A stretch of DNA of 43,080 nucleotides from Clostridia bacterium (GTDB lineage: Bacteria > Bacillota > Clostridia > Oscillospirales > CAG-272): contig JAFYTT010000374.1 of NCBI GenBank assembly GCA_017558715.1, positions 1 to 43,080 on the forward strand, given 5' to 3'. The notes under the pieces are model-generated. The model had not been told where the DNA came from. It made no database searches and saw only the letters and a list, made by a program, of their open reading frames with translations. Below are positions 1 through 43,080 of the stretch, one piece after another. A program made the translations under genes and the position numbers. Position 1 is the stretch's first letter. Each line of letters starts with the position of its first letter.

Positions 1-510
1 GTTGGAAATACCGACATACAGAGCGCGGCCGGAACGAACGATGTGATCGAGTGCCAGCGCGGTTTCCTCCATCGGCGTATCGGGGTCGGGTCTGTGGTGA
101 TAGAAGATATCGACGTAGTCAAGCTGCATGCGCTTCAGACTCTGATCAAGACTGGAAATGAGATACTTGCGGGAGCCGCCGTCACAGCCGTAAGGACCTG
201 CCCACATGCCGTAGCCGGCTTTGGTGGAAATGCAGAGCTCATCGCGGTACGGACGCATGGACTTTGCCATGACACGACCGAAATTCTCCTCCGCCGATCC
301 GCCGACGGGCTGACCGTAGTTGTTTGCAAGGTCAAAGTGAACGATACCGCCATCAAACGCGGTGTGGATCATCTCCTCAATGGTGTACATCGGTACGGTA
401 ACACCGAAGTTCTGCCAAAGACCGAGGGAAATTGCGGGCAGCTTCAGACCGGATCTGCCGAGGCGGTTGTAGGGCATTTTGGAATAACGCGCAGGATTTG
501 CACAATACAT
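1..510 (-). CDS. mgrA: Aldo/keto reductase, L-glyceraldehyde-3-phosphate reductase-like (partial; runs off left edge)
   Basis: Not in the ORF track; manual minus-strand translation from ATG 510 gives MYCANPARYSKMPYNRLGRSGLKLPAISLGLWQNFG...FDLANNYG...ISTKAGY...GGSRKYLISSLDQSLKRMQLDYVDIFYHHRPDP; AAGGAG RBS upstream. Confidence 0.9.
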   Translation of the reverse strand, partial: MYCANPARYSKMPYNRLGRSGLKLPAISLGLWQNFGVTVPMYTIEEMIHTAFDGGIVHFDLANNYGQPVGGSAEENFGRVMAKSMRPYRDELCISTKAGYGMWAGPYGCDGGSRKYLISSLDQSLKRMQLDYVDIFYHHRPDPDTPMEETALALDHIVRSGRALYVGISN

Positions 511-539
511 AAACAATCTCTCCTTGTTGTTTTTTGATC

Positions 540-568
540 ATTATAACATATCCTGTACCGCATTGCAA
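540..568 (-). promoter_or_regulatory. sigmaA-type promoter for the aldo-keto reductase
   Basis: TTGCAA-17 bp-TATAAT with TG extended -10 on the minus strand. Confidence 0.65.
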
Positions 569-638
569 GTCTATCCCGGAAATCTCTGCAAAACTGTCCG
601 TTTTTTCTTCGAGAACGCGGATTTTATCGGCAAACCTC

Positions 639-667
639 TTGATTTGTACATCATTTTATGCTATACT
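639..667 (+). promoter_or_regulatory. sigmaA-type promoter for cysE-cysS
   Basis: TTGATT-17 bp-TATACT with TG extension. Confidence 0.6.
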
Positions 668-751
668 TATTCTGTTATCATCGGGAATTTGTTCTCTGAA
701 AAACAGGCATCTTTCCCGTTTCATAACCTTGGATATAAGGAGACTTCATCT

Positions 752-1555
752 ATGGCACAAAAGCCTCAAAACAATAAAAATACCTGTTCTGCACTGATCG
801 GTGACGTCTGCGACACGTTCCGCTGGGCAGGCACACAGATCCGCAAAAACGCAGATCAGATTCCCGCGGCAGGTAAGGTCATCGCCGCCATCGACGAGAT
901 CCGCGACGAGGTTCGTGTTGTCAAGGAACGCGACCCTGCGGCAACGTCCGATCTCGAAGTGCTGCTGCTCTACTCCGGTCTGCATGCGGTGCTCGCGCAC
1001 AAAATTTCCCACAGACTGTATAAAAAAGGACACTTCTTCTCCGCACGTGCTGTCAGCCAGGCGGCAAGAGCGATCACCGGCATTGAAATCCACCCGGGTG
1101 CAACCATCGGCAAAGGATTCTTTATCGACCACGGAGCCGGGGTTGTCATCGGTGAAACGGCGGAGATCGGCGACAACTGTACGCTCTATCAGGGCGTGAC
1201 CCTTGGCGGTACCGGTAAGGATACAGGCAAACGTCACCCGACGCTCGGCAACGGCGTTATGGTCGGTGCGGGAGCCAAGGTACTCGGTCCGTTCAAGATC
1301 GGCGACAACGCCAAGATCGCGGCAGGTGCTGTTGTTCTTGAAGCGATTCCCGAGGACTGTACGGCAGTCGGTATTCCCGCGCGCGTTGTCAAGTGCAAGA
1401 ACAGCAAGATCAACTGCGAAGCAAACAAAAACCTCGACCATGTCCACATTCCCGACCCCGTTTCACAGGAGCTTTGTAAGCTTCGCGAGCAGCTGCGCCG
1501 TCTGGAAGAGGAAATCGATCGCATGAAAACAGAAGAATCACAGAAAGAGAGCTAA
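752..1555 (+). CDS. cysE: Serine O-acetyltransferase
   Basis: ERDPAA, GIEIHPGATIG, FIDHG, GVTLGGTGK, KRHPT hexapeptide motifs; start moved to ATG 752 behind AAGGAG; adjacent to cysS. Confidence 0.95.
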   Translation: MAQKPQNNKNTCSALIGDVCDTFRWAGTQIRKNADQIPAAGKVIAAIDEIRDEVRVVKERDPAATSDLEVLLLYSGLHAVLAHKISHRLYKKGHFFSARAVSQAARAITGIEIHPGATIGKGFFIDHGAGVVIGETAEIGDNCTLYQGVTLGGTGKDTGKRHPTLGNGVMVGAGAKVLGPFKIGDNAKIAAGAVVLEAIPEDCTAVGIPARVVKCKNSKINCEANKNLDHVHIPDPVSQELCKLREQLRRLEEEIDRMKTEESQKES

Positions 1556-1559
1556 CAAT

Positions 1560-3023
1560 ATGAAATTATATAATTCCTTAACCCATACCCGCGACGAATT
1601 CGTCACCCACGAGCCGGGCAAGGTGACCATGTACACCTGCGGTCCGACCGTATATCACTTTGCACACATCGGCAACCTCCGCTCCTATATCATGGAAGAC
1701 GTGCTGGAAAAGTACCTGTCCTATGCGGGCTATGATGTCAAACGTGCAATGAACATCACCGACGTCGGTCATCTGTCCTCGGACGGCGATACCGGTGAAG
1801 ACAAAATGCTGAAAGGTGCAAAGCGCGAGCACAAGACCGTCATGGAAATCGCGCAGTATTATACCGACGCATTTTTTGCAGACTGCGCAAAGCTGAACAT
1901 CAAGATTCCCGAAATCGTCGTTCCGGCAACGTCTTATGTCGATCACTTCATTGAAATGGTCGAAAAGCTGATCGCCGACGGCTATGCGTATGAAGCAGGC
2001 GGCAACATCTACTTCGATACCTCCAAGCTCGACGAATATTATGTCTTCAACAAGCAGAACCAGGAGGATCTGGCTGTCGGTGTCCGTGAGGGCGTTGAAG
2101 AAGATGGCAACAAGCGCAACAAGTGCGACTTCGTCCTGTGGTTCACCAAGTCCAAGTTTGACGATCAGGAACTGAAGTGGGATTCTCCGTGGGGCGTCGG
2201 CTATCCCGGCTGGCACATCGAATGTTCCGCAATTTCTCTGAACACGCTCGGCGAATACCTTGACCTGCACTGCGGCGGTATCGACAATGCATTCCCGCAC
2301 CATACCAATGAAATCGCGCAGTCTGAAGCTTACCTCGGTCACAAGTGGTGCTCCCAGTGGTTCCATGTCCTGCATCTGAATACCAACGACGGCAAGATGT
2401 CCAAGTCCAAGGGTGAATTTTTGACCGTTTCTCTGCTCGAGGAAAAGGGCTACGATCCGCTCGTTTACCGTTTCTTCTGCCTGCAGTCTCACTACAGAAA
2501 GTCCCTCGTCTTCTCCTGGGAGGGTCTTGACAACGCGCGTGTTTCCTATGACAAGCTCATCGACCGTATCGCATCTCTTGTCCCCGGCGGAGAAGTCAAC
2601 GAAGCGGCTTGCGAAAAACAGCTGAAGGCTTTTGCCGATGCGATGGACAATGACCTCAACACAGCAATGGCTGTCACAGCACTTTACGATGTCCTCAAGG
2701 CAAAGATTTCCGACGCAGACAAGCTGTGGCTGTTTGAACGCTTTGATTCCGTTCTGTCCGTCGGTCTGCTTGACGCGGCAGCAAAGAAGCGCGAAGCACT
2801 TGCACGCGAAAAGGCAGAAGCGGAAGCCGCTGCAGCCGCCGAAAGAGCAGAGGCCATGAAGGATCCGTTCGTTGCGGAAATCTATGCGGCAATTGACGAA
2901 CGCGCGGCTGCCAAGAAGGCAAAGAACTTCGCACGTGCCGATGAAATCCGCGCAGAGCTGCTTGCAAAGGGCGTTACGCTGATCGATACCCCGCAGGGAA
3001 CGACTTATAAGATCGGTGAATAA
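1560..3023 (+). CDS. cysS: Cysteine--tRNA ligase
   Basis: CGPTVY, HIGN (HIGH motif), PGWHIEC, FPHH.NE, KMSKS. Confidence 0.97.
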
Positions 3024-3038
3024 ATTTTCTGTATCCCC

Positions 3039-3074
3039 GGATCGTGTTCTTCACAGAGCACGATCCTCTTTTTT
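3039..3074 (+). terminator. Intrinsic terminator after cysS
   Basis: GGATCGTGTTCT-tcac-AGAGCACGATCC followed by TCTTTTTT. Confidence 0.8.
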
Positions 3075-3090
3075 GCCAATCACGAAAGAA

Positions 3091-3132
3091 TTGACAAATC
3101 CGTGCTTTTTGTGGTATAATAACAAAAAGCAC
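3091..3132 (+). promoter_or_regulatory. Consensus sigmaA promoter of the CotH pair with an inverted repeat around the -10 box
   Basis: TTGACA(3091)-18 bp-TATAAT(3115) with TG; GTGCTTTTTGT(3102-3112)/ACAAAAAGCAC(3122-3132) perfect 11-bp inverted repeat. Confidence 0.75.
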
Positions 3133-3165
3133 AATCCCGATCAAAGCACAGAGGAGGTGTTCCCG

Positions 3166-4716
3166 ATGAAACGTATGATTCTATATATTCTCATCCTGTT
3201 CTGTGTTTTGACCGTATGCACGGGCTGCCGCGAAAACACGCTGTCTGACGTGCCGTCGACAGAACCGCTCACCGACACCACCGGGTTCGAGATCCGTTAC
3301 CGCATCTGTGCCACCGGCGGCGGACGAATCGATGGCTGGACATCACAGCACGGTCAGACGGGCGAGGAAGCCCAAATGGCAGTCACCGCAATCCCGAAAT
3401 TCGGGTATCGGTTTTCCGGCTGGAGCGACGGTGTCAAGGAGGCAGAACGGCACGATACCTTCGGAGAAACCGATCAGACAATCATCGCCAACTTCTCCTT
3501 TGACCGCAGAGAGCTCCCCATTCTGTCCATCATCACCGCCACGGGAAAAGACGTAACCTCCAAGGACATCTATACCGACGCGACGGTTTCCCTATGCAAT
3601 ACCGGCTATGCCGCACATGAAATGAGCGGTGTATCAGCCGATATCCGCGGTCGCGGCAACGCCACATGGACCCATGAAAAATTATCCTACCGCATCCGTT
3701 TCGACAAGAAGCAGCAGCCGCTCGGACTGGGTACTGCGCCTGACCGCACATGGGTGCTGATGGCAAACCACTGCGATCAGACCCTTCTGCGAAACGCCCT
3801 TGCCGTCGATCTTGCCAATCGCCTCGACGGCATCGATTTCAATGCATCCGCCGCACATGTGGAGTTGTATCTCAACGGAGAATACCGCGGTGTTTATCTG
3901 CTGACCGAACAGATTCAGGTCGATGCCGCGCGCGTCGACATCGGAGCAGAAGAAGAGGGTTATGATCCGATGGCAGTCGATGCGGGATTTTTGGTCGAGC
4001 TTGACAGCTATTCCGAACCGCCCTATGAATTTCATATCGATGACAAGCGCTATCAAGTCAAAAGTGAAATCCGCACAAACGAACAGTTTGACTATATCCG
4101 CGATTATATCACCAAAACCAATGCAGCTATCCGCGGAGGAGACCGTGACACGATCACCGCACTGGTCGATCTGGACTCCTTCATCGACGGCTATATTTTA
4201 GAGGAATATTTCAAAAACATCGATGTCGGCTGGTCTTCCTTCTATATGCACAAAAAACCCGGAGGAAAGCTGATTCTCGGTCCGTTCTGGGACTTTGATT
4301 TGGCGGCAGGAAACGACCACCGACTGGACAACGGCTCTGCGGAGGGACTGTACGTCGGACGCTACCGCCGCGACTTCAGCCAATACCACCCGTGGTTTAC
4401 CGCACTTGCGGAACAGGCATGGTTTCGCCTGGAAGTCATGAACCGCTGGGAACAAATTCGTCCGCACATTGATGCCAACCTTGCGTATCTTGACCATATC
4501 GCCGCATCTGCACCGCTTGCATTTGCGCGGAATTTTGAGCAATGGGAGATTTTCGGTCATCGTATCAACCAGGAGCCGGAGCATATCATGGCGCTGGACT
4601 CCTGGGAGGAACATGTCACCACCCTGCGCCAATGGCTTGTCACACGCGCGGCATGGCTTGACAACTGCTTTGCATCCGAGGAAGCATTCGAGGGTGCGCT
4701 CCGCAAAAGACGGTAA
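3166..4716 (+). CDS. CotH-kinase-family lipoprotein with an N-terminal InlB-B-repeat-like domain
   Basis: GAGGAGG RBS; signal peptide ending CTG-C; VTAIPKFGYRFSGWSDG domain; RGRGNATW, WVLMAN, LYLNGEYRGVY, GPFWDFDLAAGN CotH motifs. Confidence 0.85.
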   Translation: MKRMILYILILFCVLTVCTGCRENTLSDVPSTEPLTDTTGFEIRYRICATGGGRIDGWTSQHGQTGEEAQMAVTAIPKFGYRFSGWSDGVKEAERHDTFGETDQTIIANFSFDRRELPILSIITATGKDVTSKDIYTDATVSLCNTGYAAHEMSGVSADIRGRGNATWTHEKLSYRIRFDKKQQPLGLGTAPDRTWVLMANHCDQTLLRNALAVDLANRLDGIDFNASAAHVELYLNGEYRGVYLLTEQIQVDAARVDIGAEEEGYDPMAVDAGFLVELDSYSEPPYEFHIDDKRYQVKSEIRTNEQFDYIRDYITKTNAAIRGGDRDTITALVDLDSFIDGYILEEYFKNIDVGWSSFYMHKKPGGKLILGPFWDFDLAAGNDHRLDNGSAEGLYVGRYRRDFSQYHPWFTALAEQAWFRLEVMNRWEQIRPHIDANLAYLDHIAASAPLAFARNFEQWEIFGHRINQEPEHIMALDSWEEHVTTLRQWLVTRAAWLDNCFASEEAFEGALRKRR

Positions 4717-4767
4717 GCCTGCAGGCAATCGTCGTACCCCATGGAAAGAAGAAAGGAAACACCGATC

Positions 4768-6321
4768 ATGAAACTGTGGATTCGTGTTCTGCAGCTGGTT
4801 GCCGTATTGGCGCTTCTCTGTACGCTTTGTGCATGTGCCGCCGATACACCGGTCGGGAATGAACCGACACCGATCCCCGATCAAACCGCAATCACCTATA
4901 AAATCTGCCGTACGGGCGGCGGGAAAATCGACGGCTGGACCTCCCAGCACGGTGCGCCCGGAACAACGGCAAAACGCGAGGTCACGGCGATACCGAAATT
5001 CGGCTACATCTTTACGGGCTGGAGCGACGGCGTAACGGAAGCCTCGCGTACCGATGTCTTCGGCACAGAGGACAAAACCGTCACAGCAAACTTCTCCTTT
5101 GACCGCAAAAACATGCCGATTATTTCAATCGTGACAGAAACCGGAGACGATGTCACCTCCAAGGACACCTACATCGGTGCCACGGTTTCCGTCTGCAATA
5201 CAGGCAACGCCGCATGGGAGCTTTCCGGTGCGGCTGCGGAAATCAAGGGACGCGGCAACGGCACGTGGACCTACAACAAAAAATCCTATCGCCTGCACTT
5301 TGAACAAAAGCAGAATCTGCTCGGCCTGGGAGACGCGGAAGACCGCACATGGATTCTGATGGCAAACCATGCGGACCGATCCATGCTCCGCAACTATCTC
5401 GCCATCGATCTGATCAACCGTATTCCGGGCATGGGCTACAACAATCATGCCACCCACGTGGAAGTCTACTTAAACGGCGAATACCACGGTGTCTACCTGC
5501 TGGCAGAACAGATTCAGGTCGATGCGCACCGCGTTGATATCGGGCAGGAAACGCTTGCCGATCCCGAAGCGGAAGACGCAGGATTTCTCGTCGAGATGGA
5601 CGAATACGAAAGTGAGGAAACCAACTACTTCTATGTTGAAGGCAAAGCGTATCTGATCAAAAGCGACATCCTCAACGACGCACAGTTTGCCTACATCAAA
5701 AACTACATTGCCGATGTCGATCATGCGATCCGTGAAGGTGACCGTGAAGCACTGGAAGCACTGACCGATCTCGATTCGTTTGTCAACGGCTATATTGTCG
5801 AGGAATTTTTCAAGAATCTCGATGCCGGCTGGTCGTCCTTCTATATGTACAAAAAGCCGGGCGAAAAGATGATTTTCGGACCGTTCTGGGACTTTGACCT
5901 TGCCGCAGGCAACAACATCAGCCTTGACAACGGCGCACCGGAAGGCATCTACGTCGGTCGTGAGCTTGGATTCTCCCAGCGCCATGTCTGGTATACACAA
6001 ATTACGAACTACGAATGGTTCCGCGAGTTGGCTGTCGAGCGCTGGAACGAGCTTCTGCCGTATATCGACGAAACCATTGCCCATGCCGAGAGTTTTCTTG
6101 AAATGCCGACCGACGCATTTGACCGCAACTATGTTGCCTGGTCGATGAGTGAATACTTCTGGCATTTTACAGAGGAAATCTTTTCCTTTACCACATGGAA
6201 GGAGCATGCCTCCGATCTGTGTGACTGGATGAAGACCCGCCGCGATTGGCTGGATGACTATTTCAAAGGTGACGACCCGCTCGTCTTTGAAGCCTACCGA
6301 CCGCATCGTCCGCGTCATTGA
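4768..6321 (+). CDS. Second CotH-kinase-family lipoprotein (tandem paralog)
   Basis: Signal peptide ending LCA-C; same domain order; KGRGNGTW, YLNGEYHGVY, GPFWDFDLAAGN; alternative ATG at 4741. Confidence 0.85.
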   Translation: MKLWIRVLQLVAVLALLCTLCACAADTPVGNEPTPIPDQTAITYKICRTGGGKIDGWTSQHGAPGTTAKREVTAIPKFGYIFTGWSDGVTEASRTDVFGTEDKTVTANFSFDRKNMPIISIVTETGDDVTSKDTYIGATVSVCNTGNAAWELSGAAAEIKGRGNGTWTYNKKSYRLHFEQKQNLLGLGDAEDRTWILMANHADRSMLRNYLAIDLINRIPGMGYNNHATHVEVYLNGEYHGVYLLAEQIQVDAHRVDIGQETLADPEAEDAGFLVEMDEYESEETNYFYVEGKAYLIKSDILNDAQFAYIKNYIADVDHAIREGDREALEALTDLDSFVNGYIVEEFFKNLDAGWSSFYMYKKPGEKMIFGPFWDFDLAAGNNISLDNGAPEGIYVGRELGFSQRHVWYTQITNYEWFRELAVERWNELLPYIDETIAHAESFLEMPTDAFDRNYVAWSMSEYFWHFTEEIFSFTTWKEHASDLCDWMKTRRDWLDDYFKGDDPLVFEAYRPHRPRH

Positions 6322-6334
6322 TATTTCAAAATGG

Positions 6335-6382
6335 AAAGACACCCCGCAAGCGATCTGTCATATCGCTGTGAGGTGTCTTTTT
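6335..6382. terminator. Probable bidirectional terminator hairpin
   Basis: AAAGACACC..AGCGAT-loop-ATCGCT..GGTGTCTTTTT between convergent transcription units. Confidence 0.7.
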
Positions 6383-6547
6383 GATTTATGAGAATGTCGT
6401 TTCTGCGGTGAGGTCAGCACCGTATCGCGTTCTGCGGTTCAAACCGTCATACCGCCGTCGGACAGTCTCCGTCCTGATAGGATACGGCCATTTTACCGAT
6501 ACCGCTGTCATCGGGCGTTCTCTGCGGCAGGGGATAGGACCGTCCTC
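6335..6547 (-). ncRNA. Candidate structured small RNA (~210 nt), family unassigned
   Basis: Bounded by its own extended -10 promoter and a terminator; no ORF with an RBS; ends can pair; three CCGCAG..AACG repeats. Confidence 0.35.
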
Positions 6548-6553
6548 AACCAC

Positions 6554-6582
6554 AGTATACCACAGATCGGTGCAAAAATCCA
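6554..6582 (-). promoter_or_regulatory. Putative promoter of the candidate sRNA
   Basis: TGGATT-17 bp-TATACT with TG extension; CTGTGGT direct repeat with 10-bp period across the -10 box. Confidence 0.5.
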
Positions 6583-6612
6583 TGAAAACCGTCCGACAAA
6601 GTTTGCACAGGA

Positions 6613-7599
6613 TCAGTTTTCTGCAATCAATGCTTCATACCGCGCCTTGGTCTCACCGAGTGTCGCAACACCCATAGACTGACGCTCCGCATAGTTTGCC
6701 ATCATCGGACGCCATACCGTCTGCATCATGCCGCACAGAAGCGATTTGTCCATATTGGCCGCGGCATAATCGGCGATTTTTTCAAAATTATCGCGCCGCG
6801 ACCAGACACTGCCTGTCGGAACCTGCTCAAAGCCGCCCTCCTCCAGTGCCGCAAAGCCGCGGATATAGACGGAATCCTCGTCCTGAAAGCCGTCATAGTA
6901 CCAGTTGGACTGCAACACATCGCGCGACATCTTACGTAGGAATTCTTCCTCGTGATGCCAGATGTAATCGGACCAGATCCACGGTCTTGCGCCGCGCCGC
7001 AGGGTTGTGCGGACAAGGTAATTCAGGTCATACCACCACTGTTCTCCCTGACGGATGATCGCAACGTTGTATCCGCTCTGATGACCGAAGGTTTCCTCAT
7101 CCATGCCGAGATGGAACAGACGCGGATTTCCGAACACTTCGCAGACCTCGGTGATCACATCCTCGCAGAAGCGATAATACGGTGTGGTCGATACCATGCG
7201 TCCGTATTCTCCCATCCATTCATCGTGACATGCCGAGAAATTGAGCTTCGGGATTGCCTCAATGCCGAGCATTTTCAGATTGAAGATTTCTTCCTGCAGA
7301 ATATCCTTTGTCCATGCGCCCTTGCAGGCAATTTCGGGATGGCTTTCATACTGCAGACCTTCTCCGATATCGAGAACGATCATATTGCATCCCGCAGCGG
7401 CAAGATCCTTTGTCGTCTTATGCCACAGATCGAGATCGAACCGCAGATGATCCTCCGCACAGACCTGCGTCAGGCTCTGCGGAATGCCGGGAACGCCGCG
7501 CTTGTCTCTGACCGGATCCGCCCACATATTATAACCGAGATGCGCTAAAAATGCCCAGTGAAACTGCTTCTGATCGAGAAATACGCTGTCGTTGTACAT
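6613..7599 (-). CDS. GH20-like TIM-barrel glycoside hydrolase (cytoplasmic)
   Basis: YESHPEI, IPKLNF..CHD and FHLGMDEE (HxGxDE catalytic pair typical of GH20-like enzymes); no signal peptide. Confidence 0.65.
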   Translation of the reverse strand: MYNDSVFLDQKQFHWAFLAHLGYNMWADPVRDKRGVPGIPQSLTQVCAEDHLRFDLDLWHKTTKDLAAAGCNMIVLDIGEGLQYESHPEIACKGAWTKDILQEEIFNLKMLGIEAIPKLNFSACHDEWMGEYGRMVSTTPYYRFCEDVITEVCEVFGNPRLFHLGMDEETFGHQSGYNVAIIRQGEQWWYDLNYLVRTTLRRGARPWIWSDYIWHHEEEFLRKMSRDVLQSNWYYDGFQDEDSVYIRGFAALEEGGFEQVPTGSVWSRRDNFEKIADYAAANMDKSLLCGMMQTVWRPMMANYAERQSMGVATLGETKARYEALIAEN

Positions 7600-7620
7600 G
7601 GCAATTGCCTCCGTGCCGCG

Positions 7621-8379
7621 TTATGCTTCGTAATATGCGCCGCCGATCTTCTGCAGCTTGACGAGCAGATCGGTGTTGACAACCTCGCCTTCCTTGACAT
7701 CGTCGGGCATGAAGTTGTTGCCGACCGGTGTTCTGCCAAGCAGCGTCTTGAACCAGACACAGGCAAGCAGATAGCGTCCGTAAACCAGGTGCATATGGAA
7801 TGCATCACGGTACAGAGACTGACCGCCCTTGGCAGGATCGAATTCCGCCAGCTGCTTTGCCGCATGGATCGCCTCACCCGACGGAATGATCGTCAGGTCA
7901 TTTTCCTTTGCCATTGCACGGCAGGTATTCTTGACTCGCTCAAACATGACATTCGGATCACAGCCGTATTCCGGGAAACCGCCGTGGTTCGAGCCGATCT
8001 CATATTCCCAGGTTTCCTGGAAATAAAGACGTGCATTCGGACAAAGCGCGCGGATGGCGGTCAGCAGATTGGACAGAAAAGGCTCAAAGGACTCGGGCTT
8101 GCCTGCCAGATGGGAAACCTGCTGGATCGTGATGATATCCCAATCATCTTCCATCAGACCCTGCGTCAGCGTATATTCGTTTGCCTTCCAGACACCGTCG
8201 ATCTCCAGCGCATAATTCTTGTCATCGTTTTTGAAGTAATTCCAGTGCTGCTCCAGAGAACAGCCGCCGATTTCAAGGTTATGGGTGAGGATATCGACAC
8301 CCGCCGCCTTTGCAAAACGGGTCAGATAACGCTGTGCATCCTGAGAAAAGCTGTTGCCGATCGATAAAATTTTCAACAT
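7621..8379 (-). CDS. DUF4886 / SGNH-hydrolase-like esterase
   Basis: ILSIGNSFS block I, IGGCSL, WDIITIQQ.S, RDAFH (DxxH). Confidence 0.8.
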   Translation of the reverse strand: MLKILSIGNSFSQDAQRYLTRFAKAAGVDILTHNLEIGGCSLEQHWNYFKNDDKNYALEIDGVWKANEYTLTQGLMEDDWDIITIQQVSHLAGKPESFEPFLSNLLTAIRALCPNARLYFQETWEYEIGSNHGGFPEYGCDPNVMFERVKNTCRAMAKENDLTIIPSGEAIHAAKQLAEFDPAKGGQSLYRDAFHMHLVYGRYLLACVWFKTLLGRTPVGNNFMPDDVKEGEVVNTDLLVKLQKIGGAYYEA

Positions 8380-8418
8380 GATAAATGGTTCCTTTCGGTA
8401 AAAAATAGATTTGACTAC

Positions 8419-8447
8419 AGTATATCACACTTTTTTGCAAGATGCAA
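8419..8447 (-). promoter_or_regulatory. sigmaA-type promoter for the DUF4886-GH20-like pair
   Basis: TTGCAT-17 bp-TATACT with TG. Confidence 0.6.
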
Positions 8448-8464
8448 GAGGAAAAACAAATTTC

Positions 8465-8489
8465 AATTCCTATAATTTTCATAGGAATT
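8465..8489. promoter_or_regulatory. Operator-like inverted repeat between divergent promoters
   Basis: AATTCCTAT-7 bp-ATAGGAATT perfect 9-bp arms. Confidence 0.5.
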
Positions 8490-8494
8490 TCATC

Positions 8495-8523
8495 TTGACA
8501 AACACCGCAGCAAGGTATATAAT
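8495..8523 (+). promoter_or_regulatory. Consensus sigmaA promoter of copA with a CsoR-like operator in the spacer
   Basis: TTGACA-17 bp-TATAAT; ACACC-N7-GGTAT at 8502-8518 resembles the ATACC-N7-GGTAT CsoR box. Confidence 0.7.
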
Positions 8524-8564
8524 ATAGTTGTATCATTATCCAACCAAAACAGAAAGGATTATCC

Positions 8565-11123
8565 ATGAAACAATACAATGTCACGGGCATGAGCTGTGCG
8601 GCATGCGTCGCCCGTGTTGAAAAAGCGGTCAATGCCGTGGACGGTGTCACAGGTTGTGCCGTCAGCCTGCTGACCAATTCGATGGGTGTTGACGGCACAG
8701 CCTCCCCCGATGCGGTCATCGCCGCTGTCACCGCTGCAGGATACGGTGCATCCCCCAAAGACGGCGCCCAACAGCATCATACGTCATCCGCCGAGGAGGA
8801 TGCACTTGCCGACCGCGAAACACCGCTGCTCAAAAAGCGCCTGACCGTGTCCGTCATTCTTTTGCTGTTTTTGATGTATCTGTCCATGGGACATACGATG
8901 TGGGACTTCCCGCTGCCCGCCATCCTTGCGGAAAATCCGCTTGCGATCGCGCTGACACAGCTCCTTTTGTCTGCTGTCATCATGGTCATCAACCAGAAAT
9001 TCTTTATAAACGGCGCCAAAAGTCTCTGGATGCGCGCCCCGAACATGGATGCCCTCGTCGCACTCGGTTCTGCCGCTGCGTTTGTATACAGCACCTATGC
9101 CGTGTATGCGATGTCAGCCGAGTTGCTTGCGGGCGATTTCATGGGTGCACACCACCGTCTTCATGATCTGTATTTTGAATCCGCGGCAATGATCCTGACG
9201 TTGATCACCGTCGGAAAACTGCTGGAAGCACGCGCCAAAGGCAAAACGACCGATGCACTGAAAAGCCTGATGCGCCTGACCCCAAAAAACGCACGTGTGA
9301 TTCGCGGCGGAGAAGAAATCGAGGTTGACATCCGCCAGGTGAACAAGGGCGATCTTTTCGTCGTGCGTCCGGGAGAAGCCATTCCCGTTGACGGCACCGT
9401 GCTTGACGGCATGAGCGCCGTCAATGAAGCGGCTCTGACGGGCGAAAGTATCCCCGTTGACAAAACCGTCGGTGACAGCGTTTCCGCCGCGACACTCAAC
9501 ACCTTCGGCGTTCTGCGCTGTGAGGCAGTGCGCGTCGGCGAGGACACCACGCTTGCGCAGATCATCAAAATGGTCTCCGATGCCGCGGCAACCAAAGCAC
9601 CGATTGCCAAGATTGCAGATAAAGTGGCAGGCATCTTTGTCCCGACGGTCATTGCGATTGCGGCTGTTACCGCCATTGTCTGGATGCTTGTCGGACAAAC
9701 CTTTGGCTTTGCGCTGTCGCGCGGCATTGCCGTCCTTGTCATCAGCTGTCCGTGTGCGCTCGGTCTTGCGACACCCGTTGCGATCATGGTAGGAAGCGGC
9801 GTCGGTGCAAAACACGGAATTCTGTTCAAAACCGCCGCATCCCTTGAAATGGCAGGACGCATCACGACCGTCGCGCTCGATAAAACAGGGACAATCACAC
9901 GCGGTGAACCGTCCGTGACCGATCTGTTTGCTGTCAACGGTATCACAGAGGACACGCTGCTGCAGCACGCCGCTTCGCTGGAAGCCAACAGCGAGCATCC
10001 GCTTGCCCGTGCCATCCGCAAAAAGGCAGAGGATGTACATATCACCGCCGAACCGGTTACCGATTTTGTCATTCTGCCCGGCAGCGGTCTTGAAGCACTG
10101 CAAGGCACATCCCTGCTGCGTGGCGGCAGTATTCATCACATGGCATCCGTCCTGCCCACAGCCATTCCGATCGCAGTCCTGGAAGCGGCAGAAGCCTTTG
10201 CCAAACAGGGCAAAACACCGCTTGCGTTCAGCCGTGACAACAAACTGCTCGGCATCATCGCCGTTGCCGATACAATCAAGGAAGACAGCCCCGAGGCAAT
10301 CCGTCAGCTGCGCGAAATGGGTATCCGTGTTGTCATGCTGACCGGGGACAACGCTCAAACCGCCGCCGCTGTCGGTATCGCCGCAGGTGTCGACGAGGTC
10401 ATTGCAGGTGTTCTTCCCGACGGCAAGGAAGCGGTCATTGCATCCTTGCGCGAAACAGGTCACGTTGCAATGGTCGGAGACGGCATCAACGATGCACCTG
10501 CGCTGACCCGTGCCGATCTGGGTATCGCCATCGGTGCCGGTGCCGACGTTGCTGTTGATGCCGCCGATACCGTTCTGATGCAGAGCCGTCTTTCCGATGT
10601 CCCCGCCGCGATCCGTCTCGGACGTGCGGTCCTGCGGAATATCCGCGAAAACCTCTTCTGGGCATTCGGCTACAACATCATTGGTATTCCGTTGGCTGCA
10701 GGTCTGTTTATCCCGTTCGGCGGCTGGGAAATGAATCCGATGTTCGGTGCCGCAGCAATGAGCATCTCAAGCTTTCTCGTCGTCTCCAATGCATTGAGAC
10801 TCAATCTCTTTGACATCCGCCGCCACAAACCGCAAAAGACAGCACAAACCGGAACAACGCCGGAAATCATCGATCAATCCCCGCAGATTCCCGAAAAAAA
10901 GGAGGAAACCACCATGACAAAAACAATGAAAATCGAGGGCATGATGTGCCCGCACTGTGAAGCACACGTAAAGAAAGCTCTCGAAGCGCTGGACGGTGTT
11001 GCGGAAGCGACCGCTGACTTCAAGGCAGGCACCGCTGTGATCACACTGACCAAAGATGTCGCCGACGAGCTTCTCAAAACAGCCGTTGAGGAAGCCGACT
11101 ATACCGTGCTCGGTATCGAATGA
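8565..11123 (+). CDS. copA: Cu(I)-translocating P1B-type ATPase with N- and C-terminal HMA domains
   Basis: [46 protein letters not shown]-terminal GMMCPHC. Confidence 0.93.
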
Positions 11124-11134
11124 AAGGAACGCAC

Positions 11135-11875
11135 ATGAATAAGACGTATGATCTTATCGTCACAGCCCCCGAGGAATTCGCCGAAGCCTGTGCGCAGGTG
11201 CTGTTCCGCACGGTAAGGGAAAAGCCCGATGCCGTCATCGGACTTTCGACAGGGCGCACAACCGGTGACATCCACCGCCGGTTTGCCGCACTGATCAAGG
11301 AACACGGCATCGATGTTTCCCATCTGACGATCTTCGGTCTTGACGAGGTCACCGGTGTCAGCCGCGACTACTTTGGCAGCTGCATCTGGATGTTGGAGCA
11401 TGAGTGCGTCCATGACCTCGGTATTCCAAAAGAAAACTTCTTAATGCTTCCGCTGACCTCGGACAACTGGGAGCGCGACTGCGATGCCTTCCGCGCAGAG
11501 CTTGCACGCCGCGGCGGCATTACGCTGCTGGAACTCGGTCTCGGTGAAAACGGTCACATCGGCTTCAATCAGCCCGGTACACCGTTTACCCAGCGCGCAT
11601 TCCATGGCACAATGCATGACTATCTGGAAGCGCGCATCCGCCGTGAAACCAATACGCCCGATGACATTGTGCTCGGCGGCGTGACCCTCGGCATTGCCGA
11701 TGTCATGGATGCGCAGGCGATTTTACTCTGTGCTAACGGCGCACACAAAAAACAGCCGCTAACCGATGCGCTGTACGGTCCCAGGACGACCGATCTGCCC
11801 GCTACGGTCCTGCAGTCACACCCGCATCTGCAGATCATCTGTGACACCGATGCGGCCCCCGAAATCCCGGTATAA
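11135..11875 (+). CDS. Glucosamine-6-phosphate deaminase-like (NagB family) protein
   Basis: GLSTGRT, GLDE, LGLGENGHIGFNQPG, VTLGI, PATVLQSHP; AAAGGA RBS right after the copA stop. Confidence 0.8.
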   Translation: MNKTYDLIVTAPEEFAEACAQVLFRTVREKPDAVIGLSTGRTTGDIHRRFAALIKEHGIDVSHLTIFGLDEVTGVSRDYFGSCIWMLEHECVHDLGIPKENFLMLPLTSDNWERDCDAFRAELARRGGITLLELGLGENGHIGFNQPGTPFTQRAFHGTMHDYLEARIRRETNTPDDIVLGGVTLGIADVMDAQAILLCANGAHKKQPLTDALYGPRTTDLPATVLQSHPHLQIICDTDAAPEIPV

Positions 11876-11885
11876 GGAGAACACC

Positions 11886-14141
11886 ATGCGTTATCTGCAC
11901 GACGAAATGGCGGCAAAAATTCCAACAAGCGTCCTTGCTCTGCCAGTCGATACCCAGCCGCGCCATGTCGGTCGGGGCAGGCTGACCGAACAAGACGGCA
12001 CATGGATTCTGTCCGCACCGCCGACACACAACGACTGGGCGGCGCACAACAGCCCTCCAGACGGTGATTACTGCAATTTCGGCTCTGCGACCATGGTCAT
12101 CGACCTCGGCGGGCGCGATCTGTCCGCGTACAACCGTCTGACCTTTTCCGCGTTTGCCGTGGATACCGGCATTCCCGCGCCGATGCTGTACTGCGGCATC
12201 CAAAACAGCGGCAGACATCCGATCCCCGATGCATTCGGCAGAAGCGGTACCCATCAGGCATCGCTTGTCACAGGACAATGGTGCGAGGTCATCTGGGAGT
12301 TTCCTGAACTGTGTGCCGACCGTTGTGATGCGATCACGATCTCCATGCCGCTCAACGGAGACTTCGGGCGCGGTTTTCCCGATACCACCGTTTATCTGCG
12401 CGACATTGCGCTCTCTCACATTAACAATCCCGAGCCGTGCCGAGGCTGGGAATGCGGCGATACGGTCGCATATTCCCGTGCGGGTTATGCCGCAGATGCA
12501 CCGAAAATCGCAGTAACGCAGATGGCATGCGATACCTTTTCCATAATCGACCGCACATCCGGTCAGATAATCGACCTTCCCGCAAAACAGGTGGAATTTC
12601 TCACAAAACCGTACTTTCTGCTCGATTTTTCCGCGGTGAATACCTGCGGTATCTATGCACTCCGCGCAGGAGACTATACATCCGATGACTTCCCCATCAT
12701 GACAAGAGAAGCATTTGATACCGCCCTTGCCGAAAAGCTGCTCACTTTCATTTCCGCCGAGCGGTGCGGATGTGATGTTCCGGGACATCATCCGCCATGC
12801 CATGCCGACATTGTCGCCGAGCACAACGGTGTCATCAAATCCTATTGCGGCGGCTGGCACGATGCGGGAGACCTTTCCCAGCAGACGCTGCAGTCGGCAG
12901 AAACGGCAATCGCACTCAGCCGTGCCGTCGGACATGCGCCGTCCATCCGTGACCGCCTGCAGGCAGAATCCCGCTGGGGTATGGATTTTGTCCTGTCGAT
13001 GCGCTTCGGCGACGGATATCGCGCCACATCCGCAGGCATCACCCGCTGGACAGACGGTATCATCGGTACGATGGACGACTGTTATGCCCGTGTCCACAAC
13101 CACGCCTTTGAAAACTATCTCTTCTCTGCCATCGAAGCACAGGCAGCACTCGACGAGACCGATGCCGACCGCCGCGATGCACTGATGAACGCCGCTCGCG
13201 AGGACTTTGCCTTTGCCGAGGAGCGATATGCTGCATACGGCAGAGAGCTTCCGATCTTTTTTGAGCACTCGTATTCATCCCCACGTTCCCTGTATGCTGC
13301 TGCGGCGATTGTCAGCGCAGTGTCGCTGTACCGTCTGACCAAGGATAACGCCTATCTTCATGCCGTCCAGCCGCACACAAGCGTCCTGCTTGCATCGCAG
13401 ATGCGTGATACCGCACAGCCAATCAGCGGTTATTTCTGTCGGGATGAAAGTCTGTCCGTTCCGGTACACTTCACGCATCAGTCGCGGGAATACCTGTACG
13501 GAGAAGCGCTCGCCGCATTGATGACCCTGCCGCTTGATGACACCGTGAAAGCCAAGGTACAAAATGCCATCGATACGTATGCAAACTATTTCAAAACGCT
13601 GTATTCCTATGCATCGCCCTACGGTATGATCCCCGCCGGCGTCTATGCGCTGTCGGAGACCGACGATACACCCGATAACCGCGATATCTTTTCCCTTTGT
13701 CACCTGTTTGCGGATTTTGACGATACACTCTCGTCACAAAAGGCACAAATTCGCGCAGGAGTGTCCATCGGCGGCGGTTTGTATGTAAAGCAGTTCCCGG
13801 TATGGTTCTCCTTCCGTGGGAACCATGCCATCCTTCTGTCGCAGGCAGCATCGATACGTGCCCTTGCGAGGATCGGCAATGACCCCGAGCTGCATGCGAT
13901 TGCCGATCGGCAGACCGCATTTCTGCTCGGATGCAATCCGTTCTGTCAGTCGATGGTATATGGATTGGGCAGCCGCTGTGCGGAACCGTACTTTGCTCTG
14001 CTCGGACGGTGCGAGGGTGCCGTTCCCGTCGGTATTCAGACAGACGGTGATCTCGATGAGCCGTTCTGGCCATGCGGCATCAACGCGACATATAAGGAGG
14101 TCTGGATGACCTCTGCAACGGCACTTCTTCGCAGCATGTAA
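11886..14141 (+). CDS. Glycoside hydrolase family 9 protein (no signal peptide)
   Basis: Ig-like YSRAGY..APKIA segment, GGWHDAGD, LGCNPF, C-terminal TYKEVW; TAAGGAG RBS overlaps the upstream stop. Confidence 0.8.
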   Translation: MRYLHDEMAAKIPTSVLALPVDTQPRHVGRGRLTEQDGTWILSAPPTHNDWAAHNSPPDGDYCNFGSATMVIDLGGRDLSAYNRLTFSAFAVDTGIPAPMLYCGIQNSGRHPIPDAFGRSGTHQASLVTGQWCEVIWEFPELCADRCDAITISMPLNGDFGRGFPDTTVYLRDIALSHINNPEPCRGWECGDTVAYSRAGYAADAPKIAVTQMACDTFSIIDRTSGQIIDLPAKQVEFLTKPYFLLDFSAVNTCGIYALRAGDYTSDDFPIMTREAFDTALAEKLLTFISAERCGCDVPGHHPPCHADIVAEHNGVIKSYCGGWHDAGDLSQQTLQSAETAIALSRAVGHAPSIRDRLQAESRWGMDFVLSMRFGDGYRATSAGITRWTDGIIGTMDDCYARVHNHAFENYLFSAIEAQAALDETDADRRDALMNAAREDFAFAEERYAAYGRELPIFFEHSYSSPRSLYAAAAIVSAVSLYRLTKDNAYLHAVQPHTSVLLASQMRDTAQPISGYFCRDESLSVPVHFTHQSREYLYGEALAALMTLPLDDTVKAKVQNAIDTYANYFKTLYSYASPYGMIPAGVYALSETDDTPDNRDIFSLCHLFADFDDTLSSQKAQIRAGVSIGGGLYVKQFPVWFSFRGNHAILLSQAASIRALARIGNDPELHAIADRQTAFLLGCNPFCQSMVYGLGSRCAEPYFALLGRCEGAVPVGIQTDGDLDEPFWPCGINATYKEVWMTSATALLRSM

Positions 14142-14156
14142 ATCGATACACTTTCG

Positions 14157-14178
14157 ATTTGTGTATCGATACACAAAT
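14157..14178. repeat. Perfect 22-bp palindrome
   Basis: ATTTGTGTATCGATACACAAAT, with an extra half copy ATCGATACAC at 14142-14151. Confidence 0.85.
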
Positions 14179-14189
14179 ATTCATCAAAT

Positions 14190-14228
14190 AAGCCGATGTC
14201 GGAAATGTTCCGTACATCGGCTTCATTT
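14190..14228. terminator. Probable bidirectional terminator
   Basis: AAGCCGATGT-CGGAA-atg-TTCCG-t-ACATCGGCTT between convergent genes. Confidence 0.7.
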
Positions 14229-15256
14229 TATTGCAAAGGAATGGTCATTTTCCCGGGCACTACCGTCAGATCAGGCGCCCATCCGCCATCAAGAATCCCC
14301 GCAGTACCGGGATTTTTGAGATCATGCACACCGTCAGTGTCAAATCGTGTCACCTCCACGCGGTCACGGTAGACAGCAAAGACCGTACATGTCCGCGCCT
14401 CACCATCCTCACCCGTCGCGGTAAATCCGACATATCCGGCATTGAGGTATGTGAAGCTGATCTCCGTCGTTTCATACGCCATCTGCCCGTATTCCGCCGT
14501 CGGATCGGGAATGAGCATCGTATCGCCCGGTGCAAGATACACACACGAACCGCCGAGATAACTGTCATAATCATCGGAATGATTGTGCGCATAAAGAACG
14601 ATCAGATGCAGCCCGGCATCCCCCGCTTCGTTCAGTACATCGACCAGCCATTTTGCATAGCGGTTGTCCTCGCGCCAGTTGATGTGAAAGGGAATATGCG
14701 TCATCACAAAGATCGGGCGACGCTCATGTGTATCGATACACGCCCGTAGATATGTATCCAGCTTTGCTGCAGTTTCCTCGGTGATATAAGCATTGTCCTC
14801 ATCGGAAAACGACGGGAAATCACCCTCATGGATCATGTAAACGATATAGTCCTCCCGCTCATGAACACCGCCTGCATCAAGTCCCGGCGTGTCCTCGGGA
14901 TCGTGATTGCCCTGCAGAAACAAAATGTCATCTGCACCGAGTCCGAGCGCATCTTCGATCCGATGGCTGACGATCTCCAAGCCCTCGCCCGACTTTTCCG
15001 TGTCATAGGCCGAGCTGTAGTCGCCGAGAAACAACGCCTCGTCCACCGCGCGATACCCGTTCTTCTTCACTGCGGTCAAAAGCTGTGACAGCACAACGCC
15101 GTCCCGACCTTCACCCTGCAAGTCCGAGCCTGCCCAGATGACTGCCAGCGGTGAGCGTGTCTGATACTGCCACAATACCGCACCAACGATAACAAGCAGC
15201 ACCGCCGTGACACATAAAACGACGCGCCGCAAGTCCCTCACTCGGTCAGATCGCAT
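14228..15256 (-). CDS. Membrane-anchored calcineurin-like metallophosphoesterase
   Basis: N-terminal hydrophobic helix; SDLQ, LGDYS, GNHD, TH, AHNH motifs; start uncertain (ATG 15256 or GTG 15241). Confidence 0.75.
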   Translation of the reverse strand: MRSDRVRDLRRVVLCVTAVLLVIVGAVLWQYQTRSPLAVIWAGSDLQGEGRDGVVLSQLLTAVKKNGYRAVDEALFLGDYSSAYDTEKSGEGLEIVSHRIEDALGLGADDILFLQGNHDPEDTPGLDAGGVHEREDYIVYMIHEGDFPSFSDEDNAYITEETAAKLDTYLRACIDTHERRPIFVMTHIPFHINWREDNRYAKWLVDVLNEAGDAGLHLIVLYAHNHSDDYDSYLGGSCVYLAPGDTMLIPDPTAEYGQMAYETTEISFTYLNAGYVGFTATGEDGEARTCTVFAVYRDRVEVTRFDTDGVHDLKNPGTAGILDGGWAPDLTVVPGKMTIPLQ

Positions 15257-16185
15257 TGGAAGAATACCATCTTTTCTCGCTTCCATGTGTAACAACCATA
15301 GAGATACTTTCCATCCGTGATGACCGCAGGATAGGAGTATTCGCCCGGCTCCGTTTCCAGATCAAACAGGCGCACAAAGGTATCGCCGCTGTCGGTACTC
15401 TCAAACAGAGAAAGCGGTGTACGTCCCTCGGTCACGGGATTACAGCAAAGGATGATGCGGTTCTCGGCAACCTTGACAAGATCAAGACCGCTGTTGTTGT
15501 TGGGCAGATCGATCGGGTACAGCGTACACCAGGTCTTACCGAAATCTGTGGAGTCGGAGCGGAAGATCTTCTTGTTTTTGGAGCGCACCAGCATATGCAC
15601 GCCGCGCGCATCCTCCCAAAGCGACGGCTGAATGACCTCGGTATCCTCCGTCGGCACGGGAAGAAACGGGGTCTGCTCCCATGTGTAGCCATTGTCGGAG
15701 GAGATATCGGCAAAGCACCGCCACGGTCCCTGCTCAAAGGAAGCACCTGCGAGAATCGTACCGTTGGACAGACGGATGGGCTTGTTCTTGACAGGTCCTC
15801 TGCCGTCGATATCATCCTCGCACAGGCGGCGCGGTTCAGCCCATGTAGCACCGCCGTCGCGCGAGGTGGTGAACATCGTATTCCACGAATGAATTTCCTT
15901 ACTGCGCTTATAGTAAAGCAGAATCTCCTCGCCGTTGTCATAAAGCACGGGATTCCAGTTCGGAATCGGCTCAACGACCGATACACACTGCGGTGCCGAC
16001 CATGTTCCGTCCGCATCCGAGCGATGCGCAACATAAATCTGTACGTCGTCATGTCCTTCATGGGTACCGCCGAACCACGCGGCAAGAATACCGTCTGCGG
16101 TTTTGATCAGCGTTGCGGCATGACAGGACGGAATGTTCACGGGGGTTTGGGGATCATAAATAAATTCTTTTGTCAGTAACTTCAT
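15238..16185 (-). CDS. BNR/Asp-box beta-propeller (sialidase-like, BNR_2)
   Basis: SCHAAT, AWFGGTHEG, Asp boxes SRDGGATW, SSDNGYTW, STDFGKTW, STDSGDTF; EYSYP. Confidence 0.8.
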   Translation of the reverse strand: MKLLTKEFIYDPQTPVNIPSCHAATLIKTADGILAAWFGGTHEGHDDVQIYVAHRSDADGTWSAPQCVSVVEPIPNWNPVLYDNGEEILLYYKRSKEIHSWNTMFTTSRDGGATWAEPRRLCEDDIDGRGPVKNKPIRLSNGTILAGASFEQGPWRCFADISSDNGYTWEQTPFLPVPTEDTEVIQPSLWEDARGVHMLVRSKNKKIFRSDSTDFGKTWCTLYPIDLPNNNSGLDLVKVAENRIILCCNPVTEGRTPLSLFESTDSGDTFVRLFDLETEPGEYSYPAVITDGKYLYGCYTWKREKMVFFQCDLTE

Positions 16186-16200
16186 TGTTTTTCTCCTTTA

Positions 16201-16995
16201 TCAGAGTGCAAGCGGCAGGTTTTCGATCATGAGCGCACCGATCACAAGGCTTGCGGCATTGGCACACATCGCATAGGGGATACTGCGTCCCCGTTTTTCC
16301 TTGAGGGTATTCCAATAAGCAAGTGCTTCAAATACCACGATTGCCGCTTCCAACAGATAATATCCAAACAGTATATACGAATCCATCGTTGCGCCGCCGA
16401 GAATCAGATTCAAAGCCAGCTGTGTCATGGCATTGAAGCAGAGAAACACACACCAGCTGTGCTTTTCTCTGTATCCGAACGCCCAGAACAGAATTCCTTC
16501 GATCAACAGGGTCAGAATAACACGCATCCCAATGATCAGTACCATCCGTCCTGCATACAGCTCACTGCGCAGCATATATTGCGAAGGAAAAGCCTCGGGA
16601 AATTGTTTCAGCTCTGAAAGATCCAGCAAAAGTACATTGTTGTAATGCGCAAAGGTCTGATCGGGTAAATCCAACAGGGTCGTGTTCCCGCCCGTCGTCA
16701 CCGCAAGACGGAGTTTGGACAACTCCACATCGTCCGCAGATCCCTTACCCGGAAACGTGACATGACTGTATCGAAAACGAAAATACGTCTCCCAACCGCG
16801 CACCGATTTCTGTTTTGAAAGTTGATATGCTTCCTCATAATTGGCATCCTCCAGCGCAAGCTCGAGATCATCGGGAGCCGACACAACCACAATGGTCAGA
16901 CACGGCGGCTCCGCAGAATTGGCAAAAACCGGGAGTGCAAGCAAAACGGTCAGACAACAAACAAGAACAAACTTCCATATCAAACGGTGTTTCAT
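16201..16995 (-). CDS. Hypothetical membrane protein (signal peptide plus about 4 C-terminal TM helices)
   Basis: Signal peptide ending VFA-NSAEPP; hydrophobic C-terminal half; AAGGAG RBS. Confidence 0.7.
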   Translation of the reverse strand: MKHRLIWKFVLVCCLTVLLALPVFANSAEPPCLTIVVVSAPDDLELALEDANYEEAYQLSKQKSVRGWETYFRFRYSHVTFPGKGSADDVELSKLRLAVTTGGNTTLLDLPDQTFAHYNNVLLLDLSELKQFPEAFPSQYMLRSELYAGRMVLIIGMRVILTLLIEGILFWAFGYREKHSWCVFLCFNAMTQLALNLILGGATMDSYILFGYYLLEAAIVVFEALAYWNTLKEKRGRSIPYAMCANAASLVIGALMIENLPLAL

Positions 16996-17033
16996 GTGCA
17001 GTCTCCTTTCCGATCGCGGTGAACAATCAAAGA

Positions 17034-17933
17034 TCAGATTTCATAGCATCCGTATTCTTCAAGAATACACTTGCCGATTTCATACAGATATTTCTCTGCG
17101 GTTCTGCGCAGACGAAGCGGCGGTTTTGCAAGGCGCGTATCTTCTTCATACGGACGGCGCTTGCCGGCAGGATAGAAGATGTTGCCCGACTCAAACGTGA
17201 AATAGCCCTTATAGCCAATGTCGAGAAGACCGTGCATCAGCGAGTCAAGATTGAGAGAACCCGAAAACGGTGCTAAATGATGGTCGTCGTTGCCCCAGTT
17301 GTCCTGCACATGGAGCGCATAAACGTGATGACCGAGAATCTTTAAGGATTCATGCTGCGGCATTTCCTGCATATTGCCGTGCCCGCAGTCCCAGACCGCA
17401 TGGAAGTTCGGATGATTGACCGTCTCAATCATCGCAAGCAGGTCGGGCGCGTTGTCAATCCAATAAAGTCCGTCAACGCACATCTTATTGAAATTCTCCA
17501 CAAGGATGTTGACATTACATTCTTTTGCAAGCTTCAGAAGCGGCTCGTAAAAGTGCGCGTTTGCCTCAAAGGTCTGCTCTTTTGTCAGTCCTTTTGTATA
17601 GCCGGAGTGGACAACGAGATTCGGAATACCGAGAATCCCGCAAGCTTCGACACAGCGTGCGGTATCAGCGACAAACGCCGCGTTATCGGGTGCAATCGGT
17701 GCTCCCATCGGAGAATGTGCCTGAATGAACGCCGCACCGAGCGACTCGGCTTTCTGCTTTACACGGGCAAGAAAGTCTTTCCAGTCATCGGCATAGGCAC
17801 CGCCGCGCGTATGGTAATCCAGACCGAAATCATAGTCGAGATAACGGAAGCCCGCCTCGCAGATATACTGCACAGCTTCTTCCTTGGATTTTGTATAGGC
17901 GTTGAAATCGCCTGTCGTTGTTGCAAGCTTCAT
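17034..17933 (-). CDS. Sugar phosphate isomerase/epimerase (xylose-isomerase-like TIM barrel)
   Basis: QAHSP, VVHSG, LVEN, WDCGH, LHVQDN...D.HLAPF.G, FTFE; AAGGAG RBS before ATG 17933. Confidence 0.85.
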   Translation of the reverse strand: MKLATTTGDFNAYTKSKEEAVQYICEAGFRYLDYDFGLDYHTRGGAYADDWKDFLARVKQKAESLGAAFIQAHSPMGAPIAPDNAAFVADTARCVEACGILGIPNLVVHSGYTKGLTKEQTFEANAHFYEPLLKLAKECNVNILVENFNKMCVDGLYWIDNAPDLLAMIETVNHPNFHAVWDCGHGNMQEMPQHESLKILGHHVYALHVQDNWGNDDHHLAPFSGSLNLDSLMHGLLDIGYKGYFTFESGNIFYPAGKRRPYEEDTRLAKPPLRLRRTAEKYLYEIGKCILEEYGCYEI

Positions 17934-17958
17934 CGTTGCTTTTCTCCTTTCCATATGC

Positions 17959-18001
17959 AAAAACGGCACCACGGCAAGCGAGGACCTGCAGTGATGCCGT
18001 T
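17959..18001 (-). terminator. Terminator-like hairpin between the two isomerase genes
   Basis: AACGGCATCACTGCA...TGCCGTGGTGCCGTTTTT on the minus strand. Confidence 0.55.
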
Positions 18002-18017
18002 GCAATCGTTCTTTGAT

Positions 18018-18854
18018 TTATGCGTTCAGGCAGGAACGGATCAGATCGCGTGCCTTTGCGATATCCTTGGTCTGCTGATCACCGGAGATCTCACGTTCGA
18101 TGATATACGGACCTTCGTAGCCGCAGTTCTTGAGCGCGGCAATGATACCGGGAACATTGGCACGACCGTCGCCCAGCGCACATTCATGACCGAGTTCACG
18201 TCCCGTCGTCGGATAGAAGCCGTCCTTGAAGTGGGTATTGCGGACGTACTTGCCGAAGACCTCAATCGCATCGACCGTATTTGCCTTGCCGTAGAGAATC
18301 AGATTCGCCGTATCGAGGTTGATGCCGAGGTTGCCCGTACCGACTTCTTCGATGTAACGAAGCATCGCAACAGGCGTTTCCTGCCCTGTTTCAAACAGGA
18401 AATACTGACCGTACTGTTTCAGTTCTTCTGCAATGTCGGAAATGGCATCCTTGATCGGCAGAAAATCCGGGCTGTTGGGATCCTCGGGCAAGAATCCGAC
18501 ATGCGTAATGACGTCGGTGACACCAAGCAGACGTGCAAATGCCGCTTCCGCCTTGATCTCCGCAATGCGCTTTTCGCGGTACTGTTCGGGAACGATACCG
18601 AGCGTCGTCGGTCCTTCATAGAAATTCCAGACCGCAGGAGCGCTCCAGCCTGCCCAGACAGCGGTAATGCGTATACCGTGTTTTTCAGCCGAAGCCTTCA
18701 CAAATTCTGCCGCTTCCTCTGTCATAACAGAACCGGGCCAGACATTGAGCTGGCAGGCATTGAGTTCCAGAGATGCCAAACGTGCAAAGTCCGCATCCAG
18801 CGCTTCGAGATTGCCGGAATAACCGATCAGCGCACCGATTTCATAGGTTTTCAT
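18018..18854 (-). CDS. Sugar phosphate isomerase/epimerase (xylose-isomerase-like TIM barrel)
   Basis: THVGF, FETGQE, INLDTAN, THFKDG, LGDG, IIERE; GGAGG RBS. Confidence 0.85.
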   Translation of the reverse strand: MKTYEIGALIGYSGNLEALDADFARLASLELNACQLNVWPGSVMTEEAAEFVKASAEKHGIRITAVWAGWSAPAVWNFYEGPTTLGIVPEQYREKRIAEIKAEAAFARLLGVTDVITHVGFLPEDPNSPDFLPIKDAISDIAEELKQYGQYFLFETGQETPVAMLRYIEEVGTGNLGINLDTANLILYGKANTVDAIEVFGKYVRNTHFKDGFYPTTGRELGHECALGDGRANVPGIIAALKNCGYEGPYIIEREISGDQQTKDIAKARDLIRSCLNA

Positions 18855-18876
18855 AGTTGATTGTTCCTCCGATGGT

Positions 18877-18945
18877 AAAAAATAGGAATTGATCCGATGT
18901 ACATTCATTATATCATGAACGTCTGCATCTGTCAATTCCTTTTTT
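18877..18945 (-). terminator. Long imperfect hairpin terminator of the GH13 gene that encloses the next promoter
   Basis: AGGAATTGA/TCAATTCCT, GATGCA/TACATC and TTCAT/ATGAA arms followed by ATTTTTT on the minus strand. Confidence 0.55.
18907..18935 (-). promoter_or_regulatory. Consensus sigmaA promoter for the isomerase gene run
   Basis: TTGACA-17 bp-TATAAT with TG. Confidence 0.8.
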
Positions 18946-18947
18946 GA

Positions 18948-20885
18948 TTATTCATTTCCGGTCAGAATCACGGCAGAATCCGGTTTGACGATAGCATCGC
19001 CGCGGTATTCCGTTCCTGTCAGAAGATCGGTATAGCTTCCCGCAATCCGATAGGCATTGTCCGAGCGGTTGACGCAAATACGAAGGGTGTCATCCCCGTC
19101 GCCGCGCGTAAAGTCAAACACACCGTCCCCGGCATGCAGAATCCGCGTAACACCCTCTGCAAAAACAGGATGGGTACGGCGAATGTCCGACAGTTTGCGA
19201 TAATGCGCAAGCAGCGTTTCGTCTTCCCGTCCCCACGGATACGGACGGCGGTTGAGCGGATCGCGGTATCCTTCTATCCCGATCTCATCACCGTAATAGA
19301 TACACGGGATACCGGGTAAGGTAAACTGCAGTACCGACGCAAGTCCGACAAGGACACGGCCGCGCGCTTTTTCCTCTTCTGTCATACGGATCAGCGCAAG
19401 TGCATCGTTGTCAAGATCGCCCATCGGTTTTGCTGCCAGCGCACTGATGATGCGTTCCGTATCATGCGTTCCGAGCAGATTCATTAAAAGATGCGTACAG
19501 CCGTCGGGGTAATGTCCGAGTACCATCCGTACTGCATGCTCCAGCGCTCCGACGTTCCCGTCTCGGACAAAGGACAGAATCGCATCCCGGAACGGATAGT
19601 TCATGACGGAGTCGAGCTGCCGTCCGCGGAAATAACGGCGTCTGCGGTCATACGCGATCTTGTTGGACGCATCCTCCCAAACCTCACCGTAAATCACGGC
19701 ATCGGGATTCTCTGCCTTCACGCGCGTGCGCAGATCATCAAGGAAGCGGTTATCAAGCTCATCCGCAACGTCAAGCCGCCAGCCGGATACGCCGCAGGAC
19801 ATCCACTTATGAAGAATTCCATGCTCGCCGCAGATGTAATCTCTGAAATCGGGATTGCCCGAATACAGCGCCGGCAGAACCTTCACACCCCACCAGGAGT
19901 CATAGTCATCGGGATATTCGCGGAAGCGGTACCAGTCAAAATACGGCGATTCCTTGGACTGATACGCGCCGATGGAATCGTATTTTCCGTATCGGTTGAA
20001 ATAACGGCTGTCATCGCCCGTGTGATTGAAGACACCGTCGCAGATGACGCGGATGCCGTATTTCTTTGCCTCCGACAGCAGGTTCACGAATGCCTCGTCA
20101 CCGCCAAAGGACGGATCGACCGTCTCATAATCTCCCGTATCGTATTTGTGGTTGGTATACGCGCGGAAAATCGGAGACAGATACAGAATCGTTACACCGA
20201 GCGACTGTAAATACGGCAGTTTTTCCGCCACGCCCCACAGATTGCCGCCGAAAAACTCGTTGTTCTCGACCTGACCGCCGGGGTATTTTGCATGCTGGGG
20301 AATCCCGTGATACCAGTCATCATTGTATTCGGCATCCTCGCGGCGCGGCATATCGGGATGGGCCTCACTCTTTGCAAAGCGGTCGACAAACACATGGTAC
20401 ATAATGCCGCCGTACCATGATTTCGGGGTCTCATATCCGTCCTCGGTCACCGTCCATTGAAACGCATGAACATTTTCATCCTTCCATTTATAAACCGCAC
20501 CGAAATCGTTTTCTTCCTTTGCGTAAATCAGATGCCCAAAACGGGTATCAAATTCAAAGCGGAAGTAGAACAGTCCGCTCTCCTCACCATCTGCACAGAC
20601 CTGACTGCCGCTGACCGTGACCGACCACACGCTGTCATCGCCCTCTGTCATTTCCAGCCACAGTACCGCTCCGTCATCATCACGATACAAACGCATTCTG
20701 CCGCCCAGCACTTCCCATTCACGCGGAATCGGCACAGAAAATGTCAGGGTTTCACCGAAGCGGCTGACGGTATGGGAAAGAACCGTTCCGTCTTCCCGGG
20801 TTACTGTCATCGGGTAAGGATTTGTTTTTTCGATAGGAAAAACCGGATGATATCCGGTTTCTCCTGTATGATTCATTTCATTCAT
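18948..20885 (-). CDS. GH13 neopullulanase/amylopullulanase-like alpha-glucan hydrolase
   Basis: YHVFVDRF, GGNL.G, NHKYDT, DGVFNH, GWRLDVADE, GEVW, GTHDT; catalytic triad intact. Confidence 0.9.
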   Translation of the reverse strand: MNEMNHTGETGYHPVFPIEKTNPYPMTVTREDGTVLSHTVSRFGETLTFSVPIPREWEVLGGRMRLYRDDDGAVLWLEMTEGDDSVWSVTVSGSQVCADGEESGLFYFRFEFDTRFGHLIYAKEENDFGAVYKWKDENVHAFQWTVTEDGYETPKSWYGGIMYHVFVDRFAKSEAHPDMPRREDAEYNDDWYHGIPQHAKYPGGQVENNEFFGGNLWGVAEKLPYLQSLGVTILYLSPIFRAYTNHKYDTGDYETVDPSFGGDEAFVNLLSEAKKYGIRVICDGVFNHTGDDSRYFNRYGKYDSIGAYQSKESPYFDWYRFREYPDDYDSWWGVKVLPALYSGNPDFRDYICGEHGILHKWMSCGVSGWRLDVADELDNRFLDDLRTRVKAENPDAVIYGEVWEDASNKIAYDRRRRYFRGRQLDSVMNYPFRDAILSFVRDGNVGALEHAVRMVLGHYPDGCTHLLMNLLGTHDTERIISALAAKPMGDLDNDALALIRMTEEEKARGRVLVGLASVLQFTLPGIPCIYYGDEIGIEGYRDPLNRRPYPWGREDETLLAHYRKLSDIRRTHPVFAEGVTRILHAGDGVFDFTRGDGDDTLRICVNRSDNAYRIAGSYTDLLTGTEYRGDAIVKPDSAVILTGNE

Positions 20886-20894
20886 GCCAAAGAA

Positions 20895-23354
20895 TTATTT
20901 CTTTCTGGTCTTGGTTGTCTTTGTGACGGGTGCTGTGATGGGTGTCATATGCCAGATGTTCTTTGCATATTCACTGATCGCACGGTCTGCCGCAAAGATA
21001 CCTGCGGACGCCGTGTTGACCAGCGACATCTTCGCCCACTTGTCTCGGTTGTTAAAATCAACCGTCATGCGGTCATGCGCACGGCAGTAGGACTCAAAGT
21101 CCGCCAGACACATATACGGGTCAGCGATACCGCGTCCGATGACAAGGTAATCGACGAAATCGCGGTAGGAGTTGCCGTTGAAGCCGAAGGTGAAGGAATC
21201 GACCGTTCTCTTAAGCTTGTCGTTGGCAACATAATAGGTAGCCGCGTTGTAACCGTGACGCCACAGATCCTCGACTTCCGGCGTGGTCAGACCAAACAGG
21301 TACATGTTGTCGTCCCCAACAGCCTCATGGATTTCGACATTCGCACCGTCCAGCGTACCGATGGTAACAGCACCGTTGATCATCAGCTTCATACAGCCGG
21401 TACCGGATGCTTCCTTACCTGCAAGTGAAATCTGCTCGGAAATATCTGCCGAGGGAATCAGCACTTCTGCCATGGAGACGTTGTAGTCTTCCATGAAAAC
21501 AACGCGCAGCTTTTCGCGGATACGAGGATCACGCTCGATTTCAGCCTGCAGATCGCAGATCATCTTGATGATGCGCTTTGCCATATCATAACCTGGTGCT
21601 GCCTTTGCACCGAAAATGAAGGTCTGGGGCGTGATATCGAGATTCGGATTTTCGCGCAGCTCGTTGTAAAGGCTCACAATGCGCAGGGCATTCAGCAGCT
21701 GGCGCTTGTATTCATGCAGACGCTTGACCTGCACGTCGAAAATGGAATCGGGGTTGAGCGCAATGCCGGTCTTGGATGCGACATAGTTGGAGAAGCGAAC
21801 CTTGTTCTCACGCTTGATCGCAAGGATCTGATCAAGAACCTTCTGATCGTCCTTGTATTCGAGCAGTCTCGACAGCGTTTCGGGCTGCTTTTTGTAATCG
21901 GTACCGATCAGGTTATCCAGCAGACCCGTCAGGCCGGGGTTGGAGTAGCACAGCCATCTGCGGTGTGCAATACCGTTGGTGACGTTGGTGAACTTGCCGG
22001 GCGTGTACTTGTAGTAGTCATGGAAGACGGTCTTTGTCAGAATATCGGAGTGGAGCTTCGATACACCGTTGACCGTGTGAGAACCGGCAACGCACATATT
22101 TGCCATACGTACAGAGCCGTAGCCGATGATCGCCATGCGGGAGATACGATCCCAGTCACCGGGATAGCACTTCCAGAGGTCTTCGCACAGACGGCGGTTG
22201 ATCTCACGGACGATGGTATGGATACGCGGCAGCTTGAGCGCAAACAGGTCTTCGTTCCATGTTTCAAGCGCTTCGGGCATGACGGTATGGTTGGTGTAGG
22301 AAACGGTACGGGTAACAACATCCCATGCCTGTTCCCAGTTGTAGCTATGGACATCCATCAGCTGACGCATCAGTTCCGGAATCACGAGTGCCGGGTGCGT
22401 ATCGTTAACGTGGATAGCAACCTTGTCTGCAAAATTCCACAGCGAGCCGTAACGGCGCAGATGGTCGGAAATGATCGACTGCAGAGATGCGGAAACGAGG
22501 AAATACTGCTGGGAAAGGCGGAGCAGCTTACCCTCGGTATGGTTGTCGGACGGATACAGAACCTTGGTCAGAATTTCCGCATTGGTGTTCTGCTCCATTG
22601 CCTGCAGATAAGCACCCTGCGAGAACAGGTTCATGTTGAACATCGAGGTGGTCTTTGCCTTCCACAGACGCAGAACGTTGACAGCCTCACAGTCGGCACC
22701 GGAAATCATGATATCATAAGGAACAGCCTGGATTTCTTCATAGTTGTCATGAACGATGTCACACTTGCCGTCCTTCCAGGTTTCCTTGATGTGACCGCCG
22801 AAACGGACAGTGCACGCCTTATCGGTTCTGGGAACGAGCACAACATCACCGCCGGGCAGCCAGTTGTCGGGCAGCTCAATCTGCTGACCGTCGACAAGCT
22901 TCTGCTTGAACAGACCGTATTCGTACAGCAGCGAAAAACCGGTTGCGGGATAGTTGAGCGTGGTAGCCGCGTCCATATAGCATGCGGCAAGGCGACCGAG
23001 ACCGCCGTTGCCAAGACCCGGATCGGGTTCACGTTCGTATACGGATTCGAGCGAAAAACCGAGCTCGGACAGAACATCGCGATAGATTTCTGTGAGACCA
23101 AGATTACCGAGGTTATTCTTCAGCGAACGGCCGATGAGGAATTCCATGCACATATAGTACAGGGTCTTGCCGGACTGACGCTTGACTTCTTCTTTATATT
23201 CAGAGCGCTTCTGGGACAGAATGTCCTTGACGCACATCATCACGGCGCGGTAAATCTGATCTTCATTGGCTTCTGCCATGGTAACGCCGAAATAGCGGGA
23301 AAGCTTGGTTGAAAGCGCTTCCCTAACGGATTCTTTGGTGAATTTCTGATTCAT
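20895..23354 (-). CDS. glgP: Glycogen/starch phosphorylase
   Basis: GLGNGGLGRLAAC, NDTHP, YTNHT, KRLHEYKRQ, EASGTG.MK; start at ATG 23354. Confidence 0.96.
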   Translation of the reverse strand: MNQKFTKESVREALSTKLSRYFGVTMAEANEDQIYRAVMMCVKDILSQKRSEYKEEVKRQSGKTLYYMCMEFLIGRSLKNNLGNLGLTEIYRDVLSELGFSLESVYEREPDPGLGNGGLGRLAACYMDAATTLNYPATGFSLLYEYGLFKQKLVDGQQIELPDNWLPGGDVVLVPRTDKACTVRFGGHIKETWKDGKCDIVHDNYEEIQAVPYDIMISGADCEAVNVLRLWKAKTTSMFNMNLFSQGAYLQAMEQNTNAEILTKVLYPSDNHTEGKLLRLSQQYFLVSASLQSIISDHLRRYGSLWNFADKVAIHVNDTHPALVIPELMRQLMDVHSYNWEQAWDVVTRTVSYTNHTVMPEALETWNEDLFALKLPRIHTIVREINRRLCEDLWKCYPGDWDRISRMAIIGYGSVRMANMCVAGSHTVNGVSKLHSDILTKTVFHDYYKYTPGKFTNVTNGIAHRRWLCYSNPGLTGLLDNLIGTDYKKQPETLSRLLEYKDDQKVLDQILAIKRENKVRFSNYVASKTGIALNPDSIFDVQVKRLHEYKRQLLNALRIVSLYNELRENPNLDITPQTFIFGAKAAPGYDMAKRIIKMICDLQAEIERDPRIREKLRVVFMEDYNVSMAEVLIPSADISEQISLAGKEASGTGCMKLMINGAVTIGTLDGANVEIHEAVGDDNMYLFGLTTPEVEDLWRHGYNAATYYVANDKLKRTVDSFTFGFNGNSYRDFVDYLVIGRGIADPYMCLADFESYCRAHDRMTVDFNNRDKWAKMSLVNTASAGIFAADRAISEYAKNIWHMTPITAPVTKTTKTRKK

Positions 23355-23393
23355 GGATTCTCTTCCTTTTATCTGGTAATTTCGTACCCTAAT

Positions 23394-23422
23394 ATTATAC
23401 CACAAATTCACGGTACGGTCAA
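23394..23422 (-). promoter_or_regulatory. sigmaA promoter of glgP-GH13
   Basis: TTGACC-17 bp-TATAAT with TG. Confidence 0.75.
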
Positions 23423-23531
23423 GATGGTAATCGCCCATTTTTACATGTAATTTTGGGGATTTTTGCTATTTGGAAGAACTGGGAGTTGTTTTATCTCACA
23501 AAAATAGATAGGATTTGGTGAATGACACAAG

Positions 23532-23566
23532 AAAAACAGCGGCACACCCCAAAAGAGCATGCCGCC
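23532..23566 (-). terminator. Intrinsic terminator after glgA
   Basis: GGCGGCATGCTC-loop-GGGTGTGCCGCT followed by GTTTTT. Confidence 0.6.
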
Positions 23567-23587
23567 GCATAAGATATTCAATTCAAA

Positions 23588-25018
23588 TTACAGTGCATCG
23601 TACATATCAAGATACTTCTTTGCGGATACCGACCAGGAGAAGTCGACCTTCATCGCGTTTGCACGCAGGGTTTCCCACTGCTTTGCATCCCCGTACAGAT
23701 CAACCGCGCGAATGATCGCATCCAGCATATCGAGCGCATCATAGTTGCAGAATGTGATACCGTTGCCCTCGCCTGTGGTCTGGTCGTAGGGATGAATGGT
23801 ATCGTAAAGACCGCCGACTTCACGGACAATCGGCACCGTGCCGTAACGGGAAGCGATCATCTGTGCAAGACCGCACGGCTCGCTCTTGGACGGCATTAAG
23901 AAGATATCCGCACCGGCATAAATCTGCTTGGAAACGTCCTTGTTGTACGCCAGCAGAATCGAAACCTTTTCGGGATAACGCTTCTGCAGACCCTCAAAGA
24001 AGTTTTCCAGATCCGCCTCACCCGTACCAAGCAGAACAAACTGCACATCACGGACAAGCAGACGCTCAATGGCATACTTGACCAGATCAAAGCCCTTGTG
24101 AGAAGCCAGACGGGAAACCATCGCAATGACCGGCGTGGACGGGGATTCGGGAAGACCGAAGACCTTCTGCAGCTCTGCCTTGTTTGCAGCCTTGCCTTCC
24201 TCCACGGTATCAACCGTGAAGTTCTGCTTGATGACAGGATCGGTTTCGGCGTTGTAATAATCAACGTCAATACCGTTGACGATACCCATGACCTTGCCCG
24301 AGTACATACGCAGAATGTGCTGCAGACCCGATGCAAAATAATCCATCTGGATTTCCTCGGCATAACGGGAAGAAACAGTAGACAGTCTGTCACAGCAGAC
24401 GATCGCGCCCTTGGTGAGATTGATCATGCCGTTGTATTCAACGATGGAATGTTCGTAATCGGAAAGTCCGAAGACATCACCGAGAATGGACATATCGTAA
24501 ATGCCCTGATAGTCGATGTTGTGGATGGTATAAACGGTCTTGATGCCGCGGTATTCCTGCATCCAGTTGTACTTGGTGCGCAGATAGATGATGGACAGCG
24601 CACTCTGCCAGTCGTGGGCATGGAGGACATCCGGGAAGAAACCGATCTTCGGCATCATTTCCATGACTGCCATGCAGAAGAATGCAAAGCGTTCGCCGTC
24701 ATCGAAGTTGCCGTACAGATTGCCGCGGGAGAAGTAATACTGGTTGTCAATGAAGTAATACGTAACATCATTCAGCTCATAGCTGTACAGACCGCAGTAC
24801 TGATTTCTCCAGGACAGCTGGACGTAGTATTCGGTGACCTTTTCCATCTTGTCGCGGTATTTTTCGGAAATGGACTGGTACAGAGGGAGCACGACACGGA
24901 TATCGAGGTCATCACCCTGATCGCGCTTGAGCGCTGCGGGCAGAGAACCGAGAACGTCCGCAAGACCGCCTGTGGATGCAAACGGCAGTGCTTCCGCACC
25001 GACAAATAATAATTTCAT
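23588..25018 (-). CDS. glgA: Glycogen synthase (GT5)
   Basis: TGGLADV, HAHDWQ, TIHN, GIVNGID, SRL..HKG, EPCGL. Confidence 0.95.
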   Translation of the reverse strand: MKLLFVGAEALPFASTGGLADVLGSLPAALKRDQGDDLDIRVVLPLYQSISEKYRDKMEKVTEYYVQLSWRNQYCGLYSYELNDVTYYFIDNQYYFSRGNLYGNFDDGERFAFFCMAVMEMMPKIGFFPDVLHAHDWQSALSIIYLRTKYNWMQEYRGIKTVYTIHNIDYQGIYDMSILGDVFGLSDYEHSIVEYNGMINLTKGAIVCCDRLSTVSSRYAEEIQMDYFASGLQHILRMYSGKVMGIVNGIDVDYYNAETDPVIKQNFTVDTVEEGKAANKAELQKVFGLPESPSTPVIAMVSRLASHKGFDLVKYAIERLLVRDVQFVLLGTGEADLENFFEGLQKRYPEKVSILLAYNKDVSKQIYAGADIFLMPSKSEPCGLAQMIASRYGTVPIVREVGGLYDTIHPYDQTTGEGNGITFCNYDALDMLDAIIRAVDLYGDAKQWETLRANAMKVDFSWSVSAKKYLDMYDAL

Positions 25019-25056
25019 AAGGGATTCTCCTTTCGGATCGGATTATCGGAGAGCAA

Positions 25057-26187
25057 TTACAGCATCTGGTTCTTACCGATGAAATACGGCTTGGACGGAT
25101 GACCGGACAGGACATTGCCGTCGCGGATGACGGTATTCTTATCGGAAATGACACAGTTCATAAAGACATTTTCGCCGACAACGGTATCCTGATACAGAAT
25201 ACAGTTCTTGACAACAGCACCGCGTCCGATCTTGACACCGCGGAACAGGATGCAGTTTTCAACGGTACCGTCGATGGTACAGCCGTCTGCAATCAGAGAG
25301 TTCTTGACGACAGAGGAATCGGTATAACGGGTGGGCGCAGAGTTGCGGACCTTGGTCAGAACAGGACGTCTGTCGATACCGAACAGTGCGGAGCGGAATG
25401 CGGTATTGGTAATCAGCTCCATGCTGGTTGCAAAGTAGTCTTCCAGCGAGGAAATGGTCGCAAATGCACCGTCGTAACGGTAAACGCGGTAAACACGCTC
25501 ATCCTTGTTGCGCATCATGATATCGCGGGTCAGGCTGGTAAAGCCGTGTGCGATGGATTCCTGAACAAAGCTCTGCAGATACTTGGTGTTGACAACGATG
25601 ATGTTCAGCGCAACATCGTGTTCACCTTCCGCATACTTGGGGTTCATCGCCATATCGACAATACGACCGTTCTCGTCTGCGTCAATGATGGTTGCGGTTT
25701 CGCTGATGGCACCGTTCAGTGTCATGCGCTTGGTCATCATCGTGATGTCGGCATTGTTTGCAATGTGATCACGGAGCAGGTCTTCGAGATCGATGTTGCA
25801 GATGCCGTCACAGTCTGCCATAATGACATAATCTTCCTTGATGTGGTTCAGGCTTGCCGCGATGCCCATCAGGGATTCCAGACGGGAGTGACCGCCGACC
25901 TGATAGTTCTGGCTTGCACGCATATTGGGCGGGAGGATCTTGATACCGCCGGAGCGTCTTGCCAGATCCCAGTCCTTACCGGAACCGATGTGATCCATCA
26001 GAGACTGGTAGTTGTACTGCGTGACAACGCGGATATCGGTGATACCGGAGTTGACCATATTGGACAGCGTAAAGTCGATCAGGCGGTATCTGCATCCGAA
26101 CGGAACAGAGCCGACGGTACGGCTGCGGGTCAGTTCGGGAATGTTTCTTTCATGGAGATTGGCAAAGATAATACCGATTGCGTTCAT
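25057..26187 (-). CDS. glgD: Glucose-1-phosphate adenylyltransferase, GlgD subunit
   Basis: [41 protein letters not shown]; overlaps the glgC stop. Confidence 0.93.
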
Positions 26188-27401
26188 GCGATATTACCTC
26201 CTTCCTTGAGTTGGGAAAGTTTGGCTTCGTTGACCATGTCTCCGGCAGCAATTGTCATGCCTGCGGGAACTGTCAGCTTGGTACCGATGACGCAGATCTT
26301 TTCTTCGTCATTCTTGGCACCGACGACCGCACCAGCGCTGATGACGGTATCCGCGTCAACGATGGAATATTCGACTCTGGCACCGGCTTCGATTCTGGTA
26401 CCGCTCATAATGACGGAATCACGGACAACCGCACCGGGAGCGACATAAACGCCGTCAAAAAGCACAGAGTTTTCAACACAGCCGTAAATTTCGCAGCCTT
26501 CGCTCATCATCGAGCCGTGAATCTTGGCATCCTCACCGATAAACTGCGGCGGGCGTGCGGAGGTACGGGAGAAGATTCTCCAGTTCTTGTCGTAAAGATC
26601 GAATTCGGGCTTTTCGCCGAGCAGATCCATATTAGCTTCCCACAGAGATGCAATCGTTCCGACGTCCTTCCAATAACCGGAGAAGGGATATGCATACATG
26701 GACTTGCCGTCACCCAGCATCTTCGGGATGATATTCTTACCGAAGTCCTTGGAGGAATTCGGGTCGTTTTCGTCGGCAATCAGATATTCTCGGAGCAGTT
26801 TTGCATTGAAGATGTAAATACCCATCGATGCCTTGGTGGACTTGGGCTGCTTGGGCTTTTCTTCAAACTCGAAGATCTTGCCGTTTTCGTCCGCATTCAT
26901 AATACCGAAACGGGAAGCCTCGGACAGCGGAACCTCCAGAACAGAAATCGTACAGTCGGCGTTCATCTTCTTATGATAATCGAGCATTGCCGCATAGTCC
27001 ATCTTATAGATGTGGTCACCGGAGAGGATGAGCACATAGTCGGGATCATAGCGGTCGATGAAGTTGAGGTTCTGGTAAATGGCGTTTGCCGTGCCGGAAT
27101 ACCAGTCAGCGCCGTTCTTGCCCTGGTACGGCGGAAGCACCATAACACCGCCGCGGCTGCGGTCAAGGTCCCACGGCTGACCGTTGCCGATGTACTCGTT
27201 GAGTACAAGCGGCTGATACTGCGTCAGAACACCAACGGTGTCGAGACCGGAATTGATGCAGTTGGAGAGCGGGAAGTCGATGATACGGTATTTACCGCCG
27301 AACTGGACAGCGGGTTTTGCCGTCGATTCTGTCAGTGTGTACAGTCTGCTGCCCTGTCCTCCCGCAAGCAGCATCACGACACATTCTTTCTTTTGGAACA
27401 T
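26184..27401 (-). CDS. glgC: Glucose-1-phosphate adenylyltransferase
   Basis: [54 protein letters not shown]; AAGGAGG RBS. Confidence 0.96.
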
Positions 27402-27488
27402 GATTACAATATTCCTCCTTCTATTTTTGTGTTCTGCCATGGGCACCATACACCAAAGCAAAACATACGGTACAATAATAATGTGGGA

Positions 27489-29552
27489 TCATGATTTGCG
27501 CTGGCGTTTGACCGGCGCAAAGATCACAGCAGACATTGCCGGCAGCGTCACACACAGACAGCGGTGCGTTTCGCTGTTGTCGGGTGCCATCACGGGTTCT
27601 GCGGTCAGTCTGCCTTCATTATGACAGTCCGAGCCGCCCCACGCCGCATCATCGGTTGTGAACAATTCCTCATAAACCGCAGGCGCATCCGCAGGCAGTC
27701 TCATGGTATATCCGTTCAGCGGACGTGCGGAAAAGTTGACCGCAATCAGAAGCGGCATTCCGGCTCTGTCATATCGGACATATGAAATCGTATTGGTATC
27801 GCGCTCCTCCGTACCCATCCAGCGGTAACCTGCCCAGGAGAAATCGTCCTCCCACAGCTCCCGCCGCTCCAGATACAGATGATTGAGCGCACGGGTAAAG
27901 CTCTGCATCTTTCTGTGTGCGTCATAATCGAGCATGAACCATTCCAGCTGATTTTCCCAATCCCATTCACGGAACGGTGCATATTCACAGCCCATAAAGG
28001 TCATCTTTTTGCCCGGCTGTGTGATCATATAAGCAAGGAACGCACGCATACAGGCGAATTTTTCCTCATATACGCCGAACATCTTGTCCAAGAGGGATTT
28101 TCTGCCGTGAACGACCGCATCGTGCGGAATCGGCAGAATATGGTTTTCGGAAAATGCATCCATCAAAGGATCGGTCAGACAGGCGTGTTTGTCTCCACGG
28201 CGGAGCGGATCGGTGCCGACATAATCGAGCATACCGTCCATCCATGCGGTATTCCATTTGAAATTGAAGCCGAGTGCGCCGATATCCACAGGTCCCGTCA
28301 CATGCTGCTGACCGGTCGATTCGCCGGCAATCATGAGTGCATCGGGAAATTCGGAAAAGAGCTTGGTATTCAGCTTACGGAAAAACGCCATTGCCGCCGC
28401 ATTGTATTCCGTACCCTCGCCGTTGTCAAAATACAGCATATCGGTGACATCACAGCAGCGCAGACCGTCGATATGATATTCCCGCAGCCAGAACATGGCA
28501 CCCGAGACAAGGAACGACTGTACCTCGGGACGTCCGACATCGAAACGGTCGGTACCGCCCATGTCATCCTCATCCCAGTTCTGATATTCATAGCAGAAGC
28601 TGCCGTCAAACCGATACAGACCGTGCTCGTCCCGAGGGAAGCGGGCAGGTACCCAGTCCAGAATCACACCGATTCCGGCAGTATGGCAGGCATCCACGAA
28701 ATATTTGAAATCCTCAGGTGTTCCGAAGCGGGATGTCGGTGCATAATAAGAACAGACACGGTAACCCCAGGAACGGTCATCGGGATGCTCGGTCACAGGA
28801 AGCAGTTCCACATGGGTATATCCCATTTCCTTTACATACGGAACGAGTACCTCCGCAATTTCTCTGTAATTGAGATATGCCGCAGGATTTTTGCGTGTGG
28901 TCATACCCTCGCGCGTACGGAATGAGCCGAGATGCACCTCGTAAATATTCATCGGCGCCGGGTAGAATGCGCGCATCGCTTTGGATGCTTTTTTCTTCTG
29001 CTCGGTCAGAAGGATGCTCCCTGCATTTTCGGAAGCTTCTTCCGCCGCTCTGCTTTTTGCCTGCGGGGAGGAAAAGATTCTGCGTCTGTGCGTACGCCAT
29101 CCTCTGTCATGCCATTCAAACTTCGGCGGGATATACAGAATGGACGCGGTATTGTGCAGACATTCCGAAAAGACACCGTACGGATCTGCTTTCAGATGGA
29201 CACCGTTGTCTCCTGTAATCCGATATTTATACCGCTGACCGACACGGATGATATCCTCTTCTTTTTTGCCTTTTTCAGGCAGCGGAACGATACATTCCCA
29301 GACACCGGCCTCCGTCACACGCGTCATCGGATATCCGTCGCCCCAGTCGTTAAAATCCCCAACCACTTCGATTTTCTGTGCGCGCGGTGCCCAGACGCGG
29401 AAGATCCAGCATCTGCCGGTCTTTCCGTCGGAATAATGCGCGCCGAGATAATCGTATGCATACGTCGTGGTTCCCTGATGGAAATAGTATGCGGCAAGAT
29501 CATCGGGGGTACTTGCGCGGGATGCGGGTGTTTGCGGTTTGCCTTGTGCCAT
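27489..29552 (-). CDS. glgB: 1,4-alpha-glucan branching enzyme homolog (catalytic residues substituted)
   Basis: FRVWAP, KADPY, NIYEVHLGS, MGYTHVELLP, SWGY, GIGVILDWVP, VVHG.KSL, PGKK..FMG; active-site motifs deviate (see findings). Confidence 0.85.
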   Translation of the reverse strand: MAQGKPQTPASRASTPDDLAAYYFHQGTTTYAYDYLGAHYSDGKTGRCWIFRVWAPRAQKIEVVGDFNDWGDGYPMTRVTEAGVWECIVPLPEKGKKEEDIIRVGQRYKYRITGDNGVHLKADPYGVFSECLHNTASILYIPPKFEWHDRGWRTHRRRIFSSPQAKSRAAEEASENAGSILLTEQKKKASKAMRAFYPAPMNIYEVHLGSFRTREGMTTRKNPAAYLNYREIAEVLVPYVKEMGYTHVELLPVTEHPDDRSWGYRVCSYYAPTSRFGTPEDFKYFVDACHTAGIGVILDWVPARFPRDEHGLYRFDGSFCYEYQNWDEDDMGGTDRFDVGRPEVQSFLVSGAMFWLREYHIDGLRCCDVTDMLYFDNGEGTEYNAAAMAFFRKLNTKLFSEFPDALMIAGESTGQQHVTGPVDIGALGFNFKWNTAWMDGMLDYVGTDPLRRGDKHACLTDPLMDAFSENHILPIPHDAVVHGRKSLLDKMFGVYEEKFACMRAFLAYMITQPGKKMTFMGCEYAPFREWDWENQLEWFMLDYDAHRKMQSFTRALNHLYLERRELWEDDFSWAGYRWMGTEERDTNTISYVRYDRAGMPLLIAVNFSARPLNGYTMRLPADAPAVYEELFTTDDAAWGGSDCHNEGRLTAEPVMAPDNSETHRCLCVTLPAMSAVIFAPVKRQRKS

Positions 29553-29626
29553 ATTGTATTACTCCTGTGTTTTTCGCATAACGGAACCTCCCGCACTCCA
29601 TGCAGAGTCGAGAGTTCGCTGTTTAT

Positions 29627-29655
29627 ATTATATCTCATTCCTCTGCATTTTGCAA
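29627..29655 (-). promoter_or_regulatory. sigmaA promoter of glgB-C-D-A
   Basis: TTGCAA-17 bp-TATAAT. Confidence 0.65.
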
Positions 29656-29775
29656 GAGGGTTTTCACACTTCCGTGCACTTTTTTTCATAAAGTTCGGCT
29701 ATTTCTGTCAAATATCGCCATCCTTATTTGTATATGTTGCTGTACCCCATTTTTTCAACAGAAAGACAGACCACG

Positions 29776-29811
29776 AAAAAAACGCCCGCCCCGTGAAGGA
29801 CAGACGTTTTT
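29776..29811 (-). terminator. Intrinsic terminator of the GRE operon
   Basis: AAAACGTCTGTCC-ttcacg-GGGCGGGCGTTTTTTT. Confidence 0.75.
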
Positions 29812-29849
29812 CAGAAAAAGAACAGGATCCTGTATCGAAGAATACACCG

Positions 29850-32471
29850 TCAGCGGATGCCCGAAACCACAGGACAAAGTGTCCCGCCGGATAAAAGTCC
29901 GCCGATCTCGGCATAACCCTCAAGCAGATTGGCATACGAATTGTAAACGGTAATATCCAGACAATGCATACCGGCACACAGCTCCAGCACAAAATCATAC
30001 GGCTGTCGAATGCATTTTCCAACCTCGGTACCGTCAACAGCTGCCGTAACGGTATCACGAACCTCACCCAGCGACAGCAGATATCTGCCGTCCTGCGGAA
30101 TCGCAACCGTCATGTGATAGGTCACGCCGCCGGAATAGAACGGCTGACCTTGTTCGGACCATGATTCATCGGTTTTCAGCGCGGTATGACGTGCAGAAAG
30201 TGTAACCTCGGCACGGTCGGGAATCCACATACACAGATTATAGGTATGGCGTGCTGTCTTATGGAGAACATGTTCACCTGCCACAGAAACATCAAATTCA
30301 CCTGACAGGAACAAAAGACTGTCGGCGGTCAGCGGTGCTGTTTTCTCAATCATCAGAGTATACTTCCCCGGCTGCAGCACGGGCAGTGCAAACGCGCTGT
30401 ACGCATCGTCAAAAATCTGTACCGACTGTGCGGACAGTCTGATACCGTCCAGCGTCACCGCCGTAATTGTTTCAAGACAGAACGTCGGAATCATCACAGA
30501 AACGTCAGCCATCGCATCTGTTACAGTAAACGGAAATTCCAGCGACGGAACATCCTCATCCTTGGTCACAGCCGTACCATCGCAGACAAAATATTCCAGC
30601 GACACAGCATTCGGCGCATGGAAGGTAACGGGACATGTTTGCGGCAAAGATGCCACAGCATCGCCGAGGACAAAACGCGCAGGGATGTTGTCATAATGCG
30701 CCGATACATAACGGATGTCACCGGGATACAGCAGCAGAGATTCTTTTCGTCCGTACGCATACAGGGTGCCGCGAATCGGTTCGTTTTGTTCGATGTTGGC
30801 AATAAAAACAAATTCTTCGCCGTCGATGATGCGGCGCGCAAAATGCGGTGTTCCCTCACCGTCCCAGCGTACCGTACAGTCGGACAGCAAGTCGGGAATA
30901 CGGTCAAGCGCATCCGCACCGATGACCGTGATGCCGTTTGCCTCGATTGCGGCGCGTTCTTCCTCGGACAGTACGATTCCGGCTTCAATGGCAATGCGGA
31001 ATCCCAAATCTTCGTTTGCAAGGCGAACACGGTCACAGACGGTAAAGCCCCAGACCTCGCGGTTGAGTCGGTTAAATACATCAAAATACGGCGCGCCGTC
31101 AAAACGGTTCCGCCAGAGATCCTCGGTCGGATCGATCAGTGCAATGGGATACAAGGGCTTGCCCGATGCCATCATCGCACTCATTTCCGCCAGATGGTCG
31201 TTGAGTTCTCTCACTGCATGGGAAAGCATGGATTTCGGGGAGAAATCCGGCGGTGCAAAATACTTTGCTTCTCCAAAGAAACGGTGATGGTAGGCATGCG
31301 TCACAAGGAACGTAATGCCCTGCATGATCTGAAATGCGGCAATCCGTGCAAGCGTTCCAGGCTCAACCCCGAAGTTGGTTGCGGCAAACATTTCGCACAT
31401 CGTTTCCCGTTTGCCAAGCATAAATGCCGTCGCCGCCGCCTGCTTTGCGCGCATATCATGCGATACATCGGTGAAGTCCGTCATTTTCAGCGTCGTCTGC
31501 GGCAATCCCCAAACGACATTGGGAAGATAAAAACATTCCCCGCGCATATGCTTTCCGCCGTCCAGCGCATACAGCTCCTGGTCGGTTCCCGGATAATCAA
31601 AGTGCGAACCGACATCGGAAAAACGTCCTTCCGTAAATGCGGAACTGCGCGGCGCATCGTTATGAAGAAACGGTGAAGTATCTCCGGCATGACCGGTGAT
31701 CAGAAGACCGTGTTCATGTGCCCAGCGTTCCCCTGTTTCAAACCAACTCTGATAAAGATGACCCGCATGCTCCCAATAATCCTGTGCCTGCGGCAGATCC
31801 GGATATTGCAGAAGGTCCTTCAGATACGGTGTGATATCATAGCCGTATTTCTTTTCAAAGGAATTTGCAAAGTCATCCGACCATGGGAAATAATTGCGTT
31901 TGTAGTTTTCAAAGCCGTACATCGCGCCGGCATCGACACGGCGGTTGTCGGTATCGGAGAAAAAGCCGACGATCGGATCACCGAAATAGTCCCCGACCTC
32001 GCGCAGATACGCCTCATAGACCAGCTCACGGAACAGTTCGGCAGAACGCGGATGCTCAAACGCAGGGAATCCCCATTCCACCTTTTCCGCGATAACCTGT
32101 CCGTCCTTGAGGATCAGATGCTGTCCGTACAGCGTGGGATCAATTGCACGAACCTTTCCCGCAACACTTCCGGGCGGGAAATCAAAGCCGTTGTTGATCC
32201 ACATTTCAAGAGACAAATCCCGGCAAGCCTTTGCCGCAGCACGCACCATGTCAAACCACGCATCCGTCAGATAGTTCTCCGACGTAAATCCGCGCGGCGG
32301 CTTGTTGAACAGAACAATCCCGCCAAAGCCTTCTTCCTTCAAAGCCGACAGAGCTTCATGCATCGCCGCCTCCGACAGTGCCTCGGGATCGGTTGTTGTA
32401 ATGAAATAAAACGGTTTTGGCCGATGTGCGAACACATCAGCCTCACCGATCGGATATCGATTCATACGCAT
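29850..32471 (-). CDS. GH106/alpha-L-rhamnosidase-like large glycosidase homolog
   Basis: PKPFYF, GFGG, YL...WF, YEAY, DYPG.D, CEMF, C-terminal SWSEQGQPFYSG...LDITVYN beta-sandwich; no signal peptide; start 32471 or 32465. Confidence 0.6.
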   Translation of the reverse strand: MRMNRYPIGEADVFAHRPKPFYFITTTDPEALSEAAMHEALSALKEEGFGGIVLFNKPPRGFTSENYLTDAWFDMVRAAAKACRDLSLEMWINNGFDFPPGSVAGKVRAIDPTLYGQHLILKDGQVIAEKVEWGFPAFEHPRSAELFRELVYEAYLREVGDYFGDPIVGFFSDTDNRRVDAGAMYGFENYKRNYFPWSDDFANSFEKKYGYDITPYLKDLLQYPDLPQAQDYWEHAGHLYQSWFETGERWAHEHGLLITGHAGDTSPFLHNDAPRSSAFTEGRFSDVGSHFDYPGTDQELYALDGGKHMRGECFYLPNVVWGLPQTTLKMTDFTDVSHDMRAKQAAATAFMLGKRETMCEMFAATNFGVEPGTLARIAAFQIMQGITFLVTHAYHHRFFGEAKYFAPPDFSPKSMLSHAVRELNDHLAEMSAMMASGKPLYPIALIDPTEDLWRNRFDGAPYFDVFNRLNREVWGFTVCDRVRLANEDLGFRIAIEAGIVLSEEERAAIEANGITVIGADALDRIPDLLSDCTVRWDGEGTPHFARRIIDGEEFVFIANIEQNEPIRGTLYAYGRKESLLLYPGDIRYVSAHYDNIPARFVLGDAVASLPQTCPVTFHAPNAVSLEYFVCDGTAVTKDEDVPSLEFPFTVTDAMADVSVMIPTFCLETITAVTLDGIRLSAQSVQIFDDAYSAFALPVLQPGKYTLMIEKTAPLTADSLLFLSGEFDVSVAGEHVLHKTARHTYNLCMWIPDRAEVTLSARHTALKTDESWSEQGQPFYSGGVTYHMTVAIPQDGRYLLSLGEVRDTVTAAVDGTEVGKCIRQPYDFVLELCAGMHCLDITVYNSYANLLEGYAEIGGLLSGGTLCPVVSGIR

Positions 32472-32481
32472 CAAACCTGCA

Positions 32482-33969
32482 TCAATAGTCGCTCGACATA
32501 TAGAAGTCCAGCGTTTCCTGCATTGCCTTCTCACAAGATTTTTTCTTAGAATCCCAGACCGTCGAGAAAGACTTACCGCTGGTTGCCATAACATCCAGCT
32601 GCGACTTGATGGAACCCCAGTTGAAGACGAAGCCAAGGTCATAACGCTTGGTGGAGAAGATGATATCGAGCATATCGCCGGATTCGTTGTCACGCGCCAT
32701 CTTGGTGTAGAGGTTGAGGTCGTAATACGCCTTTGTGACGGTATCGCGGGATTCGTATGCCAGAGCTTCGAGCAGATGGCAGGTCATATCAAGCTTCGCA
32801 ACATTGGTCGTCGGGACGCAGATACCGGGAGCCACGTGCGTTGCAATCAGATGGTAGTAGTCCTCCTGGTTTTCGTCATACAGCGGATACGGCAGGATAC
32901 CGAAGTCGTGCTCCATGTTGCGGTAATAAACGATATCGTAAATGGAACCGGGACGGAACAGATTGCGGTTTTCCATGAAGACCTTGTCAAGCGTCGTCCA
33001 GGTTTCGGAGCACTTGGATGCCCACAGCATATTATCGGTATCGTTGAAGTATTCAACCAGATACTCGCAAACATCAAAGGTACGCTGAGATTCCACGGAG
33101 AAGTACGGAACGCCTTCATCATCCAGCGTAACGAGGTTGTTGCCGCAGGTGAAGTAAAACAGGAATGCCATACCGCCGTCGGAGAGGATGCCGAACTGGT
33201 CGTTCTCGTCGCGGACACCGTCACCGTTGAGGTCACGCGCGACCTGCTTGCCGAGGGCCTGCATCTGATCCATCGTCCACTTCTTATCGCGTGCCATCTG
33301 GTATACGTCCGGAACATCAAAGTCGTTTGCAACCTTCTTGTTGAAATAGACGCAGTAGTTCAGTTCTTCGTCGTACACAGAGATGTCACCGGTCATGACA
33401 TAGATCTTATTGAACATTGCAAGGTCACGCTGGATCGCCTGATCCCACCACGGTGCATCCATCTTGATGGACGGCAGGTCATACCAGTTCATGAACATGC
33501 CTTCCATTGCCATGGACATGGCATTGTTGATGTACAGCTCCATGACATCAAAGTCGTCGGAGCCTGTGGTAATCGAGTTGCGGGCAGTCGTCGCAGGAGC
33601 CTTGTCGTTGGTGACTTCAATGGTACAGTTATAGCGTTCTTCAATGAGCATATTGCGCGCATGAATCGCATCCGCGATCAGATCACCCGCAGATGCTTCG
33701 TCATAGTAGAAGTCATACTGATGGATACAGTCAACGCCGAGCTCATAGCCGAGGATGCGCAGCTTCTCACCGCCGAAATCTGCCTCGGGCAGATCGAGTG
33801 CGGGACGGTCATCGGTTACGGCTTCTGTGACAATCGCGGCAGTGTCCTCACCGCCGACAGCTGCGGTGGTTTCAGCAGGCTGTGTACCGCCGTCGCCGCC
33901 GCAGGATGCAGCAGTCCCCATGACGGTGCAGAGCAGTAAAAATGCGGGAAGTAATCTCTTGATAGTCAT
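32482..33969 (-). CDS. Extracellular solute-binding lipoprotein (ABC family 1, sugar-type)
   Basis: Lipobox AAS-C, T/A-rich linker, PWWD, YFNK, WTMD, DLNGDG, FGILPYP, LEALA; GGAGG RBS. Confidence 0.85.
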   Translation of the reverse strand: MTIKRLLPAFLLLCTVMGTAASCGGDGGTQPAETTAAVGGEDTAAIVTEAVTDDRPALDLPEADFGGEKLRILGYELGVDCIHQYDFYYDEASAGDLIADAIHARNMLIEERYNCTIEVTNDKAPATTARNSITTGSDDFDVMELYINNAMSMAMEGMFMNWYDLPSIKMDAPWWDQAIQRDLAMFNKIYVMTGDISVYDEELNYCVYFNKKVANDFDVPDVYQMARDKKWTMDQMQALGKQVARDLNGDGVRDENDQFGILSDGGMAFLFYFTCGNNLVTLDDEGVPYFSVESQRTFDVCEYLVEYFNDTDNMLWASKCSETWTTLDKVFMENRNLFRPGSIYDIVYYRNMEHDFGILPYPLYDENQEDYYHLIATHVAPGICVPTTNVAKLDMTCHLLEALAYESRDTVTKAYYDLNLYTKMARDNESGDMLDIIFSTKRYDLGFVFNWGSIKSQLDVMATSGKSFSTVWDSKKKSCEKAMQETLDFYMSSDY

Positions 33970-34008
33970 TTTCTAATCCTCCGTATATCACGTATTATTT
34001 TTTCTGAA

Positions 34009-36159
34009 TCAGTAATGCTCGGTACGCGCAAGAATGTCATCCTGCACAGAACGGTCGAGCTTGGTATAGTACGCCGAGAAGCCGGAAACGCGGACAACCA
34101 GAGATTCGTAATCCCCTGGATGCGCCTGTGCATCACGCAGCATATCCTTGGAAACGCAGTTGATCTGCAGCTCCTGTCCGCCCATCAAGAAATACGAGCG
34201 GATGACGGCACCGAGCTTGGCACGCTTTTCGGCATTGGCGAACATATCGGGCGTGTACTTCTGGTTGACAACGGTACCGCAGGCAACGCGGGTGTAGTCA
34301 GGCTTGCACAGCGACAGTGCCGATGCCGTGGGACCGGAGCGATCCATGCCGCGCATCGGGGATGCCGCATCAGAGACCGGCATACCGGCACCGCGTCCGT
34401 CGGGTGTTGCACCGACCTCGCGCCCTGCACCGATGTTCTGCGTGTTGGAAGCAATCGCAATATAATATCTGCCGCCGTCGGGTGTTCTGTAGGAGTCGAA
34501 CAGGTCTGCCTGCGCCTCGACAAACCAAATGGCGTACTTGTCGGCAATGTCGTCGTTGTTGCCGTACTTGGGTGCGGCAATCATCTGCTTCTGCAGTTCC
34601 TCATATCCTGCAAAATTCGCCGCAAGTGCATCACGCAGTTCACCGAGTGTGAGCACCTTGTCGCGGTAGACCAGCGTTTCGATCGCCGCAAGGGAATCCG
34701 CGACCGTGGCAATGCCCATACCGCAGGCACCGTGTGCCGTCGGATACTTTGCGCCGCCGCGGTTGATATCCTTACCGTTTGCAATACAGTCATCGCAGAA
34801 GCAGGATAAGAACGGCGACTGATGGTTGATCGTATCCGCAACCGTATTGGCGCGGTTAAACCAGTCCACATAATTTTTTGCACCCACACGCAGCTGCTCC
34901 ATGAACGCATCCATAAAGTCATCCATCGTCGCAAACGAATCGGGTTCTCCCGTTTCGATGCCGCGCTTCACACCGTCCAGCAGAGAACAGCCGTTGTTGA
35001 GCGCGTATTCCAGATACACAGGCGTGTTGAAGCGACCGTCAGACCACGGCGGCTGTTTGCCCTGGATAAAGTTCTCGATACAGCCGACCATACAGTAGTC
35101 GCGGCAGTCCTCAAGAGAATATCCCATTCGCTGCAGTGCCGGAATGTTGACGTCGTCATTCATCAGTGCAGGATATCCAAGACCCGTACCGATGACCTCA
35201 AGACAGGCATCGAGAAACTCCTTCGGCGTATCCTTGTGAATTCTTGCGGACAGATTCGGACCGGGAATAAAGCAGGCACGAACTGCGCGGAGAATACAGT
35301 AGGACAGCGCATTGGTCGCGTCGGTTCCGTCCTCGGGTTTGACACCGCCGATGGCAATGTTGGAGACATCATCACCGCCGCCAAGCGTTCTGCGTTCGCC
35401 GATCTTGATGAAAATGGATGCAAAATCGTCCGTAACCGATTCCTCGGTGACAATGCCGGAGGCAAGATCACGTTCATAAAACGGATAGAGGTACTGATCG
35501 AGCCGTCCGAACGCCATGGCATATCTGCCCTCATAGGCAAATGCGATATAGGTAAACCAGACAAGCTGCAGCGCATCGGCAAACGACTGCGGTGCCTCTG
35601 TTGTGATGCGACGGCATCTTGCCGCAATTTCCGCAAAACGAAGCTTGTCATCGCCCTCCGCTGCATCTGCCATGCGATCCGCCTCGTCTGCATAACCGAG
35701 AATCATCCCGGCAAACCCTTCCATGGCAATTTTTGTACTGCGCAGAAATGCGGTCTTCTCCGCATCGTCGGCATAACGGATAAGGGATGCGTCGATGTCT
35801 TCCAGCGTTCCGGGAATACCGCGATTCAGAAAATGTGAATAATTTGCCGCATAATGGTCAGAATTGGTATGGAAGCCGCGTTCCGGATACTGTGCACAGA
35901 TCTGTCCTGCCGCGGATGCCGCTTCCTCGGAAACATCTGCAAGCATACCGCGCAGAGAACCCGCGAAGCGATCGTTCTGATACAATACCTTTCTATGGGA
36001 AGTAAACAGCGAATGAATGGCATACGCACGGGCGATGACGTTTTCCTCGTCGGCATGCTGTGCATACCCCTGCGCCCGATACACAGCGGCGGCATACCGT
36101 CCCGATACCGGCATTTGTACTTCTGCCTTCAGTGCTGTAAGATCAAACTGCATTTGCAT
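34009..36159 (-). CDS. Glycyl radical enzyme (PFL2/PflD-like superfamily), substrate unknown
   Basis: FGRLDQYL, single-Cys loop MVGCIE, APKYGN, ATPDGR, C-terminal LVVRVSGFSAY glycyl motif. Confidence 0.9.
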   Translation of the reverse strand: MQMQFDLTALKAEVQMPVSGRYAAAVYRAQGYAQHADEENVIARAYAIHSLFTSHRKVLYQNDRFAGSLRGMLADVSEEAASAAGQICAQYPERGFHTNSDHYAANYSHFLNRGIPGTLEDIDASLIRYADDAEKTAFLRSTKIAMEGFAGMILGYADEADRMADAAEGDDKLRFAEIAARCRRITTEAPQSFADALQLVWFTYIAFAYEGRYAMAFGRLDQYLYPFYERDLASGIVTEESVTDDFASIFIKIGERRTLGGGDDVSNIAIGGVKPEDGTDATNALSYCILRAVRACFIPGPNLSARIHKDTPKEFLDACLEVIGTGLGYPALMNDDVNIPALQRMGYSLEDCRDYCMVGCIENFIQGKQPPWSDGRFNTPVYLEYALNNGCSLLDGVKRGIETGEPDSFATMDDFMDAFMEQLRVGAKNYVDWFNRANTVADTINHQSPFLSCFCDDCIANGKDINRGGAKYPTAHGACGMGIATVADSLAAIETLVYRDKVLTLGELRDALAANFAGYEELQKQMIAAPKYGNNDDIADKYAIWFVEAQADLFDSYRTPDGGRYYIAIASNTQNIGAGREVGATPDGRGAGMPVSDAASPMRGMDRSGPTASALSLCKPDYTRVACGTVVNQKYTPDMFANAEKRAKLGAVIRSYFLMGGQELQINCVSKDMLRDAQAHPGDYESLVVRVSGFSAYYTKLDRSVQDDILARTEHY

Positions 36160-36203
36160 GATACCCCTCCTTTATCAGAGAACATCCTATAGTTAATAAA
36201 AGT

Positions 36204-36232
36204 AGTATATCATATTCCGCGAAACTTGTCCA
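36204..36232 (-). promoter_or_regulatory. sigmaA-type promoter of the GRE operon
   Basis: TGGACA-17 bp-TATACT with TG. Confidence 0.65.
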
Positions 36233-36346
36233 TACGATTTCACAAAATAATTCCGATTTTTTTGATCCGTCGGCGCAAAACGGTACATCCGCCGCGGCTT
36301 CTGCCGGATCTCCTCTATACATAATCTCGGAAAGGAAATCACCGAT

Positions 36347-38860
36347 ATGTCAGAAACCAAGCTGTCCAAAACCGTGCTCCCCATTCTGCTTGCGGGAGGA
36401 GAAGGAACCCGTCTGCGACCGATCACCGCCGCTCTGCCCAAGCCCCTGATCCCCGTCGACGGCATCCCCGCCATCTGTCGGATTCTCGACACTCTCTCCG
36501 CACACGGTGTCAAGCGCGCTGTCATCACAGTCCGATATCGCGCCGACGATATCATCGACCGTCTGGGTGAGGAATACGCCGGCATCCGTCTATACTACGC
36601 AAACGAAGCAGATGCCCCGCGCGGAACAGCCGGAGGCGTACGGGATGCGTGGGATCTGTATGCCGATGCCGATGACACCGATGCACTCATCATCAGCGGA
36701 GATGCGGTATTCACCTGCGATCTTGCCGCGTTTGCCGCCTATCACAAAGCAAAAGATGCCGATGCATCGCTTTTGTGTGTTTCCGTTTCCGATCCGGGCG
36801 CGTTCGGCATTGTCAATTCCGACGACGACGGTAAAATCACAGCGTTCACGGAAAAACCGTGTGCGGCGGAAACGCTGTCCGATACCGTCAACACGGGTAT
36901 TTACTGTCTGAGCCGCACCTTTCTCGAAACCATTCCCAAGAACGGTGCGCCGGATTTCGGGCAGGATGTATTTCCGTCTGCGCTGCGGGCGGGACGTTCT
37001 CTGTATGCCTTTGAAAGCGCCGATTATTGGTGTGATATCGGGTCGTTTTCCTCCTATCTTGCCTGCTCGCTTGCCGTCAGTGCCGGAAAAATCCCGAACA
37101 TGATCACGCCGCGCACACATCCGCAACTCCCGCCGCATATCTCGGACTGCTCGGTCGGGCGGGACTGTTTTATTCCGTCGACATCGTCTGTGCGCGGCAG
37201 TATTCTGTTCGATCGTGTAATTCTCGGCGCCGGGGCATCGGTATCCGGCTCAATTCTCTGTGAAGATGTCCGCATTGGGGACGGAACCGTGGTAGAACCG
37301 GGATGCGTCATCGGTCACGGCTGTCATATCGGTGATCGACTGCATCTGCCGCGCGGAACACGTCTGGAACCGGGAAACATTCTGCTCCGCGACCCGCAGT
37401 CACCGCATAGCACCCTCCCCGATAACTATGCGGTACGCGATGCGTTTGACGGGGGCGCACTGCTGTCCCCATATCTGTCCGACATCGGATATGCCCTATC
37501 CCGCTCTTCACAGCCGGAGCCGGAAACTGCCGTCGCCTTTGCCCGTGCCCTTGCCGCCTATGCCGCAAACCGCCGCTGTTCCCTCTTTCTCTGCCGTGCC
37601 GAGGACACGCCTTCTCTGCACAGTCTGCTCGGGCTGATCACAGAAACACTTGCATGCATGACAGCGATTCCCGCTGCGATCTTCTGCGCCGATGATGACA
37701 TTCTCCCGCTGTCCGCCGCGCGGATGCCCCTCCTGCCACTGCCGGATCAGTCCGCCAAAACACCGCTTTTGCGTATCGTTCTTCTGCGCCGCGGAAATAT
37801 TCCCTGTGCCGCCATCTTTGATGCGTACGGACTGTATCCGACACGCAAGGAGGAACGGATACTGGATACCTGCTTCTCTGATGCCTTGTCAGCACCGTAT
37901 CATTCACATCTTCCGGCTCCCCATTCCGTCACAATCGCGACACAGGAAATCTGTCGGATTCGCACAGAGCATCTGATCACCGCTTATCTTACACGATATG
38001 CCATCGGGACACTGCAAACCATCGACGGAACACCGTTTTCCTTTTCCTGCGGAGGAACGCCTGCCGAGCGGCTTTTATCCCGACTTCTTTGCGCCATGGG
38101 CGGGGAGGAATCCGTCTCCGCACCGATTCATTTTTCCGTGCGGGAACCGCGGGAAGACTGCGGAGATATCCTGTGTCCGCTGTCCGTCACCGATCTCGGA
38201 CAGATCAGTATGCGCGGACAGCCTGTCGGATATTCCCATTGGGAACTTCTTGCCCGGCTGACCGTCCGATACCGCGATGCACATCCGACAGCCTGTTTTC
38301 CCACACCGAGAACCCCTGACCCCTCCCACGATCGTCAGCCGCTGTCCGTCCCCGTCTGTGCCCCGCTGGATCTTGCCGCCGAATACCGTTATTCCCATGC
38401 ACCTGCCCTTTCGGAGCATGTGAAGGATGACAATGATGCGCATCTCGCCCGTCGGTATGCGGCAATGGAGGCCGAAGACGCCGTTCTTCTGGCACGCGAT
38501 ATCGCCCTGATGTCGGTGTCTGACTTGCAAGCCGCCATCCGATCGGAGGACAACGTATGCCATCCGCTCTGTCGGTATCATGGGTTTGCGGTATCCGCAT
38601 CGGATCCGTCCCATCCCCTGACGCTGACGGCGAATCTGTCCCGATTGACAAGAGGTGACCCTTCCGTGCGTTTCCGGCCTGCGATTGAGGGAGTTGTTCA
38701 TCAGAGCGATCGGGGTTCGGTGCGCATTGTCGCCACAAGAGACCGCAATTTCCGTATCATTGCCGATGCCCATTCAACAGAAGCGGCGGAAGAACTGTTC
38801 CGTTTTGCCAAAGACCGCCTTCTGTGTACAATTCACTCCGCCTCCGCACCAAAGGCATAA
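36347..38860 (+). CDS. Sugar-phosphate nucleotidyltransferase (mannose-1-P guanylyltransferase-like) + LbH + degenerate phosphomannomutase-like C-terminus
   Basis: LAGGEGTRLRPIT..PKPL, GTAGG, ISGD, FTEKP, NTGIY, DFG.D, YWCDIG; hexapeptide repeats; C-terminal EGV...RIIADAHS.EAAEEL resembles PGM/PMM domain IV. Confidence 0.8.
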   Translation: MSETKLSKTVLPILLAGGEGTRLRPITAALPKPLIPVDGIPAICRILDTLSAHGVKRAVITVRYRADDIIDRLGEEYAGIRLYYANEADAPRGTAGGVRDAWDLYADADDTDALIISGDAVFTCDLAAFAAYHKAKDADASLLCVSVSDPGAFGIVNSDDDGKITAFTEKPCAAETLSDTVNTGIYCLSRTFLETIPKNGAPDFGQDVFPSALRAGRSLYAFESADYWCDIGSFSSYLACSLAVSAGKIPNMITPRTHPQLPPHISDCSVGRDCFIPSTSSVRGSILFDRVILGAGASVSGSILCEDVRIGDGTVVEPGCVIGHGCHIGDRLHLPRGTRLEPGNILLRDPQSPHSTLPDNYAVRDAFDGGALLSPYLSDIGYALSRSSQPEPETAVAFARALAAYAANRRCSLFLCRAEDTPSLHSLLGLITETLACMTAIPAAIFCADDDILPLSAARMPLLPLPDQSAKTPLLRIVLLRRGNIPCAAIFDAYGLYPTRKEERILDTCFSDALSAPYHSHLPAPHSVTIATQEICRIRTEHLITAYLTRYAIGTLQTIDGTPFSFSCGGTPAERLLSRLLCAMGGEESVSAPIHFSVREPREDCGDILCPLSVTDLGQISMRGQPVGYSHWELLARLTVRYRDAHPTACFPTPRTPDPSHDRQPLSVPVCAPLDLAAEYRYSHAPALSEHVKDDNDAHLARRYAAMEAEDAVLLARDIALMSVSDLQAAIRSEDNVCHPLCRYHGFAVSASDPSHPLTLTANLSRLTRGDPSVRFRPAIEGVVHQSDRGSVRIVATRDRNFRIIADAHSTEAAEELFRFAKDRLLCTIHSASAPKA

Positions 38861-38864
38861 AAGA

Positions 38865-38906
38865 GCCGACCGAGGTTGATTCCGTGCGAATCTTCCGTCG
38901 GTCGGT
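38865..38906. terminator. Probable bidirectional terminator
   Basis: GCCGACCGA..GATTC-loop-GAATC..TCGGTCGGT between convergent genes. Confidence 0.55.
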
Positions 38907-38912
38907 TGTCCT

Positions 38913-39581
38913 TTATTCGATTGTCTCCGTAATATCGCGGAAATCGGCTTCATATTTGCCGTCGGGAGAACGCTTGGGAGCATCGCTGCCGAACAGACGA
39001 AGCGTCACCTTCAGTGCATGCGAGGTCCAGAACGCGCCGACACCGTTGCCAAGAATCAGGCCCCCAACCACACGCAGCGTCAGCTCTAAAGCGTCAAACG
39101 GATATAAAAGCAGAAGGATTCCGCAGAGCAGTGTCACCGCGCCGATGATGCATGCGGTATAAAAACGATGCTTCTGTCTGCCGATTGCCGCCGCCTGCCG
39201 TTTGTTTGCGGCAGTATTGCGTACGGTCCGATGCATCGCCGCGGCACAGCGGATACGGTCAATACCATCCAAAAGGAAAAAGACACCTGCCGCAAACGGA
39301 AGCAGCGAAAATACATTTTCCGGCTGACGGATGATATAAATACCAAGCAGAATTGCCGCGACACCGCCAAGCAATGCTCCGATTCTGGTAAACCCGGCTG
39401 AGCGCAGTGCCGTGAACAGCTTCCATGCACCGTATGCAATACACAGAATCCCCAGCAGCAATGACAGCGTTCCGATCACCCATCCGGGAAAAAGCAAAAA
39501 CAAAAGTCCGATCAGCACACAGCATAAAAGATAGCCGACAGATGCGTTTTGCTTGACCGCTTCCTCCTTTTGATTGCGCAT
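38913..39581 (-). CDS. DUF308/HdeD-like membrane protein
   Basis: About 6 TM helices with repeated G.....P patterns; AAGGAGG RBS. Confidence 0.75.
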   Translation of the reverse strand: MRNQKEEAVKQNASVGYLLCCVLIGLLFLLFPGWVIGTLSLLLGILCIAYGAWKLFTALRSAGFTRIGALLGGVAAILLGIYIIRQPENVFSLLPFAAGVFFLLDGIDRIRCAAAMHRTVRNTAANKRQAAAIGRQKHRFYTACIIGAVTLLCGILLLLYPFDALELTLRVVGGLILGNGVGAFWTSHALKVTLRLFGSDAPKRSPDGKYEADFRDITETIE

Positions 39582-39690
39582 AATGTGCCCTCCTTTTTTC
39601 CGCTTCCTTCGTATATCTTATATTATACGCAAAAAATGTGAGCGAATCAGCGATACTTCGTGACTATTTTTTGAATTTGTTGTAAACTTG

Positions 39691-39719
39691 TTGACTTTTG
39701 CACCAAATCACTTTATAAT
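39691..39719 (+). promoter_or_regulatory. sigmaA promoter of the amidase
   Basis: TTGACT-17 bp-TATAAT. Confidence 0.7.
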
Positions 39720-39758
39720 AAGTGCAGAGACGATAAAAAAGTTACGGAGGAAAACCTT

Positions 39759-40364
39759 ATGAGCAAATGTATCGTTTTGGATGCCGGACACGGAAGATAC
39801 GGCAATCCTTACCCGACCATTGACGGCAAATACGAGGGAACACAGAATTTCATCTATGCCGGAAAGCTTGCCGCACGTCTGGAAAAGGCCGGCTTTACCG
39901 TGCTTCTCACACGTCCCTGTATTGACGACGACCCGAGCCTTGCCGAACGCGGAGCGCTGGCAGGCAAAAACAACGCCGCGCTGTTTCTGTCCCTGCACTC
40001 CAACGCACCGGGCTCCTCCACGCCTCCCGACCGTTATCCTTTGGTACGCGGCGTGATGACGTTTTATTCGCTGACCGCCAAAGAGGAAAATGCGCCGTTT
40101 GCCGCCGCGCTCAACGCTGCCGCCGCCGAGGTCATGCAGAGTGACAACCGCGGCATCATGATCCGCGAATATCCGGGCGTTCCCGAGGATGACTACTACG
40201 GTGTCATCCGTGCTGCTGCCAAAAGCGGATGCAAACAGGCATTTCTGATTGAGCACGGATTTCATACCAATATCGATGATGCGACATTTTTGACGACCGA
40301 TGTTTGTCTGGAACGGCTGGCGGATGCGGAAGCGGCTGTGATTACCGCGTATTTCGGCGATTAA
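39759..40364 (+). CDS. N-acetylmuramoyl-L-alanine amidase (Amidase_3), catalytic domain only
   Basis: LDAGHG, conserved Glu, LTR, SLHSNA, IEHGFHTN; GGAGG RBS. Confidence 0.88.
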   Translation: MSKCIVLDAGHGRYGNPYPTIDGKYEGTQNFIYAGKLAARLEKAGFTVLLTRPCIDDDPSLAERGALAGKNNAALFLSLHSNAPGSSTPPDRYPLVRGVMTFYSLTAKEENAPFAAALNAAAAEVMQSDNRGIMIREYPGVPEDDYYGVIRAAAKSGCKQAFLIEHGFHTNIDDATFLTTDVCLERLADAEAAVITAYFGD

Positions 40365-40441
40365 ATACACATCATTGATATACTTGCCGCAGAACCGCAT
40401 AACGATTCCGCTCTACAGCCTGTACAATCTTCTGCCTAAAT

Positions 40442-40477
40442 ATAAACAAGGAACCACCTGTGGTGATTCCTTGTTTA
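40442..40477. terminator. Terminator hairpin directly after the tRNA CCA end
   Basis: TAAACAAGGAA.CAC-loop-GTG.TTCCTTGTTTA. Confidence 0.7.
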
Positions 40478-40554
40478 TGGCTGGGGTAGCGGGACTCGAA
40501 CCTGCGTATACAAGAGTCAAAGTCTTGTGCCTTAACCGACTTGGCGATACCCCA
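40478..40554 (-). tRNA. tRNA-Gln (anticodon TTG)
   Basis: TGGGGTA acceptor stem, CAAGA-CTTTGAC-TCTTG anticodon arm, GGTTCGAGTCC T arm, encoded CCA; 77 nt. Confidence 0.97.
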
Positions 40555-40572
40555 ATATGAAACTGTTTTAAT

Positions 40573-40601
40573 ATTATACCATATATAATCGGAAAATTCA
40601 A
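40573..40601 (-). promoter_or_regulatory. sigmaA promoter of tRNA-Gln
   Basis: TTGAAT-17 bp-TATAAT with TG. Confidence 0.7.
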
Positions 40602-40651
40602 GTGTTATATGAAAAATTCCGAAAATTGATTTTCAAATGTCCGTATCCGAA

Positions 40652-40689
40652 GCACTGCTGTCCTAATGCGCAGCAGTGCATTTTTCTTT
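40652..40689 (+). terminator. Orphan intrinsic terminator
   Basis: GCACTGCTG-10 nt-CAGCAGTGC followed by ATTTTTCTTT. Confidence 0.6.
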
Positions 40690-40735
40690 GCAATTCAACC
40701 ATCGGTAGAATGATTAGAAATTCATCAAAACACTA

Positions 40736-40779
40736 TTGACAAAAAGTGATTCGATGTGTATAATATCAGTGTGATCACA
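40736..40779 (+). promoter_or_regulatory. Consensus sigmaA promoter with a palindrome at the start site
   Basis: TTGACA-17 bp-TATAAT (40736-40764); TGTGATCACA at 40770-40779. Confidence 0.75.
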
Positions 40780-40810
40780 AAACAACAAACTTTGATGAAA
40801 GGAATCAATC

Positions 40811-41311
40811 ATGACCTATCTTGAAATTGATGAAGCGCTTGTGTCGATCACCCGACAGCTCTGCGCCGCATGCAAAGAACGGCTCGATGCCATTCCGCGT
40901 GAAAATGCATCCGAGCGCAAAGCCGTTCAGCTTGAATACGGGATGTATACCTTCTGCGGCAATGCGGGACTGCTGTTCAATACCGGTTGGGAGCGGACGA
41001 AGGTACTGCAAGTCCGACAGACCTTGTGGAATAACGAGCTGTACAAATTCCCGCACATACAGACACAGTATCAGACACTTGACTGTGATGATAAGCCGTG
41101 CTTTCACGCCGCTCTGCACGGAGAGCTTTATCTGCGCCAATCGTGGCTCGAAGAACAGACAGCCGAACTGGAAGCGGCAAAAACGGCAAATGACATACAG
41201 GCAATATTTGAGCAGACCGTCAAAATCGGTGCCGTCCGTGCGATGTTTGCCGCGTGGGAAGCATGGAGAAAAGAAAACAATATATACCCCGATATGTTTG
41301 AGGAGGAATGA
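40811..41311 (+). CDS. Hypothetical protein (helical, 166 aa)
   Basis: AAAGGA RBS, directly behind a consensus promoter, 6-nt gap to the next gene; no family recognised. Confidence 0.75.
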   Translation: MTYLEIDEALVSITRQLCAACKERLDAIPRENASERKAVQLEYGMYTFCGNAGLLFNTGWERTKVLQVRQTLWNNELYKFPHIQTQYQTLDCDDKPCFHAALHGELYLRQSWLEEQTAELEAAKTANDIQAIFEQTVKIGAVRAMFAAWEAWRKENNIYPDMFEEE

Positions 41312-41317
41312 AACAAC

Positions 41318-41842
41318 ATGAATCAATATTCTATTGAAGTATCTGGCGGCAAGGTTATCGGCGATTCTGTCTTTTTCCGCACGGCAGATGCACAGCTTGC
41401 GGAGGAATGTAACCGGATCTGTGCATTTACCGACATGCTTGATGCCGATCCCGCACAGAAAAAAGAACGCATTGCGGAATATAAGTGTGCGAAATACCGT
41501 TACGCCGCTGTGTCTCTGATTCACAGTACAGTGATCAACAATAACCGCTGTCGGAAGCTGCACAATCTGGAATCAACGCACCATCTGCTGCTTCCCTTTG
41601 ACGAGATATTCAAAACACAGGCAGAAACACTCGCCTTGTATGAAACGGCTGAAGCAAATGAGAAGCCCGATTACAGTCTGTATTATGCGATAACGGCGTT
41701 TGCAGACGGGGAACTTGCAGAGCTTGAAGGAAAAATTCCCTATGCCACCGACTGGGAAAAGGTTGAGCTTGAAGAACGCATCGGCGGTTTACAGTTTGCA
41801 AAGGAATGTCTTGACCAAGCATGGCTGCATCGGAAGGAGTGA
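41318..41842 (+). CDS. Hypothetical protein (helical, 174 aa), distantly similar to the upstream gene
   Basis: GAGGAGG RBS within the end of the upstream gene; no family recognised. Confidence 0.75.
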   Translation: MNQYSIEVSGGKVIGDSVFFRTADAQLAEECNRICAFTDMLDADPAQKKERIAEYKCAKYRYAAVSLIHSTVINNNRCRKLHNLESTHHLLLPFDEIFKTQAETLALYETAEANEKPDYSLYYAITAFADGELAELEGKIPYATDWEKVELEERIGGLQFAKECLDQAWLHRKE

Positions 41843-41846
41843 GCTT

Positions 41847-42377
41847 GTGAACGAAAAACTGGAACTTTTGAAGCTCCTCGCCGATGAAACGCGGCTTTCG
41901 ATTCTCAATCTGCTTCTGCGGGAAGATTCGTATGTCGAAAAAATCGCATGTGAGCTGTCCTTAACCCCGGCGACCATTTGCTATCACCTCAAAAAAATGG
42001 AAGGCGCAGGCATTGTCCGCTGTTCCCGTGCACAGTTTTACATCATCTATTCGCTGAACCGCGAGATCTTCGACAAGCCCTTGTATGAGCTGATCAAAAC
42101 CGACCTGCCGACCGTCAGCGATGACGAAAAATATCAGCGGGAGGTGCTGTCTCACTTCTTCAAATACGGTCGTCTGACGCAGATTCCCACCCAGCGCAAA
42201 AAGCGGGAAATTGTCCTTGGGGAAATCGCAAAATCGTTTGACGCGGGCAGAACCTACGATGAAAAAGAAGTCAACGACATCATTCACCGCTTTCATGAGG
42301 ATCACTGTACCATCCGCCGCGAGATGATCGCCTGCGGTATCATGGCACGGGAAAAAGAAACATATTGGCTTGTATGA
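41847..42377 (+). CDS. ArsR/SmtB-family HTH regulator fused to DUF2087
   Basis: GTG start after AAGGAG; KLLADETRL.IL, ELSLTPATICYHLKKM; GRLTQIP..RKKR, YDEKEVN..I, DHCTIRRE, Y-W end. Confidence 0.85.
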   Translation: MNEKLELLKLLADETRLSILNLLLREDSYVEKIACELSLTPATICYHLKKMEGAGIVRCSRAQFYIIYSLNREIFDKPLYELIKTDLPTVSDDEKYQREVLSHFFKYGRLTQIPTQRKKREIVLGEIAKSFDAGRTYDEKEVNDIIHRFHEDHCTIRREMIACGIMAREKETYWLV

Positions 42378-42387
42378 TGAATATGCT

Positions 42388-42603
42388 ATGAAAACAATTC
42401 TTGTTGCACAGAAAATCCGCGAATACCGCCGCCATAACGGTCTGACGCAGGAGGAGTTCGGTCGTCTGCTCGGTGTCTCGGCACAGGCAATTTCCAAATG
42501 GGAGCGCGTGGAATGCTATCCTGACATTACTTTTCTTCCCGAAATCGCCGCACTGCTCGGGTGCAGTATCAATGATTTGTTTGACATAACAAAAAGCATC
42601 TGA
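42388..42603 (+). CDS. XRE-family helix-turn-helix protein
   Basis: IREYRR..GLTQEEF..LLGVS.QAISKWE....YPDI..LP.IA..LG.SI..L; start uncertain (TTG 42370 or ATG 42388), no clear RBS. Confidence 0.85.
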   Translation: MKTILVAQKIREYRRHNGLTQEEFGRLLGVSAQAISKWERVECYPDITFLPEIAALLGCSINDLFDITKSI

Positions 42604-42618
42604 AAAAACACCCCTATC

Positions 42619-42648
42619 TTGATTTATTCATAATTGTTATGGTATAAT
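42619..42648 (+). promoter_or_regulatory. sigmaA promoter of the MFS gene
   Basis: TTGATT-18 bp-TATAAT with TG. Confidence 0.6.
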
Positions 42649-42680
42649 ATGTAAGATTATTTCAAATAAGGTGCTGTTGT

Positions 42681-43080
42681 ATGAATTCTAAAAATCCTCT
42701 CTCCGCCCGATGGGGTATTCTTGCAGTCGGTATACTCACCATGCTGTTTGCCGGCATTATTTATGCCTGGTCTATCTTAAAAGTGCCGCTTGCCGGAGAA
42801 CTTGCTTATGAAAGCGAAGTACTTGCGCTCAACTTCACACTGACCATGAGCTTTTTCTGTATCGGAGGTCTGATCTCCAGCGTTTTCGTTCGCAAAATCG
42901 GCACAAAATTCACGCTGATGCTGGCAGGCACCATGGCAGGAATCGGATTTATTCTTTCATCCTTTCTGACAGCAGACAGCGCATGGATGCTGTATCTAAC
43001 CTATGCGTTCCTGTCGGGACTTGGTATCGGCATTGCATATATTACCATCATCTCCACCGTCAATGCATGGTTCCCCGATA
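42681..43080 (+). CDS. OFA (oxalate/formate antiporter-like) MFS transporter (partial; runs off right edge)
   Basis: Not in the ORF track; manual translation MNSKNPLSARWGILAVGILTMLFAGIIYAWSILKVPL...LSGLGIGIAY...VNAWFPD; TAAGGTG RBS. Confidence 0.85.
   Translation, partial: MNSKNPLSARWGILAVGILTMLFAGIIYAWSILKVPLAGELAYESEVLALNFTLTMSFFCIGGLISSVFVRKIGTKFTLMLAGTMAGIGFILSSFLTADSAWMLYLTYAFLSGLGIGIAYITIISTVNAWFPD

Follow-up and report, generated by a model that had tools for sequence, protein, structure and literature searches.

Branching enzymes are described as working by a retaining double-displacement mechanism (excerpts of PMC13515694), and those of Type 2, like the protein reported here, have N2/CBM48 as their only N-terminal domain (part of the text of PMC6339891). 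The glgBCDAP-type operon is an arrangement described for Firmicutes, and GlgD offers a precedent for a dead paralogue that serves glycogen synthesis (both from passages of PMC10395257). Among alpha-glucan-active members of GH13, plant ISA2 (GH13_11) is a conserved debranching-enzyme homologue that is no longer catalytic and occurs together with an active relative (portions of PMC12510319 and PMC3958451). Its complex with ISA1 has been demonstrated. In literature searches we found no paper on a catalytically dead bacterial GlgB, nor any mentioning 'FdBE2' (PDB 21jh).

The window analysed here, a 43,080-nt stretch of DNA from a rumen bacterium of the Clostridia, contains a glgB-like gene whose product, P0001, is like a canonical GH13_9 GlgB in domain order, fold (TM 0.84), match to NF008967 and place in the operon. 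It differs in being without the nucleophile Asp, the acid/base Glu, the region-I His, the Gln of GYQ and the Glu of HDE, and in a loop that is about 10 residues shorter. In contrast to ISA2, the dead GlgB would have its putative active counterpart in another subfamily (GH13_8) and not in a close paralogue. GlgD, encoded two genes downstream in the same operon (TIGR02092), does not share the fold of GlgB and is an old protein with a wide distribution, whereas the dead GlgB is of recent origin within one genus and emerged repeatedly elsewhere.

The glgB-like gene and its operon

Translation of the gene gave an open frame of 687 aa that contains DWVPARF, DGLRCCDV, IAGES, PHDAV and GYR (Table 1). 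The changes to DWVPARF, PHDAV and GYR listed in a first-pass annotation of the window are all present in this frame, and so is DGLRCCDV, which had been placed at 28460-28446, a span that holds RCCDV alone; the whole motif occupies 28469-28446. P0001 has the domain order CBM48, (beta/alpha)8 barrel and C-terminal beta-sandwich, with matches to Pfam PF02922, PF00128, PF02806 and PF22019, and scored 672.8 bits on NCBIfam NF008967, for which the cut-off is 577. It matched PDB 5gr1 with E = 8.6e-136. The AF2 model, with a pLDDT of 86.4 and a pTM of 0.89, was placed by Foldseek at a TM score of 0.84 to the Cyanothece branching enzyme (BE; 5gr5, 6klf). P0001 is thus a GH13_9 GlgB by architecture and family-level similarity.

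Two departures from the canonical architecture had been pointed out in the first-pass annotation. The loop after MLY, which follows beta4, is indeed shortened, by about 10 residues relative to Cyanothece BE, and three near-invariant canonical columns in it (G, W and P) are gaps in the Cys clade described below. The charged insertion of about 35 aa before the barrel is also real, with pLDDT below 50 at residues 165-170 and 176-191 of the AF2 model, but it is no part of the catalytic loss: since it is also found in members of the genus in which no catalytic residue is missing (L011-L013), this genus-wide feature is the older of the two.

Table 1. Features of the glgB-like gene and the glycogen operon, with positions in the window
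Feature	Position	Strand	Remarks
glgB-like gene	27489..29552	(-)	687 aa, P0001; GH13_9 architecture; nucleophile, acid/base and region-I His replaced
CBM48 domain, residues 36-126	29175..29447	(-)	PF02922, 71.3 bits
Charged insert between CBM48 and barrel, about residues 159-199	28956..29078	(-)	predicted disordered
Arg304, codon CGC	28641..28643	(-)	position of region-I His, E. coli H340
Cys367, codon TGT	28452..28454	(-)	position of catalytic nucleophile, E. coli D405
Gly410, codon GGC	28323..28325	(-)	position of acid/base Glu, E. coli E458
H477-D478-A479	28116..28124	(-)	His and transition-state Asp kept (E. coli H525, D526); E527 replaced by Ala
Promoter-like TTGCAA-17-TATAAT	29627..29655	(-)	upstream of glgB; consensus match
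AGGAG	29566-29562	(-)	9 nt before glgB ATG; consensus match
glgC, ADP-glucose pyrophosphorylase	26184..27461	(-)	NF003670, 608 bits; likely start ATG at 27401
glgD, non-catalytic GlgC-like subunit	25057..26187	(-)	TIGR02092, 339.8 bits
glgA, glycogen synthase	23588..25018	(-)	profile matches
glgP, glycogen phosphorylase	20895..23438	(-)	PF00343, 992.8 bits
Neopullulanase / maltogenic-amylase-like GH13	18948..20885	(-)	Asp, Glu and His-Asp motifs intact

The glgB-like gene is the first gene of a glgBCDAP-type glycogen operon. A further GH13 gene of the neighbourhood (18948-20885) retains its triad, as had been noted before. The promoter and ribosome-binding site, earlier called intact, were found as sequences matching the consensus, and their intactness is to be read as such matches only. 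Contigs from an RNA library (run X15) cover 29/30 bins of glgB; because DNA carry-over is possible, they are no proof that the gene is transcribed, nor are they a measure of its level.

Catalytic residues in P0001 and its relatives

Residues were mapped by aligning P0001 with E. coli K-12 GlgB (L076) and 86 canonical GlgB rows. We take E. coli D405 to be the catalytic nucleophile of region II, following the literature on 1M7X. In P0001 it is replaced by C367, E458 by G410, H340 by R304, Q301 by R265 and E527 by A479, while Y300, D335, R403, H525 and D526 are kept. The alignment bears out the three replacements at the nucleophile, acid/base and H340 positions that had been read from the motifs alone. 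Glu stands at the acid/base position in 86/86 canonical rows and the region-I His is present in 99% of them. An ungapped HMMER alignment to Cyanothece BE placed C367 under the residue mutated in PDB 6klf ('D434A mutant'). Relative to canonical relatives, the codon changes GAT to TGT and GAG to GGC each comprise two base changes. The new charged residues R260, R265, R304, R307, D335 and D368 of P0001 may fill what was the cleft.

It had been suggested that the acids one residue downstream might rescue catalysis, and the sequence comparisons argue against this. E411 aligns with E459 of E. coli, a position occupied by Glu in 86/86 canonical rows, so that it is ancestral and did not arise to compensate for the loss; Gly takes the place of D368 in clade members P0011 and P0013/L008; and both motifs lie in gap-free stretches of the alignment with Cyanothece BE. 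Having lost the nucleophile Asp, the acid/base Glu and the His of region I, P0001 cannot follow the retaining double-displacement mechanism, although the R365, D299, Y264, H477 and D478 still present may allow binding of sugar in the -1 subsite or some odd residual chemistry.

The same replacements were found in relatives. P0006, 99% identical to P0001 and representing a cluster of 75 member sequences, has the same Cys, as do P0007-P0013, these eight proteins coming from four different sources. We delimited a relaxed clade of 15 distinct proteins, extending down to 73% identity. The nucleophile position in this clade is Cys in 9/15, Glu in 2/15 and Asp in 4/15, leaving 11/15 without the nucleophile Asp, and the acid/base position is Gly in 8/15, Asp in 2/15 and Glu in 5/15. 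Both the GYQ Gln and the HDE Glu are gone from 15/15, and R, Q, W, Y or C, depending on the member, takes the place of the region-I His. All five motifs have their canonical form in each of the 21 next-nearest proteins (P0020-P0040). In quick IQ-TREE searches, with support given by SH-aLRT only, the relaxed clade was monophyletic (19 rows, SH-aLRT 100) and contained a Cys subclade of 11 rows (support 99). The catalytic loss is therefore common to a monophyletic subclade of the genus. All 15 distinct proteins have full-length open frames, in agreement with the earlier observation that the gene has no frameshift or stop.

Selection on the gene after catalytic loss

Selection after the loss was assessed by comparing the source genome (G000) with G009, whose glgB is 95% identical and has the same dead motifs; dS was saturated in most other pairs. 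The two genes differ by 92 synonymous and 34 non-synonymous changes, giving a dN of 0.022, a dS of 0.233 and an omega of 0.093. The non-synonymous share, 34/126, compares with 77.9% expected under neutrality (binomial p = 8e-34). By part of the protein, omega was 0.068 in CBM48, 0.068 in the barrel, 0.049 in the C-domain and 0.52 in the insert. The dN/dS comparison, proposed as a check in the first-pass annotation, thus lies far from neutral and is not that of a decaying gene, and it shows purifying selection on the dead GlgB since its catalytic loss. As GlgB, with an omega of 0.09-0.14, does not exceed the neighbouring GH13, which is intact and has an omega of 0.075-0.135, this signal shows constraint and not its purpose.

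Release of constraint was followed in 205 near-invariant columns, defined as at least 97% conserved across the 86 canonical GlgBs. In the subclade, 30/205 of these are released, all within residues 260-484, the active-site half of the barrel. By comparison, P0001 has kept all 21 canonical CBM48 signature columns that were scored between residues 20 and 150 (retention 1.00), and the barrel-core signature residues are intact as well, in line with the well-kept scaffold motifs noted earlier. The active-site stretch is the slowest part in canonical genus pairs (dN 0.05), and in relaxed pairs its dN of 0.13-0.21 is equal to or above that of CBM48 and the C-domain. A Tajima test against the canonical sister lineage counted 85 vs 44 unique changes (p = 3e-4), the relaxed lineage being the faster. 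In independent dead lineages (L072, L073, L034 and L074), retention of signature columns is 86-100% for CBM48 and 90-100% for the barrel core but only 44-58% for the active site, and dead lineages that are much older, with branches of 1.3-1.6 changes per site, still have full-length open frames. These patterns indicate a release of constraint confined to the surroundings of the active site. With the omega of 0.093 and the open frames throughout the clade, they argue for the initial proposal of a catalytically dead GlgB under selection.

A GH13_8 branching enzyme and a probable role for the dead GlgB

The first-pass annotation had called for a search of the genome for a second intact glgB or a GH57 branching enzyme. 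Neither turned up in G000, a MAG of 428 contigs that is 83% complete: with P0001 as query no second GH13_9 copy or GlgB fusion was found. PF03065 matches in G000, G007, G009, G002 and G008, considered as GH57 candidates, were rejected as short cross-matches, those in G000 being polysaccharide deacetylases and a GH38 mannosidase. What was found instead is a GH13_8 ORF on another contig (G000:C127) with human GBE1 as its best PDB match (4bzy, E = 6.8e-145). The gene is cut by the contig end, and in the 510 aa visible all four motifs, DVVHSH, GFRFDG, IAED and AESHD, are intact. We consider this eukaryote-type enzyme elsewhere in the genome to be probably the working branching enzyme. Because the genome encodes it, the alternative once offered, that the organism makes a poorly branched glucan, is unsupported.

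Within the genus, GH13_8 orthologues occur in G009, G008 and G002, all with a dead or relaxed GlgB, and none was found in G001, G004, G005 and G010, all with a canonical GlgB. The GH13_8 of G009 (L037) is full-length, and the relaxed GlgB of G008 (L009) still has its triad. G007, the 89% complete genome of a clade member with a dead GlgB, yielded no GH13_8 even at E <= 1e-5 and no GH57 branching enzyme, which at that completeness does not amount to evidence of absence. More widely, we collected 55 GH13_8-positive genomes, 17 from a family sample and 38 from an order sample, and 35 of them had no GlgB match at a threshold of E <= 1e-60. Of 24 GH13_8-positive genomes with GlgB (4 from the genus), 10 had a dead full-length copy, 7 a relaxed one and 7 a canonical one, compared with 1 dead and 14 canonical copies in the 15 genomes with GlgB in which no GH13_8 was found; because kin share states, these genome counts are not independent. 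Dead copies of GlgB arose in several separate lineages.

The reading we favour, and consider likely, is that P0001 is a non-catalytic GlgB that was freed by GH13_8, has been retained by selection and probably acts as a glucan-binding accessory protein. GH13_8 would have taken over branching, and the operon-encoded GlgB would then have been released from catalytic constraint and would persist because its CBM48 and barrel scaffold are still useful to glycogen metabolism. Most likely it would attach to alpha-glucan or glycogen particles and serve there in an accessory or regulatory capacity, co-produced with GlgC, GlgD, GlgA and GlgP. The retention of CBM48 and of the fold is the observed part of this; from it we infer the glucan-binding scaffold or regulatory-subunit role.

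One more specific proposal, by analogy with plant ISA2 and ISA1, is that the dead GlgB is the non-catalytic partner of GH13_8 in a heteromer. ISA2 is a documented non-catalytic GH13 subunit (in the relevant parts of PMC12510319 and PMC3958451), GH13_8 stands alongside a dead or relaxed GlgB in 4/5 genus genomes, and the same pairing recurs in several other lineages. Yet the absence of any GlgB from 35/55 GH13_8-positive genomes means that GH13_8 needs no GlgB, 7/24 have a canonical copy beside it, the two genes are unlinked, with GH13_8 neighbours unrelated to glycogen, and G007 has a dead GlgB and no GH13_8 that we could find; we regard such a heteromer as unlikely. It is a particular version of the pseudoenzyme reading and not an alternative to it. 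A true alternative is that P0001 is still catalytic, as a weak or altered transglycosylase acting through Cys367, or with D368 and E411 taking over. Cysteine nucleophiles exist in other glycosidase families (GH127), which gives this a precedent, and Cys367 is kept in 11/11 rows of its subclade together with the retained R365, D299, H477, D478 and Y264. However, in sister lineages the nucleophile position is occupied by Glu and the acid/base position by Gly or Asp, P0011 and P0013/L008 have Gly in place of D368, the ancestral E411 is shared by every canonical enzyme and yet these still depend on E458, and the beta4 loop is shortened. The variable region-I His and the 30 drifting active-site columns speak for released constraint and not for a new fixed active site, so residual catalysis seems very unlikely to us.

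That the gene is a functionless relic heading for loss, its frame open by chance or only for expression of the operon, we judge more improbable still. It would fit with the outright loss of GlgB in the same 35/55 genomes and with the dN between G000 and G007, which for glgB is 5 to 27 times as large as for glgC, glgD, glgA and glgP. Against it stand the omega of 0.093 after the loss (p = 8e-34 against neutrality), the open full-length frames in 15/15 clade proteins and in the much older dead lineages, and the 86-100% retention of CBM48 and core signature residues in old dead lineages. The roughly 87 nt from the glgB stop to the glgC ATG at 27401, its inferred start, argue against translational coupling, which would leave the amino acids unconstrained anyway. 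Assembly or sequencing artefacts, as might be suspected in a MAG fragmented into 428 contigs, have a negligible chance of explaining the substitutions. The gene is spanned without indels by independent DNA contigs of other studies: one of 16.6 kb (run X6) shows 37 substitutions but lacks indels across 27300-29700, and one of 1,422 nt from a separate study (X4) covers 28279-29700. A 703-nt RNA-library contig (X15) covers 27792-28494, and among the contig differences listed none falls at the three key codons. Each key change would need two base substitutions, and Cys367 recurs in P0006 and eight further distinct proteins, so that the assembly error raised earlier as something to check is excluded.

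Returning to the reading of a retained, non-catalytic GlgB, the pattern would represent a natural experiment in which an enzyme became a pseudoenzyme after functional replacement; where GH13_8-positive genomes keep GlgB, dead but conserved copies are met as often as canonical ones. Should the dead GlgB bind to glycogen or to a partner enzyme, bacterial glycogen structure would gain a new participant without catalytic activity. A broader idea, which we put forward tentatively and hold to be somewhat doubtful, is that GH13_8-linked conversion of the operon GlgB into a non-catalytic, CBM48-bearing glycogen-binding subunit has recurred in Oscillospirales-like gut and rumen Clostridia along a similar path, with the GYQ Gln and the HDE Glu lost first and the catalytic triad afterwards. 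If true, the dead GlgB would be a recurrent accessory factor of glycogen particles in bacteria that had gone undescribed, a counterpart there to plant ISA2 and the BAM-like pseudoenzymes, and it might adjust how branches are spaced or recruit GlgA and GlgP.

Automatic annotation calls P0001 GlgB, since it passes the NCBIfam equivalog cut-off. As a result, when the metabolism of rumen and gut Clostridia is reconstructed, branching would be credited to the wrong gene, the likely working enzyme being an unlinked GH13_8. Relatives of P0001 in databases are labelled '1,4-alpha-glucan branching protein GlgB'.

Altered catalytic residues in the operon's GlgB-like protein

The first gene of the glycogen operon in the window (contig C368 of a MAG that is 83% complete, in 428 contigs) encodes P0001, a 687-aa protein in which a Pfam search found CBM48, an alpha-amylase barrel and a C-terminal domain. 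It scored 672.8 bits against the NCBIfam GlgB equivalog NF008967, above the cut-off of 577, its top PDB match was a Cyanothece branching enzyme (E = 8.6e-136), and its predicted fold (pLDDT 86.4, pTM 0.89) superposes as a model on solved GlgBs with a TM of 0.84. Alignment to E. coli K-12 GlgB (L076) confirmed the claim of the first-pass annotation that D405, E458 and H340 are replaced (C367, G410 and R304), and showed Q301 (R265) and E527 (A479) to be lost too, while Y300, D335, R403, H525 and D526 are retained. Following the 1M7X literature, we take D405, E458 and D526 to be the catalytic triad of the E. coli enzyme. In a gap-free alignment C367 falls on the residue altered in PDB 6klf ('D434A mutant'), which independently supports the assignment of the nucleophile position, and both key codons are two bases away from those of canonical relatives (GAT to TGT, GAG to GGC). 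Judged by sequence and predicted fold, P0001 belongs to GH13_9, the bacterial GlgB subfamily, yet three features that define catalysis are missing, and we do not class it with the branching enzymes.

As had been noticed, the loop that follows MLY is shortened, here by about 10 residues. The charged insert ahead of the barrel is also real, and predicted to be disordered, but it is no part of the catalytic loss: GlgBs of the genus with fully canonical motifs (L011-L013) carry it as well, so that it predates the loss. It had also been proposed that acids one residue downstream might rescue catalysis. Both acids are present in P0001, but rescue is unlikely, since E411 is the ancestral E. coli E459 found in every canonical enzyme, D368 is replaced by Gly in two clade members, and the gap-free alignment around the motifs does not allow a register shift.

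The changes are not an artefact of assembly. In another study, a DNA contig of 16.6 kb covers the entire glgB with 37 substitutions and no indels, the motif codons are also covered by a second DNA study and by one RNA-library contig (RNA evidence at the contig level), and the contig differences listed include none in the key codons. The stretch is present in runs of nine studies, chiefly bovine gut metagenomes. The same Cys occurs in a 99%-identical protein, the representative of 75 clustered sequences, and in eight more distinct proteins with 80-87% identity.

Features in the window and stop-bearing or truncated genes elsewhere
Feature	Position	Strand	Remarks
glgB-like gene	29552-27489	-	first gene of glycogen operon
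glgC	27461-26184	-	glycogen operon
glgD	26187-25057	-	glycogen operon
glgA	25018-23588	-	glycogen operon
glgP	23438-20895	-	glycogen operon
neopullulanase-like GH13	20885-18948	-	glycogen operon
promoter-like TTGCAA-17-TATAAT	29655-29627	-	5' of glgB; consensus match only
AGGAG	9 nt ahead of glgB ATG		consensus match only
947-aa ORF	29850-32693	-	5' of operon; weak GH106 (rhamnosidase-like) and jelly-roll matches only; first ~80 codons non-coding in appearance
495-aa ORF	32482-33969	-	adjoins 947-aa ORF; no Pfam family matched
PFL-like glycyl-radical enzyme	34009-36159		next after 495-aa ORF
837-aa ORF	36347-38860	+	Pfam (NTP_transferase and left-handed beta-helix) covers only first ~333 residues; ~500 C-terminal residues without Pfam match at E <= 0.001
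GH13_8 gene	G000:C127:4785-6314 (L036; L003 1282-2811)		510 aa, cut by contig end
GH13_8 gene	G122:C10:60049-61536		one in-frame TAA stop
GH13_8 gene	G147:C18:320469-321950		two in-frame TAA stops
GlgB gene	G034:C16:18034-19491		one TAA stop

A clade of relaxed GlgBs and the selection acting on it

Among the 36 closest distinct proteins (P0001 and its database relatives P0006-P0040), a relaxed group is made up of 15 (P0001 and P0006-P0019), with identities of 73% or more. The nucleophile position is Cys in 9, Glu in 2 and Asp in 4 of them, the acid/base position is Gly in 8, Asp in 2 and Glu in 5, 11 have R, Q, W, Y or C in place of the region-I His, and both the Gln of GYQ and the Glu of HDE are missing from all 15. 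In the remaining 21 (P0020-P0040) all five motifs are canonical. In quick IQ-TREE searches, with SH-aLRT as the support measure, the group was monophyletic (19 rows including genome loci, support 100) and nested among canonical sequences of the genus, with a Cys subclade of 11 rows (support 99). The finding concerns a clade, not one odd gene, and the varied replacements at the same positions across sister lineages are typical of released constraint; in a new active site the replacements would be fixed.

The release is restricted to the active site. In 86 canonical GlgBs, 205 alignment columns are conserved at 97% or more; the relaxed clade has released 30 of them, all within residues 260-484 (GYQ, region I, the beta3 loop, region II and its loop, regions III and IV, and positions between). 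Canonical pairs in the genus evolve slowest in the active-site stretch (dN 0.05, versus 0.20 in CBM48 and 0.26-0.30 in the C-domain); in relaxed pairs this stretch is as fast or faster (0.13-0.21, versus 0.11-0.19 and 0.10-0.155).

Because the window's genome (G000) and G009 have the same dead motifs, any difference between them must postdate the loss. Between them GlgB has dN 0.022, dS 0.233 and omega 0.093, with 92 synonymous and 34 non-synonymous changes (neutral expectation 77.9% non-synonymous, p = 8e-34). Omega is 0.068 in CBM48, 0.068 in the barrel and 0.049 in the C-domain, and two parts alone, the N-tail (0.62) and the disordered insert (0.52), look almost unconstrained. Against G007, G008 and G002 omega is 0.12-0.14, at dS near saturation, as it is for all pairs past the closest. 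By these values GlgB is still under selection after the loss, in line with the selected pseudoenzyme first proposed. GlgB nevertheless outpaces its operon neighbours (dN against G007 0.137, versus 0.005 for glgC, 0.006 for glgD, 0.012 for glgA and 0.026 for glgP) and has about twice the unique changes of the canonical sister lineage (85 versus 44, p = 3e-4). Its dS against the same three genomes is also 2-4x that of glgC, glgD and glgA (1.1-1.3 versus 0.28-0.62), which may stem from codon bias in the strongly conserved genes, from saturation or from recombination.

A second branching enzyme and its association with GlgB loss

An organism making poorly branched glucan had been offered as one reading of the dead enzyme. 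The search of G000 with P0001 gave one other match, on contig C127, a GH13_8 (eukaryote-type) branching enzyme with human GBE1 4bzy as its top PDB match (E = 6.8e-145). Although the gene is incomplete in this MAG, its motifs DVVHSH, GFRFDG, IAED and AESHD are intact, and the G009 orthologue lies in an open frame of full length, 713 codons; the poorly branched reading is therefore without basis. No GH57 branching enzyme was found in G000, where the PF03065 matches were cross-matches in deacetylases and a GH38. The GH13_8 gene is unlinked to the glg operon; in relatives its neighbours are unrelated (a polysaccharide biosynthesis protein, an FAD oxidoreductase).

Among the genus MAGs, GH13_8 orthologues occur in G000, G009 and G002, all with dead GlgB, in G008, whose GlgB keeps the triad with other motifs relaxed, and in G006 (58% complete), where GlgB was not found. 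GH13_8 was not found in G001, G004, G005 and G010, all with canonical GlgB. The exception is G007 (89% complete), with a dead GlgB and no GH13_8 or GH57 branching enzyme found.

In 120 other genomes of the family, with GlgB scored at E <= 1e-60, GH13_8 was present in 17, and GlgB was absent from 10 of these; the other 7 GlgBs were canonical (2), mildly changed (1) or dead (4: L072, L073, and L034 with L074). As in the window, the dead copy lies immediately beside glgC in three of the four cases. All four of these old lineages keep 86-100% of the CBM48 signature columns and 90-100% of those in the barrel core, but only 44-58% of those in the active site (92-100% in canonical GlgBs). In 300 other genomes of the order (298 at least 90% complete with at most 5% contamination), GH13_8 occurred in 40; among 38 newly examined, 25 lacked GlgB and 13 had it (5 canonical, 5 with the triad kept but GYE and/or HDD or HDV, and 3, L081, L087 and L088, with a triad residue lost). 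Conversely, 15 family and genus genomes had GlgB without GH13_8 being found, and 14 of these GlgBs were canonical, the dead one being that of G007. Since related genomes are among those counted, these numbers are not independent; on the tree, parsimony needs three changes of the dead label, at least two forced by well-supported branches, and the three order-level cases sit in other families. In the window it is the glgB of the operon itself that is dead, and the loss of catalysis is linked to GH13_8 here and repeatedly elsewhere.

All seven of these dead GlgBs (L072 in G046, L073 in G074, L034 in G018, L074 in G129, L081 in G364, L087 in G384 and L088 in G212) are full length, belong to other genera or families and share their genomes with GH13_8. 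Genus g159 (family f5) repeats the apparent path of the window's genus: L083, L084, L086 and L089 combine GYE with HDD or HDV and retain the triad, and in L088 the nucleophile, acid/base and transition-state Asp are also lost. The stop-bearing genes of G122, G147 and G034, which are other genomes of the order, may be pseudogenes or sequencing errors.

Possible role and known analogues

The protein keeps its fold and its CBM48 and stays under selection; the residues that define catalysis have been lost, and the genome has another branching enzyme. We propose that GH13_8 would supply branching, leaving the operon GlgB free to lose catalysis; most lineages would then delete it, and some would keep it since the protein body still contributes, most likely through alpha-glucan binding by CBM48 and the remaining surface. 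In this way GlgB may play an accessory or regulatory part alongside GlgC, GlgD, GlgA and GlgP, with which it would be co-expressed. The nearest resemblance is to plant ISA2, a conserved non-catalytic GH13 subunit (PMC12510319, PMC3958451), and GlgD of the same operon is a second analogue.

A literature search of the main full texts turned up no bacterial GlgB described as catalytically dead and no mention of FdBE2, the 'Faecalibacterium duncaniae branching enzyme FdBE2' of PDB 21jh/21kg (released 2025-12-31; TM 0.83 to the P0001 model). Its name implies more than one branching enzyme in that gut Clostridia species.

Follow-up and report, generated by a model that had tools for sequence, protein, structure and literature searches.

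Glycyl radical enzymes (GREs) carry out difficult anaerobic chemistry, and several of those in the gut make metabolites that affect the host. The prevailing picture is one activase per GRE. In the sections of a 2026 review devoted to them, the 1,2-eliminase and isomerase classes of GREs are defined by a CXE motif (PMC13450708, sections 5.6 and 5.7), and the same review describes activase cross-reactivity among GREs as rare in its section 2.5 and refers to whole GRE clades without any assigned function in its section 7. Here we describe a compact GRE encoded in a window of 43,080 nucleotides (the whole stretch of DNA analysed) from a gut Clostridia bacterium. The best solved relative of this enzyme is the B12-independent glycerol dehydratase DhaB1 of Clostridium butyricum (1r8w/1r9d; E 1.9e-106), and it also matches propanediol dehydratase (5i2a; E 9.3e-104), with the barrel, the glycine radical domain and the GCxE loop in common.

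The GRE contains PF02901 (2.8e-137) and PF01228 (2.1e-27), the Pfam domains of a ten-stranded PFL-like barrel and a C-terminal glycine radical domain, respectively, which place it in the PFL-like division of the superfamily. The Cys loop VGCIENF occupies residues 358-364 and holds the catalytic C360 and E362 (G-C-I-E), while the glycine loop RVSGFSAY at residues 690-697 holds the radical glycine G693. With an open frame of just 720 codons, the short N-terminus is real. This motif reading agrees with a previous sequence-only reading of the window, which had reported a compact GRE with a single-Cys GCIE loop and an intact RVSGF motif, and on sequence grounds the protein is an intact CXE-type GRE. 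Class membership was judged by the curated cut-offs of NCBIfam equivalogs, and the GRE reaches the cut-off of no characterised equivalog tested (score/cut-off: HypD, 404.6/1100; CutC, 383.6/1050; HpsG/HpfG, the former a sulfopropanediol dehydratase, 362.7/1000 and 350.3/1000; PRK09983 (NF007437), 334.8/1109; indoleacetate decarboxylase, 305.6/1100; HPA decarboxylase, 254.8/1150; PFL, 125.1/994). The proposal that this is an uncharacterised CXE-type enzyme is thereby upheld, as it falls outside every characterised class tested.

The GRE gene is the first of three closely packed genes (Table 1), with gaps of 39 nt between the GRE and lipoprotein genes and 10 nt between the lipoprotein and GH106-like genes as read from coordinates and sequence. 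The promoter-like site is the top of 12 hits in the consensus scan, where shuffles give 6.2 +/- 2.4 hits, and has 10 of 12 matches; an AAGGAGG sequence lies 7 nt upstream of the GRE ATG. The last stop codon is followed by a 16-bp hairpin and a U run (-20.9 kcal/mol, z = -4.78) that none of 200 shuffles matched in folding; a consensus terminator scan of the region did not list this terminator. The start of the GH106-like gene is taken as the ATG 10 nt past the lipoprotein stop, since a longer GTG-started frame would overlap the lipoprotein gene. The next promoter-like site (TTGCAA-17-TATAAT, 29655-29627) lies upstream of glgB. Coordinates, promoter scan and folding thus agree with the earlier view of one promoter, three tightly spaced genes and one terminator. 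In RNA libraries of two studies, contigs cover each of the three genes in part, with DNA carry-over possible, and one of these contigs crosses the lipoprotein/GH106-like junction, which is not proof of a single transcript. The dN/dS values relative to orthologues (GRE, 0.05-0.13; lipoprotein, 0.08-0.11; GH106-like gene, 0.09-0.10) indicate purifying selection on each of the three. Among 33 open reading frames of the window, Pfam scans detected neither a radical-SAM activase nor an ABC permease, a sugar kinase or a shell protein of a microcompartment, as the sequence-only reading had it. The sole kinase-like hits in the window are two CotH-type kinase-like proteins at 3016-6321.

Table 1. Position and character of the operon features in the window.
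Feature	Position	Strand	Remarks
Sigma-70-like promoter, TGGACA-17-TATACT with TG extension	36204-36232	minus	consensus scan and sequence
Compact CXE-type GRE	34009-36159	minus	716 aa; gene 1
MalE-like (SBP_bac_1-related) lipoprotein	32482-33969	minus	495 aa; gene 2; lipobox AASC, residues 20-23
Divergent GH106-like glycoside hydrolase	29850-32471	minus	873 aa; gene 3
Intrinsic terminator hairpin, then U run	29777-29812	minus	RNA folding

Homologues of the GRE form a compact clade in which all 33 aligned sequences, at 52-95% identity, carry identical motifs (TNxDH, YAMAxGR, NIxIGG, GYPALMND, VGCIENF, WSDGR, SDAASP and RVSGFSA). Of 121 genomes sampled from the family, 19 carry the clade, each with a hit of at least 49% identity, and the next hits reach at most 38%; by sequence it is a well-separated block. 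It comprises at least 120 protein clusters, and the matches listed all measure 702-733 aa and share at least 54% identity with the query. The carriers are exclusively uncultured gut Clostridia save for one cultured species, Fumia xinanensis NSJ-33 (locus L056). Across 43 compact-clade loci the GRE is usually accompanied by a Zn alcohol dehydrogenase (23 loci), an AraC regulator (18 loci) or an activase (15 loci), and the loci also abound in esterase (GDSL, SASA) and SBP genes and include a ROK kinase. The GRE is no isolated novelty; it is one member of a large clade with conserved partners elsewhere. All three of these partners are absent beside the GRE in the window's subclade, which consists of the window and loci L021-L025, and the best match to the Zn alcohol dehydrogenase in this genome is only 27% identical. 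Because this dehydrogenase is missing here, the subclade may use the enzyme differently or on another substrate despite the identical motifs.

The sequence-only reading set the lack of an adjoining activase here against GREs that are usually encoded beside theirs. This lack is not special, as it holds for most GREs in this genome and, among the 35 clade loci whose GRE is full-length, for at least 20. The activase has to act from elsewhere, and a genome inventory found four TIGR02494 hits above cut-off (on contigs C346, C95, C203 and C296) plus one PflA-like and one NrdG-like gene, so that candidates for the suggested supply of an activase in trans are present. Of these the C346 activase is the only one without a GRE beside it. 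Standalone C346 orthologues (65-91% identity) were resolved in four of five relatives with an activase-less GRE, the fifth being G002, and genome G005 has five PFL-like GREs for three activases, one of them of the C346 type. In the activase tree the C346 group has as its sister, at 100/99 support, the activase from L039, a locus where it sits two genes away from a compact GRE; the other 14 activases adjoining compact GREs form a clade distinct from the C346 type. Note that activases 49-53% identical to C346 adjoin non-compact GREs elsewhere, for example in G007, so GRE-activase pairing is not readable from similarity, and that the genome is 83% complete in 428 contigs, so a dedicated activase may be unassembled. 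Since it is GRE-less and conserved as such in relatives, the C346 activase is the best candidate, and most likely the enzyme, for activating the compact GRE in trans, and it probably serves several activase-less GREs.

In regards to the two downstream genes, the lipoprotein itself has no Pfam match even at an E value of 10, and its homologues at 33-43% identity carry PF01547/PF13416. Its AlphaFold model (pLDDT 88) has oligosaccharide ABC binding proteins as top Foldseek matches (best E 5e-16), the top 50 hits being mostly MalE-like sugar-binding proteins with TM-scores up to 0.70 on the target, in keeping with the two-lobe fold of periplasmic binding proteins. Homologue domains and fold matches thus point to a MalE-like homologue, in line with the sugar-binding lipoprotein first proposed. 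The third protein scores 33.6 bits against PF17132 (cut-off 29), with no single stretch passing alone, and 30 of 40 homologues carry PF17132 (best 2.6e-52). Its model (pLDDT 93.7) is matched best in Foldseek (E ~1e-22) by the GH106 alpha-L-rhamnosidases BT_0986 (5mqm) and Novosphingobium RHA-P (6q2f), with a weak but collinear match in sequence as well. These results favour the predicted GH106-like assignment. However, identity to the two rhamnosidases is 11-12%, the protein is ~170-230 residues shorter and the TM-scores are only 0.44-0.53; it may have an activity other than rhamnosidase. D173, D297 and E360 are invariant in a 40-sequence alignment. No signal peptide is evident in its N-terminal sequence.

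These predicted folds, an oligosaccharide binder and a GH106-like hydrolase, would fit a route in which a specific glycoside is captured by the lipoprotein and enters through a shared ABC permease. The GH106-like protein would free L-rhamnose or another (deoxy)sugar from it, and this sugar, or a direct product of it, would be degraded by the GRE. The tight gene order between one promoter and one terminator is in keeping with such a route, as are the lack of an evident signal peptide in the GH106-like protein and the adjacency of GRE and lipoprotein genes, which all six subclade members with DNA available downstream retain even where GRE identity falls to 71%. However, only three of five informative subclade loci (the window, L021 and L023) have the GH106-like gene, and elsewhere GH31 replaces or joins it; in L022 and L025 it is a GH31 gene that comes after the lipoprotein gene. 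The three-gene linkage, which had been expected to be conserved, is thus confined to those three loci. There are also at least 120 paralogues of the lipoprotein in the genome, about one per 29 kb, as opposed to 15 permease hits (PF00528), none on the window's contig, and just one of the 120 has a permease hit no more than 5 kb away. A cognate permease, the mark used for an SBP-family assignment, is likewise missing beside the lipoprotein. In 17 of 42 related loci an SBP-family gene occurs no more than 8 kb from the GRE, roughly the chance rate given the paralogue density, and clade members in quite different gene contexts have identical pocket motifs. Of the radical pathway for a sugar or glycoside that the sequence-only reading proposed, activation in trans and the fold types are supported, and a generally conserved linkage of all three genes is not. 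Capture of a glycoside followed by radical chemistry is weakly supported, because the lipoprotein has so many paralogues and the GH106-like gene occurs only in the closest relatives, and we consider the route as a whole rather unlikely.

A different route would leave the neighbours irrelevant. The compact clade might dehydrate a small fermentation diol, polyol or amino alcohol, with a Zn alcohol dehydrogenase reducing the carbonyl product as in glycerol and propanediol pathways. The closest solved relatives are indeed glycerol and diol dehydratases, the dehydrogenase follows the GRE in more than half of the clade loci, and a pairwise alignment with 1r8w shows that H164, C433, E435 and D447 of glycerol dehydratase are retained. 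However, of H281, S282, Y339, D447 and Y640, which we take to be the diol-pocket residues of glycerol dehydratase, H281, S282, Y339 and Y640 are replaced in this alignment by Y, A, V and A. These four replacements, together with a TIGR01774 score of 466.7 relative to a cut-off of 678.2, place the GRE outside the glycerol/propanediol dehydratases. Furthermore, contig C203 already has a GRE of the glycerol/propanediol dehydratase type (GCVEP, GHSISPGR and WHDAAFFN) with its own activase, no microcompartment genes were seen, and the abundance of AraC, esterase, SBP and ROK kinase genes in the clade loci also speaks against a small diol. This route is unlikely. The single pairwise alignment to one structure instead suggests that the pocket is rebuilt and probably larger than that of glycerol dehydratase, and a hydroxylated compound bigger than glycerol would then be the substrate.

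A ring-opening isomerase like YbiW/PflD, acting on an unphosphorylated anhydro- or deoxy-sugar, is a quite improbable third reading. Isomerases have the CXE motif in common with the GRE (PMC13450708, section 5.7), the whole-sequence scores of YbiW (8id7, 323 bits) and PflD (8id0, 314 bits) are nearly as good as the 360 bits of the eliminases, and the setting is one of carbohydrates, with GH31 and glycogen genes near the relatives' loci. Against it, the NF007437 score is far below its cut-off, and an aldolase or kinase partner is not conserved. Finally, that the GRE is a relic, decaying or inactive, as a window holding no activase could suggest, is highly improbable in view of its low dN/dS, its fully intact catalytic motifs, the presence of the gene in RNA libraries, the activases in the genome, and an activase-less state kept across six genomes.

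The reading that we tentatively prefer, with confidence somewhat below even, is a functional and co-transcribed module in which a CXE-type 1,2-eliminase or isomerase with a larger substrate is activated by the C346 activase and the two downstream genes are lineage-specific. By the mechanism of its class, G693 would store the radical, and a thiyl radical on C360 would abstract hydrogen from a carbinol carbon. E362 would deprotonate the hydroxyl at that carbon, and the beta substituent (OH, N or ring O) would then leave or migrate. H102 and D374 of the GRE occupy the positions of H164 and D447 in glycerol dehydratase. The TIGR02494-type activase on contig C346, the single unpaired one of the genome, would switch on the GRE in trans, the MalE-like lipoprotein would bind an oligosaccharide, and the GH106-like glycosidase would work in the cytoplasm. 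The latter two genes would be an addition specific to this lineage, putting the GRE into a context of glycan use; as they are not conserved clade partners, they carry little information on the substrate, which is most likely carbohydrate-derived. A bolder version, which we regard as distinctly unlikely, has the C346 enzyme as a master activase for at least four and up to seven different activase-less GREs here. In it the compact GRE would act directly on a sugar, deoxy-sugar or amino sugar of hexose size that carries no phosphate and is set free in the cytoplasm by glycosidases, the GH106-like protein among them.

If true, a shared master activase would run against the one-activase-per-GRE picture, and the compact GRE would be the first to act on a free sugar. 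The compact clade is a large, never-studied short branch of the glycerol-dehydratase-like family that combines dehydratase catalytic residues with a pocket that appears rebuilt. The lineage has many more GREs than activases, which makes activase sharing directly testable, and the cultured carrier F. xinanensis offers a practical way to the substrate. The tie of the GRE to its sugar-binding and sugar-cleaving neighbours is weaker than it appears.

Compared with known systems, the GRE has the CXE motif in common with CutC, HypD, HpsG/HpfG, IslA and the isomerases YbiW, PflD and HplG (267-344 bits), and the same radical logic is expected as described for characterised CXE-type GREs in PMC13450708 (sections 5.6 and 5.7), whereas its equivalog scores are only about one third to two fifths of their cut-offs. 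Relative to DhaB1 the N-terminus is ~62 residues shorter (GRE residue 96 corresponds to DhaB1 residue 158), and unlike glycerol and propanediol dehydratase loci there is no adjoining activase or 1,3-propanediol dehydrogenase. The lipoprotein resembles MalE-type ABC binding proteins (Lmo0181, 5f7v; Thermotoga maritima MalE, 2ghb) in predicted fold and as a lipoprotein with a long linker, but no permease or ATPase gene adjoins it, and its paralogues are almost never near permeases. Compact-clade members in AraC-GRE-activase-(GDSL)-Zn-ADH cassettes, of which the F. xinanensis locus is an example, have GREs that are 52-57% identical to the window GRE and of the same length, with identical pocket and Gly-loop motifs; in the window's subclade lipoprotein and glycosidase genes follow the GRE instead.

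The GRE gene and the two genes that follow it on the minus strand form a real three-gene operon, which bears out the sequence-only reading of one promoter, three tightly spaced genes and one terminator. Specifically, a promoter-like site precedes the GRE gene, an AAGGAGG motif is located upstream of its first ATG, and the intergenic gaps are 39 nt (GRE to lipoprotein) and 10 nt (lipoprotein to GH106-like gene). The RNA 3' of the last stop codon contains a 16-bp hairpin followed by a U run (-20.9 kcal/mol, z = -4.8), with equally good folds in 0 of 200 shuffled sequences. Note that this hairpin site is absent from the list given by a consensus terminator scan, where the six other matches versus 7.2 expected are at chance level. 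The glgB gene downstream has a separate promoter-like site of its own. Pfam scans of 33 window ORFs revealed no activase, ABC permease, sugar kinase or microcompartment protein, also as read earlier from the DNA. In the divergent 837-aa protein, the first third comprises a sugar-1-phosphate nucleotidyltransferase and a hexapeptide domain, and the last 497 residues have no Pfam match; its gene is divergent to the GRE gene in the window and in the related loci L021, L022, L024, L025 and L034.

Features of the window, and the other PFL-like GREs of its source genome
Feature	Position or contig	Strand	Remarks
GRE gene	34009-36159	-	ORF, 716 aa
MalE-like lipoprotein gene	32482-33969	-	ORF, 495 aa
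GH106-like gene	29850-32471	-	ORF, 873 aa
Promoter-like site	36232-36204	-	TGGACA, 17 nt, TG-TATACT; top of 12 matches in region
Glycogen gene cluster	18948-29552	-	GlgB-like, two GlgC/D-like, GlgA, glycogen phosphorylase, alpha-amylase-family; directly downstream of operon
837-aa nucleotidyltransferase protein	36347-38860	+	upstream of GRE, divergent
CotH kinase-like protein with InlB B-repeat-like domain	3016-4716	+	tandem pair, first
CotH kinase-like protein with InlB B-repeat-like domain	4741-6321	+	tandem pair, second
Nine other PFL-like GREs	C203, C230, C276, C103, C288, C296, C79, C95, C12		loci L002-L010, L064-L066; ~660-780 aa

All three operon genes are under purifying selection as judged from their dN/dS values of 0.05-0.13, calculated against up to five orthologues. 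Metatranscriptome contigs from four runs of two animal-gut studies match parts of all three genes with 90-99% likeness; coverage is incomplete in each run, with several gaps from which nothing is concluded. One such contig (32336-32685) spans the junction of the lipoprotein and GH106-like genes. Contigs of this kind are compatible with DNA carry-over and are no proof of a single transcript.

The GRE itself is intact and belongs to a large compact clade of CXE-type enzymes that is uncharacterised. It carries the PFL-like and glycine radical domains of Pfam, a Cys loop reading VGCIENF (C360, E362) and a Gly loop reading RVSGFSAY (G693). A protein search with the GRE returned 1655 matches, the best 120 of which are clusters that all measure 702-733 aa and share 54% identity or more with it, with uncultured Clostridia the source of nearly all of these 120. 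The 42 related loci that we compared were taken from species-representative genomes, with Fumia xinanensis NSJ-33 as the one cultured species. Among 121 sampled genomes of the source organism's family, 19 have a GRE match of at least 49% identity and the next best matches reach at most 38%; the clade is sharply separated. Because the motifs at positions that line the pocket of glycerol dehydratase (GD) are practically invariant across 33 full-length clade sequences of 52-95% identity, the clade is probably isofunctional. In a quick tree the clade falls into four subclades, and the window and loci L021-L025 group together with full support.

The source genome G000 is a 3.47-Mb MAG of 428 contigs that is 83% complete, and it contains 12 matches to the glycine radical domain. 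The loops mark one of the 12 as PFL, one as NrdD and the other ten as PFL-like enzymes. Nine of these ten, the window's GRE included, could be aligned at the Cys loop and have a Cys followed two residues on by Glu (Asp in the enzyme on C296); the tenth, on C276, is a C-terminal fragment only. Several of the nine other enzymes have unusual Gly loops (RLWGVSA, RVWGWSG, RISGWSA, RICGYSA). Most of the nine have no adjoining activase, and related genomes carry 6-19 glycine radical matches. Regarding the activases, four genes of G000 score above the TIGR02494 cut-off (on C346, C95, C203 and C296), in addition to PflA-like and NrdG-like genes; those on C95, C203 and C296 adjoin a GRE, and the C346 gene has no GRE next to it. 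Four GREs, on C288, C103, C12 and the window's own contig (C368), each have at least 2 kb of flanking DNA on both sides with no activase match on the contig, and those on C79, C230 and C276 sit nearer to contig ends.

Activation of the GRE in trans, as the sequence-only reading had supposed, is well supported. The basal relative G005 has five PFL-like GREs versus three activases, only two of them paired with a GRE. The C346 activase has standalone orthologues of 65-91% identity in the relatives G001, G003, G004 and G005 that carry an activase-less compact GRE (the top match in G002 is unassigned). In a tree of 30 activases the C346 group is sister (100/99) to the activase of L039, which is encoded upstream of a compact GRE at a distance of two genes; the remaining 14 activases linked to the clade group separately. 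We infer that the C346 activase is the best candidate for the partner of the GRE. Activases that are 49-53% identical to it adjoin other GRE types in other genomes. Across the 121 family genomes, identity to the C346-type activase falls smoothly (67%, then 53% or less), with no clear orthologue cut-off for scoring its co-occurrence with compact GREs.

The proposal that a glycoside captured by the lipoprotein feeds the radical chemistry of the GRE has weak support. The lipoprotein has an AASC lipobox and a low-complexity linker. It is MalE-like according to its AlphaFold model (pLDDT 88), for which the best matches are oligosaccharide-binding proteins of ABC importers, and according to homologues of 33-43% identity that carry SBP_bac_1/8, but the protein itself has no Pfam match. 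It is also one of a very numerous family, as G000 has at least 120 full-length paralogues with very diverse neighbours and only 15 permease-domain matches, on 9 contigs, with just 1 of the 120 paralogues within 5 kb of such a match. Of the 42 related loci, 17 have an SBP-family gene no more than 8 kb from the GRE; at about one lipoprotein paralogue per 29 kb this is about the level expected by chance, if those genomes are as SBP-rich as G000. The third protein, in turn, is GH106-like as predicted from sequence and model. PF17132 (GH106) scores 33.6 bits versus a cut-off of 29 and is matched by 30 of 40 homologues, the sole PDB sequence match is the GH106 rhamnosidase BT_0986, and the model (pLDDT 93.7) is nearest to two GH106 structures (E ~1e-22, 11-12% identity). 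Inspection of its N-terminal sequence revealed no signal peptide.

When gene neighbours were counted by tblastn in the window and the 42 loci (n = 43), the genes near the GRE included a Zn alcohol dehydrogenase at 23 loci, an AraC regulator at 18, a TIGR02494-type activase at 15 and a GDSL esterase at 5. None of these four is near the GRE in the window's subclade (the window, L021-L025 and the truncated L034). There the lipoprotein gene lies 3' of the GRE in all six members having downstream DNA, so that this part of the proposed three-gene linkage is conserved, but the GH106-like gene comes next in only three loci (the window, L021 and L023). The tight GRE-lipoprotein adjacency may reflect a single inherited event. 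A GH31 gene is present downstream in L021, L022 and L025 (the contig of L024 is too short to show this region); this GH31 scores 161 versus a cut-off of 606 for the NCBIfam alpha-xylosidase model, a loose placement that therefore provides no substrate hint. A Pfam tally of 125 more neighbour ORFs from the 42 loci, excluding two very long ORFs, ORFs below 150 aa and already annotated clusters, showed no further recurrent family, with top counts of 2-4. Fusion of the Zn alcohol dehydrogenase with an AAC(3)-like N-acetyltransferase domain in two loci (L030:10815-12764 and L033:10770-12764) may hint at an amino-bearing substrate; both loci belong to one subclade, and the fused gene comes after the compact GRE and its activase. 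The basal member G005 retains a Zn alcohol dehydrogenase orthologue elsewhere in its genome, and the matches in the other members of the subclade are only 27-29% identical. The G005 orthologue (locus L079 on contig C13, 7828-8943) is 59% identical to that of L042, is unlinked to the compact GRE, and is in a run with two Pfam-less proteins, with NagB-like and GH2 genes nearby.

With regard to known systems, the 2026 superfamily review (PMC13450708) lists characterised CXE-type eliminases and isomerases and notes whole GRE clades still without assigned function. The compact clade is not described in that review, in PMC11528403 or in the literature searched, outside of supplements whose similarity-network tables may list it. 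The earlier view of an uncharacterised GCxE-type enzyme is upheld by the NCBIfam scores, as the GRE is below every cut-off tested, even the one for the PFL2/glycerol-dehydratase subfamily in general (466.7 versus 678.2), and its equivalog scores are about one third to two fifths of the respective cut-offs. Its best solved match is GD (1r8w, E 1.9e-106), closely followed by the unnamed GRE 9rco, propanediol dehydratase, CutC, HypD, YbiW and PflD. Its N-terminal part is ~62 residues shorter than that of GD, and since the open frame has only 720 codons this short N-terminus is real. In a pairwise alignment, GD residues H164, C433, E435 and D447 correspond to H102, C360, E362 and D374 of the GRE, whereas GD residues H281, S282, Y339 and Y640 are replaced by Y, A, V and A, respectively.
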